From contig JBDIVL010000003.1 of assembly GCA_039794405.1 (NCBI GenBank), positions 96,843-128,842 on the forward strand: a DNA stretch of 32,000 nucleotides, given 5' to 3'. A program made the position numbers and the translations under genes. How positions within the stretch are numbered: position 1 is the first letter of the stretch; every line of letters starts with the position of its first letter. Below, piece by piece: positions 1 through 32,000 of this stretch. Source of the stretch: Candidatus Brocadiaceae bacterium. GTDB taxonomy: Bacteria > Planctomycetota > Brocadiia > Brocadiales > Brocadiaceae. The notes beneath the pieces are model-generated. The model was not told the DNA's origin. It saw nothing but the letters and a program-made list of their open reading frames with translations, and searched no databases.

Positions 1-61
1 TAGAAGCTGCAGGCTGATTGCTTACGAGTATCTGTACATAATATTTTATTTTTCCAAGGTT

Positions 62-201
62 GGGGCTGTCCAAAAAGTAATTTTTTGTAAATTTATTCCC
101 CACGTATATTCTTGTAACGGTAGGTTGTTCCCACAGAGGACTGCTAAAACACAGCTTTTATGGGTATATAGCCCCATCGGCAATACTTTTTGGACAACCC
201 C
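62..201. repeat. Inverted-repeat element with 17-nt arms GGGGCTGTCCAAAAAGT (62-78) and ACTTTTTGGACAACCCC (185-201) and a ~106-nt spacer; MITE-like or a long hairpin
   Basis: The arms, read directly, are 16/17 complementary. A third solo copy of the arm (TTTGGACAACCCC-R-TG) lies at 8917-8932. Both strands are open across the element, so ORF 46..297 is probably an artefact. Confidence 0.35.
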
Positions 202-268
202 ATGTGTTTGGGAATTGATGTACGGCTTTTGATTGGCGTCAGGCACAGGTAACGTGTCAAAACGTTTC

Positions 269-292
269 GGTTCAATCGTGGACGATTGAACC
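269..292. repeat. Perfect hairpin GGTTCAATCG-tgga-CGATTGAACC (10-bp stem, 4-nt loop)
   Basis: Read directly. A related imperfect copy lies at 646-668 (GGTTCAATC..TGGA core on the opposite strand). Confidence 0.5.
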
Positions 293-433
293 AACACTGA
301 TAATAGTCCTGAAAATGTACAAAAATTTATGTTCAGGTACTTAATTATTTTTCCGTGAAATGCCCCGTGTGGAGGTCATTATATTATCCCTTAGGATTGG
401 TGTTGTTTGCTGGTCTTTTTCTATAATCATTTT

Positions 434-457
434 ACCCCCTTCGGGGTTTATGTTTTT
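434..457 (+). terminator. Weak terminator-like hairpin ACCCC-cttc-GGGGT followed by TTATGTTTTT
   Basis: 5-bp GC stem plus a T-rich tail on the plus strand only. No convincing upstream plus-strand gene is present in the window. Confidence 0.25.
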
Positions 458-645
458 AAATAAATCATATTTTGTGAGTACGTCAAATATATAATGAAAA
501 TGAAAGGTTTTTGGGGAAGCCGTTGAGATTTATTATGAAAAATGATAAAATCTTGCGATTGCTCAGGTTTAAGGTTCGGGGTTCACGGTTGTTTTCCTTT
601 GCCTGGGGCATCAATCAAAAACGTGTGGGCCGATGCTCAACATAT

Positions 646-668
646 GGTTCGGTATCCAGGATTGAACC
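646..668. repeat. Imperfect hairpin GGTTCGGT-atccagg-ATTGAACC, same family as 269-292
   Basis: Its reverse complement GGTTCAATCCTGGATACCGAACC shares GGTTCAATC-N-TGGA with the 269-292 copy. It sits 16 nt upstream of the lpxD ATG. Confidence 0.4.
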
Positions 669-683
669 GTGAGGACTGACATT

Positions 684-1733
684 ATGAGATATACTCTTGA
701 TCAAATCCAATCCATTATCGGTGGAAAAGTTATTGGTGATTTGAACACCCTCATTACGGGAATCGCCAGTATTGAAGCTGCAAAAGAGGGGGATATAACT
801 TTCATTAAGGACGATGCGTTCATCCCAAATGCCATGGCTTCTAAAGCCTCGGCGATAGTTGTGCACCGTGAGATTCAAACCTTAAAAATCCCTCAAATTA
901 TAAAAGAAAACCCTTTTCTTGCCTTCACGAAATTTATGGAAATCATAGGCAAGGAAAGGTATATGCGCCCATCCGGTATCCATCCGACGTCTATTGTTAG
1001 TAGAGATGCTATAATAGGAAAAGGTGTTTCCTTTGGTGCCCATGTTGTTATTGATGATTGCGTAAGGATTGGGAATAATGTCACCATTTATCCGAATACG
1101 TTTATCGGAAAGGGGAGTTCCATAGGTGATGATTCCCTTATCTATGCAAATGTTACTATCCGGGAAGATGTTACCATTGGGAAACGGGTTATTGTGCACA
1201 GCAGCAGTGTTATCGGAGACGATGGATTCGGTTATCTGCAAACGCATGGTAAACATATGAAGATACCACAGATAGGAACGGTTGAGATCGGGGACGATGT
1301 TGAAATCGGTGCCATGGTGACCATCTGCCGTGCTGCACTCGATAAGACGGTTATAGGGAATGGAGTAAAAATAGACAATCACTCACACATTGCCCATAAC
1401 GTTACGGTAGGAGACAACAGTATGCTTGTTGCCTATGCCAAGATTGCGGGGAGTGTTAGGATTGGAAAGAATGTTCTGATTGCGGAAGATGTAGGAGTGA
1501 CAGACCATGTGACTATTGGTGATAGTTGTATTATTGGCGGGGGGTCTAATGTTTATAAGAGTTTGGATGACCGTTCCGTCGTATGGGGTTCACCTGCCAA
1601 ACCCATCAATGAAGAAAAGCGTACTCAGGTGTTAATCAGAAAATTGCCGGAAATCTATAAGGCCATGAAAAAATATTGCAATAGTGCGTCTCACCGCAAA
1701 GATGCAGAAGGTGGAGAGGCGGAAAGACTATAA
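684..1733 (+). CDS. lpxD: UDP-3-O-(3-hydroxyacyl)glucosamine N-acyltransferase (LpxD)
   Basis: An LpxD-type N-domain (MRYTLDQIQSIIGGKVIGD...ITGIASIEAAKEGDITF) is followed by a long run of hexapeptide (left-handed beta-helix) repeats. The ORF track opens at GTG 669; I chose ATG 684. Confidence 0.9.
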   Translation: MRYTLDQIQSIIGGKVIGDLNTLITGIASIEAAKEGDITFIKDDAFIPNAMASKASAIVVHREIQTLKIPQIIKENPFLAFTKFMEIIGKERYMRPSGIHPTSIVSRDAIIGKGVSFGAHVVIDDCVRIGNNVTIYPNTFIGKGSSIGDDSLIYANVTIREDVTIGKRVIVHSSSVIGDDGFGYLQTHGKHMKIPQIGTVEIGDDVEIGAMVTICRAALDKTVIGNGVKIDNHSHIAHNVTVGDNSMLVAYAKIAGSVRIGKNVLIAEDVGVTDHVTIGDSCIIGGGSNVYKSLDDRSVVWGSPAKPINEEKRTQVLIRKLPEIYKAMKKYCNSASHRKDAEGGEAERL

Positions 1734-1937
1734 GACCGTGAACAGTTAGCTTAGAGATTTTCTGAAAAGATGAAAGGGTGGATTCACTGTTGATTGAGTG
1801 AGAAAAATGTGAAGAATAACGCCGATAAAGTGTATGTCAGGTATTTTGCTGTCCTTTAGAACCTGTGCAAAAAGTTCTCAATCTGGTCGTTGTTTATGTT
1901 TTAGTAATAAATGATATATCCATAAATACCGCACACA

Positions 1938-1977
1938 AATAAAAACCTCCCGCAGGGTTAACAATCCATACGGGAGG
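1938..1977 (-). terminator. Rho-independent terminator after the multicopper oxidase gene
   Basis: CCTCCCG (1946-1952) and CGGGAGG (1971-1977) form a 7-bp GC-rich stem with an 18-nt loop. On the minus strand the stem is followed by TTTTTATTT. Confidence 0.55.
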
Positions 1978-2019
1978 GTGAGGAGGCATTAGATATGTGT
2001 GTTCTGTGATGAAATTATA

Positions 2020-3288
2020 TCAATGTTCCAAAGGGTTGTACGGCTTACCGCCCTTCACGGGGGCTTCCGGCAGGGCTACCCTGCTCTTGCTCTTCACATC
2101 AAAAATTGTTAATGCACCCAAAGGATATTTACCTGTTGATACCATCCCGCGCAGGTTGTGATCATGCATGATCGTTATGCCCGCACCCAAATTGCAGGAT
2201 AAACATTTCCTTTGGCTTGCAAAGTGAGGAATCCTTACCAGCACATCAATCCTCTCGCCACTCGCAATGCAGAGGGTATCTTTTTCATAGCTGCTCTTGA
2301 GCTTTCTCCCATCCAGTGCAATTACTTCCATATGGTAACCGTGGGGATGGATTGCAAATACATGATCGGCGCCAATGGCCATAAAACGTAAAAGAACCGT
2401 TTCGTCTTCATAAGCTACGATTCTTGAACGTGGATCGTTTATAACGGAGCGCGGATGATAGAGGTTATCGGTGAACGTTCTTCCGTTAATTAAGAAATAA
2501 TCAGCCTTCCAATCCTGCAATCCATGAACAACACCGGCTTCCTGTAACTGTTCATTCGCCGTAGAAGACAACTCGCTAAAAAACAATGTATAGTCACGGT
2601 CATACTTGTATCCGTAAGCGGTCTTCGTTCTATCCTGATGGATAATAATAGGGAAATACATGCCAGCCAGAATATGATTAAAACTATCCACGTGGCAGTG
2701 TCCCATAAAAGAACCCTCATACTGAGGAGTCAATTCATACGCAAAAGACTTATGTTCTAAAACGGGATCAACGGGCAAAGAAGGCACACCGTCAACGGCC
2801 GGGGTTAAATCAAGACCGTGAAAATGGATCGTATGCGCCACATGGTTTATACCCGAATGTTCGTCTGCACAATGCATACCCGTATTATGCAAAACAATCC
2901 TGGCCTTTTCGCCAACAAAAAGGTGAATCGGATCACTAGGGACTTTTACAGGTTCTAAGAGTTGTTCTACGTGTTCCTTTGTGGTTACTTCTCCTACATT
3001 CTTAAAACTTCCTTTGGCATGAGTGTAACCCATTACCCACACTAATTCACCATTGGCCATTTCAACGTACCCGTCTGTGGTATAAAGATGGAATTCCCAC
3101 ACACCATCCTTGGTACGTTCTCCAAGAATATCCCCATTCGTTACATTGATTAGCTCTTGTTCTTCCTGACTCATATCCCAGCTTTCATTCTGTATTGGTT
3201 CTTCACCAAACACATTAAACATAACAGTATGCATACCAATGAAAAAAACAACCGTTGCCCATCTTATTTTCTCAAACATACACTTCAT
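2020..3288 (-). CDS. Secreted two-domain multicopper oxidase (type C arrangement, T1 copper in the N-terminal domain)
   Basis: It has a hydrophobic N-terminal signal-like segment. Copper motifs occur in the order HTIHFHG, GHCHVDSFNHILAGM, HPHG, MHDH. At 422 aa it fits two cupredoxin domains. Confidence 0.8.
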   Translation of the reverse strand: MKCMFEKIRWATVVFFIGMHTVMFNVFGEEPIQNESWDMSQEEQELINVTNGDILGERTKDGVWEFHLYTTDGYVEMANGELVWVMGYTHAKGSFKNVGEVTTKEHVEQLLEPVKVPSDPIHLFVGEKARIVLHNTGMHCADEHSGINHVAHTIHFHGLDLTPAVDGVPSLPVDPVLEHKSFAYELTPQYEGSFMGHCHVDSFNHILAGMYFPIIIHQDRTKTAYGYKYDRDYTLFFSELSSTANEQLQEAGVVHGLQDWKADYFLINGRTFTDNLYHPRSVINDPRSRIVAYEDETVLLRFMAIGADHVFAIHPHGYHMEVIALDGRKLKSSYEKDTLCIASGERIDVLVRIPHFASQRKCLSCNLGAGITIMHDHNLRGMVSTGKYPLGALTIFDVKSKSRVALPEAPVKGGKPYNPLEH

Positions 3289-3445
3289 AGTATTCTTCCC
3301 CTTATACGAGATTTTCTTAAGTTATTAAGACCATCCTGCCCCCCCTCCTTCGTAAGGAGATGACAAGGGCGGAGATCTTCAATCTAGTTTGAACAATTAC
3401 CGGATAAGTGCATTTCTTCATTAAAGAATCATCGAATTTAATACG

Positions 3446-3640
3446 CTATGCACGAACGAAACTGTCTGTAGCAGATGAGTTTCGTATGGGACACTTTAGG
3501 TGATTTTCCGTTTTACAAAACACTTCGGTTTCATAACGATTGGGATAGAGAGGCAGCGATAGTTCCCTATACACGTTGCATATTCCTCCTTTCATACTGG
3601 TACTTACAAATTCCTTGCAGACAGATCTTTTATCCTTCAA
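3446..3640 (-). CDS. Small 64-aa four-cysteine protein, unknown function
   Basis: A TTG start is preceded by AAGGAGGAA with a 7-nt spacer. It is co-oriented with the oxidase and 157 bp upstream of it. I recognise no family, and the antisense ORF 3475..3777 runs through a REP palindrome. Confidence 0.4.
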   Translation of the reverse strand: MKDKRSVCKEFVSTSMKGGICNVYRELSLPLYPNRYETEVFCKTENHLKCPIRNSSATDSFVRA

Positions 3641-3726
3641 AATTCTTCCTCCTTATTATCTTTACCAATGAATCAAGTTTTAAAAGTAACCGATATTGTA
3701 TAAGCAATCGGCTATCAGCGGTCAGA

Positions 3727-3756
3727 TGTAGGGGCATATTGCAATACGCCCCTACA
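3727..3756. repeat. REP-like palindrome TGTAGGGGC-atattgcaatac-GCCCCTACA
   Basis: 9-bp perfect arms, with a loop that is nearly palindromic itself. Degenerate relatives lie at 8886-8914 and 23908-23939. Flanking GCTATC/GATAGC segments add a further imperfect stem. Confidence 0.6.
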
Positions 3757-3945
3757 TGCCCGATAGCTGACTGTTGACAGATGATGACTCATGATCTCTT
3801 GTACCGGTCTGAGGTTTCGCCTCGCTAGCGTTATTCTAAAAGCAATATTCTGGTATGAGTCAGCGTATTCAAGAAATCACTGTGCTTACCGGCAAAATTT
3901 TATCGACGTTTAGATGCTTAGCGGCCTAAATTTGTACGCCTCACG

Positions 3946-4314
3946 CTACTGCTCTTCCCATAATCTCTCCAGAGTCAATTCCAGTTCTTCAATATTTATA
4001 GGCTTAGTCAGGTAATCATCTGCGCCGAGTTTCATCGCTTCCACAGCAGTTTTCACGGAACTACAGGCAGTAACAACTACGATTGCCACGGGTTTATCCC
4101 TTTTTCTTATTTCATGTATTAGGGTTAATCCCCCCATTCCTGGCAGATCCATATCTGTTACGATAATATCAAACTTTTCCTCCGACAGGAGATTTAAAGC
4201 CTCATGGGCGGACAGAACACCAGCCACAGAATAACCGTCACCTGCCAATATCTTTGTTAGTCCACTTAGTGCATTTTTATCATCATCTACCAGCAGCAAT
4301 CTTGGCTTTGTCAT
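3946..4314 (-). CDS. Stand-alone response-regulator receiver (CheY-like), paralogue of the receiver of the EBP at 7315..8661
   Basis: MTKPRLLLVDDDKNAL...DIIVTDMDLPGMGG...TA..S...A...GADDYLTKP carries the acidic pocket, phospho-Asp, Thr and Lys positions. 91 of 122 positions are identical to the EBP N-terminus by hand alignment. I chose ATG 4314 over the ORF-track 4323. Confidence 0.9.
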   Translation of the reverse strand: MTKPRLLLVDDDKNALSGLTKILAGDGYSVAGVLSAHEALNLLSEEKFDIIVTDMDLPGMGGLTLIHEIRKRDKPVAIVVVTACSSVKTAVEAMKLGADDYLTKPINIEELELTLERLWEEQ

Positions 4315-4341
4315 AAAAATCATTTCACAAGAAAAATCTGT

Positions 4342-4752
4342 TTATTGATGGCCTGCATTTTTCAGAAACATACCAAATTTTTTATCTTCGTTTGTTATAT
4401 GGTTTGTCAACCAGTCACACAACTGCCGCTGGGTTTTTATTACGAGATGAGAGGTAGCACCATCTGCTTCAAATTCTTTTTTTAAGGTAGAAAAATCCTT
4501 GATAAATTGAGTATGCTCTGTCTTCTGCTTTGAATAACCACCGTAGTTATATTTCGTCATCAAGGCCTCTTCCGCTCCGAAGTGTTTCACGACATAATCA
4601 GCTAAATACGTAAGTACCTTACCGACCTCATCCTTTCCTTTACCCTGTCCCATTGCAGTCAGGAGATCACCTACCCTGGTAAAAATTCCTTTATGCTGGG
4701 TATCGACCAAATCTATACCTATTGACAAATCATCACTCCATTTTGTTGCCAT
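4342..4752 (-). CDS. Bacteriohemerythrin (hemerythrin-like di-iron protein)
   Basis: W-SDDLSIGIDLVDTQHKGIF, HFGAEE, TEHTQF and NHITNEDKK supply the H, HxxxE, H and HxxxxD ligand pattern. The protein is 136 aa, and a good SD (AAGGAAGGA) lies upstream. Confidence 0.9.
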   Translation of the reverse strand: MATKWSDDLSIGIDLVDTQHKGIFTRVGDLLTAMGQGKGKDEVGKVLTYLADYVVKHFGAEEALMTKYNYGGYSKQKTEHTQFIKDFSTLKKEFEADGATSHLVIKTQRQLCDWLTNHITNEDKKFGMFLKNAGHQ

Positions 4753-4879
4753 ATCTTATCCTTCCTTGTAGAATTATTTCCATTTTATAAAAGGTTCCTA
4801 ATGGCCTACCTGCCTGGATGAAACAAACCCCCTGGTTTTTCAAAAACATATCGAATTTTTATCTTTCTTTAAAACCATT

Positions 4880-4895
4880 AACAACTGTTGTACCA
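4880..4895 (-). promoter_or_regulatory. Candidate sigma54 (-24/-12) promoter for the hemerythrin-receiver operon
   Basis: The minus strand reads TGGTAC-AACAG-TTGTT. This keeps the GG-N10 spacing of TGGCAC-N5-TTGC but has T instead of C at -12. It is near-identical to the element at 7119-7134 and lies about 130 nt upstream of the start codon. Confidence 0.45.
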
Positions 4896-5009
4896 ATAAG
4901 CATCCAATCTCTCATAGAATTAATATATGTACTTGGAGTTTCATAGCTTAGACGAATGAAAATGAATTTTCCCATTTGATAAAACATTCACAGAAAGAAT
5001 TGAGAATGA

Positions 5010-5036
5010 TGTTTTTCGCGAAAATTTTGCAAAAAA
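5010..5036. promoter_or_regulatory. Candidate enhancer (UAS) box TGTTTTTC-GCG-AAAATTTTGC-AA-AAAA
   Basis: It matches 7248-7274 at 22 of 27 positions and contains the palindrome TTTTC-N2-GAAAA. It lies 115 nt beyond the -24 edge of the 4880-4895 element; the other copy lies 114 nt beyond its element. Confidence 0.4.
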
Positions 5037-5134
5037 CGGGGCGCAGGAGCAAAAAAAAATGAAAAAATTTCGGTTCTGTTTATCATCATTAACAAACACT
5101 TTTCATCGGTCTGAAGTACTGCTACTTTCGTGGC

Positions 5135-5378
5135 TTAACACATTCCGGCGTACTTTAGTAACACCAGTAGTTCAATGGGCTTATAAATAGCAAAATCAGG
5201 TATAACGTTACAGCCGGTGTTTGTCCGTCTTTTTAGCAGCTTGATAGCCTCTATACCACTGGCAGACAGGTAATCAGGTACTCTTTCTTACGAGGAATGA
5301 TCTTAAAAAGTCATATGTTTCAGGTTTATCATCTACTACCAGGATATGGCACTTGTGGACAGGTATTTTTTCAAGCAT
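5135..5378 (-). pseudogene. Decayed response-regulator receiver domain (frameshifted)
   Basis: The minus-strand translation gives MLEKIPVHKCHILVVDDKPETYDFLRSFLVRK, then after frame changes EYLITCLP / SGIEAIKLLKRR..IPDF...IELLVLLK. At least two frameshifts interrupt it and the region around the phospho-Asp is deleted. Confidence 0.5.
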
Positions 5379-5439
5379 GTGAGACGATGTTATGTCTGGT
5401 GATTGTCTCATTATTGGTATTTCCAGTCAAGCCTCATGA

Positions 5440-5921
5440 AGCCCAAAAAGTATTTTCGGTGGTGATAGTACAAAAGGTGATGGCAACAATTTGTTTAAAT
5501 TTCAAATTGGGGCCGGATCGAATATCTCAAGTGATTTGTTGAAGTTTGATCTGTTGAATGATTCAAATGTTTCATTGGGTACCAATAATACTGAATTTAG
5601 TATATAAAACTAAATTTGACGGCTAGTGCTACAAATGTTACTTCAATAGGCGGAATAAACGTATTGGGGAGTTTTGCTGCCGCAGGTTTTACAAACGCCC
5701 TTGACGGAACCGTAACCATTTGTTTTTTTGCTGATGTATCGAAAGCATTAAATTATATAGGTGTAACAATCAGCAGGTTAACCTATCAGGAAAATAGCCT
5801 TATGGTAAGCAAGGCGAGCATCGGATCCACACGGAGCCGGATTGAAGATGTACATATGGCAGAAGAACAACTTGTTGATGCAAAACTTCAGATACTGCAA
5901 CAGACCGCCGCAATAACGTAG
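5440..5921 (+). pseudogene. Flagellin remnant (central and C-terminal parts only, two frames)
   Basis: Frame 1 reads SIFGGDSTKGDGNNLFKFQIGAGSNISS... (flagellin FQIGA motif) and stops at 5605. Frame 3 from 5616 reads ...SRLTYQENSL...STRSRIEDVHMAEEQLVDAKLQILQQTAAIT, a flagellin C-terminal D1/D0 pattern. The N-terminal D0/D1 and the last ~15 aa are absent. Confidence 0.6.
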
Positions 5922-5929
5922 TGCGGCGG
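5905..5929. terminator. GC-rich hairpin CCGCCGCA-ataacgtag-TGCGGCGG between the convergent flagellin relic and ferredoxin gene
   Basis: 8-bp perfect GC-rich stem. The T-tails are poor on both strands, so function as a terminator is uncertain. Confidence 0.35.
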
Positions 5930-6048
5930 TATTCTCAAAACGAGTGATTGCTAAGCTTGAAAAGCCTCTCACATAGCAATATTCAGATGTTTCTTCTTTT
6001 AAAATCTCCTTATCTTCCGTTAAATTATCAACAAACAACAACCTTGGC

Positions 6049-6246
6049 CTATGTTTTGTATTTTATATACTGTGTAGGGCAGAGATATGCTGCCTGCTTG
6101 ATGCCTTCAGTAAAAGAAGCGATATTAGCACCTTGTTTAACCTGCGGACCTACGCCTGCTACAAATTCAAAAGCCCCTGATGCCTCTTCAATGCACATCG
6201 TACATTTAACACAATCACCTTCAAACCAAACAGTTTCTATCCTCAT
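6049..6246 (-). CDS. Small single-cluster ferredoxin
   Basis: MRIETVWFEGDCVKCTMCIEEASGAFEF...AAYLCPTQYIKYK has a CxxCxxC...CP cluster motif in about 65 aa. ATG 6246 with GAGGAGG upstream is preferred over the TTG at 6276. Confidence 0.7.
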   Translation of the reverse strand: MRIETVWFEGDCVKCTMCIEEASGAFEFVAGVGPQVKQGANIASFTEGIKQAAYLCPTQYIKYKT

Positions 6247-6279
6247 AATAATCAATTTCCTCCTCAATAAATTCAAAAA

Positions 6280-6326
6280 GTGAATAGTTAATAGAGGATA
6301 AAATACCCCCCCTACTAACTATTCAC
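6280..6326 (-). terminator. Intercistronic hairpin with T-tail between the protoglobin and ferredoxin genes (possible attenuator)
   Basis: On the minus strand GTGAATAGTTA ... TAACTATTCAC forms an 11-bp stem. The 25-nt loop contains a G7 run, and the stem is followed by TTTTTGAATTTATT and then the ferredoxin SD. Confidence 0.4.
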
Positions 6327-6347
6327 TAACTTATTCACTGTCTACCA

Positions 6348-7004
6348 TTACATCCAGGGAGCAAAATAATCAATGTGATAAACATCGATAATTAACCAGA
6401 AAAGTTTTGTCCATGCAGAGGTAATTCTCTGCAACTTTTCTGGCTCGTTCCTTAAAGTTTCGGCCAGAAAGTTAAATAAATACTGGTGGATGTAGCCCCA
6501 GAGCGCAATGTTTAGCCTTACTGGTATATACAGATCTTCAAAACCGAAGATCGGTACATGTACGGCGCCAACCCAGCGAACAAAATTCCAAAACTCTTCG
6601 TCCCATTTACATTCCAGGATCTTCAGGATAAACCTCCGCTGCCTCGCCCTCCGAATAGTGACATACTCTTTAGAAATCTTCCCAGTTTCATCCCTAAACC
6701 ATTTTGACAGCCAGGGGTCGTTGATAAGCTTTTCCCAATAAATATGATCAAGGATTGCCTCCAATTTCGGCGCTAAAATCTCTTTTGATTCCCTGATTGC
6801 TTCTGTGTCTTTATCTGTGAAGTTTACACATTGGGACATATACTCATAACGCTTCATAATATCGAGACTGGTATCCCGATAAAGATTCCATGATTTATTA
6901 AATTCGGGGATATCCAGAACAGAATTACGTTTACCAGCAGGAACCTTCTTCTCTGCTTCCATCGGAAACATCTTCATATAAGCATTCGCCATAACTGAAC
7001 TCAT
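6348..7004 (-). CDS. Single-domain protoglobin (globin-coupled-sensor-type globin without an output domain)
   Basis: It aligns by eye along its length with Methanosarcina protoglobin as I remember it: F-T-x-D-x-E-I...EILD..Y...P.L...F....G....KY....R.R...IL...D...IG..H. The putative proximal His sits in WVGAVHV. SD GGAG lies upstream. Confidence 0.8.
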   Translation of the reverse strand: MSSVMANAYMKMFPMEAEKKVPAGKRNSVLDIPEFNKSWNLYRDTSLDIMKRYEYMSQCVNFTDKDTEAIRESKEILAPKLEAILDHIYWEKLINDPWLSKWFRDETGKISKEYVTIRRARQRRFILKILECKWDEEFWNFVRWVGAVHVPIFGFEDLYIPVRLNIALWGYIHQYLFNFLAETLRNEPEKLQRITSAWTKLFWLIIDVYHIDYFAPWM

Positions 7005-7118
7005 CTACCATTTCTCCTCGTGAAAAAGTTGAAAATCCTGTACACTGCCATTTTGCTATTAATGTTTACCTTGCAAGGTTAGGAACGGCTTTATAACAGC
7101 CAAACCGCTTGTCATATA

Positions 7119-7134
7119 AACAACTAACGTACCA
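7119..7134 (-). promoter_or_regulatory. Candidate sigma54 (-24/-12) promoter for the protoglobin-ferredoxin operon
   Basis: The minus strand reads TGGTAC-GTTAG-TTGTT, the same as the 4880-4895 element outside the N5 spacer. It lies about 115 nt upstream of the start codon. Confidence 0.45.
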
Positions 7135-7247
7135 GAGACAGTCTCAACAATGTGCTGTTGGATGTAAGTACTTACAACAATGAAGTTTAAAAAATAAATT
7201 TGTTTTTCTTGCAGAAGAAACAGGACGAGGAGAAAAGGATTTTAAAA

Positions 7248-7274
7248 TGTTTTTCTGGAAAATTTTGCGGAAAA
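7248..7274. promoter_or_regulatory. Candidate enhancer (UAS) box TGTTTTTC-TGG-AAAATTTTGC-GG-AAAA
   Basis: Second copy of the 27-nt box at 5010-5036. It lies 114 nt beyond the -24 edge of 7119-7134 and 40 nt after the EBP stop codon. A partial TGTTTTTC half-site occurs at 7201-7208. Confidence 0.4.
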
Positions 7275-7314
7275 TATAGATGTGTTATGTAAAAGTGGTC
7301 GAAAATATTTCGTT

Positions 7315-8661
7315 TTAACCCCACTCCTTTACTTTATATTCAATTTTTCTGGTGGATATCCCTAACATTTTTGCAGCATCGCTTTTACTGCCGTGGGTCA
7401 TTTGAAGCGTTTTCAAAATAATCTCTTTTTCAGCTTCTTTTAATGAAGTTCCCATAGGAATCTTTATTGCCGGTATATCTCCTTTATATTGGACAATATT
7501 TCCCGGCAGGTGTTCTTCGGTAATCATAGTGCCTTTACAAAGCACAATTGCCCTTTCAATAATATTCTCCAGTTCCCTCACATTGCCTTGCCAGTGGTAG
7601 GTGCAAAGGGCTTCCATCGTCTGGGGAGTAAACCCATGAATTTCCTTCTTATATTTCTTTGCATATTTCACGACAAAAAAATGAGAAAGGACGGGGATAT
7701 CCTCCTTCCTTTCCCTTAACGGTGGTAAATGGATAGTAATAACATTTAATCGATAAAATAAATCTTCCCGAAATCTTCCTTCTGCAACTTCTTTCTCAAG
7801 GTTTCGGTTGGTTGCTGCAATCAGCCGGACATCTACTTTTATGGTCTTTTCCCCGCCAACACGTTCGAACTCACCTTTCTCCAAAATCCGGAGCAGTTTG
7901 ACCTGCACCTTGAGGCTCATCTCACCCACTTCATCCAAAAAAATGGTACCGCCATCGGCTAATTCGAACCGTCCTTTTCGTGATTGAATTGCACCGGTAA
8001 AGGCACCCTTTTCATGGCCAAAGAGTTCACTCTCCAGCACACCTTCTGATAAGGCAGCGCAATGTAAAGCGATAAAAGGCATGCATGCCCTGTCACTTCG
8101 ATAATGGAGTGCGTTAGCAACCAGCTCTTTTCCAGTTCCTGTTTCCCCCAGGATTAAGATTGAAGCCGTACTGGGGGCTACATCCTCTATCATTTTAAAT
8201 ATACCATGCATCTGTGGGGTACCACCGACAAGTTCTGAAAATTTATACTTATCCTTCAGTTTCTCCTTGAGTAATTGGTTTTGAACCACCAACTGTTGTT
8301 TTTCCCACAATTTTTCCAGCACCAGCTCTAATTCTTCAATATCCACCGGTTTCGTTAAGTAATCATCCGCTCCGCATTTAATGGCATCCACGGCTGTTTT
8401 AATGGAACTGTAGGCCGTAATCAATACAATCGCTAAAGAGCCATCCTTTTTTTTCGCTTCATGGATCAGGTTTAATCCCCCCATCCCCGGCAATTTCATA
8501 TCTGTTATGATGATGTCAAATTTCTTCTTAGATAAGAGATTCAATGCTTCATAACCAGAGGGGACGCCGGAAACGGCATATCCATCACTTGCCAGTATTT
8601 TTACTAATCCATCAAGTGCATTTTTATCGTCGTCAACGAGTAATAATCTTGGTTTCGTCAT
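7315..8661 (-). CDS. Sigma54-dependent response regulator (NtrC-family enhancer-binding protein: REC + AAA+ + HTH)
   Basis: It has a REC domain, Walker A GETGTGKE, the sigma54-contact loop EKGAFTGA, a Walker B/arginine-finger region and a C-terminal Fis-type HTH (AAKMLGISTRKIEYKVKEWG). Confidence 0.95.
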   Translation of the reverse strand: MTKPRLLLVDDDKNALDGLVKILASDGYAVSGVPSGYEALNLLSKKKFDIIITDMKLPGMGGLNLIHEAKKKDGSLAIVLITAYSSIKTAVDAIKCGADDYLTKPVDIEELELVLEKLWEKQQLVVQNQLLKEKLKDKYKFSELVGGTPQMHGIFKMIEDVAPSTASILILGETGTGKELVANALHYRSDRACMPFIALHCAALSEGVLESELFGHEKGAFTGAIQSRKGRFELADGGTIFLDEVGEMSLKVQVKLLRILEKGEFERVGGEKTIKVDVRLIAATNRNLEKEVAEGRFREDLFYRLNVITIHLPPLRERKEDIPVLSHFFVVKYAKKYKKEIHGFTPQTMEALCTYHWQGNVRELENIIERAIVLCKGTMITEEHLPGNIVQYKGDIPAIKIPMGTSLKEAEKEIILKTLQMTHGSKSDAAKMLGISTRKIEYKVKEWG

Positions 8662-8722
8662 CTTGTTTTAAATTGGACCTTTCGGCAACTTTCCGTGCTG
8701 ATATACCTATGATAATTTATGT

Positions 8723-8788
8723 AGGATGGGTGAATCGTTATCGCACCCATCAGAAAAAATTGTTGATGGGCTTTGCTTGACCCATCCT
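8723..8788. repeat. Four alternating GATGGG / CCCATC segments (tandem REP-like hairpins with alternative pairings)
   Basis: GATGGGTG 8725-8732 pairs with CACCCATC 8744-8751, and GATGGG 8765-8770 pairs with CCCATC 8781-8786. The outer AGGATGGG/CCCATCCT can also pair. On the minus strand the first hairpin is followed by AACAATTTTTTCT. Confidence 0.5.
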
Positions 8789-8885
8789 GTTCTTTGAGAT
8801 GTCCATAAATGAACTTATCACTACCGGCAAACTTATATTTTGGGATTGTCTAAAAAGGTACAAAATCGATTTTTTTCATACAACA

Positions 8886-8932
8886 TGTAGGGCGTATTGT
8901 AATACGTTCCTGCAAATTTGGACAACCCCGTG
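8886..8932. repeat. Degenerate REP palindrome (TGTAGGGCGTATTGTAATACGTTCCTGCA) fused to a TTTGGACAACCCC arm
   Basis: The left arm and loop match the 3727-3756 element. The right arm CGTTCCTGCA is shared with the 23908-23939 copy. The 3' part matches the arm at 185-201. Confidence 0.45.
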
Positions 8933-9085
8933 CTACCCTTTTAGCGTTAAAATCCTCAATATATCCTGAACCGAAATATTGTTCGGTTTCATCCTTTGGA
9001 TACTATAAGTGGCTAATTAATCAACCATCCAATTAAACTTGCATCCTGCTTTTCATCCGTTTTGAGGTTTTTGCCTTGCTGGTTA

Positions 9086-10180
9086 TTAGCGTACCGGTAT
9101 TGCAACAACAAATTTAGTTCCCTGGGATGATGGTTCCAGCCTTATTGTGCCTCCATGGGCATGGATAATATTTTGAGCAAAGGAAAGTCCTATTCCGGTA
9201 CCTCCATCCTTGGTGGTATAAAACAAATTGAATATCTTATCTTTAATCTCATCTGGAATTCCTATCCCTGTATCCTGGCAGGAGATGAATATTTCATACT
9301 CGTTCCGTTCCGTACGAACATATAACTTCCCCCCATCCGGCATTGCCTCAATACCGTTAATAAAAATATTTAAAATTGCTTGCTTTATCTTATCCTTGTC
9401 TACGCTTATTTTGGGTAGTTCACACGCCGTGTCTAATTCTACCTGAATACCATGTAATTGTGCCTGAGGTATGATCAATGAGACAACTTCCTTGAGTATT
9501 TCCCTTACATCAATACGGCTTTTGTTAAGTTCTCCTGTCCTGGAAAAGTGCAGACATTCTCCGACAAATTCACTTAAACGGTTAAGTTCTTTACGGACTA
9601 TGAATGCGATCTCAAGTAATCCTTCTTTTGATTTATCGCTTATTTTGTATATTTTCTGTATTTCACGCTCTAACACTAGCATCTGGAGGTTCATGGCATT
9701 CAATGGATTTTTAATCTCATGTGCCAGTTCGGCGGCAAATGAACCCAACGTAGATAAGGTTTTAGACCTAAGGACTTCGTCTGAAAATCTTTTTCTTTCC
9801 GTTATATTCTCTAAAATAGAGATAATATGGGTTACCTTTCCTTCTGTGTCTTTGATAGCCGACACACTTGCTTCTACCCACAATACACTTCCATCACCCC
9901 GTTTAATCAGGAGTTCCCTCGAACCCTGAGAAAATTTTCCCTGAAATACGTCCATGCCAGGGCAAAATTTTTCCGTTAAACACATACCGGTAGAAGTATG
10001 GCATTGGAAGATCTCACCGCAGTCTTTACCGATAATCTTCTCTCTTGGCCATTTTGTAATCTCCTCACATGCCCGATTAAAAAACAGCACATTCCTGTTA
10101 CTATCCTGGATCATAATCCCTTTGCTTGCACAGTCCAGGGCCTGGTGAAACATTTGAATTATTGTATCAATATTTCTCAT
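9086..10180 (-). CDS. Cytoplasmic PAS-domain sensor histidine kinase (PAS + HisKA + HATPase_c)
   Basis: No TM segment is present. The PAS core carries four Cys (GKDCGEIFQCHTSTGMCLTEKFCPG). It has H-box AHEIKNPLNAM, N-box ILNIFINGIEAM, G1 DTGIGI and G2 GGTGIGL. I chose ATG 10180; the ORF track opens at TTG 10204. Confidence 0.9.
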   Translation of the reverse strand: MRNIDTIIQMFHQALDCASKGIMIQDSNRNVLFFNRACEEITKWPREKIIGKDCGEIFQCHTSTGMCLTEKFCPGMDVFQGKFSQGSRELLIKRGDGSVLWVEASVSAIKDTEGKVTHIISILENITERKRFSDEVLRSKTLSTLGSFAAELAHEIKNPLNAMNLQMLVLEREIQKIYKISDKSKEGLLEIAFIVRKELNRLSEFVGECLHFSRTGELNKSRIDVREILKEVVSLIIPQAQLHGIQVELDTACELPKISVDKDKIKQAILNIFINGIEAMPDGGKLYVRTERNEYEIFISCQDTGIGIPDEIKDKIFNLFYTTKDGGTGIGLSFAQNIIHAHGGTIRLEPSSQGTKFVVAIPVR

Positions 10181-10488
10181 GGTTGTTTTAGCTAAGATTA
10201 TCAAAATTTCAATAAAAGTAAATGCTTTTTATGATTTTACCAAAAGCAATTAATTTGATTTGCTGTTTTTGTCTTTCAATTTTGATTTTTACCTCCAATA
10301 CTATAACCAGTACGAGCCGGAAGAGCCGAAATCCGAGTTGTATGGGAAAAAAGTTTTTACTGTAAATGATATTCAGCCATTCAACCCACTATTTTTGCTA
10401 AAAATATCGAATTCTTTTGGAAAGATATTAGCGTGAAAGCAACTTCATTGCGGGGTTATTTATGGAACGGGATTAGCTAATAAAACGC

Positions 10489-10517
10489 TTGACACATTTG
10501 TTCTCTATTCGTTAATA
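10489..10517 (+). promoter_or_regulatory. Sigma70-type promoter candidate for gltX (TTGACA-N17-TTAATA)
   Basis: Consensus -35 at 10489-10494, a 17-nt spacer and an AT-rich -10 at 10512-10517, about 110 nt upstream of gltX. Confidence 0.45.
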
Positions 10518-10627
10518 TATTTATTCGCTGATAACAAAAATTTTTATATAATCATGGAATTATTTAATAACTTTAGGTATTCCTGGAGTAACTAATCTTA
10601 CCATGGATTCAAAGAAAGGGCAAAAGT

Positions 10628-11965
10628 TTGAGTTCAAACGTTAAGGTCCGCTTTGCACCTAGCCCCACCGGTTATCTCCATATTGGAGGTGCAAGAACGG
10701 CTCTTTATAATTGGTTGTTTGCAAGGCATGCGGGAGGCGTTTTTCTTCTACGCATAGAGGATACTGACCGGCAACGCTCTACCGAAGAAGCAACCCAGGC
10801 TATTCTCGACAGCTTGAAATGGCTTGGACTTAATTGGGATGAAGGCCCATACTTCCAAAGTCAACGATTATCGATTTACAAACGATATGCAGAAACATTA
10901 GTAAACCAGGGAAAGGCTTTTTACGATACCGATACGGAAGGACGCAGGGCTGTTCGGTTTAAAATGCTTGATGGTGTAACAGAGGTTAATGATCTTATCC
11001 ATGGTACCATTGCCTTCGATACCTCCCTTATTGAAGATTTCATCATACTTAAGGCTGATGGTTTTCCGACTTATAATTTCGCTTGTGTAATAGATGACGC
11101 TGAAATGGGGATTACTCATATTGTTCGAGGGGACGACCATATTTCAAATACCCCGAAACAAATGGCCCTTTATCATGCTTTTGGATTTACCATGCCGGAA
11201 TTTGCTCATATCCCAATGATCCTTGGAGAGGATGGTACTCGATTAAGTAAACGTCACGGAGCAACCTCTGTTACTGAATATCGGGACAGAGGTTATTTAC
11301 CACAGGCATTAACAAATTTTCTTGCACTTCTCGGGTGGTCGCCTGGAAACGATCAGGAGATCATGTCGATCCAGGAGATGATTGAGAAATTTACCTTAAA
11401 ACGGGTAAACAAGACCAGTGCCCAATTCAATAATACAAAATTGGATTGGATGAACGGCCAATATATAAAAAATACTCCCGTTGAGCGTTTGGTTCCCGAT
11501 GTTAAGGCTTTTTTTGAAAATCGGGGTATCGATATATCGAAAATCTCAACTGAATGGCTGACCAATTTCGTGAAATTATACCACGAACGGTTCAAGACCT
11601 TTCAAGACTTAGTCAACCAGACGATGTTCTTTTTTGCTGATACTATAGAGTATGACCCCGCCGCTGTTGATAAATTTCTTAAGAAAAACGGGATTATAGA
11701 GTTACTGAAAGAAGTACATTCTGCCCTTGCTCAACAAGGTGATTTTGATAAGGTGCATCTGGAGGATTGTCTGCGAACACTAACGGGAAAGATCGGTATA
11801 GGTTTTTCTAAACTTGCCCAACCCCTGAGAGTGGCTATTACCGGGAAAAGTGTAAGTGCGGGTATTTTTGAGACAATGGAACTTCTCGGGAAAGAAAATT
11901 CGTTAAAAAGACTCGGATATACAATAAAGAACTTATCTGAAACTTCGGAAACAATTGCGTTGTAG
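10628..11965 (+). CDS. gltX: Glutamyl-tRNA synthetase
   Basis: VRFAPSPTGYLHIGGARTALYNW carries the HIGH motif and RLSKRHG is the KMSKS-type motif. TTG start. Confidence 0.95.
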   Translation: MSSNVKVRFAPSPTGYLHIGGARTALYNWLFARHAGGVFLLRIEDTDRQRSTEEATQAILDSLKWLGLNWDEGPYFQSQRLSIYKRYAETLVNQGKAFYDTDTEGRRAVRFKMLDGVTEVNDLIHGTIAFDTSLIEDFIILKADGFPTYNFACVIDDAEMGITHIVRGDDHISNTPKQMALYHAFGFTMPEFAHIPMILGEDGTRLSKRHGATSVTEYRDRGYLPQALTNFLALLGWSPGNDQEIMSIQEMIEKFTLKRVNKTSAQFNNTKLDWMNGQYIKNTPVERLVPDVKAFFENRGIDISKISTEWLTNFVKLYHERFKTFQDLVNQTMFFFADTIEYDPAAVDKFLKKNGIIELLKEVHSALAQQGDFDKVHLEDCLRTLTGKIGIGFSKLAQPLRVAITGKSVSAGIFETMELLGKENSLKRLGYTIKNLSETSETIAL

Positions 11966-11976
11966 AGGAGGTATCT

Positions 11977-12876
11977 ATGCCATTACTTGTTGTTGGATCC
12001 ATTGCTCTTGACTCTATCGAGACTCCTCACGGAAAGACAGAAGAGTGTTTGGGTGGTTCAGCAGTATATTTTTCTTATGCCGCACATTTTTTTAGTAATG
12101 TTAGACTTGTAGGAGTAGTTGGAAAGGATTTTCCCCATAATTTGAAAAAGATCATTCACCAGAAGAAAAATATTGATGCTACCGGAGTACAGGAACTGGA
12201 GGGAAAGACCTTCCGATGGAAAGGTGCTTACAAAGGTGATATGAATGTAGCCGAGACGATCTCGGTTGAGTTGAATGTTTTCGGAGAATTTAAACCTGTT
12301 ATTCCGGAAAATTTTAAAGACAGTAAATTTATCTTTTTGGCAAATGGAGGACCGTCACTCCAAAAGTCTGTTTTAGATCAAATCCATAGTCCTCATTTTA
12401 CCGTAGTAGATACGATGAATCACTGGATAAAAGATCAAAGGAACGAATTATTGGAACTCATAAAAGACGTCGATGCTATTGTACTCAACGACGGAGAAGC
12501 AAGGCTTTTGACCCAGGAAACAAACCTTATTAAGGCTGGTAAAATGATATTAAAGCTCGGTCCAAAATTCGTAATTATTAAAAAGGGAGAGCACGGTTCT
12601 ATACTGATGTCCGCCAAGGGTTACTTTATTATTCCTGCATATCCAACTGAATATGTTAAGGATCCGACAGGCGCCGGTGACAGCTTTGCTGGTGGAATGA
12701 TGGGATATCTGGCAAAAACTCGCGATACAAGCTTGCAGAATTTAAAGAGGGCAATTATGTACGGGACAATTGTGGCCTCATTTAATATTGAGGATTTTAG
12801 CTTGAATCGTTTTCAACAAATCACCTTTGAGGATATAGAGTCCCGTGTGAGAGAATTTGAAGAAATGTTGCGCTAA
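11977..12876 (+). CDS. PfkB-family carbohydrate/nucleoside kinase
   Basis: Ribokinase-like fold signatures are present, including the C-terminal DPTGAGDSFAGG anion-hole motif. Substrate is not inferable. Confidence 0.8.
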   Translation: MPLLVVGSIALDSIETPHGKTEECLGGSAVYFSYAAHFFSNVRLVGVVGKDFPHNLKKIIHQKKNIDATGVQELEGKTFRWKGAYKGDMNVAETISVELNVFGEFKPVIPENFKDSKFIFLANGGPSLQKSVLDQIHSPHFTVVDTMNHWIKDQRNELLELIKDVDAIVLNDGEARLLTQETNLIKAGKMILKLGPKFVIIKKGEHGSILMSAKGYFIIPAYPTEYVKDPTGAGDSFAGGMMGYLAKTRDTSLQNLKRAIMYGTIVASFNIEDFSLNRFQQITFEDIESRVREFEEMLR

Positions 12877-12878
12877 GT

Positions 12879-13445
12879 ATGAATGTAAGGCTTTTTGTTG
12901 CGATCGAGATTACGGAAGAAATCAGAAAAAAATTTGTACTATTCCAGAATACATTGAAAAAGGCAGATGCAGACGTAGGATGGGTATCACCTGAAAACTT
13001 CCATATTACATTAAAATTTATTGGATATCTTGAAGAAGAAAAAATTGATACCGCTTTTGGTGTAATAAAGGACTCAGTGGTTCATATAAAGCCGTTTGAT
13101 CTTGATTATATAGGAGTAGGTGTTTTTCCAAATCAAAGAAATCCACGGGTTATTTTTATTGATGTGATAGATCCGGGAAAAAATTTAACAAGTATACATC
13201 AAAAATTAGATAATCAACTGGTACTATTAGGTGTGGAACAAGACAATCATCCATTTGAGGCACATCTTACGGTTGGACGTGTAAAAACACGAAGGAATAT
13301 AAACAAACTCATAGAGAATTTAAATTCGTACAATGGGTTTAACTTTGGTTTAGAACATGTAATACAGGTAGTTCTTATGAAGAGTACCCTTTCACAGAAG
13401 GGACCCATATATACGAAGTTACAAAGTATTAATTTAGTTTCATAA
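12879..13445 (+). CDS. thpR: RNA 2',3'-cyclic phosphodiesterase (2H phosphoesterase, ThpR/LigT)
   Basis: RLFVAIE start plus two HxT motifs (HITLKF and HLTVGR); 188 aa. Confidence 0.85.
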
Positions 13446-13474
13446 CTTTATGGCTTTTATATGGGTGGATTATT

Positions 13475-14560
13475 ATGGTAAAACTTGAAGAAGATAAAGA
13501 AAAACGGCAACAGGCCCTGGAGAGAGCGATCTCACATATTGAAAAACAATATGGGAAGGGGACAATAATGAAATTGGGGGGTGATACAAAGTTAGATGTT
13601 CCTACAATTTCAACAGGGACATTATCCCTGGACATTGCGCTCGGTGTGGGAGGAATCCCTCGTGGAAGGGTTGTTGAAATATTCGGTCCGGAATCTTCGG
13701 GCAAAACAACTCTCACTCTTCATATTATCGCTAATGCACAAAAGGGAGGGGGTACGGCAGCTTTTATTGATGCAGAGCATGCCCTGGACCCTGATTATGC
13801 GAGGAAATTAGGAGTAGATTTAGATAATCTCATGGTCAACCAGCCAGATACGGGAGAACAGGCACTTGAGATTGCAGAACTCCTGGTAAGGAGCAATGCG
13901 GTAGATATTATTGCAGTTGATTCCGTGGCAGCCCTCGTTCCCCGTGCAGAAATTGAGGGAGAAATGGGCGATAGCCATGTGGGATTACAAGCGAGGTTGA
14001 TGTCACAGGCATTACGTAAGCTAACGGGTTGTATCTCAAAGTCTCAGACTAGTGTCATCTTTATCAACCAGATCCGGGAGAAGATTGGTGTAATGTACGG
14101 GGGAAATCCAGAAACAACCCCGGGTGGAAGGGCATTGAAATTTTATTCTTCGGTACGTATCGATATACGAAAAATTGGTACGATAAAAGACGGTGATGTG
14201 AATATCGGAAGCAGGGTCCGTGCAACAATCGCTAAAAACAAGGTTGCAGCTCCCTTCCGAAAGGCAGAGTTTGATATCTTGTATAATACGGGTATATCAC
14301 GGGCAGGGGATATTATCGATCTTGGAGTCGAACATCAGATTATAGAAAAATCTGGTACCTGGTTCTCTTATGGTGAAATACGTTTAGGACAGGGTAGAGA
14401 AAATTCAAGACAGTTCATTACAGAAAAACCCGAACTGATGACTGAAATTGAGCAGTCTATCCTTAAAAAAATGAGGCCAGAATTAATCACAGAGCAAACT
14501 TATGAAGGGACCTCCGATAAAACCAGGGTTGTATCCTCATTGAAAAAGGGTGAAAAATAA
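13475..14560 (+). CDS. recA: Recombinase RecA
   Basis: [22 protein letters not shown], Walker [10 protein letters not shown] and IDAEHALDP give a full-length RecA pattern. Confidence 0.98.
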
Positions 14561-14570
14561 TTTATCAGTC

Positions 14571-17231
14571 ATGAAGACCAGCGAAATTCGTAATAAATTT
14601 CTCAAATTCTTTGAAAGAAAATCTCACGTTATTTTCCCCAGTGATTCATTAGTTCCACAGAATGACCCTACGCTCCTCTTTACGGGTGCAGGAATGAATC
14701 AGTTTAAAGATATGTTTCTTGGTAAAGGAAACTTACCTGTTAAGAAGGCAACAACTTGTCAGAAATGTCTCCGCACCGGGGATATCGAGAACGTAGGGAA
14801 GACGGCATCCCACCATACATTTTTTGAAATGCTGGGAAACTTTTCTTTTGGTGACTATTTCAAAAAAGAAACCATTGAATGGGCATGGGAATTCTTAGTA
14901 CAAGAGTTAAAAATCCCGGAAGAACGCCTGAGCGTCAGTGTCTATAAAGATGACCATGAGTCGTGCGAAATTTGGGAAAAATACATCCATATACCCAAAT
15001 CAAGAATATATCATTATGATGAAAAGGACAATTTCTGGCCGTCAAATGCCCCAAAGCTTGGTCCCAATGGGCCTTGCGGTCCGTGTTCTGAGATATTTTT
15101 TGACCAGGGAGAAAAAACCGGCTGCGGCCGAAAAGAATGCGAACCTGCCTGCGAATGTGATCGTTTTGTAGAAATTTGGAATTTAGTTTTTACCCAATAT
15201 AACCGCAGAGAAGGGGGAGTGCTAGAACCATTACCACACAAGAATGTAGATACCGGTATGGGGTTAGAGAGAATGGCACGTGTCATGCAAGGGGTGCAGA
15301 CGAATTTTGACATCGACATTTTCCATCCCATTATTGAGTGCATAGAAGAAATCTCAAATGTAAAATATAATGGGCGAATAGAGAGCGCCATACTCATGCG
15401 TCGTATCGCTGATCATGTAAAAGCTTGCACATTTTGTATTTCGGATGGTGTTCTCCCCAGCAATGAAGGACGTGGATATGTGGAAAGGCGGTTATTAAGA
15501 AGAGCCATACGAGATGGTACGCAATTAGGGATAAAAGAATCCTTCCTCTATAAATTGGTACCAATTGTTAGTAATGTAATGCAAGATTATTATCCAGACG
15601 TTAAGCAGCGCAGAGAAAATATTGCACGAATTGTAAAAAGCGAGGAAGAGAAGTTTCATGAAACCCTTGACCAGGGAACGCGGATATTAGAGGAACTTAT
15701 GAGAGCCCTGGAAAAAAGTAACCAGAGAACCCTTCCAGGCCGTGAAGCCTTCAAATTATATGATACGTATGGATTTCCCCTGGAAATGACAGAATCAATT
15801 CTTTGTGAGAAAGGTTTCGATGTTGATAAAGATGCCTTCGAAGAAGAACTGAAAAGGCAGCGATTACAAGCAAGGGCTTCCTCTCAGATGACAGGACAAA
15901 TCTTCGATACCGGTCCACTGAGCAAAATAAAGGATATCTCAAAAGGTACAAAATTTGTCGGTTATGAACAATACACATGCGAAGGACGGATAATAGCCAT
16001 TATACAAAATGGCCAGCTTGTGGATGTTGCTCTGGCAGGAAATGAGGTGACGATACTCTTGGATCAAACACCATTCTATGGGGAATCGGGTGGGCAAATC
16101 GGTGACAGAGGTATTTTGGAATCAAATGGGTGTCATATCCAAATTACTGATACAAAAAAAAGCGATGATTTTATTCTCCATATTGGAAAAATAGGAAAAG
16201 GAGAACTAAAGAAAGGAAGCGTGGTAAATGCAAAGATTGATGTTCAGCGGAGAAATGCTATTCGGAGAAACCATTCAGCGACGCACATCCTCCACCATAC
16301 CTTGCGAAAAGTGATTGGCCAGCATGCAGAACAAGCAGGTTCCCTGGTAACACCTGATCGCTTGCGATTTGACTTTCAACATTTCTCAGGCCTGACGAAA
16401 GAGGAAATTACACGAATCGAAGATATTGTAAACGAAAAAATATTGGAAGATATGCCCGTATCAGTACAAGAACTAACAATCCAGGAGGCAAGGGATATTG
16501 GTGCTGTAGCCCTGTTTGGGGAGAAATATGGAGAGTTGGTCCGGGTGGTTTCCATCGGTAATTTCAGTAAAGAATTGTGTGGTGGAACTCATGTAAACGG
16601 TACGGGAGAAATCGGATTATTTAGAATAGAAAACGAATCATCTGTTGCTGCCGGGGTTAGACGTGTTGAAGCTGTAACAGGTATGGCTTCTTTAAGTCGA
16701 AGCCGGGAAAAAGAGCGTATTGTTCAGGAGATATGTGATATCCTCGGCACGAATGAGGATAAACTGGTTACAAAAACACAGGAAATCTTGCACGAACTGA
16801 AAAACTCACAGAAAGAAGTCTACAGAATAAAACAAAAAGAGTTAAGCAGTAAGATAAACCCCTTTATAGAACAGGCAAAAGAAGTTTCAGGAGTTAAGAT
16901 TGTTACAAGGAGACTGGAGGATGTGACCGCAGATGACTTGAGAAAAACAGCAGACATGTTAATAAAGTCAGCTCAAGAGGTTGCTGTCGTATTAGGATCT
17001 ACTCAGAATGGGCGTGTAACATTAATCGCTGCCTTAAGTTCTAAACTGATAAATCTCGGCCTCCATGCAGGAAATATTGCAAAAGAAGTAGCGAAAGTTG
17101 TTGGAGGCGGGGGAGGTGGAAGGCCGGACATGGCACAGGCAGGCGGTCAGTATCCAGACAAACTAGATGAAGCGCTTCGTTTTGCTACAGAACTATTAAA
17201 GAATAAAATACAGCAAAACTTAGTTAAGTAG
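14571..17231 (+). CDS. alaS: Alanyl-tRNA synthetase
   Basis: MKTSEIRNKFLKFFERKSH, the class II core, the editing-domain HxxxH (HSATHILH) and CGGTH, and the C-terminal GGGGGGRPDMAQAGG. ATG 14571 lies after the recA stop and is preferred over GTG 14550. Confidence 0.97.
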   Translation: MKTSEIRNKFLKFFERKSHVIFPSDSLVPQNDPTLLFTGAGMNQFKDMFLGKGNLPVKKATTCQKCLRTGDIENVGKTASHHTFFEMLGNFSFGDYFKKETIEWAWEFLVQELKIPEERLSVSVYKDDHESCEIWEKYIHIPKSRIYHYDEKDNFWPSNAPKLGPNGPCGPCSEIFFDQGEKTGCGRKECEPACECDRFVEIWNLVFTQYNRREGGVLEPLPHKNVDTGMGLERMARVMQGVQTNFDIDIFHPIIECIEEISNVKYNGRIESAILMRRIADHVKACTFCISDGVLPSNEGRGYVERRLLRRAIRDGTQLGIKESFLYKLVPIVSNVMQDYYPDVKQRRENIARIVKSEEEKFHETLDQGTRILEELMRALEKSNQRTLPGREAFKLYDTYGFPLEMTESILCEKGFDVDKDAFEEELKRQRLQARASSQMTGQIFDTGPLSKIKDISKGTKFVGYEQYTCEGRIIAIIQNGQLVDVALAGNEVTILLDQTPFYGESGGQIGDRGILESNGCHIQITDTKKSDDFILHIGKIGKGELKKGSVVNAKIDVQRRNAIRRNHSATHILHHTLRKVIGQHAEQAGSLVTPDRLRFDFQHFSGLTKEEITRIEDIVNEKILEDMPVSVQELTIQEARDIGAVALFGEKYGELVRVVSIGNFSKELCGGTHVNGTGEIGLFRIENESSVAAGVRRVEAVTGMASLSRSREKERIVQEICDILGTNEDKLVTKTQEILHELKNSQKEVYRIKQKELSSKINPFIEQAKEVSGVKIVTRRLEDVTADDLRKTADMLIKSAQEVAVVLGSTQNGRVTLIAALSSKLINLGLHAGNIAKEVAKVVGGGGGGRPDMAQAGGQYPDKLDEALRFATELLKNKIQQNLVK

Positions 17232-17359
17232 CCTCTTATTTTACTTGACAATAGTGATGTCTCTCTATAAAATCGCTGGTTTAAAAGTGTAATAGATATT
17301 ATATTATGTATAGAGAATTTTTATGGAAAAATTCGTACAGAATTTTATCGAGGTGATAA

Positions 17360-17587
17360 ATGCCTAATCCAAAAAGAAGGTTTTCAAATTCAAGAACACG
17401 CAAGAGACGTACGCACGACAAGTTAACTCCTCCAATCATTCCGCTCGCTGAAAATATGGAAAGAGGTGCTGGCGTACGATCGAAACGATATATTTGTTCA
17501 CATTGTAAACAGGTAAACCAACCACATACTATTTGTCACAATTGCGGCTATTACCGAGGAAAACAGGTAATTTCTGTTGAAAGATAG
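17360..17587 (+). CDS. rpmF: 50S ribosomal protein L32 (zinc-ribbon form)
   Basis: MPNPKRRFSNSRTRKRRTHDKL N-terminus plus CSHC...CHNC. SD GAGGTGA lies upstream and plsX follows directly, as is usual. Confidence 0.9.
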   Translation: MPNPKRRFSNSRTRKRRTHDKLTPPIIPLAENMERGAGVRSKRYICSHCKQVNQPHTICHNCGYYRGKQVISVER

Positions 17588-17590
17588 CCC

Positions 17591-18607
17591 ATGAGAGTTG
17601 CGGTAGACGTAATGGGTGGAGATAAGGCTCCGCATGAGATTGTTAAGGGGTCGGTACTTGCTGCACAGCAATTTCCTGATGATGAGATTGTCTTGGTTGG
17701 TAATGAGAAAGAAATACAACGAGAACTCAGCCTTTACGGAAGAGTTCAGAAAAACATTTCTATTCATCATACATCTCAAGTGGTTCAGATGGATGACCCT
17801 GCTACCTATTCTATACGTCAAAAAAAGGATTCATCAATTACACGAAGTATCCAGCTTGTAGCAAATGGAGATGTCGCCGCCGTTGTTAGCGCAGGACATA
17901 CGGGTGCTACCGTAGCTGCATCAACGTTATATTTAAAGACACTGAAGGGGGTTCAACGCCCTGGTATTGTTGCAGCACTTCCTACACGACATGGAATATG
18001 CTCAATCATCGATATAGGAGCAAATATTGCCTGTAAGCCTATACATCTCTTTCAGTATGGTATTATGGCAGCGGTGTTTATTAAGTATATCTTCGGTATT
18101 GATGATCCAAAGATTGGACTTCTGAATATTGGTGAAGAAAATGCGAAGGGGAATGATCTTGCAAAAGAAACTTTTCTGCTTTTCTCCAATTCATCTTTAA
18201 ATTTTGTAGGAAATGTTGAAGGTCGTGAAATATTTGATAGTAAAGCAGATATTGTTGTATGTGAAGGTTTTGTAGGAAATGTGATGCTAAAATTTGCAGA
18301 AGGGCTTTCCATGAGCCTTTTGTCAACAATTAAATCAGAAGCAATGAAGACGCTCTGGTCGAAACTTGGTTTGTGGCTATGCAGACCATCATTTGAAGTA
18401 CTAAGGGCAAAAATGGACTTTGCAGAATATGGTGGTGCTCCTCTGCTTGGCGTTAATGGTGTTTGTATTATATGCCATGGAAGATCAGATTCCAGGGCCA
18501 TTCGAAACGCCGTAAGAGTCGCATTGCAGTTATCAAGAAACAAAATTAATGAGCACATTATCTCTGGGCTAGAAAAGTACAATACTCTTGCAGTAAATGT
18601 TACTTAG
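17591..18607 (+). CDS. plsX: Phosphate acyltransferase PlsX
   Basis: MRVAVDVMGGDKAP..., SAGHTGA and GAPLLGVNGVCIICHG. Confidence 0.95.
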   Translation: MRVAVDVMGGDKAPHEIVKGSVLAAQQFPDDEIVLVGNEKEIQRELSLYGRVQKNISIHHTSQVVQMDDPATYSIRQKKDSSITRSIQLVANGDVAAVVSAGHTGATVAASTLYLKTLKGVQRPGIVAALPTRHGICSIIDIGANIACKPIHLFQYGIMAAVFIKYIFGIDDPKIGLLNIGEENAKGNDLAKETFLLFSNSSLNFVGNVEGREIFDSKADIVVCEGFVGNVMLKFAEGLSMSLLSTIKSEAMKTLWSKLGLWLCRPSFEVLRAKMDFAEYGGAPLLGVNGVCIICHGRSDSRAIRNAVRVALQLSRNKINEHIISGLEKYNTLAVNVT

Positions 18608-18654
18608 CTAGCTGGCTACCTATTAACCTCCTCTGGGCAATTAAGAAATTACAC

Positions 18655-19644
18655 ATGCAACAGAATCAAAGGGCATCTATTACAGGGATAGGATCTTTTC
18701 TACCGGGCAAGGTTTTAACAAACTATGACTTAGAGAAAATAGTTGATACCAGCGATGAATGGATTACCCAGCGGACAGGTATTAAAGAGCGTCGCATTGT
18801 TGAGGACGGTGTAATAACATCTGACCTTGCCGCTCAGGCTTCGCTTAGGGCAATGGAAGATGCCGGAGTTTCTCCAAAAGATTTAGACTTAATTATTGCA
18901 TCTACGATTACTCCTGATCATTTCTTTCCTGCAACCTCATGTTATATACAACAGAAAATAGGCGCGACCAGGGCATGTGCCTTCGATATACTGGCAGCCT
19001 GCGCCGGGTTTATTTACGCACTTTCTATTGGCCGCAGCTTTGTAGACACTGGCGCAATGAAAACCGTCCTTGTAATCGGAGCAGAATGTCTGTCAAAAAT
19101 TACTGATTATACCGATCGCAAAACCTGTGTGTTATTTGGAGATGGAGCCGGTGCTGTGATTATCCAGAAAAGCGGCACAAAACATGAAATTCTCGATACG
19201 AACTTGGCTGCAGATGGATCACAGGCAGACGTGCTTATCATGCCGGGAGGCGGGTCAAAACATCCTGCTACTCTAGAGTCAATTCAGCAGCGAATGCATT
19301 ACATTAAATTTAAGGGAAAAGAAGTATTCAAACTGGCAATTAACAATATAACAAATCTGATCTACGAGACAGTAGAAAAAAACGGGTTAAAATTGAGTGA
19401 TATTGATTTAATCATCCCCCACCAGAGCAATTTACGGATTATCGAGGCAACTATGGAGAAACTTGGGCTACCAATGGAAAAGGCGTTTGTCAATATTGAC
19501 AAATACGGAAATACATCTTCTGCCTCCATCCCCATCGCAATTGATGAAGCCCGAAAAGAAGGGCGTATCAAGAAAGGAAACATTGTTATGCTGGTGGCAT
19601 TTGGGGGAGGATTGACATGGGGATCATCAATCATTAGGTGGTAG
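18655..19644 (+). CDS. fabH: 3-oxoacyl-ACP synthase III (FabH)
   Basis: ITGIGSFLP...DEWITQRTGIKERR, active-site AACAGF, HQSN and GNTSSASIP. Confidence 0.95.
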   Translation: MQQNQRASITGIGSFLPGKVLTNYDLEKIVDTSDEWITQRTGIKERRIVEDGVITSDLAAQASLRAMEDAGVSPKDLDLIIASTITPDHFFPATSCYIQQKIGATRACAFDILAACAGFIYALSIGRSFVDTGAMKTVLVIGAECLSKITDYTDRKTCVLFGDGAGAVIIQKSGTKHEILDTNLAADGSQADVLIMPGGGSKHPATLESIQQRMHYIKFKGKEVFKLAINNITNLIYETVEKNGLKLSDIDLIIPHQSNLRIIEATMEKLGLPMEKAFVNIDKYGNTSSASIPIAIDEARKEGRIKKGNIVMLVAFGGGLTWGSSIIRW

Positions 19645-19649
19645 AAAAT

Positions 19650-20585
19650 ATGCGAAAAGTAGCATTCCTATTCCCTGGCCAGGGTGCACAATATGTGGGA
19701 ATGGGTAAGGATTTTTACGCACAGTTTAAAGAAGCGCAGGAGGTGTTTGACAATGCCAGCGAAATTCTGGGATTTGACATAGCTAAGCTTTGTTTTCAAG
19801 GAAAGCAGGAAGAGCTTAATAAAACTGCCATTTGTCAGCCTGCTATATTCCTAACCAGCATGGCAATCCTGGAGGTGCTAAAGAAAAATTCTCCGATTCA
19901 AATAGATAAATGCCTTGCTGTTGCGGGGCTGAGTCTGGGAGAATACACAGCCCATGCATCTACAGGTTCGATAACATTTCAAGATGCTTTAAGATTGGTA
20001 TATAGGCGAGGTATGTTTATGCAAGAAGCCTGTGATGAGAACCCGGGAGGAATGGTTTCCATTATTGGTTTGGAAGATGAAAAAGTAGAACAGATATGCG
20101 AGGAAATGAGGCCGTCTGGAATTATTTGTGCTGCGAATTATAACTGTCCAGGACAAGTAGTCATCTCAGGTGAAAAGGCTGTTTTAGAAAAAGCATCTGC
20201 CTTGGCTAGGCAACGTGGTGCGAAGATGGTTGTTCCTTTAAAGGTAGACGGGGCCTTTCATTCAGAATTAATGAGTCCTGCAAGCAGGAGACTTACCGAA
20301 GAACTGGAATCAACGCCTATTTCAGAATCAAATATTCCGGTTGTTGCAAACATCCATGCAGGATATGTAAAAAAACATAATGAGATAAAAATGTCATTGG
20401 CAAAGCAATTAACAAGCCCTGTACGGTGGCATCAATCAGTCCGTGCGCTTATACAGGACGGATTTAATCAGTTTTATGAAATTGGCCCTGGAAAATCTTT
20501 ATCGGGACTTATGAGAAGAATTGATTCTACTCAGGAAATAAGGAACATTGATACCGTAGAGGCTTTTAAGAATTTGACAAATTGA
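19650..20585 (+). CDS. fabD: Malonyl-CoA:ACP transacylase (FabD)
   Basis: AFLFPGQGAQYVGMG, GLSLGEY and VDGAFHS. ATG 19650 with AGGTGG upstream is preferred over GTG 19638. Confidence 0.95.
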   Translation: MRKVAFLFPGQGAQYVGMGKDFYAQFKEAQEVFDNASEILGFDIAKLCFQGKQEELNKTAICQPAIFLTSMAILEVLKKNSPIQIDKCLAVAGLSLGEYTAHASTGSITFQDALRLVYRRGMFMQEACDENPGGMVSIIGLEDEKVEQICEEMRPSGIICAANYNCPGQVVISGEKAVLEKASALARQRGAKMVVPLKVDGAFHSELMSPASRRLTEELESTPISESNIPVVANIHAGYVKKHNEIKMSLAKQLTSPVRWHQSVRALIQDGFNQFYEIGPGKSLSGLMRRIDSTQEIRNIDTVEAFKNLTN

Positions 20586-20590
20586 ATTAA

Positions 20591-20620
20591 CCACGGATCA
20601 ACACGGATAAACACTGATAA
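20591..20620. repeat. Three tandem 10-bp repeats CCACGGATCA / ACACGGATAA / ACACTGATAA
   Basis: Read directly. They lie in the 131-bp fabD-acpP spacer where fabG normally sits. Confidence 0.6.
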
Positions 20621-20716
20621 AATATATTAGTATGAAAAAATACTCTGAAACCCGCATACAGAAAATGAAAATTCCTATACAATTGAATTAATTTTGGAAG
20701 ATAAGGAGGTAAAACC

Positions 20717-20950
20717 GTGTCTGCAATTGAAGAAAAGGTTAAGGAAATTATCACAAAGCAAATGGGGGTAAAACCTGAACAAATCACGAAAGAGACTTCA
20801 TTTATTAATGATCTTGGAGCCGATTCACTCGATACCGTAGAACTGATTATGGAATTTGAGGATGCCTTTGATATGAACATTCCTGATGAAGAAGCAGAAA
20901 AAATACGAACCGTCGGGGATGCTGTTAAATACATTGAAGAACATAAATAA
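20717..20950 (+). CDS. acpP: Acyl carrier protein
   Basis: [16 protein letters not shown] carries the phosphopantetheine Ser motif. GTG start with AAGGAGG upstream. Confidence 0.95.
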
Positions 20951-20951
20951 A

Positions 20952-22196
20952 ATGCAAGAACGAAGAAGAATCGTTATTACCGGCGTTGGAGCAATTACCC
21001 CTTTAGGGAAGGAAAAAAGGCAAATCTGGTCGGCATTATGTGCAGGGCAGAGCGGTATAAAACCCATCACTTCTTTTGATACCTCTGCCTTTGATGTACA
21101 CTTTGGTGGAGAAGCCAGTGATTTTGATCCTACCCTATGGTTTGACGTTAAGGAAGTGCGCCGTTTAGATCGTTTTGCTCAATTTGCTCTGGCTGCTTCT
21201 ATATTAGCAGTGAAAGATTCTGAACTGAATCTGAGTAACTTTGATCAAACAAGAGTAGGCGTTGTAATTGGTTCAGGCATGGGAGGACTGTTGGAGCTTG
21301 AAACGCAACACAAGATCCTTATAAACAGGGGGCCTTCGAGGATATCTCCTTTCATGGTGCCGAAATTAATGGTCAATGCCGGTTCGGCACAAGTCGCTAT
21401 ATGGTTTGGACTAAAGGGGCCTAATTATGCATTAGTAACGGCGTGTACCACAGGTGTCAATGCTATAGGAGAGGCAGTCCATATTATTCAAAGGGGGGAT
21501 GCAGATATCATGATAGCAGGAAGCTCAGAGGCGGTGATTACCCCTTTAGGCCTCAGCGGGTTTAGCGCGATGAAAGCCCTCTCTACCCGTAATGGTGAAC
21601 CACAAAAAGCCAGTCGTCCCTTTGATAAAGACCGGGACGGCTTCGTTCTTTCGGAAGGGGCAGGAGTTATTGTAATCGAAGAGTTTGAAGCAGCAAGGAA
21701 AAGGGGTGCACATATCTATGCAGAAATATTAGGTTACGGGCTTAATGCAGATGCCTGCCATATCGCTGCACCGGAACAAAATGGTGATGGCGCAATGCGA
21801 TGTATGAGAAGTGCATTAAAAGATGCTCGGTCTAATCCGGAAGAGATAGATTATATCAATGCACATGCTACATCAACCCCTGTAGGTGATAATATCGAAG
21901 TAAAAGCAATAAAAAAGGTTTTCGGGTCATACGCTCCCAAAATTCCTATTAGCGCTACAAAATCCATGCTGGGACATCAGCTTGGTGCTTCAGGAAGTGT
22001 AGAGATTGTCATTTCTGCCTTGGTAATAAAGGAAGGCATTATCCCGCCAACTATTAATCATGAGATACCTGATCCTGAATGTGCAGGATTAGATTTTGTA
22101 CCCAACGCTGCCCGTGAAAAGAAGGTCAATAAAATTCTTTCCAATTCTTTTGGTTTCGGTGGGCATAACGCCAGCATCGTCCTTGGTAAATTGTAG
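20952..22196 (+). CDS. fabF: 3-oxoacyl-ACP synthase II (FabF)
   Basis: MQERRRIVITGVGAITPLG, active-site ACTTG, and HATSTPVGD / GHQLGASG. The ORF-track start at 20886 overlaps acpP and is rejected in favour of ATG 20952. Confidence 0.95.
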   Translation: MQERRRIVITGVGAITPLGKEKRQIWSALCAGQSGIKPITSFDTSAFDVHFGGEASDFDPTLWFDVKEVRRLDRFAQFALAASILAVKDSELNLSNFDQTRVGVVIGSGMGGLLELETQHKILINRGPSRISPFMVPKLMVNAGSAQVAIWFGLKGPNYALVTACTTGVNAIGEAVHIIQRGDADIMIAGSSEAVITPLGLSGFSAMKALSTRNGEPQKASRPFDKDRDGFVLSEGAGVIVIEEFEAARKRGAHIYAEILGYGLNADACHIAAPEQNGDGAMRCMRSALKDARSNPEEIDYINAHATSTPVGDNIEVKAIKKVFGSYAPKIPISATKSMLGHQLGASGSVEIVISALVIKEGIIPPTINHEIPDPECAGLDFVPNAAREKKVNKILSNSFGFGGHNASIVLGKL

Positions 22197-22564
22197 TATT
22201 TACCATCCTCTCTAATACCTCATGCGTCTGGCTTTTGTACCATGGGCATTTGCCTTTGTACCTTCGATTGCCCAATGACCTACCCGTATCAACTACGGCT
22301 CTTTGTGTATCATTTCAGTCTCTATCTTTATATTTCTTCCCAATGCTGCTTATACCAAGCTCCTCTACTGCATCATTGACTGCTCTACCCTGAAACCTTA
22401 CCTTTTTTACACAGAAACTAAAGGATTACTATCCCATGCACGTATTCAGTATAGGAAAAGCTTAAGCTATTGCAAATATATTCATTTAGGGAATATAAAC
22501 ATGCTGTTTCGGTGCGCTCTTTACCGAGCACCGGGAATAGAATTCATACCGGTACTCAATTAGG

Positions 22565-22593
22565 TTGACATTTCCCATTACAGGAAGTATTAT
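22565..22593 (+). promoter_or_regulatory. Near-consensus sigma70 promoter TTGACA-N17-TATTAT
   Basis: -35 at 22565-22570, an exact 17-nt spacer and -10 at 22588-22593, about 290 nt upstream of the 22880 CDS. This implies a long leader or a separate small transcript. Confidence 0.45.
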
Positions 22594-22695
22594 GGTAACC
22601 ACTTTTTTGAGTTTAGGGGGTGACCGTGAAATTCAGAGTCTTTATGGTATTGCCTTGTAAAAACCTCTTTTTTACGTAAGTTTTTTGTAAGCATA

Positions 22696-22743
22696 CAGCT
22701 ATCATCTGTCAGCCTTCAGCTTCGGCCAAATTGCTGATAGCTG
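22696..22743. repeat. Hairpin CAGCTATCA ... TGATAGCTG (9-bp stem, 30-nt loop), GCTATC/GATAGC REP family
   Basis: Read directly. The same GCTATCAG / CGATAGCTGAC motif flanks the palindrome at 3727-3756. Confidence 0.45.
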
Positions 22744-22879
22744 AATACCACTTACAACTTCTCGTTCGGTCACAGCTACACCGCCCCAGGAATATAGAAA
22801 TGCCAGACAGGTGTTGGCTTGTGTGATTCGGTTGATTTTTATCCCTTGAATATTTATTGAAGGAGGTAAATGGAAACGT

Positions 22880-23794
22880 ATGAGAAACTACGCGAAAGTA
22901 TTTGTGCCTGCTGTATGGGTTTTTGTTATAAGCGTAAGTACGGTATTTGCATCTTCTGGTGGTCCTCCTGATGGACGAACAGGCTCTCCTGTCGATAACA
23001 AAACATGTCGGGACGATTGTCACAGCACCTATGAACTTAATGAGGGAAATGCCAAATTTACGATTTCTGCACCAAATAGTTTTGTGCAAGGTCAAGTTGT
23101 AGATATAAACATCTCTTTTAGTGATTCCAGCACTGCTAAACACGGTTTTGAGCTTTCTGCCCTGGATGCAGGCAACAACCATGTAGGTACTTTTAGCAAT
23201 ATTGATGATACTACTCAGACTGCTGACGGAAATTATATAAAGCATACCTCTATTGGCAGCAGTCAGTCCGGAAATGCCAGTTGGAGTGTACAGTGGACGG
23301 CACCAACTTCTGAAGTACAGGTACCTGTAACCTTTTATGCTTCAGGGAATGAAGCAAATGGAGATAGTACTCCTCAAGGGGATTATATCTACACCACTAC
23401 TGCACAAATAGACAGTGCTGCAACACCAACGGTAACTGCTACTCCAGTAATTACACCAACAACAATCCCGGTATGTGAACCTGATTTTATTTCTATTCAG
23501 AAACGTTTGAAATTAACACTCGGTGAAAGTAAAACGATAATTGCTACAGTTACAGGATTAAATGATTGTAAATCAGAAGGGGTAACAGTCAATGCTGTAG
23601 TTAAAACCGGGAAAACACGCGTTACCGTTGATCCCGATATTGCCACAGCAGATGAAAACGGCCAGGTAACTTTCACTGTTACGGCAGGTCAAAAGAAAGG
23701 TAATGCAAAAATACTGTTTACTGTAGAGGATAGCGAAGGGCAAGTTTTTAAAACTTTTATCATCGTGAAGATACGAAAGGTGCTAAAGAAATAA
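22880..23794 (+). CDS. Secreted Reeler-like beta-sandwich protein with a C-terminal bacterial Ig-like domain
   Basis: Signal peptide, then GGPPDGRTGSPVDNKTCRDDCH, GFELSALD, WSVQWTAPT and VTFYASGNEANGDSTPQGDYIY. I remember this recurring signature as Reeler-like, but the family name is uncertain. A Thr/Pro linker and an Ig-like repeat follow. Confidence 0.7.
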   Translation: MRNYAKVFVPAVWVFVISVSTVFASSGGPPDGRTGSPVDNKTCRDDCHSTYELNEGNAKFTISAPNSFVQGQVVDINISFSDSSTAKHGFELSALDAGNNHVGTFSNIDDTTQTADGNYIKHTSIGSSQSGNASWSVQWTAPTSEVQVPVTFYASGNEANGDSTPQGDYIYTTTAQIDSAATPTVTATPVITPTTIPVCEPDFISIQKRLKLTLGESKTIIATVTGLNDCKSEGVTVNAVVKTGKTRVTVDPDIATADENGQVTFTVTAGQKKGNAKILFTVEDSEGQVFKTFIIVKIRKVLKK

Positions 23795-23907
23795 TTATCC
23801 GTACTTTTGTGTGAAACCATATGCGGTTGATAGCAATTTTAGTACCTTAAAAATGCTTTGGGAAAATGTGTTTTTTGCGTGTAGAACAAACCCTTCGGTT
23901 TGTTTTC

Positions 23908-23939
23908 CTGCAGGAACGCAAGGCTAAACCTCGCCTTAC
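23908..23939. repeat. Degenerate REP palindrome (reverse orientation): TGTAAGGCG...CGTTCCTGCA
   Basis: The reverse complement TGTAAGGCGAGGTTTAGCCTTGCGTTCCTGCA shares both arms with 8886-8914. The adjacent hairpin AACAAACC-cttc-GGTTTGTT lies at 23884-23903. Confidence 0.4.
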
Positions 23940-23963
23940 ATTTCTCTTCTGTCCATTCGGATC

Positions 23964-24010
23964 AGGGATGGTCACAAATGTTTTGTGATCATCCCTTTCT
24001 TTTTTGTTTG
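23964..24010 (+). terminator. Strong rho-independent terminator after the Reeler-like gene
   Basis: AGGGATGGTCACAAA-tgt-TTTGTGATCATCCCT forms a 15-bp stem with one G-T pair, followed by TTCTTTTTTGTTTG. Confidence 0.8.
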
Positions 24011-24150
24011 ATATAAAGCCAACGGATGTTAAACTAATAAAATTTATGAAAATATCTTTCTGAAATCTTTGTTAAAATTTGTTTTCTCGTGAAAAAAATC
24101 CTTCTGAAAATTCTATACATTTTTATTACTAAAGATAGGGATATTTGTTG

Positions 24151-25215
24151 ATGAAAAAAATTGCAATTACTCTTTTTTGCATACTTCTGGGTTTCTGTTC
24201 TTCCGTGCGTGCGGACACAATCACTTTGAGGAATATTAATAAGGATATTGATATTGAGGTTATGGGTGTTACCAGTGACCATGTAAATGTGGTAATAGAA
24301 AAAAAAGCCTTAAAATCTTTGAATATACAACTTGTAAACGATAAGAATTATCCCGATGCTATCTTTCTGGTTGGGACAGATGCGGCTATAGAATGTAAAA
24401 TCAAAGAAATTACAGAAGATGTCATAGCCATGCTTATTCCCACTTCCATGATTTCTTCCCTTCACATGACATTCTTCCCATCTGATGATAAAAATAAACA
24501 ATTGAAGATGGCTCCTGTATTCAATAGCTCAAGTCCCGCAGAAATTGGGAATAATCCAAAGACATCAGCGCATCTAGCTATGAAAGAAGAAAAAAAGGGT
24601 CAAATGCAAGAAGATTATCGATTCGGATCTGAAATACCTAAAGATATTATTGAGGATACAATAGTTGATGAGATAAGGACTTCTGGGGAGAAAGCAGATA
24701 TTGGTAAGGATTATCGACTAAAGCTCATAGGGAAGAAAACAAAGAATTTTCCCGGTGAAAAGGGTGATAGGATTGAGTTACAGGAAAGGCCTATAGGTAA
24801 TGAGTCTGTTGTAGAGGAAGAAGAACTGCTGGAGGATGAAGTCGATGAAGGGAATTTGGAGCAAGAAAAACCACTTATTCAAGACAGAAATTTAGGTGCT
24901 GTTGAAGGAAAAATATTCCATAGCGGGAAACCTTTGGCTGATTGTCAGGTGAGTTTGCAGAGATTGGAAAAAGGCGGGTTACTATCAAAGGGATATCGGC
25001 CGATTGAAGGTGCCACAGAATATGTGACTATTACGAATAAAGATGGGATATATCGCTTCGCGAATGTACCTCCAGGCTTGTATAAATTGTACTGGAGGTC
25101 TCATTCAGAAGAAACATGGGTAAGGCGATTTAAGATGGAACCGGATGTTATTGTTGAAGCAAATAAATTGACAAATCCTAAAGTTATTGAAACCTTAAAG
25201 AGAACATTAAATTAG
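24151..25215 (+). CDS. Secreted protein with an acidic linker and a C-terminal carboxypeptidase-regulatory-like (CarboxypepD_reg) domain
   Basis: Signal peptide MKKIAITLFCILLGFCSSVRA and a Glu-rich low-complexity middle. The C-terminus GAVEGKIFHSGKPLADCQVSL...TITNKDGIYRFANVPPGLYKLYW is typical of that beta-sandwich. Confidence 0.7.
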   Translation: MKKIAITLFCILLGFCSSVRADTITLRNINKDIDIEVMGVTSDHVNVVIEKKALKSLNIQLVNDKNYPDAIFLVGTDAAIECKIKEITEDVIAMLIPTSMISSLHMTFFPSDDKNKQLKMAPVFNSSSPAEIGNNPKTSAHLAMKEEKKGQMQEDYRFGSEIPKDIIEDTIVDEIRTSGEKADIGKDYRLKLIGKKTKNFPGEKGDRIELQERPIGNESVVEEEELLEDEVDEGNLEQEKPLIQDRNLGAVEGKIFHSGKPLADCQVSLQRLEKGGLLSKGYRPIEGATEYVTITNKDGIYRFANVPPGLYKLYWRSHSEETWVRRFKMEPDVIVEANKLTNPKVIETLKRTLN

Positions 25216-25554
25216 TCTCTCTGTTTATAAAAGTAGCAAGTGTTTCGTTTGAGAAAAATACATAACATGTTTGATTTAGTGTATATAAATAATTTTGTAA
25301 TATTAAATCTGAAATCATCTTTTCAATAATGAAATCTTTTGCAGGTTTGCTAAAGTTTAGCGGTTACTTTGCTTGTTGAGACGTATGAAAAAATAAAAAC
25401 TTGTAAAGCAAGGATTTATGTATTTTTTTTTGTTTTTTTGCTTTTTTACTAAGTTAAGGAATAAATATTGTTAAACTATGAAACCTATAAATAAGGATCA
25501 CGGTAGTAGATTTTTAAATTGGCTTTAATTTTCTTCTTATGACCGAATTTATAA

Positions 25555-25583
25555 TTGACAAATTCATAAAATATATGTAATAC
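25555..25583 (+). promoter_or_regulatory. Sigma70 promoter candidate TTGACA-N17-TAATAC heading the respiratory cluster
   Basis: Consensus -35, a 17-nt spacer and a 4/6 -10. It lies at the end of a 440-bp very AT-rich intergenic region, about 90 nt before the cupredoxin start. Confidence 0.5.
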
Positions 25584-25672
25584 TAATTATCTTGGGTTTT
25601 TCGTTTTGAACATGATTCTTATGCACATGAGTAAAATTTATAGTAACTTAGAAGATGCAGATGGAGGTAAAG

Positions 25673-26431
25673 ATGGTAAAAAGTTTGCGATTTGTTGCAA
25701 TTGCCGGTAGTCTAGCATTTGGTGTGGTGGGTGGTTTGTGCAGTATAAACAATGTTATAATGGCAAAAGATAAGGCGCCGGCCTATCAGGAAGTTGAGGT
25801 AAAAGATGGTGGGACGATTGTTGGTACCGTTAAATTTGATGGTGATATACCTGCTGCAAAGGTGTTAAAGATTGATAAGGATGAACAGACATGCGGCCAT
25901 GATAATAGGCAGTCAGAGGAATTGGTAATTAACGGGGAGTCTAAAGGAATAAAGAATGCAGTCGTGTCTCTTGTTGATATTGCAGCCGGCAAGAAGGCTG
26001 ATACAACAACTGCTGTATTAGATCAAAAAGAATGTGTTTTTGCTCCTCATATACTCGCAGTTTCAGCTGGAACCAGCGTTGACCTTTTAAACAGTGATAA
26101 TATAATGCATAATCTCCATTCCTGGTCGATTAAGAACCCAGCATTTAATGAAGGTGTATCAGGTGGCGGAAAGCTTACAAAGAAATTTGATATTCCTGAG
26201 ATGGTCAAAATAACCTGTGACGTGCATAAATGGATGAGTTCTTTTGTTGTGGTAAAGCCGAATCCCTATTTTGCTGTAACAGATGAGAATGGGCGTTTTA
26301 AGATTGAGAATGTACCTGCGGGAACTTACAAGATTGAAGCCTGGCAGGAAAAGCTTGGGAAGAAGACTGGCGAAGTTACCGTTAAGTCAAAAGAAGAATC
26401 AGTAGTAGATTTTGCTTATGCGAAAAAATAA
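25673..26431 (+). CDS. Periplasmic type-1 (blue) copper protein with an amicyanin-like ligand loop, fused to a CarboxypepD_reg-like domain
   Basis: Signal peptide, FAPH, then CDVHKWM (C-x2-H-x2-M). The C-terminus reads DENGRFKIENVPAGTYKIEAW. ATG 25673 with GGAGG upstream is preferred over 25655. Confidence 0.8.
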   Translation: MVKSLRFVAIAGSLAFGVVGGLCSINNVIMAKDKAPAYQEVEVKDGGTIVGTVKFDGDIPAAKVLKIDKDEQTCGHDNRQSEELVINGESKGIKNAVVSLVDIAAGKKADTTTAVLDQKECVFAPHILAVSAGTSVDLLNSDNIMHNLHSWSIKNPAFNEGVSGGGKLTKKFDIPEMVKITCDVHKWMSSFVVVKPNPYFAVTDENGRFKIENVPAGTYKIEAWQEKLGKKTGEVTVKSKEESVVDFAYAKK

Positions 26432-26495
26432 CTGTGATTAATGATTATAGACTTATGGATTGTGTAATTTACTCGTTTGAAAAGGCGTATTGCTA

Positions 26496-28631
26496 ATGAA
26501 TAATTCGAAGATATTACTACGGTTTACAAAAAGAAGTGTTTTTGCCGCTTTGTTGTTGCTCCTGCTTCCGATTTTTTCGCTCCTCTCGTTTCAACAAATG
26601 ATAATTGCTGAAGATGCATCGGCCCAAACGGCACCTGGTGTCGAATTGCCACAATTCGAAGCTAGTCATTCGTCCGAGCAGCCAGAGGGGCAAGCAGCGC
26701 CAAATGCTGAAGCAGCAGTGGCAGCAGAGGAAGAAGAGGTTGGGCCCGTACAATACCGTTCATTTTTTGGACTGGATTCCCGTGTAGTCGTTTGGATCGT
26801 GTCTGAGCTGCATCTCATGTTTGCTGCATTTGTACTTGGAGTTCCTATTTTTGCTGTTATCGTTGAGATTGTGGGTTTTAAAGGTGGTGATGTTAAATAT
26901 GATAAGATGGCTAAAGAGTTTACGAAGCTCTTATCTGCCGCATTTGCTACGACGGCATCGTTAGGGGGACTTCTTGCATTCTGCTTATTCGGTTTGTACC
27001 CGGAATTTATGGGACACATGACGAATGTCTTTGCTCCAACGATGTATGTCTATGCATTGATGTTTTTTGGTGAGGCCTTTACTCTCTATGCTTATTATTA
27101 CTCTTGGGACATTCTTAAGGGAACATCTGCGAAGAAATGGTTTCATATCTCGCTTGGAGTTATGCTTAACCTCTTCGGTACTGGGCTAATGTTCTTAACG
27201 AATTCATGGGCTACTTACATGATGAGTCCTGCTGGAATTGTACCGACTACGGGTAAGGTTTTAAGTATGTATGAGGCTTTCTACAATCTTCTATGGATGC
27301 CAGTAAACATTCACCGATTGATTGCTAATGTGTGCTTTGGTGGGTTTGTGGTAGGTGCGTATGCTGCTGTGAAATTTTTAGGTGCCAAGACGGAGGAAGA
27401 GAGGGCGCATTATGACTGGATGGGTTATGTTGGAAATTTTATCGGCATCGGGGCATTGATTCCTCTCCCTTTTGCCGGATACTGGCTGGGTCGTGAAATA
27501 TACAGCGCTAGTCCTGTAATGGGTAATATTATGATGGGTGGTGCGTTTTCGTGGACATTTATTATTCAGGCCATCTTGATTGGTATGTTGTTTATTGGCG
27601 CTAATTATTACTTATGGCTTGGAATGGGGAGGATTAAGGGTTCTGACCGTTACACGAAGTTTATTAAATATCTCGTCTTTATAATCTTTCTCAGTTTTGC
27701 AGTTTGGCTGACACCTCATAACTTGCCGCTCAGCGGTGAAGAAAGGGCGATGATTGGTGAGCAGTATCACCCATTCTCTAAATATTTCGGTGTGATGGCT
27801 GCGAAAAATGCAGTTGTTAATCTGATTATTCTTTCTACATTCTTTTCGTTCTTGTTGTATCGGCGCAGTAATAAAGGTGAGACTGTACCATTCTCTGAGC
27901 AGGGTAAGGCTGGAAAGATCGGCGTATTTTCAGCAGTAATTTTTTGCTTGTTGATGTTGGTATCTTATGCTATTTCTCTTAATTTTGTAGAGTTGGAGGC
28001 CAATGTAAAGGCGTTCGTGAAGCCGTTGGTACGTTCACTTTATATTCAATCATTTGCCATATGTCTGGCGGCCGTTTTAACATTCAAAAATAAGGGGAAG
28101 TTTGCTCAGATGATGTTGTTTGCGGTAACCGCTTGTATCGCTGTTCTTTATTTTTGGTATTACGGCTTTGAAGTTATGCAGAAGGCCAACCTCGTCTTGA
28201 GGTATTTGTCTGTAACGCAGGTTTCGATTGTGATGAGCTGTCTGATAATGAACGCCATCATAGATATTTTTATGTTCCGCAAGGCGAAACTTGTTGGAGG
28301 TATCGTTTGGGGAAAAATGCCGGTACGGTCCCAATATGCGTTGTTGCTGCTCTGTGTCGTTATCGTTATTCTCATGGGGTTAATGGGTTTTATCCGTTCC
28401 GGGCTTCGCATGGACTGGCATATTTATGGAGTCCTGCAGGATACCTCTCAATGGGCATATACTCCTACTTTGGCTTTTATGGGTAAAGTAGTTGGCTTAA
28501 TCGTTGCTCTTTTCTTAGGTTTGGTTGCCTTTGTGTTCTGGCTGGCAAATCTTGGGGAGAGAAAGGTGAAGGAAAAAGCGAATGCGTATGAATGTGAAAG
28601 TGTAGCAGCTAATTATGAGGACTCACACTAG
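26496..28631 (+). CDS. Cytochrome bd-like (CydA-like) polytopic membrane protein, extended, no CydB partner
   Basis: By eye, CydA landmarks are present: SELHLMFAAF (His19-like), FFGEAFTLY (Glu99-like) and PVNIHRLIANVCFGGFVVGAYAA (His186-like). There are many TM helices, an N-terminal signal/anchor plus acidic Ala/Glu linker, and only about 15 aa where the Q-loop should be. Confidence 0.8.
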   Translation: MNNSKILLRFTKRSVFAALLLLLLPIFSLLSFQQMIIAEDASAQTAPGVELPQFEASHSSEQPEGQAAPNAEAAVAAEEEEVGPVQYRSFFGLDSRVVVWIVSELHLMFAAFVLGVPIFAVIVEIVGFKGGDVKYDKMAKEFTKLLSAAFATTASLGGLLAFCLFGLYPEFMGHMTNVFAPTMYVYALMFFGEAFTLYAYYYSWDILKGTSAKKWFHISLGVMLNLFGTGLMFLTNSWATYMMSPAGIVPTTGKVLSMYEAFYNLLWMPVNIHRLIANVCFGGFVVGAYAAVKFLGAKTEEERAHYDWMGYVGNFIGIGALIPLPFAGYWLGREIYSASPVMGNIMMGGAFSWTFIIQAILIGMLFIGANYYLWLGMGRIKGSDRYTKFIKYLVFIIFLSFAVWLTPHNLPLSGEERAMIGEQYHPFSKYFGVMAAKNAVVNLIILSTFFSFLLYRRSNKGETVPFSEQGKAGKIGVFSAVIFCLLMLVSYAISLNFVELEANVKAFVKPLVRSLYIQSFAICLAAVLTFKNKGKFAQMMLFAVTACIAVLYFWYYGFEVMQKANLVLRYLSVTQVSIVMSCLIMNAIIDIFMFRKAKLVGGIVWGKMPVRSQYALLLLCVVIVILMGLMGFIRSGLRMDWHIYGVLQDTSQWAYTPTLAFMGKVVGLIVALFLGLVAFVFWLANLGERKVKEKANAYECESVAANYEDSH

Positions 28632-28645
28632 ATTTTGGGGATGGT

Positions 28646-28683
28646 CTGTGATAAAAGTTTTATTATAAAATTTTTAGTCACAG
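28646..28683 (+). other. AT-rich intercistronic stem-loop (about 17 bp with one bulge) just after the bd-like gene stop
   Basis: CTGTGATAAAAGTTTTA-tta-TAAAATTTTTAGTCACAG. There is no T-tail, so it may be an RNA stability or processing element rather than a terminator. Confidence 0.3.
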
Positions 28684-28741
28684 TTAAGGAGCTAAATTAG
28701 GTAAATCTTAAGATGGTATAATGAAGACATAGAGAGAACTT

Positions 28742-29692
28742 ATGAATAAAAGCATGTTAAAAATTACGGCTTTTGGAATTGCAGTTATTGGGTTTTATAT
28801 CTATATTACCGTGTATGTAGCTGGGCTTTCCGGTACCGGCGGGGGAGAATCCGCTGGCGGGGTGAGCCCTGAGGCTGGTGAAAAGATATTCTGGGGTGAT
28901 GGGCAGTGTGGTACTTGTCATAAAATCGGAACAAGCGGGAGCGCAACGAGAGGTCCTGACCAGGAAGGTTTGTCTTCGCGTGCAGAAGAACGCGCAAAAG
29001 AATTGGGGCTGGCTTCTGGTCTTGATTACCTTGTGGAATCTATTGTAGATCCAGAAAAATATATTGTCAAAGGTTATGATAAGATTATGCCACGGGTTTA
29101 TGATCCGCCGATTATGTTGTCACGGGAAAAAATCCTCGCAGTTATTGCCTATCTTCAGACGTTAGGTGGAGAGGCCGATTTGAATGCGGTTATGAAGTAC
29201 AAAGATAAAATTCCTGAAGCTTCTAAGAAAAAAGTAAAACCATGGGTACCACCTGTTGTAGTAGATGCAAAAGAGGGAGAGGGAGTGTTTTTCGATGAGA
29301 CGCGTCCGGTTACCTGTGGTAAATGTCATGTGGTTAATGGAAAGGGGAAGAAGGTTGGGCCGGAGTTAACGGGAATAGGCGCTATTCAAACTCCGGAGTA
29401 TTTTGTCGAGTCGATTCTTACACCGAGTGCTAAGATAGTAAAAGGTTATGAGACGATGTATGTTATTACAACGGACGGTATACCTTATAACGGCCTGATA
29501 AAAAGTGAGACTGATGAAGAAATAGTCTTACTGAAAGAAGAGAGTGGAGAGATTGAAGAGGTTGTGATTCCAAAGAGTGATATTGAAGAAATGAAAAAGC
29601 AAGAGGTTTCGATTATGCCGGGTAATATCGGTGAGTTATTAAGTGTAAAGGATTTCTACGGTATTGTATCGTTTTTACAAAGTTTAAAATAG
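28742..29692 (+). CDS. Membrane-anchored dihaem c-type cytochrome
   Basis: N-terminal TM helix plus two CxxCH sites (CGTCH, CGKCH). The second domain resembles the planctomycete-type haem-binding domain (GPELTGIG...ESIL.PS..I..GY...T.DG). Confidence 0.85.
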   Translation: MNKSMLKITAFGIAVIGFYIYITVYVAGLSGTGGGESAGGVSPEAGEKIFWGDGQCGTCHKIGTSGSATRGPDQEGLSSRAEERAKELGLASGLDYLVESIVDPEKYIVKGYDKIMPRVYDPPIMLSREKILAVIAYLQTLGGEADLNAVMKYKDKIPEASKKKVKPWVPPVVVDAKEGEGVFFDETRPVTCGKCHVVNGKGKKVGPELTGIGAIQTPEYFVESILTPSAKIVKGYETMYVITTDGIPYNGLIKSETDEEIVLLKEESGEIEEVVIPKSDIEEMKKQEVSIMPGNIGELLSVKDFYGIVSFLQSLK

Positions 29693-29737
29693 GTTAAGTT
29701 GTCATAAGTGACTGAATCAATTGACAGGAGTTAATTA

Positions 29738-30508
29738 ATGGCTAATAAGCGCAGTACGTTTTTGATGATATGGGTGATTGCAGCTGTTATCTGTTTATAT
29801 TTATTCCTTAGATATGCATCGCCAAAAATTTTTCAGGTGCTCATGGCAAAAGGTCATCCTATGCCAACACCCAGTACTTTGATGATGTGGTACATGATTA
29901 TGGGGGTACTGGCTGGCCTGGTATATGCGACTACGAGTAACCAGAAATTTGGTGATTTTCTAGGGTTTTTATTACCGGGCAGTGCTTCTACTTCAAAATA
30001 TGTTCTTCAAAAATTACTATTTGTTTCGTTTCCAATCGTTGTTGGATGGTTTGTTTACACGTGGTCTATCCCCGGTGCAGCATCACCTGTGGAACTGCGG
30101 ATCCAACATCCTACCTTACCCCAAGAGTACGAAAAGCTTGAGAATCCTTTTCGACAGGCTGATGCTGTTACACAGCGTAGGTGTATTGAAGAAGGGAAGA
30201 TACTTTTTCAAACAAATTGCCGACCATGCCATGGCTCGAAGGCCGACGGTAATGGTCCTTTTGCAAACTCTTTCCGCCTAAGGCCTATTAATTTTCAGGA
30301 TCCTGGAACGATTGCTACGGTAGTGGATAACTATCTTTTTTGGCGTATAAAAGATGGGGCTCCTGGTCTTCCGTCAGAATCTACACCTTGGGACTCTGCT
30401 ATGCCTTCCTGGAAAAACGACTTAACTGATGATGAGATTTGGAAAATAATCATGGGTGAATATGATACTGCAGGTGTTATGCCAAGGCAGAGAGAAAAGG
30501 TCGAATAA
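29738..30508 (+). CDS. Membrane-bound monohaem c-type cytochrome (3 predicted TM helices plus a class I domain)
   Basis: Hydrophobic N-terminal half, then CRPCHGSKADGNGP...AMPSW. SD AGGAG lies 9 nt upstream. Confidence 0.8.
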   Translation: MANKRSTFLMIWVIAAVICLYLFLRYASPKIFQVLMAKGHPMPTPSTLMMWYMIMGVLAGLVYATTSNQKFGDFLGFLLPGSASTSKYVLQKLLFVSFPIVVGWFVYTWSIPGAASPVELRIQHPTLPQEYEKLENPFRQADAVTQRRCIEEGKILFQTNCRPCHGSKADGNGPFANSFRLRPINFQDPGTIATVVDNYLFWRIKDGAPGLPSESTPWDSAMPSWKNDLTDDEIWKIIMGEYDTAGVMPRQREKVE

Positions 30509-30563
30509 CATTATATTATTTTTGTGGTGAAAGACTTTCATCTAAATGATTTTGGAATTTATT

Positions 30564-32000
30564 ATGAACGGCAATGGAAAAAGAGCAAGAAAAATTATGA
30601 TAAAAGTGTTTAAAAAAGGATTTGTAAGATTTACGCTAGGCGGATTATTCTGTTTTGGTTTTTTTTGTTTCGGAACTGTAGAGGTATTTGCTCAATCATC
30701 ACACCTGTTTAGAACATACAAACATGAGGTGCCTCAGAAACTAGCTGAAACACCAGATGCCATCGCTGAAGGCCAGAAAGTTTATGAAAAAAGGTGTTGG
30801 TACTGTCATGGCATTGAAGGTAAAGGCGATGGTCCTGCAATGAAAACGATGTTTCCAAAGCCTCGAAATTTTACAAGAAATGAATATAAGGTTCGTTCTA
30901 CTGCTTCTGGGTCAGTTCCAACGGATGAGGATTTGTTCAGAATTATTACCAGCGGTATTGAAGGGACAGCGATGCCATTCTGGAGTACAATCAGTGAGAG
31001 GGAACGCTGGCAGGTTATCTATTATATCAAGACCTTTAATGACCAGTTTAAAAGAGATACAAATCCTAAGGTAGTGCCGGTTGGAAGTGTTGCCTCTACC
31101 CCTGAAAGTATCAAAAGAGGGGAAGAGTTATTTAAGGAAACAAAATGTTTTGAATGTCACGGTGAAGATGGAAGAGGCAATGGGCCACTAACTGTTGCAT
31201 TGCAAACTGAATGGAATATGCCATATCGTGCGCGGGATTTGTCTAAGGCGTGGAATTTTAAAGGTGGTAATACGATAGAAGATATTTACCGTACGATTTC
31301 AACCGGTTTTAATGAAACACCGATGGGCTCTTATTTAGAAAAACTTTCTGATGAGGATCGATGGCATGTCGCTCACTATGTAAAAAGCATTGCGAGAGAC
31401 ATGGCGTCGGATGTTGTTATAAAGGTAAAGCTGTTTGAGGTTGATCAATTGCCTGCAGACCCGCTTGATGAAGGCTGGAACAAAGCCTCTGCTATGGAAG
31501 TTCCGTTAGGAGGGCAAATTATTGCTAGTCCAAGACAATGGATTCCTTCTGTAGATGCTATTATGGTTAGAGCAGTATACAATAACGACGAAATTGCCTT
31601 TTTAATGGAGTGGGACGATTCTACCAACAAGCAGGAGGAAATTTTCCGGGATGCAGTCTCGTTGCAATTTCCTACAAAAATTCCTGAATCATTGAAAAAA
31701 CCTTATTTTGCGATGGGTGATTCGAGTGGGGCGGTGAATTTATGGAGCTGGAAGGCCTTCTGGAATGAGGGTTTTGGGACGGTTATTGAAGCTTCGGAAA
31801 CAGAAGCTGGGGAAGTTGTAGAGTTGAATGCAAAAGGTTTTAATAATATTAAGAACCAGCCACCTGAGAGTCAGAACGTGACCGGCAAGGGTGTCTATCA
31901 GAACGGACGATGGAAAGTTATGTTGAAAAGGACGTTGAAAACGGATGACACGAAGGGGGATATTCAGTTTGAAATCGGAAAGCTGATCCCTGTTGCTTTT
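30564..32000 (+). CDS. Dihaem cytochrome c fused to an ethylbenzene-dehydrogenase-gamma-like (EB_dh, haem b) domain; 3' end outside the window
   Basis: This frame is missing from the ORF track because no stop is reached; I translated it by hand. It has a signal peptide, CWYCHG and CFECHG with the GDGP/GNGP pattern, then ...AVYNNDEIAFLMEWDDST...DAVSLQFP...PYFAMGDSSGAVNLWSWKA, typical of the EB_dh family. The start could be 30546, 30564 or 30597. Confidence 0.85.
   Translation, partial: MNGNGKRARKIMIKVFKKGFVRFTLGGLFCFGFFCFGTVEVFAQSSHLFRTYKHEVPQKLAETPDAIAEGQKVYEKRCWYCHGIEGKGDGPAMKTMFPKPRNFTRNEYKVRSTASGSVPTDEDLFRIITSGIEGTAMPFWSTISERERWQVIYYIKTFNDQFKRDTNPKVVPVGSVASTPESIKRGEELFKETKCFECHGEDGRGNGPLTVALQTEWNMPYRARDLSKAWNFKGGNTIEDIYRTISTGFNETPMGSYLEKLSDEDRWHVAHYVKSIARDMASDVVIKVKLFEVDQLPADPLDEGWNKASAMEVPLGGQIIASPRQWIPSVDAIMVRAVYNNDEIAFLMEWDDSTNKQEEIFRDAVSLQFPTKIPESLKKPYFAMGDSSGAVNLWSWKAFWNEGFGTVIEASETEAGEVVELNAKGFNNIKNQPPESQNVTGKGVYQNGRWKVMLKRTLKTDDTKGDIQFEIGKLIPVAF

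Follow-up and report, generated by a model that had tools for sequence, protein, structure and literature searches.

Gene content of the locus

The window analysed here, 32 kb (32,000 nt) of DNA from a Brocadiaceae anammox bacterium, contains an island of signalling and metalloprotein genes. A preliminary description of this DNA had named eight genes in an organism taken to be an anaerobe. All of them were confirmed (8/8), and the host is an anammox anaerobe. The features, with their basis in brackets, are as follows.

9086-10204 (-), soluble sensor histidine kinase (Pfam PAS, HisKA and HATPase_c); likely true start at the ATG at 10180
7315-8661 (-), NtrC-type enhancer-binding protein, the activator (Pfam REC, Sigma54_activat at 7e-72, and HTH_8)
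7116-7321 (-), promoter module P1 (profile HMM, phylogenetic footprint, pattern counts)
7301-7312 (-), P1 dyad A, CGAAATATTTTC
7258-7269 (-), P1 dyad B, CGCAAAATTTTC, within the 27-nt box 7248-7274
7119-7134 (-), P1 -24/-12 element, TGGTACGTTAGTTGTT
6348-7004 (-), cytoplasmic single-domain protoglobin, 218 aa (Pfam Protoglobin PF11563, 1.2e-24)
6279-6327 (-), intercistronic hairpin plus UUUUU (inverted repeat I17; -29.3 kcal/mol, z = -7.7)
6049-6246 (-), small single-cluster ferredoxin, 65 aa, reading frame open to 6276 (CxxCxxC...CP; weak Pfam Fer4_13)
5616-5921 (+), flagellin C-terminal fragment (Pfam Flagellin_C on a called 85-aa gene; ORF translation)
5150-5426 (-), 3′ remnant of a MEDS-PAS hybrid histidine kinase, with a frameshifted receiver domain (blastn)
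4878-5077 (-), promoter module P2 (profile HMM)
5061-5072 (-), P2 dyad A, CGAAATTTTTTC
5020-5031 (-), P2 dyad B, TGCAAAATTTTC, within the 27-nt box 5010-5036
4880-4895 (-), P2 -24/-12 element, TGGTACAACAGTTGTT
4342-4752 (-), bacteriohemerythrin, 136 aa (NCBIfam NF033749, 123.9 bits against an 84-bit cut-off)
3946-4323 (-), stand-alone receiver (REC), a paralogue of the activator's receiver (Pfam)
3724-3755 (-), 32-nt perfect palindrome or hairpin between the receiver and the Cys ORF (-25.2 kcal/mol, z = -4.6)
3446-3640 (-), accessory 64-aa ORF with four Cys (ORF)
2020-3288 (-), secreted two-domain multicopper oxidase (Pfam; N-terminal hydrophobic signal region)
22880-30508 (+), apparently displaced distal half of the island (Pfam, synteny in relatives, hydrophobicity)

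The kinase was considered soluble, as first described, because it has no hydrophobic segment (maximum KD19 0.92). The PAS core had been described as having four cysteines, but the alignment of 11 orthologues showed five invariant Cys and one His (..ACEEITKW..GKDCGxxFxCHTSTGMCLTEKxCPG..). This Cys5-His set was retained in a marine orthologue with 46% identity. The nearest solved PAS domain was the haem-PAS of E. coli DosP, and the Cys block takes the position of the DosP haem-binding helix. Structure prediction of the PAS domain gave a pLDDT of 48.

The activator contains the GAFTGA motif and a Fis-type HTH, and the Sigma54_activat match upheld its earlier identification as an NtrC-type protein. 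Its top NCBIfam matches were AtoC, NtrC and ZraR, each under its equivalog cut-off. The stand-alone receiver had been said to copy the activator's receiver, in agreement with the 74.6% protein identity between them (70% over 300 nt). It keeps the conserved Asp, Thr and Lys positions, as read off the printed alignment, evolves faster than its paralogue and is always the gene preceding the oxidase. We propose that it may act as a phosphate sink providing negative feedback.

Two paralogous promoter modules

P1 precedes the protoglobin and ferredoxin genes, and P2 precedes the genes for hemerythrin, receiver, (Cys ORF) and multicopper oxidase. Two CG(A/C)AA-N3-TTTC dyads lie 41-43 bp from one another in either module, and about 115 bp downstream there is a -24/-12 element of the form TGGYAY-N5-TTGT (GG-N10-GT/GC). 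In P1 the dyads and this element are separated by an AT-rich spacer. The preliminary description had reported a shared -24/-12-like element and a shared 27-nt box at the same distance from it. Both were found: TGGTAC-N5-TTGTT occurs at 4880-4895 and 7119-7134, the sole sites in the 32 kb that match TGGYAY-N5-TTGYW (0.25 expected), and the boxes at 5010-5036 and 7248-7274 are identical at 23/27 positions (0.00 expected). The distance was 1 nt off (115 vs 114 nt), and the box belongs to a conserved enhancer that extends further and contains two dyads.

These elements could be relics of a segmental duplication, or chance similarity in AT-rich DNA, with no co-regulation. The region is AT-rich and the locus is rearranged (debris, probable inversion). 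The sigma-54 pattern by itself was matched in 2/100 shuffles. However, a profile HMM built from 15 other genomes, with the window excluded, recovered P1 with an E value of 5.5e-18 and P2 with 9.4e-11 (model positions 5-203), and beyond these nothing in the 32-kb window fell below E about 1. P1 and P2 are about 49% identical, yet their common part consists of the motif blocks at the same spacing. In otherwise diverged spacers, the phylogenetic footprint showed conservation only of the dyads with their spacing and of the -24/-12 element. The blocks are conserved across genera and in the P2 orthologues of three other genomes (L005, L021 and L055), these orthologues being 73-76% identical among themselves. 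An origin as relics or by chance is thus largely refuted and extremely unlikely; on sequence grounds, P1 and P2 are two paralogous promoter modules.

Throughout Brocadiaceae the -12 element reads TTGT where the canonical sequence is TTGC, which we counted against the interpretation preferred below. The Kuenenia locus and two Scalindua loci have the same layout with the canonical (T/A)GGCA(C/T)-N5-TTGC and dyad-like sites upstream. In Kuenenia an RpoN gene is present and its protein was detected in the proteome.

Conservation of the island among anammox bacteria

Kinase, activator, promoter, (protoglobin-ferredoxin), receiver and copper oxidase form the core kept among relatives, all co-directional in about 25 loci from Brocadia, Jettenia, Loosdrechtia and relatives. 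The kinase and activator genes are adjacent in all Brocadiaceae loci holding both. In seven metagenome loci the promoter lies immediately 5′ of the receiver and oxidase genes, the protoglobin-ferredoxin pair being absent. The Kuenenia locus and two Scalindua loci have the protoglobin and no neighbouring kinase-activator pair. Kinase, activator, protoglobin, ferredoxin, hemerythrin and receiver had been grouped together in the preliminary description; all are co-conserved except the hemerythrin, which is absent from 44/44 species-level loci. The earlier proposal of one sigma-54 two-component system over both units was sustained for the co-conserved kinase-activator pair, promoter layout and downstream genes, but not for the hemerythrin as a core member. 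Both units are plausibly wired to one such system, which is predicted to act on two conserved targets, protoglobin-ferredoxin and receiver-oxidase. The literature searched contained no account of this gene combination, as the preliminary description had anticipated.

The NF033749 match established the identity of the hemerythrin. Gln (Q76) replaces one canonical iron-ligand His in this protein and in all anammox orthologues. Brocadia orthologues sit within che clusters, between MCP and CheW genes, and by this synteny the gene is a lineage-specific late recruit out of a chemotaxis cluster. Its nearest solved relative was DcrH-Hr of Desulfovibrio vulgaris (6.6e-21), the sensor domain of an anaerobe's chemotaxis receptor, which we counted toward a link with O2 or NO. 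Upstream, what had been called pseudogene debris was resolved into the plus-strand flagellin fragment and the hybrid-kinase remnant. The latter is 74-80% identical (blastn) to the end of an intact gene in L055, which encodes a 765-aa MEDS-PAS hybrid kinase and lies upstream of P2 and the hemerythrin.

The gene neighbourhoods of relatives indicate that the island exceeds the extent first described, adding a bd-like/cytochrome c module. Its genes encode a Reeler-domain protein, a 356-aa protein, a CarboxypepD_reg protein, a 713-aa cytochrome bd subunit-I-like membrane protein with about 14 hydrophobic segments, and two c-type cytochromes. They lie co-directionally 3′ of the receiver and oxidase genes in eleven related loci, an arrangement also counted toward the O2/NO link. 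In the window this module was apparently severed from the island by an inversion.

Protoglobin and ferredoxin

The single-domain protoglobin and the small ferredoxin were both as first described. His149 of the protoglobin, aligned with His120 of the M. acetivorans protoglobin and invariant across 44 anammox sequences, is the predicted proximal haem ligand; His87, Cys132, His173 and His210 are also invariant. All database matches (49/49) were anammox proteins, and all five named anammox genera were among them. In anoxic steady-state culture the Kuenenia protoglobin kustd2153 was abundant (2.4e9 vs 1.8e11 for hydrazine synthase alpha), at a level resembling that of an HAO paralogue. Its abundance without oxygen means that, in Kuenenia at any rate, the protein does not serve for O2 emergencies alone, an observation counted against the preferred interpretation.

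The ferredoxin (likely start 6246) scored 21.5 bits with Fer4_13, under the 24.5-bit cut-off, but the four Cys of its CxxCxxC...CP motif are invariant in 19 orthologues. Its gene is always immediately 3′ of the protoglobin gene, except in Kuenenia and Scalindua. Most of the 19 loci folded had a strong hairpin of differing sequence in the spacer between the two genes; it probably terminates transcription in part, or forms a 3′ end that stabilises the mRNA. The pair adjoins CcoN/CcoO-type oxidase genes in two other anammox clades, together with a BatA/MoxR aerotolerance operon in one and an NnrS/DUF1858 protein in the other. Genes for cbb3 oxidases are listed for Scalindua and Kuenenia and not for Brocadia and Jettenia (PMC10156729); this, like the two neighbourhoods, was counted toward the O2/NO link.

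The protoglobin might instead be a signalling sensor globin that binds O2 or NO and modulates the kinase or the stand-alone receiver, like NmpU/AfGcHK with the phospho-sink NmpT and the NtrC-like NmpR, the oxidase being the real output. The AF2 model (pLDDT 79) matched the M. acetivorans protoglobin best (TM 0.72-0.80), and after archaeal protoglobins the globin sensor domains of AfGcHK, GsGCS and HemAT ranked next. In the M. xanthus system a protoglobin domain works with a receiver serving as phospho-sink and with an NtrC-like regulator (PMC6211767), and in three loci protoglobin, ferredoxin and receiver stay together although the kinase and activator are not adjacent. However, the protoglobin gene lies downstream of the regulated promoter, not upstream of signalling genes, and several genomes have kinase, activator, promoter, receiver and oxidase with no protoglobin in the locus. 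The constant pairing with a ferredoxin implies redox turnover, and the high abundance in Kuenenia resembles that of an enzyme or buffer rather than a sensor. We therefore regard a sensor role as improbable.

Copper oxidase and Cys ORF

The small Cys ORF and the secreted two-domain oxidase were correctly placed in the preliminary description. The Cys ORF had neither a Pfam nor an NCBIfam match; it is conserved in the window and three relatives (L008, L009 and L054) only, and is absent from Brocadia. No separate promoter or terminator logic tying the oxidase to P2 was found, and the strong hairpin at 3724-3755, which has no U-tract, separates the receiver from the Cys ORF. A degenerate copy of the palindrome at 8885-8914 showed no folding. 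This hairpin and the one between protoglobin and ferredoxin were counted against the preferred interpretation.

Domain 1 of the oxidase holds the type-1 copper ligands and the HCH motif (type C layout). The HFH, HCH..H..M, HPH and HDH motifs are invariant in 10 orthologues that are 81-88% identical. The best solved relatives were 2zwn, a two-domain laccase from a metagenome, and 3g5w, deposited as 'Multicopper oxidase type 1'. We take the latter to be the two-domain (blue copper) oxidase of Nitrosomonas europaea, its gene presumably lying within the nitrite-responsive nirK cluster.

Copper-resistance loci have as their standard layout a two-component system with a multicopper oxidase, and this resemblance was also counted against the preferred interpretation. 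The island could accordingly serve copper or iron homeostasis, with the Cys-rich PAS domain sensing Cu(I) or another thiophilic metal, the oxidase acting as a cuprous oxidase or ferroxidase and the Cys ORF as a metallochaperone. The Cys5-His motif of the kinase would suit this, and the top NCBIfam match of the oxidase was copper_res_A, though far under its cut-off (62.6 vs 479 bits). Known copper two-component systems, however, are periplasmic-sensing and OmpR-type, unlike the cytoplasmic, sigma-54-linked kinase in the window. The oxidase is two-domain without Met-rich segments (14 Met in 422 aa), Brocadia has no Cys ORF, and protoglobin, ferredoxin, hemerythrin and the neighbouring respiratory oxidases would be left unexplained. 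O2-dependent ferroxidase activity of a different anammox multicopper-oxidase domain (bioRxiv 10.64898/2026.07.28.741245) favours metal homeostasis, which on balance we consider very unlikely.

Proposed function

Judged solely from the protein families and the neighbouring oxidase and aerotolerance genes, the island most likely serves in defence against oxygen and/or NO in these oxygen-sensitive nitrogen-cycle bacteria. We suggest that the window carries the proximal half of an anammox-specific sigma-54 regulon, in which a kinase-activator pair is triggered by O2, probably together with NO, and a receiver provides feedback. We give this explanation as a whole a probability of about 0.5.

The Cys/His pocket of the kinase would bind a redox- or gas-labile cofactor such as an Fe-S cluster. 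Exposure to O2, probably with the pathway intermediate NO, would alter the cofactor, and the kinase would then phosphorylate the activator, which would oligomerise on the dyads and remodel the sigma-54 holoenzyme at P1 and P2. The cytoplasmic protoglobin would consume O2 and/or NO and be kept reduced by its dedicated 4Fe-4S ferredoxin, with NO-dioxygenase or reductase chemistry akin to a two-component flavohaemoglobin. Outside the cytoplasm the exported two-domain copper oxidase would reduce O2 to water, perhaps fed in relatives by the adjacent bd-like/cytochrome c module. The induced stand-alone receiver would compete for kinase phosphate and damp the response. The hemerythrin, taken from a chemotaxis cluster in the window lineage, may add O2 binding or buffering.

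With the same wiring, the signal and substrate could be nitric oxide or nitrite, oxygen having no role. The regulon would then bound free NO, an obligatory anammox intermediate; the protoglobin-ferredoxin pair would be an NO reductase or buffer, and the oxidase would act on nitrite, NO or hydroxylamine. The abundance of the Kuenenia protoglobin without oxygen fits this, as do its matches, confined to anammox bacteria and spanning the named genera, the presumed nirK-cluster link of 3g5w, and the NnrS/DUF1858-type protein beside the pair in one clade. But the HCH signature of the trinuclear cluster, found in multicopper oxidases that reduce O2, is complete in the oxidase, whose solved relatives comprise multicopper oxidases and laccases but no copper nitrite reductase. 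In other clades the neighbours are genes for O2 reductases (CcoN/CcoO and bd-like) as well as a Bat aerotolerance operon, and the hemerythrin recruited here belongs to the O2-sensing DcrH type. A regulon for NO or nitrite without oxygen is therefore unlikely.

Comparison with known systems

Among the closest known systems are NmpRSTU of Myxococcus xanthus and AfGcHK of Anaeromyxobacter. Like the system proposed here, they have an oxygen-linked, multi-component phosphorelay built from a haem module of protoglobin fold, a phospho-sink receiver and an NtrC-like sigma-54 activator (PMC6211767). In those systems the protoglobin is fused to the kinase as its sensor domain, and it is the expression of pilus genes that is controlled (PMC6211767). 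In the window, by contrast, the protoglobin is a free protein; its gene lies 3′ of the regulated promoter and is accompanied by that of a ferredoxin. Sensing is predicted to occur via the Cys5-His PAS domain, with redox metalloproteins as the predicted outputs.

NorR/FhpR proteins govern flavohaemoglobin and flavorubredoxin through sigma-54; NorR itself detects NO, by means of a non-haem iron in its GAF domain, and works without a kinase. The likeness lies in a sigma-54 activator with a multi-site upstream enhancer driving a globin-based NO/O2 detoxifier, in the window a putative one. Unlike these, the window has an activator with a receiver domain and a separate kinase, and a protoglobin with a separate ferredoxin in place of the fused FAD reductase.

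NreB is an Fe-S PAS oxygen-sensor kinase with the motif C-x2-C-x11-C-x2-C. The window kinase resembles this type as a cytoplasmic PAS kinase with at least four cysteines lining a (here predicted) cofactor pocket, but its motif is C-x14-C-x5-CH-x6-C-x5-CP. DosP, an O2 sensor, has the nearest PAS by sequence, though its haem His is absent from the window kinase.

With the type C two-domain oxidases (mgLAC 2zwn; 3g5w) the window oxidase shares two cupredoxin domains, four HxH motifs, a type-1 site in domain 1 and secretion (E about 1e-17 to 1e-18). It differs in an N-terminal extension of about 100 residues ahead of the aligned region and in its genomic partners (receiver, protoglobin, bd-like module). 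Compared with DcrH-Hr, a chemoreceptor domain, the hemerythrin is stand-alone with no MCP fusion, has a sigma-54 promoter in front and has one iron-ligand His changed to Gln. Finally, the protoglobin shares the fold, proximal His and single-domain form of those from Methanosarcina acetivorans and Aeropyrum pernix, but at about 24% identity, with its additional invariant residues, a dedicated ferredoxin partner and predicted sigma-54 control.

Gene content and layouts of the island

Every gene named in the preliminary description was confirmed by Pfam and NCBIfam, and Pfam located a further, distal module about 19 kb away on the opposite strand. The promoter modules before the protoglobin and the hemerythrin are referred to as P1 and P2; each consists of two dyads and a -24/-12 element.

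Features of the island and of the distal module
9086-10204, minus strand: PAS histidine kinase
7315-8661, minus strand: NtrC-type activator
6348-7004, minus strand: protoglobin
6049-6246, minus strand: ferredoxin
4342-4752, minus strand: hemerythrin
3946-4323, minus strand: stand-alone receiver
3446-3640, minus strand: 64-aa ORF carrying 4 Cys (Cys ORF)
2020-3288, minus strand: multicopper oxidase
22880-30508, plus strand: distal module (a Reeler-domain protein, two CarboxypepD_reg-type proteins, a 713-aa cytochrome bd subunit-I-like membrane protein and two c-type cytochromes)

A tblastn synteny survey covering 44 species-level genome loci and 80 metagenome loci recovered four layouts.

Layouts recovered in the synteny survey
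(i) Brocadia: kinase-activator-P1-protoglobin-ferredoxin-receiver-oxidase
(ii) Jettenia, Loosdrechtia and groundwater relatives: the genes of layout (i), then the distal module on the same strand
(iii) Seven metagenome loci (L058, L064, L065, L067, L070, L072, L082): kinase-activator-P1-receiver-oxidase-Reeler-domain protein and onwards, without protoglobin-ferredoxin
(iv) The lineage of the window: ferredoxin, a gap prone to insertions, and P2-hemerythrin-receiver-Cys ORF-oxidase

The island had been outlined as running from the kinase to the oxidase; all of those genes are there, but in relatives it is roughly twice that size. Its proposed co-conservation held for the kinase, activator and receiver, which with the oxidase form the core, and for the protoglobin-ferredoxin pair, found in most layouts, but not for the hemerythrin, which occurred in the island only in the lineage of the window. 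The distal module was co-directional behind the receiver or oxidase in relatives such as L006, L007, L009, L054, L064, L067 and L082. Inverting ~1.9-22.5 kb of the window would recreate the arrangement of one of them, L054, which implies that the module was split off by an inversion of this segment. No repeats, inverted ones included, were found at the presumed breakpoints. The G+C content was 33-35% at 24001-26000, where the distal module has its 356-aa and CarboxypepD_reg genes, versus ~40% elsewhere in the window.

What had been called pseudogene debris in the gap after the ferredoxin was identified as a C-terminal flagellin fragment, which lies on the opposite strand, and the 3′ end of a MEDS-PAS hybrid kinase, which is frameshifted. 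A close relative has an unbroken copy of this kinase in the corresponding place. Sequence comparison marks the gap as an insertion hot spot for signalling genes. In the closest genome (L005, 11535-14478) the stretch from the ferredoxin to P2 is filled by a 901-aa PAS-GAF-PAS-GGDEF-EAL protein, with a copy of P2 at the contig end.

A duplicated enhancer-promoter module

The protoglobin and hemerythrin units had been reported to share a -24/-12-like element and a 27-nt upstream box. Both proved to be real, and a profile made without the window placed them in a larger conserved enhancer-promoter module. TGGTAC-N5-TTGTT occurred twice in the 32 kb (4880-4895 and 7119-7134), as did the box, whose copies are identical at 23 of 27 positions (chance expectation none) and correspond to the second dyad with its flank. 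When the sequences preceding the protoglobin gene in 20 genomes were aligned on the -24 element, the conserved blocks were a first dyad, (A/G)CGAAAT(T/A)TTTTC, a second dyad 41-43 bp downstream, CCGCAAA(T/A)TTTTCG, an A-rich stretch, a short ACTTAYAAC-like block and TGGYAY-N5-TTGT. The dyads lie ~115 and ~158 bp upstream of the -24 element, a position kept across genera and within the 80-200 bp taken as the criterion for activator sites, and they are putative sites of this kind. The spacing CGAAA-N4-TTTCG was rejected for the dyad, since the conserved spacing is N3.

For a profile HMM, 15 orthologous promoters were used and the window was left out; the model matched the window at two places only, 7321-7116 (E 5.5e-18) and 5077-4878 (E 9.4e-11). 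Both matches spanned essentially the whole model, and the next-best match had E ~1. Overall, P1 and P2 of the window are only ~49% identical, and P2 orthologues in three other genomes are 73-76% identical to the P2 of the window. Constraint acts on the blocks and not on the spacers. In layout (iii) the promoter stood immediately before the receiver (E down to 1.8e-39), and one Brocadia genome had P2, without hemerythrin, between ferredoxin and receiver. The second promoter is therefore predicted to serve the receiver and oxidase wherever these are split from P1.

At both window sites the GG and the spacing of the sigma-54 consensus GG-N10-GC were present, with GT as the -12 dinucleotide. All Brocadiaceae have GT at this position; the Kuenenia loci have GC, as do the two Scalindua loci with a match. 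These stand-alone protoglobin loci retained (T/A)GGCA(C/T)-N5-TTGC with dyad-like sites upstream, one of which, in Kuenenia, is the perfect palindrome AACGAAATTATTTCGTT. The other Scalindua loci gave no promoter match within the 420 nt scanned. RpoN (kuste3730) is encoded in Kuenenia, a sister genus, and was detected in its proteome. The receiver-oxidase spacers contained no separate sigma-54 motif, and none precedes the oxidase itself; the oxidase was counted in the regulon because the order promoter-receiver-oxidase is invariant. On these sequence comparisons the predicted regulatory wiring of the island is well supported.

The kinase-activator spacer (8662-9085) measures 424 nt in the window versus 3-304 nt in relatives. 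It contains a palindrome, ACCGAACAATATTTCGGT (8970-8987), similar to the enhancer dyad apart from one additional base in the spacer; this palindrome may act in autoregulation or may be a chance occurrence.

A strong hairpin at 6279-6327 (z = -7.7), followed by UUUUU, separates the protoglobin from the ferredoxin. Of the 19 loci folded (L005-L045), most had a strong hairpin here, unconserved in sequence, which suggests that the protoglobin and the downstream genes are expressed differentially. Between the receiver and the Cys ORF lies a perfect 32-nt palindrome, ATGTAGGGGCGTATTGCAATATGCCCCTACAT (3724-3755), of which a degenerate, non-folding copy is found in the kinase-activator spacer (8885-8914). 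The protoglobin-ferredoxin hairpin of one groundwater locus, L045, has the ends GTAGGGGCG...CGCCCCTAC in common with this palindrome; the palindromes may thus form a REP-like element family. No known RNA families or tRNAs were found within the window.

Kinase, activator and stand-alone receiver

The activator matched Response_reg (3e-28), Sigma54_activat (7e-72) and HTH_8 (2e-10), and its translation contains GAFTGA. With all of these domains present, it is predicted to be an NtrC-family bacterial enhancer-binding protein. Scores against the NCBIfam equivalogs of named regulators (AtoC, NtrC, ZraR, NorR and others) were all under the cut-off (490 vs 714 for AtoC).

The kinase comprises only PAS, HisKA and HATPase domains and is without a hydrophobic segment. 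Its PAS core, FFNxACEEITKW..GKDCGxxFxCHTSTGMCLTEKxCPG, has five Cys and one His invariant in 11 orthologues, spaced C-x14-C-x5-CH-x6-C-x5-CP. A marine orthologue (46% identical) keeps all six residues at slightly different spacing. The nearest solved PAS is that of the haem-PAS O2 sensor DosP, whose haem-binding helix aligned with the Cys block. The predicted PAS structure, in which clustering of the Cys was sought, was unusable (pLDDT 48; residues 36-86 <50). A homologue search with the PAS domain alone returned 8 short fragments only, and an exhaustive representative search was dominated by multi-PAS proteins, with a sole true relative (P0104, 56%), whose 2.5-kb contig offered no gene context. 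In marine, Scalindua-like loci (L073-L081), orthologues of the kinase (46%) and activator (62%) stand behind genes for a NapC/NirT cytochrome and succinate dehydrogenase/fumarate reductase and are followed by a REC-PAS-kinase-REC hybrid.

The view of the stand-alone receiver as a copy of the activator's receiver was borne out by 74.6% identity between the two. Read from the alignment, the conserved Asp, Thr and Lys positions are kept. The stand-alone receiver evolves faster, with a mean identity of 67% among its copies versus 84% among the activator receivers. Four loci (L059, L060, L062 and L080, about 9445-9757) have the kinase-activator pair followed only by a divergent 121-aa receiver; in their spacer the promoter module is absent and a long inverted repeat is found instead, built from units that resemble TTCGAAAT.

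Protoglobin, ferredoxin, hemerythrin and oxidase

The protoglobin (PF11563, 87.6 bits vs a cut-off of 25) shares 96% identity with its counterpart in an uncultured Brocadiaceae MAG, 91% with the Ca. Loosdrechtia protein and 88% with the Ca. Jettenia one. All 49 database homologues came from anammox bacteria and were at least 67% identical. The host of the window is a Brocadiaceae anammox bacterium. His149, invariant in 44 anammox sequences, aligned with His120, the proximal ligand in the M. acetivorans protoglobin (MaPgb), so that a proximal (F8) His for haem iron is present and haem and gas binding are predicted. In a Foldseek search the AF2 model (pLDDT 79, with low confidence in the F-helix/FG region, residues 147-159) matched archaeal protoglobins best, with MaPgb on top (TM 0.72-0.80, rmsd 2.7-2.8 Å), followed by globin sensor domains; the modelled protein has the expanded globin fold. 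His87, Cys132, His173 and His210 are invariant in the 44 anammox sequences and missing in the M. acetivorans protein. The ferredoxin scored 21.5 against Pfam Fer4_13, under the cut-off of 24.5, and has the single-cluster 4Fe-4S motif CxxCxxC...CP, with four Cys invariant in 19 orthologues. In an anoxic steady-state culture of Kuenenia the protoglobin kustd2153, annotated as “hypothetical”, was abundant, with a signal of 2.4e9; hydrazine synthase alpha gave 1.8e11 in the same proteome (PMC11897245 Table S1).

The hemerythrin (NF033749, 123.9 bits vs a cut-off of 84) carries six of the seven di-iron ligands (H, HxxxE, HxxxH, HxxxxD). At residue 76, the first His of HxxxH, the window protein and every anammox orthologue aligned have Gln, and DcrH-Hr and other bacteriohemerythrins have His. 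Among solved structures, the DcrH hemerythrin domain of Desulfovibrio is the closest. Orthologues in Brocadia (63-67%) lie inside chemotaxis clusters, with an MCP on one side and CheW on the other, and the gene is missing from the loci of all other layouts. Its membership of the island stood in the window, where it lies behind P2, but by its distribution it is a recent add-on and not a core member.

The oxidase is a signal-bearing, two-domain protein, 81-88% conserved among orthologues. Across 10 orthologues there is no variation in the four HxH motifs (HFH, HCH..H..M, HPH, HDH) or in the Cys-His-Met type-1 site, as predicted for a type C two-domain multicopper oxidase with the type-1 site in domain 1. 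Its nearest solved structures, 2zwn and 3g5w, are both two-domain oxidases. A NirK identity was ruled out by the HCH motif (His right after the type-1 Cys) and by the solved relatives, none of the 26 being nitrite reductases; all were multicopper oxidases, laccases and related cupredoxin proteins. A 44.8-kDa signal-peptide protein with a multicopper oxidase domain, kustc0315, was almost undetectable in anoxic culture of Kuenenia CSTR1 (PMC11897245 Table S1).

A possible role in oxygen and NO stress

In two loci from groundwater anammox clades (L045, 4431-14804, and L051, 5193-12298) protoglobin-ferredoxin(-receiver) has CcoN/CcoO-type oxidase genes on one side. The opposite flank holds a BatA/DUF58/MoxR aerotolerance operon in one locus and an NnrS/COX1/DUF1858 protein in the other. 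Judging by neighbouring genes, protoglobin-ferredoxin is thus repeatedly tied to O2-reducing enzymes of three different kinds, which is the strongest argument for an oxygen-related role, though a circumstantial one. The published inventories of anammox oxygen defence that were consulted include no globin, hemerythrin or island oxidase and no dedicated regulator (PMC10156729, PMC8862662), and cbb3 oxidase genes were inventoried for Scalindua and Kuenenia, not for Brocadia or Jettenia (PMC10156729).

An oxygen or NO function of the island is plausible. The abundance of kustd2153 in anoxic culture argues against a purely emergency role. Anammox cells contain free NO, so both observations would fit a globin which uses NO together with O2 and is re-reduced by ferredoxin; we infer such an activity. 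In the fullest reading, to which we give a probability of only about 15%, the island and the bd-like/cytochrome c module would form an inducible O2-scavenging chain alongside a protoglobin-ferredoxin NO dioxygenase, and the switch would be a Cys5-His PAS Fe-S gas sensor belonging to a new class. Electrons would pass from quinol through the bd-like membrane protein and the c-type cytochromes to the periplasmic two-domain copper oxidase and on to O2, and the NO dioxygenase would be cytoplasmic. Such a system would carry anammox bacteria of the Brocadia and Jettenia types through micro-oxic episodes even though they contain free NO.

Both in wastewater treatment and in oxygen-minimum zones, anammox is limited by its sensitivity to oxygen. 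If an oxygen/NO role is correct, the island would provide a sensor-to-effector circuit for the anammox oxygen/NO stress response, which we did not find described in the literature searched, with defined DNA sites and a candidate new cofactor-binding PAS sensor. It would also give bacterial protoglobins a physiological role and supply marker genes for aerotolerance, and the duplicated promoter module would be a means of keeping downstream genes under the same control once insertions split an operon.

Comparison with known systems

No description of the island was found in the literature on anammox protoglobin, hemerythrin, kustd2153 and bd-like proteins. The nearest described analogue is NmpRSTU/AfGcHK, an oxygen-responsive system whose kinase has a protoglobin domain and is joined by a phospho-sink receiver and an NtrC-like regulator (PMC6211767). 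There the globin is fused to the kinase and serves as the sensor, whereas in the island it is a free, regulated product of 218 aa and the sensor is a Cys-rich PAS. No globin is fused to the island kinase, which is therefore not a globin-coupled histidine kinase. NorR/FhpR-flavohaemoglobin is a functional parallel, in which a sigma-54 activator turns on a globin detoxifier, and it relies on a one-component sensor. NreB resembles the island kinase as a Cys-ligated PAS oxygen sensor, but by functional analogy only, since its cluster motif, C-x2-C-x11-C-x2-C, is not present in the PAS of the island kinase. We class the island as a putative sigma-54 two-component stress regulon outside any named system.

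Follow-up and report, generated by a model that had tools for sequence, protein, structure and literature searches.

The described systems closest to the locus considered here are the glnAp2-type promoter of enteric bacteria, controlled by NtrC (NRI), and the NifA-dependent nif promoters. The locus lies in a window of 32,000 nt, the whole stretch of DNA analysed, from the genome of an anammox member of the Brocadiaceae (contig JBDIVL010000003.1, positions 96,843 to 128,842; coordinates below are those of the window), and contains two candidate promoters, P1 and P2, both on the minus strand. As in the glnAp2 system, a two-component kinase is found together with an activator of the REC-AAA+-HTH type, two dyad sites lie on the same face of the DNA more than 100 bp upstream of a -24/-12 promoter (GG-N10-(G)C), and activation is proposed to proceed by oligomerisation and DNA looping. 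The sites of glnAp2 have the sequence TGCACC-N5-GGTGCA and are spaced by about 32 bp, whereas those described here are of the type CGMAAAWWTTTTCG, spaced by 41–43 bp and located further upstream (about -155 and -198). The -24/-12 element of glnAp2 is TGGCAC-N5-TTGC, as opposed to TGGTAC-N5-TTGT here, and its targets serve nitrogen assimilation, whereas the predicted targets here encode haem and di-iron proteins together with a multicopper oxidase and an Mla transporter. The nif promoters also have an enhancer at roughly -100 to -200, for which both distance and helical face matter, and there, as here, several operons of a single regulon share the same architecture. Unlike the nif promoters, which have a TGT-N10-ACA upstream activator site (UAS) and an IHF site, the promoters described here have neither TGT-N10-ACA nor a canonical IHF site, and the proposed activator is a phosphorylated response regulator rather than the GAF-domain protein NifA.

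The sigma-54 promoter consensus compiled by Barrios, Valderrama and Morett in 1999 is reportedly mrNrYTGGCACG-N4-TTGCWNNw, and the C at -12 is said to be among its best-conserved positions. Relative to this consensus, the promoters here retain GG and TTG with exact spacing, and the HTH and RpoN box of RpoN are the usual ones, but among the candidates of this genome the base following TTG is about equally often A, T or C, with no preference for the canonical C. Because anammox bacteria have, to our knowledge, neither a genetic system nor pure cultures, very little is known about their regulation of transcription; a literature search found no paper on sigma-54 promoters, none on this regulon and no start-site study in these bacteria. 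The architecture is a textbook one, and the advance is, therefore, at the level of annotation rather than of mechanism; what is undescribed is the regulon, along with the relaxed -12 element.

Genes of the locus

The genes discussed below are the following:

9086..10204, minus strand: soluble PAS histidine kinase (Pfam PAS_9, HisKA, HATPase_c)
7315..8661, minus strand: NtrC-type enhancer-binding protein, EBP (Sigma54_activat, E=7e-72; Response_reg; HTH_8)
6348..7004, minus strand: protoglobin-like gene, first of the P1 operon (Pfam Protoglobin, E=1e-24)
6049..6276, minus strand: small ferredoxin-like gene, second of the P1 operon (weak Fer4_13, below the curated cut-off)
4342..4752, minus strand: hemerythrin gene, first downstream of P2 (Pfam Hemerythrin)
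3946..4323, minus strand: stand-alone receiver domain (Pfam Response_reg)
2020..3288, minus strand: multicopper oxidase, the syntenic gene that ends the ancestral operon (Pfam Cu-oxidase domains)

The kinase and EBP genes lie directly upstream of the promoters. The PAS kinase is presumed to be the sensor of the system; in loci of Brocadia, Jettenia and Loosdrechtia it shows synteny with the EBP. The EBP consists of a REC domain, an AAA+ sigma-54 interaction domain and a Fis-type HTH, and its translation contains the GAFTGA loop expected of a cognate activator. Its orthologs, with 77–93% identity, are found in most Brocadiaceae genera, and its HTH has no similar paralog in the genome (best match 53% over 38 aa). 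The protoglobin is 68–96% identical among anammox genera, and its gene (pgb) is followed syntenically by the ferredoxin-like gene in loci of the family. The stand-alone receiver is 74.6% identical to residues 1–122 of the EBP; it is a paralog of the EBP receiver and, judging from synteny, belonged ancestrally to a pgb-fdx-REC-MCO operon. The multicopper oxidase gene is syntenic in Brocadia and Jettenia loci, and in some genomes it directly follows REC downstream of the composite promoter described below. The two promoter units are separated by gene relics of about 1 kb. P2 was also considered as an ancestral hemerythrin promoter, but this was rejected, as 12 hemerythrin orthologs from other genera (63–69% identical) have no TGGYAY-N5-KTGY within 450 nt upstream.

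Promoter elements and upstream sites

The promoter features, all on the minus strand, are as follows:

7300..7312, minus strand: UAS1 of P1, near-palindrome CGAAATATTTTCG, centre about -198
7257..7269, minus strand: UAS2 of P1, CGCAAAATTTTCC, core of the box at 7248-7274, centre about -155
7162..7173, minus strand: mid-block of P1, AAGTACTTACAT, family consensus a.tT-a..a
7119..7134, minus strand: -24/-12 element of P1, TGGTACgttagTTGTT, predicted start near 7108
5060..5072, minus strand: UAS1 of P2, CGAAATTTTTTCA, PWM score 20.4
5019..5031, minus strand: UAS2 of P2, TGCAAAATTTTCG, core of the box at 5010-5036, identical in the same-genus genome G001
4923..4934, minus strand: mid-block of P2, AAGTACATATAT, aligned with the P1 mid-block
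4880..4895, minus strand: -24/-12 element of P2, TGGTACaacagTTGTT, predicted start near 4869

The first-pass annotation had described a TGGTAC-N5-TTGTT element at each promoter, and both are present where it placed them: the minus strand reads tctcTGGTACgttagTTGTTtat for P1 (7134..7119) and cttatTGGTACaacagTTGTTaat for P2 (4895..4880). The spacer of TGGTAC-N5-TTGT, exactly 5 nt at both P1 and P2 as in sigma-54 promoters, is invariant across 25 orthologous protoglobin loci; the base at -12, C in the canonical element, is T in both promoters. Each element was also said to have a 27-nt box upstream. Both boxes exist, with the plus-strand sequences TGTTTTTCGCGAAAATTTTGCAAAAAA (P2, 5010-5036) and TGTTTTTCTGGAAAATTTTGCGGAAAA (P1, 7248-7274), and their offsets from the promoters are, as had been reported, 115 (5010-4895) and 114 (7248-7134). 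Their identity, given as 22/27, is actually 23/27; the figure of 22 was the number of fixed positions in the template, and one of its 'N' positions matches too. The 21-nt box core, TGTTTTTCNNNAAAATTTTGC, has matches without mismatch at only these two places in the 3.9-Mb genome. A further match, with two mismatches, lies inside the kinase gene (9962-9982) and is absent from the 45 best PWM scores listed. The box is thus real, but its functional core is a 13-nt near-palindrome rather than the whole 27 nt, and it is the second of two near-palindromes of the type CGMAAAWWTTTTCG present at each promoter.

UAS1 of P1 begins 3 nt past the stop codon of the EBP gene. In an alignment of 27 promoters, CGAAATttTTTC is kept at at least 90% of columns of this site, and the distance from UAS1 to TGG is 173–179 nt in all 27; in UAS2, which lies 135 nt upstream of TGG in P1, CGCAAA.tTTTC is conserved in the same set. 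UAS1 of P2, conserved in G001, lies 178 nt upstream of TGG when measured from the PWM start, one base before CG. The start-to-start spacing between UAS1 and UAS2 is 41–43 bp in all loci measured, corresponding to about four helical turns, and both sites therefore lie on one face of the DNA. The two sites of P1, CGAAATATTTTCG and CGCAAAATTTTCC, have the dyad symmetry and size expected for an HTH dimer and the position of an enhancer, at least 100 bp upstream of the promoter, in addition to this helical phasing. These sites are rich in A and T, and single sites resembling them are present elsewhere in the genome.

The DNA between promoter and box had been described as not obviously homologous. 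It is not entirely unrelated, however: short blocks are shared, such as AAGTACTTACAT (7173-7162) and AAGTACATATAT (4934-4923). The P1 mid-block is no canonical IHF site, the consensus test performing no better than shuffles. A search for the IHF site WATCAANNNNTTR between enhancer and promoter gave a mean best mismatch of 1.63, versus 1.78 ± 0.11 in shuffles, with no fixed position, and no signal of intrinsic curvature was obtained from A-tract phasing at 10–11 bp (z = 0.1 to 1.4). Three HU/IHF-family genes are present in the genome.

Conservation and genome-wide specificity

Brocadia, Jettenia, Loosdrechtia, Kuenenia and further Brocadiaceae genera together provide 25 distinct protoglobin loci, in whose upstream regions UAS1, UAS2, the mid-block and TGGYAY-N5-(T/G)TG(T/C)T are conserved; the DNA between these blocks diverges while the distances separating them stay nearly fixed. 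The architecture is retained in orthologous loci of at least seven Brocadiaceae genera. At P2, every block, including the 16-mer of the -24/-12 element, is identical in G001, although the surrounding region is only 74% identical.

A composite pattern, consisting of the promoter, a gap of 118–127 nt and the box core GAAAAWTTTKC, has 31 matches in 41 Brocadiaceae genomes, spanning 147–152 nt (145–154 allowed), and the reversed control has none in any of the 41. Four matches are found in this genome, and the same four sites are recovered by an independent PWM scan. The motif pair is, thus, not scattered through the genome, a possibility that the first-pass annotation had named as fatal to its reading, but co-occurs with fixed geometry at four intergenic sites, located at the protoglobin-ferredoxin genes, the hemerythrin-receiver genes, an mla lipid-transport operon and a chemoreceptor locus. 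The mla copy is also present in G001 and in genus g11, and in some genomes the promoter lies directly before REC-MCO, just past the EBP stop codon. As the leaders are long (458 nt for the mla copy, 844 nt for the chemoreceptor copy), the target genes of these two copies are less certain. No EBP ortholog, protoglobin gene or composite promoter is seen in two genera, g8 and g9 (two genomes each, 84–99% complete).

It may be asked whether P1 and P2 resemble each other simply as the decaying relics of a segmental duplication, or by chance in AT-rich DNA, and have no function. The locus does have a history of duplication, with a stand-alone receiver 75% identical to that of the EBP and about 1 kb of gene relics between the units. 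P1 and P2 are, nevertheless, only 60% identical, and paralogous promoters in general (57–66%) are barely more similar than shuffles (53 ± 2.3%), whereas orthologs reach 72–75%. These values indicate that the similarity is confined to functional blocks, maintained by selection rather than by recent duplication, in agreement with the original suggestion that the conservation is functional. The view of P2 as a recent copy of P1 finds no support, P2 being no closer to P1 than to the promoters of the mla and chemoreceptor copies. Given also the conservation of blocks across genera at fixed spacing and the 31 matches against none for the reversed control, a functionless resemblance has already been largely refuted and is barely credible.

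The same data bear on which protein binds the sites. The sites are assigned to the adjacent EBP on the basis of their adjacency and the lack of a similar HTH elsewhere in the genome; binding by the HTH of this protein is, thus, a proposal, to which co-occurrence across genera also contributes. The -24/-12 elements could be real and the near-palindromes bound instead by a repressor, another EBP or a nucleoid protein of the Fis/HU type. The EBP gene is distant from both the mla and the chemoreceptor copy, the sites of the Kuenenia protoglobin promoter do not adjoin it, and AT-rich sites with single counterparts elsewhere, in a genome with three HU/IHF-family genes, would suit such a protein. Such binding is nonetheless unlikely: in most Brocadiaceae only a few bases separate the start of UAS1 from the EBP stop codon, there is no second EBP with a similar HTH, a tandem pair of dyads at -150 to -200, spaced by four helical turns, is the classic NtrC-family layout, and the EBP ortholog, protoglobin and composite promoter are missing jointly from g8 and g9.

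Sigma-54 and the base at -12

The genome has about 21 EBP genes and one canonical rpoN, encoding a protein of 479 aa that aligns over its full length with E. coli sigma-54 chains (E=2e-76), with an intact HTH (...STVSR...KY) and RpoN box (ARRTVTKYR). In the sense orientation upstream of genes, TGGYAY-N5-TTGN occurs with A, T, C and G as the last base 17, 16, 13 and 3 times, respectively, versus 1.2–2.4 in shuffles; the ORF calls behind these counts are crude, and two positions of the pattern are fixed as Y. Enrichment is restricted to the 5-nt spacer, with 0–6 occurrences at spacers of 3, 4, 6 or 7 nt. The stricter TGGYAC-N5-TTGY has 40 matches in the whole genome and is too noisy on its own, the signal being clear in upstream intergenic regions when spacer and shuffle controls are applied. 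The -24 element of the lineage candidates is mostly TGGTAT or TGGCAT. Candidate flagellar-gene promoters have TTGC, and the orthologous Hsp20 promoter is conserved with TTGA in three genomes but with TTGC in Brocadia. A rubrerythrin candidate has a counterpart only in Brocadia, at another distance from the gene (-52 vs -132), and no conservation is seen for the C37 membrane-protein candidate; some entries of the genome-wide list are, therefore, likely to be noise.

At the protoglobin promoter itself, T is found at -12 in 22 of the 25 orthologs and C in Kuenenia-type loci, which have the canonical TGGCAC-N5-TTGCT at the position equivalent to the P1 element. The first-pass annotation had offered T at -12 as a possible lineage-specific variant and proposed compiling a consensus for the lineage; the compiled candidates do not strictly keep C, and the variant finds support in their base counts and in the Hsp20 promoter. 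Judged from such candidates, which have the form TGGYAY-N5-TTG(A/T/C), this lineage normally tolerates T at -12. It weakens membership of the strict sigma-54 class, yet fits a lineage-wide relaxation.

Alternatively, the non-canonical base would disable TGGTAC-N5-TTGTT, the operons would depend on promoters of the sigma-70 or another type, and the blocks would serve another regulator. One weak sigma-70-like match (9/12) does overlap the UAS region, at 7302-7273, but between 3800 and 7500 such matches are no more frequent than expected by chance (15 vs 11.2 ± 3.4); terminators in this interval are likewise not above chance. The exact GG-N10-TG spacing in 25 loci, the canonical Kuenenia elements and an enrichment confined to the 5-nt spacer, in which A, T and C are equally common at -12, make a disabled element very improbable. 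There is good support, if not proof, for reading P1 and P2 as sigma-54 promoters that have upstream activator sites.

Proposed mechanism and regulon

P1 and P2 are likely to be sigma-54 (RpoN)-dependent promoters activated remotely by the EBP encoded at 7315-8661, itself under the control of the PAS kinase. We infer the use of sigma-54, the identity of the protein binding the sites, the looping and the signal sensed. The adjacent kinase would control the EBP, dimers of which would occupy the two near-palindromes (CGMAAAWWTTTTCG), 41–43 bp apart and centred near -198 and -155. Once phosphorylated, the EBP would oligomerise and loop across about 130 bp, and its GAFTGA loop, together with ATP hydrolysis, would open the closed complex of sigma-54 holoenzyme at TGGTAC-N5-TTGTT. 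P1 would drive the protoglobin and ferredoxin genes, and P2 the genes for hemerythrin and the stand-alone receiver, with the multicopper oxidase gene as a further, probable target. The same geometry is seen elsewhere in the genome at two further promoters, located ahead of an mlaE-type ABC transporter operon and of the chemoreceptor locus; with P1 and P2 they would make up a regulon of four promoters.

A broader proposal is more doubtful than not and is put forward tentatively: that the sigma-54 of Brocadiaceae is truly relaxed at -12 (TTGH rather than TTGC), and that the PAS-kinase/EBP pair runs a conserved, undescribed anammox stress regulon, probably responding to O2, NO or redox, in which protoglobin, ferredoxin, hemerythrin, multicopper oxidase, a decoy receiver and the Mla outer-membrane lipid transporter are coupled through a fixed-distance enhancer without IHF.

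For the study of sigma-54, the Brocadiaceae are of interest as a lineage whose RpoN is canonical but whose promoters seem able to dispense with C at -12. For anammox bacteria, the locus provides a concrete candidate circuit, with a sensor kinase and an activator that would act through a 13-nt motif, at a fixed promoter geometry, on four target operons. The presence of protoglobin, hemerythrin, a multicopper oxidase and an Mla transporter among the targets points to oxygen, NO or envelope stress, a link that bears on the oxygen sensitivity of anammox reactors.

Promoter elements and paired upstream sites

The host is an anammox bacterium of the Brocadiaceae (genome 3.9 Mb, 39.8% G+C; window at C3:96843-128842), since related loci bear names such as Candidatus Loosdrechtia aerotolerans, Ca. 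Jettenia ecosi, Ca. Brocadia and Ca. Kuenenia. Two predicted sigma-54 promoters, P1 and P2, are found on the minus strand at the positions given in the first-pass annotation. Alignment of the DNA preceding the protoglobin gene in relatives revealed that the 27-nt box described there is the second member (UAS2) of a pair of near-palindromic upstream sites.

Features of the locus, in window coordinates
10204..9086, minus: soluble PAS histidine kinase
8661..7315, minus: NtrC-type enhancer-binding protein (EBP) with receiver, AAA+ (GAFTGA) and HTH_8 domains
7312-7300, minus: UAS1 of P1, CGAAATATTTTCG, beginning 3 nt past the EBP stop codon
7269-7257, minus: UAS2 of P1, CGCAAAATTTTCC, near-palindrome
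7134..7119, minus: P1 -24/-12 element, tctcTGGTACgttagTTGTTtat
7004..6348, minus: protoglobin-like gene, after P1
6276..6049, minus: small ferredoxin-like gene, after the protoglobin-like gene
5040-6040 (~1 kb): gene relics, between the ferredoxin-like gene and P2
5072-5060, minus: UAS1 of P2, CGAAATTTTTTCA, near-palindrome
5031-5019, minus: UAS2 of P2, TGCAAAATTTTCG, near-palindrome
4895..4880, minus: P2 -24/-12 element, cttatTGGTACaacagTTGTTaat
4752..4342, minus: hemerythrin gene, after P2
4323..3946, minus: stand-alone receiver (75% identity with that of the EBP)
3288..2020, minus: multicopper oxidase

The two boxes (5010-5036 and 7248-7274, plus strand) match each other as described, at 23 of 27 positions rather than 22, the latter being the number of fixed positions in the template; their offsets of 115 and 114 nt from the promoters are correct by the counting used. 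Nowhere else in the 3.9-Mb genome is there an exact copy of the 21-nt box core. With the T of TTGT set as -12, start sites are predicted near 7108 and 4869, and the UAS centres lie near -198 and -155. The two sites of a pair start 41–43 bp apart (centre to centre 43 bp in P1 and 41 bp in P2, or roughly four turns of the helix), and UAS1 starts 173–179 nt upstream of the TGG in all loci. Across 27 aligned promoters, columns with at least 90% conservation group into four blocks: CGAAAT..TTTC, CGCAAA..TTTC, TGG.A.-N5-TTG.T and, before the last, a short mid-block with consensus a.tT-a..a (AAGTACTTACAT in P1). The DNA separating them diverges freely; an A-rich block was noted besides the mid-block. 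Neither a canonical IHF site between enhancer and promoter nor phased A-tract curvature was found, and sigma-70-like matches in the promoter region were at chance level only; the genome has three HU/IHF-family genes. In the same-genus genome G001, an insert of about 180 nt (L070:6510-6690) separates UAS1 from the EBP stop codon, leaving UAS1, UAS2 and promoter unbroken; it contains two inverted repeats able to form hairpins (GGTTCAATC...GATTGAACC, twice) and resembles a small mobile or repeat element.

The base at -12

The T at -12 had been seen either as a lineage variant or as a sign that these are not sigma-54 sites. In 2110 upstream intergenic regions (from crude, ORF-based gene calls), TGGYAY-N5-TTGN in sense orientation was found with A 17, T 16, C 13 and G 3 times at the last position, against 1.2–2.4 in shuffles and 0–6 with spacers of 3, 4, 6 or 7 nt. 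At precisely the sigma-54 spacing, then, the motif is far more frequent than in shuffled sequence, with no preference for C at -12, which favours the lineage variant. TGGTAT is the commonest -24 element among the candidates. Among the genes they precede are typical sigma-54 targets, namely flagellar (TTGC), Hsp20, sugar epimerase, glycosyltransferase and response regulator genes; the Hsp20 promoter is kept, with TTGA in three genomes from two genera and with TTGC in Brocadia. Part of the list is probably noise, because two further candidates were conserved poorly or not at all. Among 25 distinct orthologs of the protoglobin promoter, the -12 element is TTGT in 22, TTGC in two (Kuenenia-type) and GTGC in one, and the -24 element TGGCAT (11), TGGTAT (9), TGGCAC (4) or TGGTAC (1). 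The single rpoN gene aligns over its full length with E. coli sigma-54; its HTH and RpoN box are normal and the protein looks canonical.

Two tandem sigma-54-like elements lie upstream of an Hsp20 gene (G000:C5:86956 and 87177, locus L149): the distal, TGGCACcacacTTGC, at -327 and the proximal, TGGTACaataaTTGA, at -106. G001 and the Loosdrechtia-like G004 keep the proximal element. A near-identical extended sequence, (T)TCATGG(C/T)ATATTTTTTG(A/T)TA, recurs in several upstream regions of the window genome (G000:C7:8331, C36:16089, C13:62147, C53:28447 and C6:72527); it may be either a small repeat or a family of sigma-54-type promoters that share TTGA at -12.

Proposed regulon and candidate regulator

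A PWM of the upstream sites, combined with a promoter-like motif 100–200 nt downstream, identified four composite sites of shared geometry in the window genome: P1, P2, C27:16897-17047 (containing TGGTATaatacTTGTT) and C6:43444-43592 (containing TGGCACtccagTTGTT). A composite IUPAC pattern matched the same four, and 31 in 41 Brocadiaceae genomes, with spans of 147–152 nt where 145–154 were permitted; the reversed control matched none in the 41. Box and promoter, whose genome-wide co-occurrence the first-pass annotation had proposed to examine, are thus paired at fixed distance. A box-core copy with two mismatches (TGTTTAACGGAAAAATTTTGC, minus strand, 9962-9982), within the kinase coding region, is absent among the 45 highest PWM scores listed.

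Downstream of the C27 copy, which G001 and three genomes from genus g11 also have, is an ABC transporter operon of the mlaE/mlaF/mlaD type; ruvC lies between promoter and mlaE in g11, filling the space of the ~458-nt leader seen in the window genus (G000:C27:16440-16900; L114:3940-4400). The C6 copy, with a long leader of 844 nt, lies upstream of genes for a methyl-accepting chemotaxis protein and for a signalling protein with PAS and GAF domains. Some genomes carry the receiver and multicopper oxidase genes immediately downstream of a composite promoter that follows the stop codon of the EBP gene.

The EBP of the locus is the candidate binder of these sites. The genome has about 21 EBP genes, and among the others no DNA-binding domain similar to the C-terminal one of this EBP was found (best, 53% over 38 residues). 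Its orthologs (77–93% identity) occur in most Brocadiaceae genera; in g8 and g9 (two genomes each, 84–99% complete), EBP ortholog, protoglobin gene and composite promoter were all not found. The Kuenenia protoglobin promoter retains both UAS, though the EBP gene is elsewhere. The single-domain protoglobin-like protein (window 6348-7004, loci L070–L113) is unusually conserved (68–96% identity) across anammox families, including Scalindua and small-genome Brocadiales; outside the Brocadiaceae, its gene has neither the kinase and EBP genes as neighbours nor the composite promoter.

Locus history

The order kinase, EBP, promoter, protoglobin, ferredoxin, receiver, oxidase, found in Brocadia, Jettenia and Loosdrechtia, is ancestral, and in the window genus additional DNA was inserted between ferredoxin and receiver genes. 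G001 has there, before P2, an intact gene for a 901-aa PAS-GAF-PAS-GGDEF-EAL protein (L070:8535-11240), a paralog of which lies downstream of the C6 promoter; in the window genome that position is occupied by relics alone, among them a truncated receiver and, on the plus strand, the C-terminal part of a flagellin. All P2 blocks are identical between the two genomes, in a region 74% identical. Hemerythrin orthologs of other genera sit elsewhere, with no P2-like promoter. Hemerythrin was recruited to the protoglobin operon more than once, because a distantly related hemerythrin (36% identity) lies immediately 3' of the protoglobin gene in genus g4 (G015:C1:226036-227244).

Paralogous promoters within one genome share 57–66% global identity, against 72–75% for orthologous promoters and 53 ± 2.3% for shuffled sequences, and P2 resembles P1 no more closely than it resembles the promoters of the mla operon and the chemoreceptor locus. 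Likeness is therefore confined to the conserved blocks, which supports the functional selection first suggested over a recent duplication.

Paired sites, fixed geometry and enrichment at the sigma-54 spacing support the original reading, and P1 and P2 are probably sigma-54 promoters with enhancer sites. A literature search found nothing relevant on sigma-54 promoters or such a regulon in anammox bacteria. The putative regulon is NtrC-type, with a textbook architecture and three modestly unusual features: lineage-wide use of a base other than C at -12, an enhancer-to-promoter distance tightly fixed without IHF, and a conserved target set in anammox bacteria, undescribed so far.

Follow-up and report, generated by a model that had tools for sequence, protein, structure and literature searches.

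A CydA-like gene in the nxr-associated electron-transfer cluster of an uncultured Brocadiaceae bacterium

Introduction

The closest described system is the nxr cluster of Kuenenia, which has been in the literature since 2006-2013 and in which kustd1713 to kustd1709 accompany the genes of nitrite oxidoreductase (NXR). The product of kustd1713 has been named a blue copper protein that is mostly soluble (PMC11897245), and it is abundant in the Kuenenia proteome (PMC6423088). The kustd1705-1712 products were recovered at 84-99.5% in the membrane fraction (PMC11897245). When nitrite was swapped for NO, the whole Kuenenia cluster was down-regulated, with kustd1709-1713 dropping 2.2- to 7.7-fold (PMC6423088). 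Kustd1711 has a crystal structure (PDB 7ZS0); it is strongly acidic and both of its haems lie at about +350 mV (PMC11791136). The kustd1709 product is known as the 'alternative NxrC', and in purified NXR-ABC a separate NxrC already holds the role of the haem b subunit.

The kustd1712-type membrane protein has also been placed in a published family, OR-N, within the cytochrome bd superfamily, with 14-TM OR-N1 and OR-N2 types (Murali, Gennis and Hemp 2021). In recent papers, the OR-N enzymes figure as putative O2 reductases that oxidise cytochrome c. Here we describe a related locus from an uncultured Brocadiaceae bacterium. To the published picture, our analysis adds a residue-by-residue check of the ligands for haem and copper, the recurrence of the gene block in more than 12 phyla, mostly with no nxr close by, and a radical SAM gene that often flanks the block outside Brocadiaceae.

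Results and Discussion

Gene organization and linkage to nxr

The window analysed is a stretch of 32,000 nt, and its last part carries five open reading frames on the plus strand, separated by gaps of 64 (58 if a TTG start is used for the second gene), 110, 45 and 55 nt. They are preceded by an AT-rich intergenic spacer of 439 bp on the same strand (25216-25654), with a GC content of 24.4% against 40.3% for the whole window. A promoter-like site, TTGACA-18-AATACT, lies inside this spacer on the plus strand at 25555-25584. The spacer contains no sigma-54 element and no Rfam match, and no terminator-like site was found in any gap between the five genes. The original prediction of five co-oriented genes behind one promoter holds for the orientation; the single promoter lacks statistical support, because the region has no more promoter-like matches than shuffled sequence would give (22 found versus 20.9 expected), and the site therefore marks a plausible location only.

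A metagenome contig (L087) overlaps the window at 99.98% identity and extends beyond it. The genes beyond the window encode two cytochromes c, a Usp protein, NxrC (EB_dh, 324 aa), NxrB (Fer4_11, 405 aa), a NarJ-like chaperone, a 317-aa protein and the start of NxrA, with nxrC, nxrB and the nxrA start on the same strand as the five genes. The first 33 residues of the last ORF match residues 1-33 of Kuenenia NXR-A (PDB 7B04, E = 2.8e-11). The nxr catalytic genes that had been anticipated past the window end are thus present. The gene order and haem counts match the published table of kustd1699-1713 (PMC6423088): Kuenenia has the same five genes in the same order, numbered in the opposite direction, followed by the same run of tetrahaem c, monohaem c, Usp, NxrC, NxrB, NarJ-like, hypothetical protein and NxrA. 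The next gene downstream of the five, which encodes the kustd1708-like tetrahaem protein, carries a CcoO/FixO-like domain (63.8 bits). One difference is that the place of NXR-T (kustd1705) in Kuenenia corresponds here to a 620-bp gap between the Usp gene and nxrC without a called gene, which agrees with the statement in the literature that NXR-T lies inside the nxr cluster in Kuenenia only.

Loci of Brocadia, Kuenenia and Scalindua share the five-gene order. For four window proteins, the nearest named relatives come from Brocadia, Jettenia, Kuenenia and Brocadiaceae, and judged by these relatives the host is placed among the anammox bacteria (Brocadiales). It is nearly certain that the five genes are accessory electron-transfer genes of an anammox nxr cluster and orthologues of kustd1713-kustd1709. 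The original prediction stated that bd-like proteins with cytochromes c and blue copper proteins accompany nxr genes in Kuenenia, Nitrospira and Nitrospina, in agreement with published reports (PMC3578206, PMC6606698). Its description of the system as largely uncharacterised fits the function of the membrane part, which papers of 2024-2025 likewise leave unresolved, but not the system as such, since kustd1709-1713 have been published.

Blue copper protein and cytochromes c

The first gene (25655-26431, plus strand, 258 aa) is predicted to encode a type-1 (blue) copper protein orthologous to kustd1713. Public contigs carry a 252-aa call, which corresponds to an alternative start at 25673. The protein has a signal peptide and a cupredoxin domain, followed by a C-terminal CarboxypepD_reg-like beta-sandwich (38.8 bits, Pfam) that had been missed in the first reading of the sequence. 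The Copper-bind score of 15.6 bits is below the Pfam cut-off of 21.2; the type-1 assignment is based on the ligand set and on the name given to kustd1713 in the literature. The copper ligands, His152 and Cys188-x2-His191-x2-Met194, are invariant in 63 of 63 homologues, and they line up with those of PDB 5FC9 and 9CCK, to which the protein shows weak matches.

All cytochrome c domain matches in the locus are above their cut-offs. The third gene (28742-29692, plus strand, 316 aa) encodes the kustd1711 orthologue, a dihaem cytochrome c with a beta-strand 'nose' domain. It matches PDB 7ZS0 across residues 1-316 (E = 7.8e-174), with near-identical length and ligands; its two CxxCH motifs are at 56 and 192, Met116 and Met292 are present, and its net charge is -11. 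The fourth gene (29738-30508, plus strand, 256 aa) encodes a membrane-anchored monohaem cytochrome c orthologous to kustd1710, with a Cytochrome_CBB3 match of 37.6 bits, one CxxCH at 161 and three hydrophobic segments read straight from the translation. This gene adjoins the bd-like gene in 70 of 80 loci.

The fifth gene (30564-32000, plus strand) encodes a fusion of a dihaem cytochrome c with an NxrC-like EB_dh domain, orthologous to kustd1709. The window stops at residue 478 of the alternative NxrC, which runs to 542 residues in loci L001 and L087; the visible part has two CxxCH motifs and the missing tail contains Lys493 and a C-terminal TM helix. The EB_dh profile (PF09459) scores 79 bits against a cut-off of 33.3, and TIGR03477 scores 81 bits, under its full-length cut-off of 169.85. 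The dihaem part matches the Kuenenia protein of PDB 6H5L_B (3e-53). The EB_dh part can be aligned to two haem b (gamma) subunits of the type II DMSO reductase kind, NXR-C (7B04_C) and EbdC of ethylbenzene dehydrogenase (2IVF_C), with which it shares the Met and Lys haem b ligands. Met384 (nt 31713-31715) pairs with Met155 of NXR-C and Met108 of EbdC, and Lys493, read from L087, pairs with Lys305 and Lys201, respectively. The haem b proposed for this domain is thus backed by equivalents of both NXR-C axial ligands. Outside the anammox proteins, the two ligands are poorly conserved (35/74 for Met and 9/74 for Lys). In contrast to NXR-C and EbdC, the alternative NxrC is extended by a dihaem c related to 6H5L_B at its N-terminus and by a TM anchor at its C-terminus; a genuine nxrC is present as a gene of its own further downstream.

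CydA-like membrane protein

The second gene (26496-28631, plus strand) encodes 711 aa from the ATG at 26496, the start used by public gene calls, or 713 aa from a TTG at 26490. Its product is assigned by homology to the OR-N family of the cytochrome bd superfamily, as the orthologue of kustd1712, and its best named relatives, 81-85% identical, belong to Brocadia, Kuenenia and a groundwater Planctomycetota MAG. The protein passes the cut-off of the Cyt_bd_oxida_I profile (PF01654) with 69.5 bits, but the match, at residues 97-343, is confined to the first 243 positions of a 418-position profile. Public annotations label these proteins 'cytochrome ubiquinol oxidase subunit I'. The claim that a CydA-like gene without cydB stands amid a copper protein and cytochromes c was borne out by the ORFs and domain searches; neither cydB nor a haem-copper oxidase gene was found in the window or about 10 kb downstream.

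TM1-5 are homologous to those of canonical CydAB (E. coli 6RKO/6RX4, Geobacillus 5DOQ). The residues corresponding to E. coli His19, His126, Glu107, His186 and Arg448 are H106, H217, E193, H273 and R638, which are conserved at 95%, 97%, 84%, 95% and 89%, respectively. H106 pairs with both His19 of E. coli and His21 of 5DOQ, and Arg448 belongs to a homologous C-terminal 'GRQPW'-type loop. In addition, E124 never varies, and on the way to the cytoplasmic side there is conservation at D136, E141 and K214. Unlike canonical CydA, the protein has no CydB partner, carries Tyr186 at the Glu99/Glu101 position (Tyr in 92%) and Ser635 in place of the haem ligand Glu445, and has about 250 extra residues. 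No alignment reaches the position of the second b558 ligand, Met393, and the conserved-residue analysis found no invariant Met in the middle region. No Q-loop is aligned either: the profile and PDB alignments break off around CydA residues 204-262, the next aligned stretch being the GRQPW-like loop, and absence of the Q-loop from this group of bd-like proteins has been stated before (PMC3578206). The genes around it code for cytochromes c and a copper protein, which makes these the likely electron partners in place of the quinol used by CydAB.

The AF2 model (pLDDT 82.8) has CydA chains as its best fold matches. It shows 16 long helices after the N-terminal helix, of which 300-321 and 324-347 may not span the membrane; this count, taken from the model, is compatible with the 14 TM of OR-N1/N2. 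The C-terminal half shows no CydB-like fold and no internal repeat. The Brocadiaceae proteins have, in the model, an extra N-terminal helix and an Ala/Glu/Gln-rich disordered linker of about 45 residues. With the OR-N proteins, including the 'bd-like oxidases' of Nitrospira and Nitrospina, our protein shares the CydA-like first helices with a His19 equivalent, the lack of a quinol-binding Q-loop and a long multi-helix body. It has no CxxCH haem c motif in its 711 aa, another trait of OR-N, which separates it from OR-C. The OR-N operons likewise contain alternative donors, namely cytochromes c and alternative NxrC. However, the anammox cluster has a single cydA-like gene, whereas the putative Nitrospira/Nitrospinota terminal oxidase is believed to combine OR-N1 and OR-N2.

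Functional comparison also brings in alternative complex III and cbb3 oxidase, in which a membrane module lies amid mono- and dihaem c subunits and which have in common with this cluster a proposed link between a periplasmic carrier and the membrane. The likeness to cbb3 extends to CcoP- and CcoO-like cytochrome c domains. Membership in either family was rejected, since neither ActB (Fe-S) nor ActC/ActF (NrfD-like) proteins are encoded in the window or the downstream genes, and no CcoN haem-copper subunit is encoded.

Distribution of the five-gene block

The order of the five genes recurs in 59-76 of 80 loci, distributed over more than 12 phyla that include Gemmatimonadota, Rhodothermales, Poribacteria and Acidobacteriota. 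Among these loci, only six have NxrB within 10 kb. Outside Brocadiaceae, a NirJ/AhbD-like radical SAM gene often flanks the block; there it is usually accompanied by a Usp protein and a radical SAM enzyme of the NirJ2/AhbD-like type, each with a PCP_red domain. This small domain is known from protochlorophyllide reductase.

Possible roles of the cluster

Our best explanation, which we put forward tentatively and at rather less than even confidence, is a chain from NXR through carriers to a membrane complex that ends in a terminal reductase. Soluble NXR-ABC would oxidise nitrite in the anammoxosome, with the electrons ending on the haem b of NXR-C. High-potential carriers may then pick them up, namely the blue copper protein and the acidic dihaem c, whose Kuenenia counterpart has its haems at about +350 mV. 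The next station would be a membrane complex in which the CydA-like OR-N protein is joined by the monohaem TM cytochrome c and by the alternative NxrC with its dihaem c, haem b and C-terminal anchor. Gene order and membrane fractionation suggest that the five products form one complex. In the last step that we prefer, the OR-N protein would keep the buried haem site of the bd type, draw protons from the cytoplasmic side and act as a charge-separating terminal reductase of O2, or possibly of NO or nitrite, fed by cytochrome c or cupredoxin and not by quinol; we infer which way the electrons run and what finally accepts them. The conserved CydA haem and proton residues, the lack of an aligned Q-loop, the occurrence of most blocks without NxrB nearby, the CcoO/FixO-like domain encoded downstream and the papers on OR-N as putative O2 reductases oxidising cytochrome c speak for the reductase step. 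Against it stand the changes of Glu99 to Tyr186 and Glu445 to Ser635, the unplaced Met393 and the absence of a CydB-like partner, and we know of no OR-N protein for which nitrite- or NO-reducing activity has been shown. In addition, anammox bacteria are anaerobic and express the cluster in anoxic reactors, so that an O2 reductase could be protective only in such a host. Finally, the older proposal for the same cluster is quinone coupling for reverse electron transport (PMC3578206).

Quinone coupling, published for this cluster by Lucker 2013 (PMC3578206) and Mundinger 2019 (PMC6606698), is in our view somewhat unlikely. It makes the membrane module a functional analogue of alternative complex III, which in anammox bacteria and nitrite oxidisers would run backwards, the proton motive force lifting nitrite electrons (+430 mV) into the menaquinone pool to replace those drained for CO2 fixation, and in aerobes would work in the forward direction, with quinol as donor and cytochrome c or cupredoxin as acceptor. 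Such a device explains the tight co-regulation with nxr in an anaerobe and fits the need to make up the electrons lost to carbon fixation; its forward mode also fits the wide spread of the block in aerobes, and the three extra TM helices in place of the Q-loop could form a new quinone site. However, the canonical quinol-binding residues are all absent and there are no known quinone-binding residues, a pure quinone reductase would not require the kept His19-type haem ligand and proton-path residues, and newer anammox papers send NXR electrons directly to nitrite reduction at similar potential, for which no uphill step is needed. We consider it improbable that the complex is a membrane dock and electron hub only, in which the alternative NxrC keeps part of the NXR at the anammoxosome membrane and electrons move sideways to c-type partners such as nitrite reductase and Rieske/cytochrome b complexes, the CydA-like protein taking no part in catalysis or quinone chemistry. 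The electrons of NXR-C must indeed exit to an external partner, soluble and membrane-bound forms of NXR are reported in a passage of a review that cites a complexome study, and the alternative NxrC here combines the Met/Lys ligands of NXR-C with a TM helix. But a protein of 14 or more TM helices with near-invariant haem ligands and polar intramembrane residues, found in more than 12 phyla, goes far beyond the needs of an anchor; most blocks have no nxr nearby, and the poor conservation of the EB_dh ligands outside anammox bacteria means that docking to an NxrB-like partner is not the common denominator of the family. An ordinary cytochrome bd quinol oxidase with cydB elsewhere in the genome, to which the public annotation and the Cyt_bd_oxida_I score would point, is hardly credible: the partial profile coverage, the replaced glutamates, the missing Q-loop, the extra length and the extra helices contradict it, no second cydA- or cydB-like gene stands beside the block in any anammox locus examined (L001-L014 and L087-L090), and the neighbours are always c-type cytochromes and the cupredoxin.

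A broader reading goes beyond the chain from NXR to an OR-N terminal reductase that we favour. The cupredoxin, the OR-N protein and the three cytochromes c would form an autonomous and very widespread respiratory module that is not an NXR accessory as such, its CydA-like subunit, with a specially modified haem, being a new charge-separating terminal reductase fed from the periplasm, which anammox bacteria recruited as an electron sink for NXR. We regard this as unlikely. If it were true, the CydA-like subunit would perhaps reduce nitrite or NO, by which energy would be conserved from nitrite disproportionation.

Gene organization and identity of the five-gene block

Five genes lie on the forward strand between 25655 and the window end. 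ORF 1 (25655-26431, 258 aa) encodes a blue copper protein; ORF 2, a CydA-like protein, extends to 28631 from either a TTG at 26490 (713 aa) or an ATG at 26496 (711 aa); ORF 3 (28742-29692, 316 aa) and ORF 4 (29738-30508, 256 aa) encode a dihaem and a monohaem cytochrome c; and ORF 5, which starts at 30564 and has 478 of its 542 residues inside the window, encodes a dihaem cytochrome c with an EB_dh domain. The intergenic gaps are, in order, 64, 110, 45 and 55 nt. CxxCH motifs number two in ORF 3, one in ORF 4 and two in ORF 5, and ORF 2 has none. The five co-oriented genes of the original prediction were confirmed. Public gene calls for the CydA-like protein start at the ATG; in an exact-protein look-up the 711-aa form was on record and the 713-aa form was absent. 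Several metagenome contigs encode the 711-aa protein without a single residue changed.

The block is preceded by a spacer of 439 bp with a GC content of 24.4%, compared with a window mean of 40.3%. The promoter-like site placed ahead of the genes by the original prediction is present at 25555-25584; however, such matches are no commoner than in shuffled sequence (22 in the scan versus 20.9), so the site marks merely a plausible place. No sigma-54 promoter was found 5' of the cluster, no meaningful repeat in the spacer, no terminator-like site within any gap between the five genes, and no match to Rfam families in the window.

The gene order coincides with the one that PMC6423088 gives for the Kuenenia stuttgartiensis nxr cluster, running from kustd1713 to kustd1700. 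In the table there kustd1712 is cydA-like, kustd1711 dihaem, kustd1710 monohaem and kustd1709 dihaem, while kustd1713 is a conserved hypothetical, named blue copper protein later. The genome belongs to an uncultured Brocadiaceae bacterium, and the closest named relatives of its CydA-like protein (Brocadia, Kuenenia and a groundwater MAG) are 81-85% identical. Lucker et al. 2013 (PMC3578206) described a gene set conserved between Kuenenia, Nitrospira and Nitrospina, comprising an alternative NxrC, mono- and dihaem cytochromes c, cupredoxins and a 'conspicuous cytochrome bd-like oxidase', which agrees with the statement in the original prediction that bd-like proteins accompany cytochromes, blue copper proteins and nxr in these organisms. 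The Nitrospira counterpart is within the 40 most transcribed genes (Mundinger et al. 2019, PMC6606698). The five genes correspond to kustd1709-1713, an already known portion of the anammox nxr cluster, and the window adds no new system, being one more orthologue of a cluster discussed for more than a decade and structurally solved in part. What is obtained here is a confirmed reading, a check of the cofactor ligands, and a block seen travelling through many phyla without nxr. Nitrite oxidoreductase (NXR) is the source of almost all nitrate on Earth. The five genes are leading candidates for carrying electrons from soluble NXR to the membrane, an important biological question that applies to anammox bacteria, Nitrospira and Nitrospina alike.

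Linkage to the nxr genes

One metagenome contig (L087) overlaps the window with 99.98% identity over 15.5 kb and runs past its end. Behind ORF 5 it encodes, in order, a 503-aa multihaem cytochrome c with a CcoO/FixO-like domain, a 190-aa cytochrome c, a 446-aa Usp protein with PCP_red, a 324-aa EB_dh protein, a 405-aa four-cluster ferredoxin-type protein, a NarJ-like chaperone and a 317-aa protein. The first 33 residues of the last ORF match residues 1-33 of Kuenenia NXR-A (PDB 7B04, E = 2.8e-11). The expectation that nxr genes follow the window was correct, as the EB_dh, ferredoxin-type and NarJ-like genes and the nxrA start show. Every contig carrying the cluster (L087 from 20671 onward, likewise L088 and L090) ends inside the first ~100 nt of nxrA, which suggests that short-read assemblies are broken there by a repeat or by a further copy of nxrA.

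The 503-aa protein (L087:12521-14032, ~1.8 kb past the window end) is kustd1708-like, and its CcoO/FixO-like domain (63.8 bits, cut-off 29.6) is followed by cytochrome c domains. In cbb3 oxidases CcoO/FixO is the subunit with a single haem; the genes nearby include none for a CcoN-like partner.

Copper protein and cytochromes c

The score of ORF 1 against Copper-bind was under threshold in the profile search, and its ligand set, His152 and Cys188-x2-His191-x2-Met194, is invariant in 63 of 63 homologues. Its C-terminus is a CarboxypepD_reg-like domain, which the original prediction did not mention. ORF 3 matches the crystal structure of Kustd1711 (7ZS0) over its full length (E = 7.8e-174) and retains the axial Met116 and Met292; a 2024 paper describes Kustd1711 as a strongly acidic dihaem cytochrome c of about +350 mV. 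The EB_dh domain of ORF 5 (79 bits) keeps both haem b ligands of NXR-C, Met384 in the window and Lys493 just past its end. Across the wider family these ligands are variable (Met in 35 of 74, Lys in 9 of 74). The conserved Gln368, which lies in 'LQFP' where NxrC has 'LMFP', was considered as a lost Met ligand and rejected, since the published numbering (Met155) and the alignment to 7B04_C identify the Met of 'MGD' as the true ligand, and this residue is present.

The CydA-like protein

ORF 2 matches Cyt_bd_oxida_I with 69.5 bits over only the first 243 of 418 profile positions. Residue equivalences were derived from alignments to solved CydA chains and from a 38-sequence family alignment. E. 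coli CydA His19, Glu107, His126 and His186 correspond to H106, E193, H217 and H273, which are kept in 95%, 84%, 97% and 95% of the family, and Arg448 of the C-terminal 'GRQPW'-like loop corresponds to R638 (89%). Glu99 is replaced by Tyr186 (92% Tyr in the family) and Glu445 by Ser635; the equivalent of Met393 could not be placed in the alignments. Other conserved positions of the family are E124, which is invariant, E416, H425 and H642. In the description of Lucker et al. 2013 (PMC3578206), the bd-like protein has 14 TM helices, conserved haem b ligands and three helices in place of the Q-loop. Murali et al. 2021 placed such proteins, which are widespread, in the OR-N family of the cytochrome bd superfamily.

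The AF2 model of the protein (pLDDT 82.8, pTM 0.81) has CydA chains as its closest PDB folds, with a target-normalised TM-score of ~0.5; to our knowledge, no OR-N structure has been solved to date. A fused equivalent of CydB or CydA', which would explain the missing CydB partner, was rejected: hhalign between the two halves of the family alignment, N-terminal versus C-terminal, gave nothing (probability <1%), and when residues 347-711 were modelled separately (AF2, pLDDT 70), no PDB entry scored below E = 0.5. Because both tests were negative, the CydB matches of the full-length model are best explained by the fold that CydA and CydB share in the N-terminal part.

Within residues 1-85 (26496-26750), the Brocadiaceae proteins carry an additional N-terminal hydrophobic helix and, behind it, a low-confidence linker of ~45 residues rich in Ala, Glu, Gln and Pro; homologues from other phyla align only from residue ~76-87. 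The extension could be a signal or anchor tied to anammoxosome targeting.

Distribution of the block

In a survey of one genome per species, at least 579 loci encode relatives, and the best 80, from more than 12 phyla, were analysed. Beside the CydA-like gene were found the Kustd1711-like dihaem c (76 of 80 loci), the Kustd1710-like monohaem c (70), the Kustd1709-like dihaem part (69), the EB_dh domain (59) and the cupredoxin (57), and the gene order is unchanged in almost all of these loci. Among the same 80, NxrB lies within 10 kb of the block in only six; NxrA was seen in two non-anammox loci. Gemmatimonadota are the commonest carriers among these 80 loci; others are Rhodothermales, Poribacteria, Acidobacteriota, Myxococcota, Methylomirabilota and KSB1. 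No description of a travelling five-gene unit was found in the main texts of the literature searched. Several loci (L019, L021, L026 and L030; Troglogloeales, Nitrospirota, Rhodospirillaceae and Myxococcota) have two complete copies in tandem, with a bd-like protein of ~620 aa in one and ~720 aa in the other. Each copy has a separate cytochrome set, an arrangement that favours parallel complexes over a heterodimer built from two CydA-like subunits.

In 44 of the 80 loci the block adjoins a gene for a radical SAM/SPASM protein that has PCP_red as its C-terminal domain, and this gene is mostly directly upstream (for example L077:14896-16224, L049:8611-10071, L018:8247-9875 and, on the reverse strand, L013:1100-2878). 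The top NCBIfam matches of the protein are NirJ2, with 352 bits, and AhbD, a haem b synthase, with 306 bits; both are below the cut-off of 500. A Brocadia orthologue (L091:10001-11905, ~53% identity to the Scalindua query) is unlinked to nxr, and a literature search found no paper pairing 'bd-like' with 'radical SAM'. The neighbour may point to a modified haem as a requirement of the OR-N protein, or may be a mere haem-synthesis gene beside a haem-rich operon. The small PCP_red domain, whose other known occurrence is in subunit B of protochlorophyllide reductase, is common to this neighbour and the kustd1706-like Usp protein, which has one to three copies of it (L087:14629-15969, ~3.9 kb past the window end; L077:18220-20271; L049:6635-8737). 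The Usp protein accompanies the block in 51 of the 80 loci across phyla, often in a longer form of 700-900 aa. This radical SAM and PCP_red neighbourhood is the most promising side lead.

Possible function of the block

In anammox bacteria, NXR is linked to soluble carriers of high potential, to a pair of membrane-anchored cytochromes c and to a polytopic protein that binds haem. In the NXR-ABC structure, electrons from the NXR-C haem b must exit via a positively charged groove to an outside partner (Chicano et al. 2021). As the last step, the CydA-like protein would be a bd-like terminal reductase that takes its electrons on the outer side from cytochrome c or cupredoxin. We favour this tentatively, because the conserved features are those of the haem site of bd enzymes and of the proton path to it, the quinone-site residues are absent, and the block is common in aerobes lacking nxr; papers of 2024 and 2025 also regard OR-N enzymes as putative cytochrome c-oxidising O2 reductases. 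However, anammox bacteria are anaerobes, two canonical bd residues are missing, and activity has never been measured for any OR-N protein.

A strong rival, at a somewhat lower probability, is the classical idea of quinone coupling or reverse electron transport, in which Lucker et al. 2013 (PMC3578206) proposed an ACIII-like role for the gene set. That the module serves simply as an anchor or electron hub has a low probability. A canonical bd oxidase is effectively excluded.

Other genes in the window

On the reverse strand, a run of sensing-type genes (2020-10204) encodes a 422-aa multicopper-oxidase-like protein, a receiver-only response regulator, a bacteriohemerythrin, a protoglobin, a sigma-54-dependent response regulator and a PAS histidine kinase. 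NirK was rejected as the identity of the 422-aa protein, which has no NirK match in NCBIfam; a multicopper oxidase is reported in the Nitrospina and Nitrospira clusters and is absent from the Kuenenia genome (Lucker et al. 2013, PMC3578206). Sigma-54-like TGGTAC-N5-TTGTT sites (4880-4895 and 7119-7134, reverse strand) lie 115-130 nt 5' of the hemerythrin and protoglobin starts, with the window total of such matches at chance level.

Directly 5' of the cluster are two secreted-protein genes on the forward strand (22880-23794 and 24145-25215), conserved upstream neighbours in the Brocadiaceae loci examined and absent from the other loci inspected. The first, of 304 aa, contains a choice-of-anchor V / Reeler domain, and its C-terminus is similar to the one in Kustd1514, the anammox S-layer protein; the second, of 356 aa, has a CarboxypepD_reg-like C-terminus.
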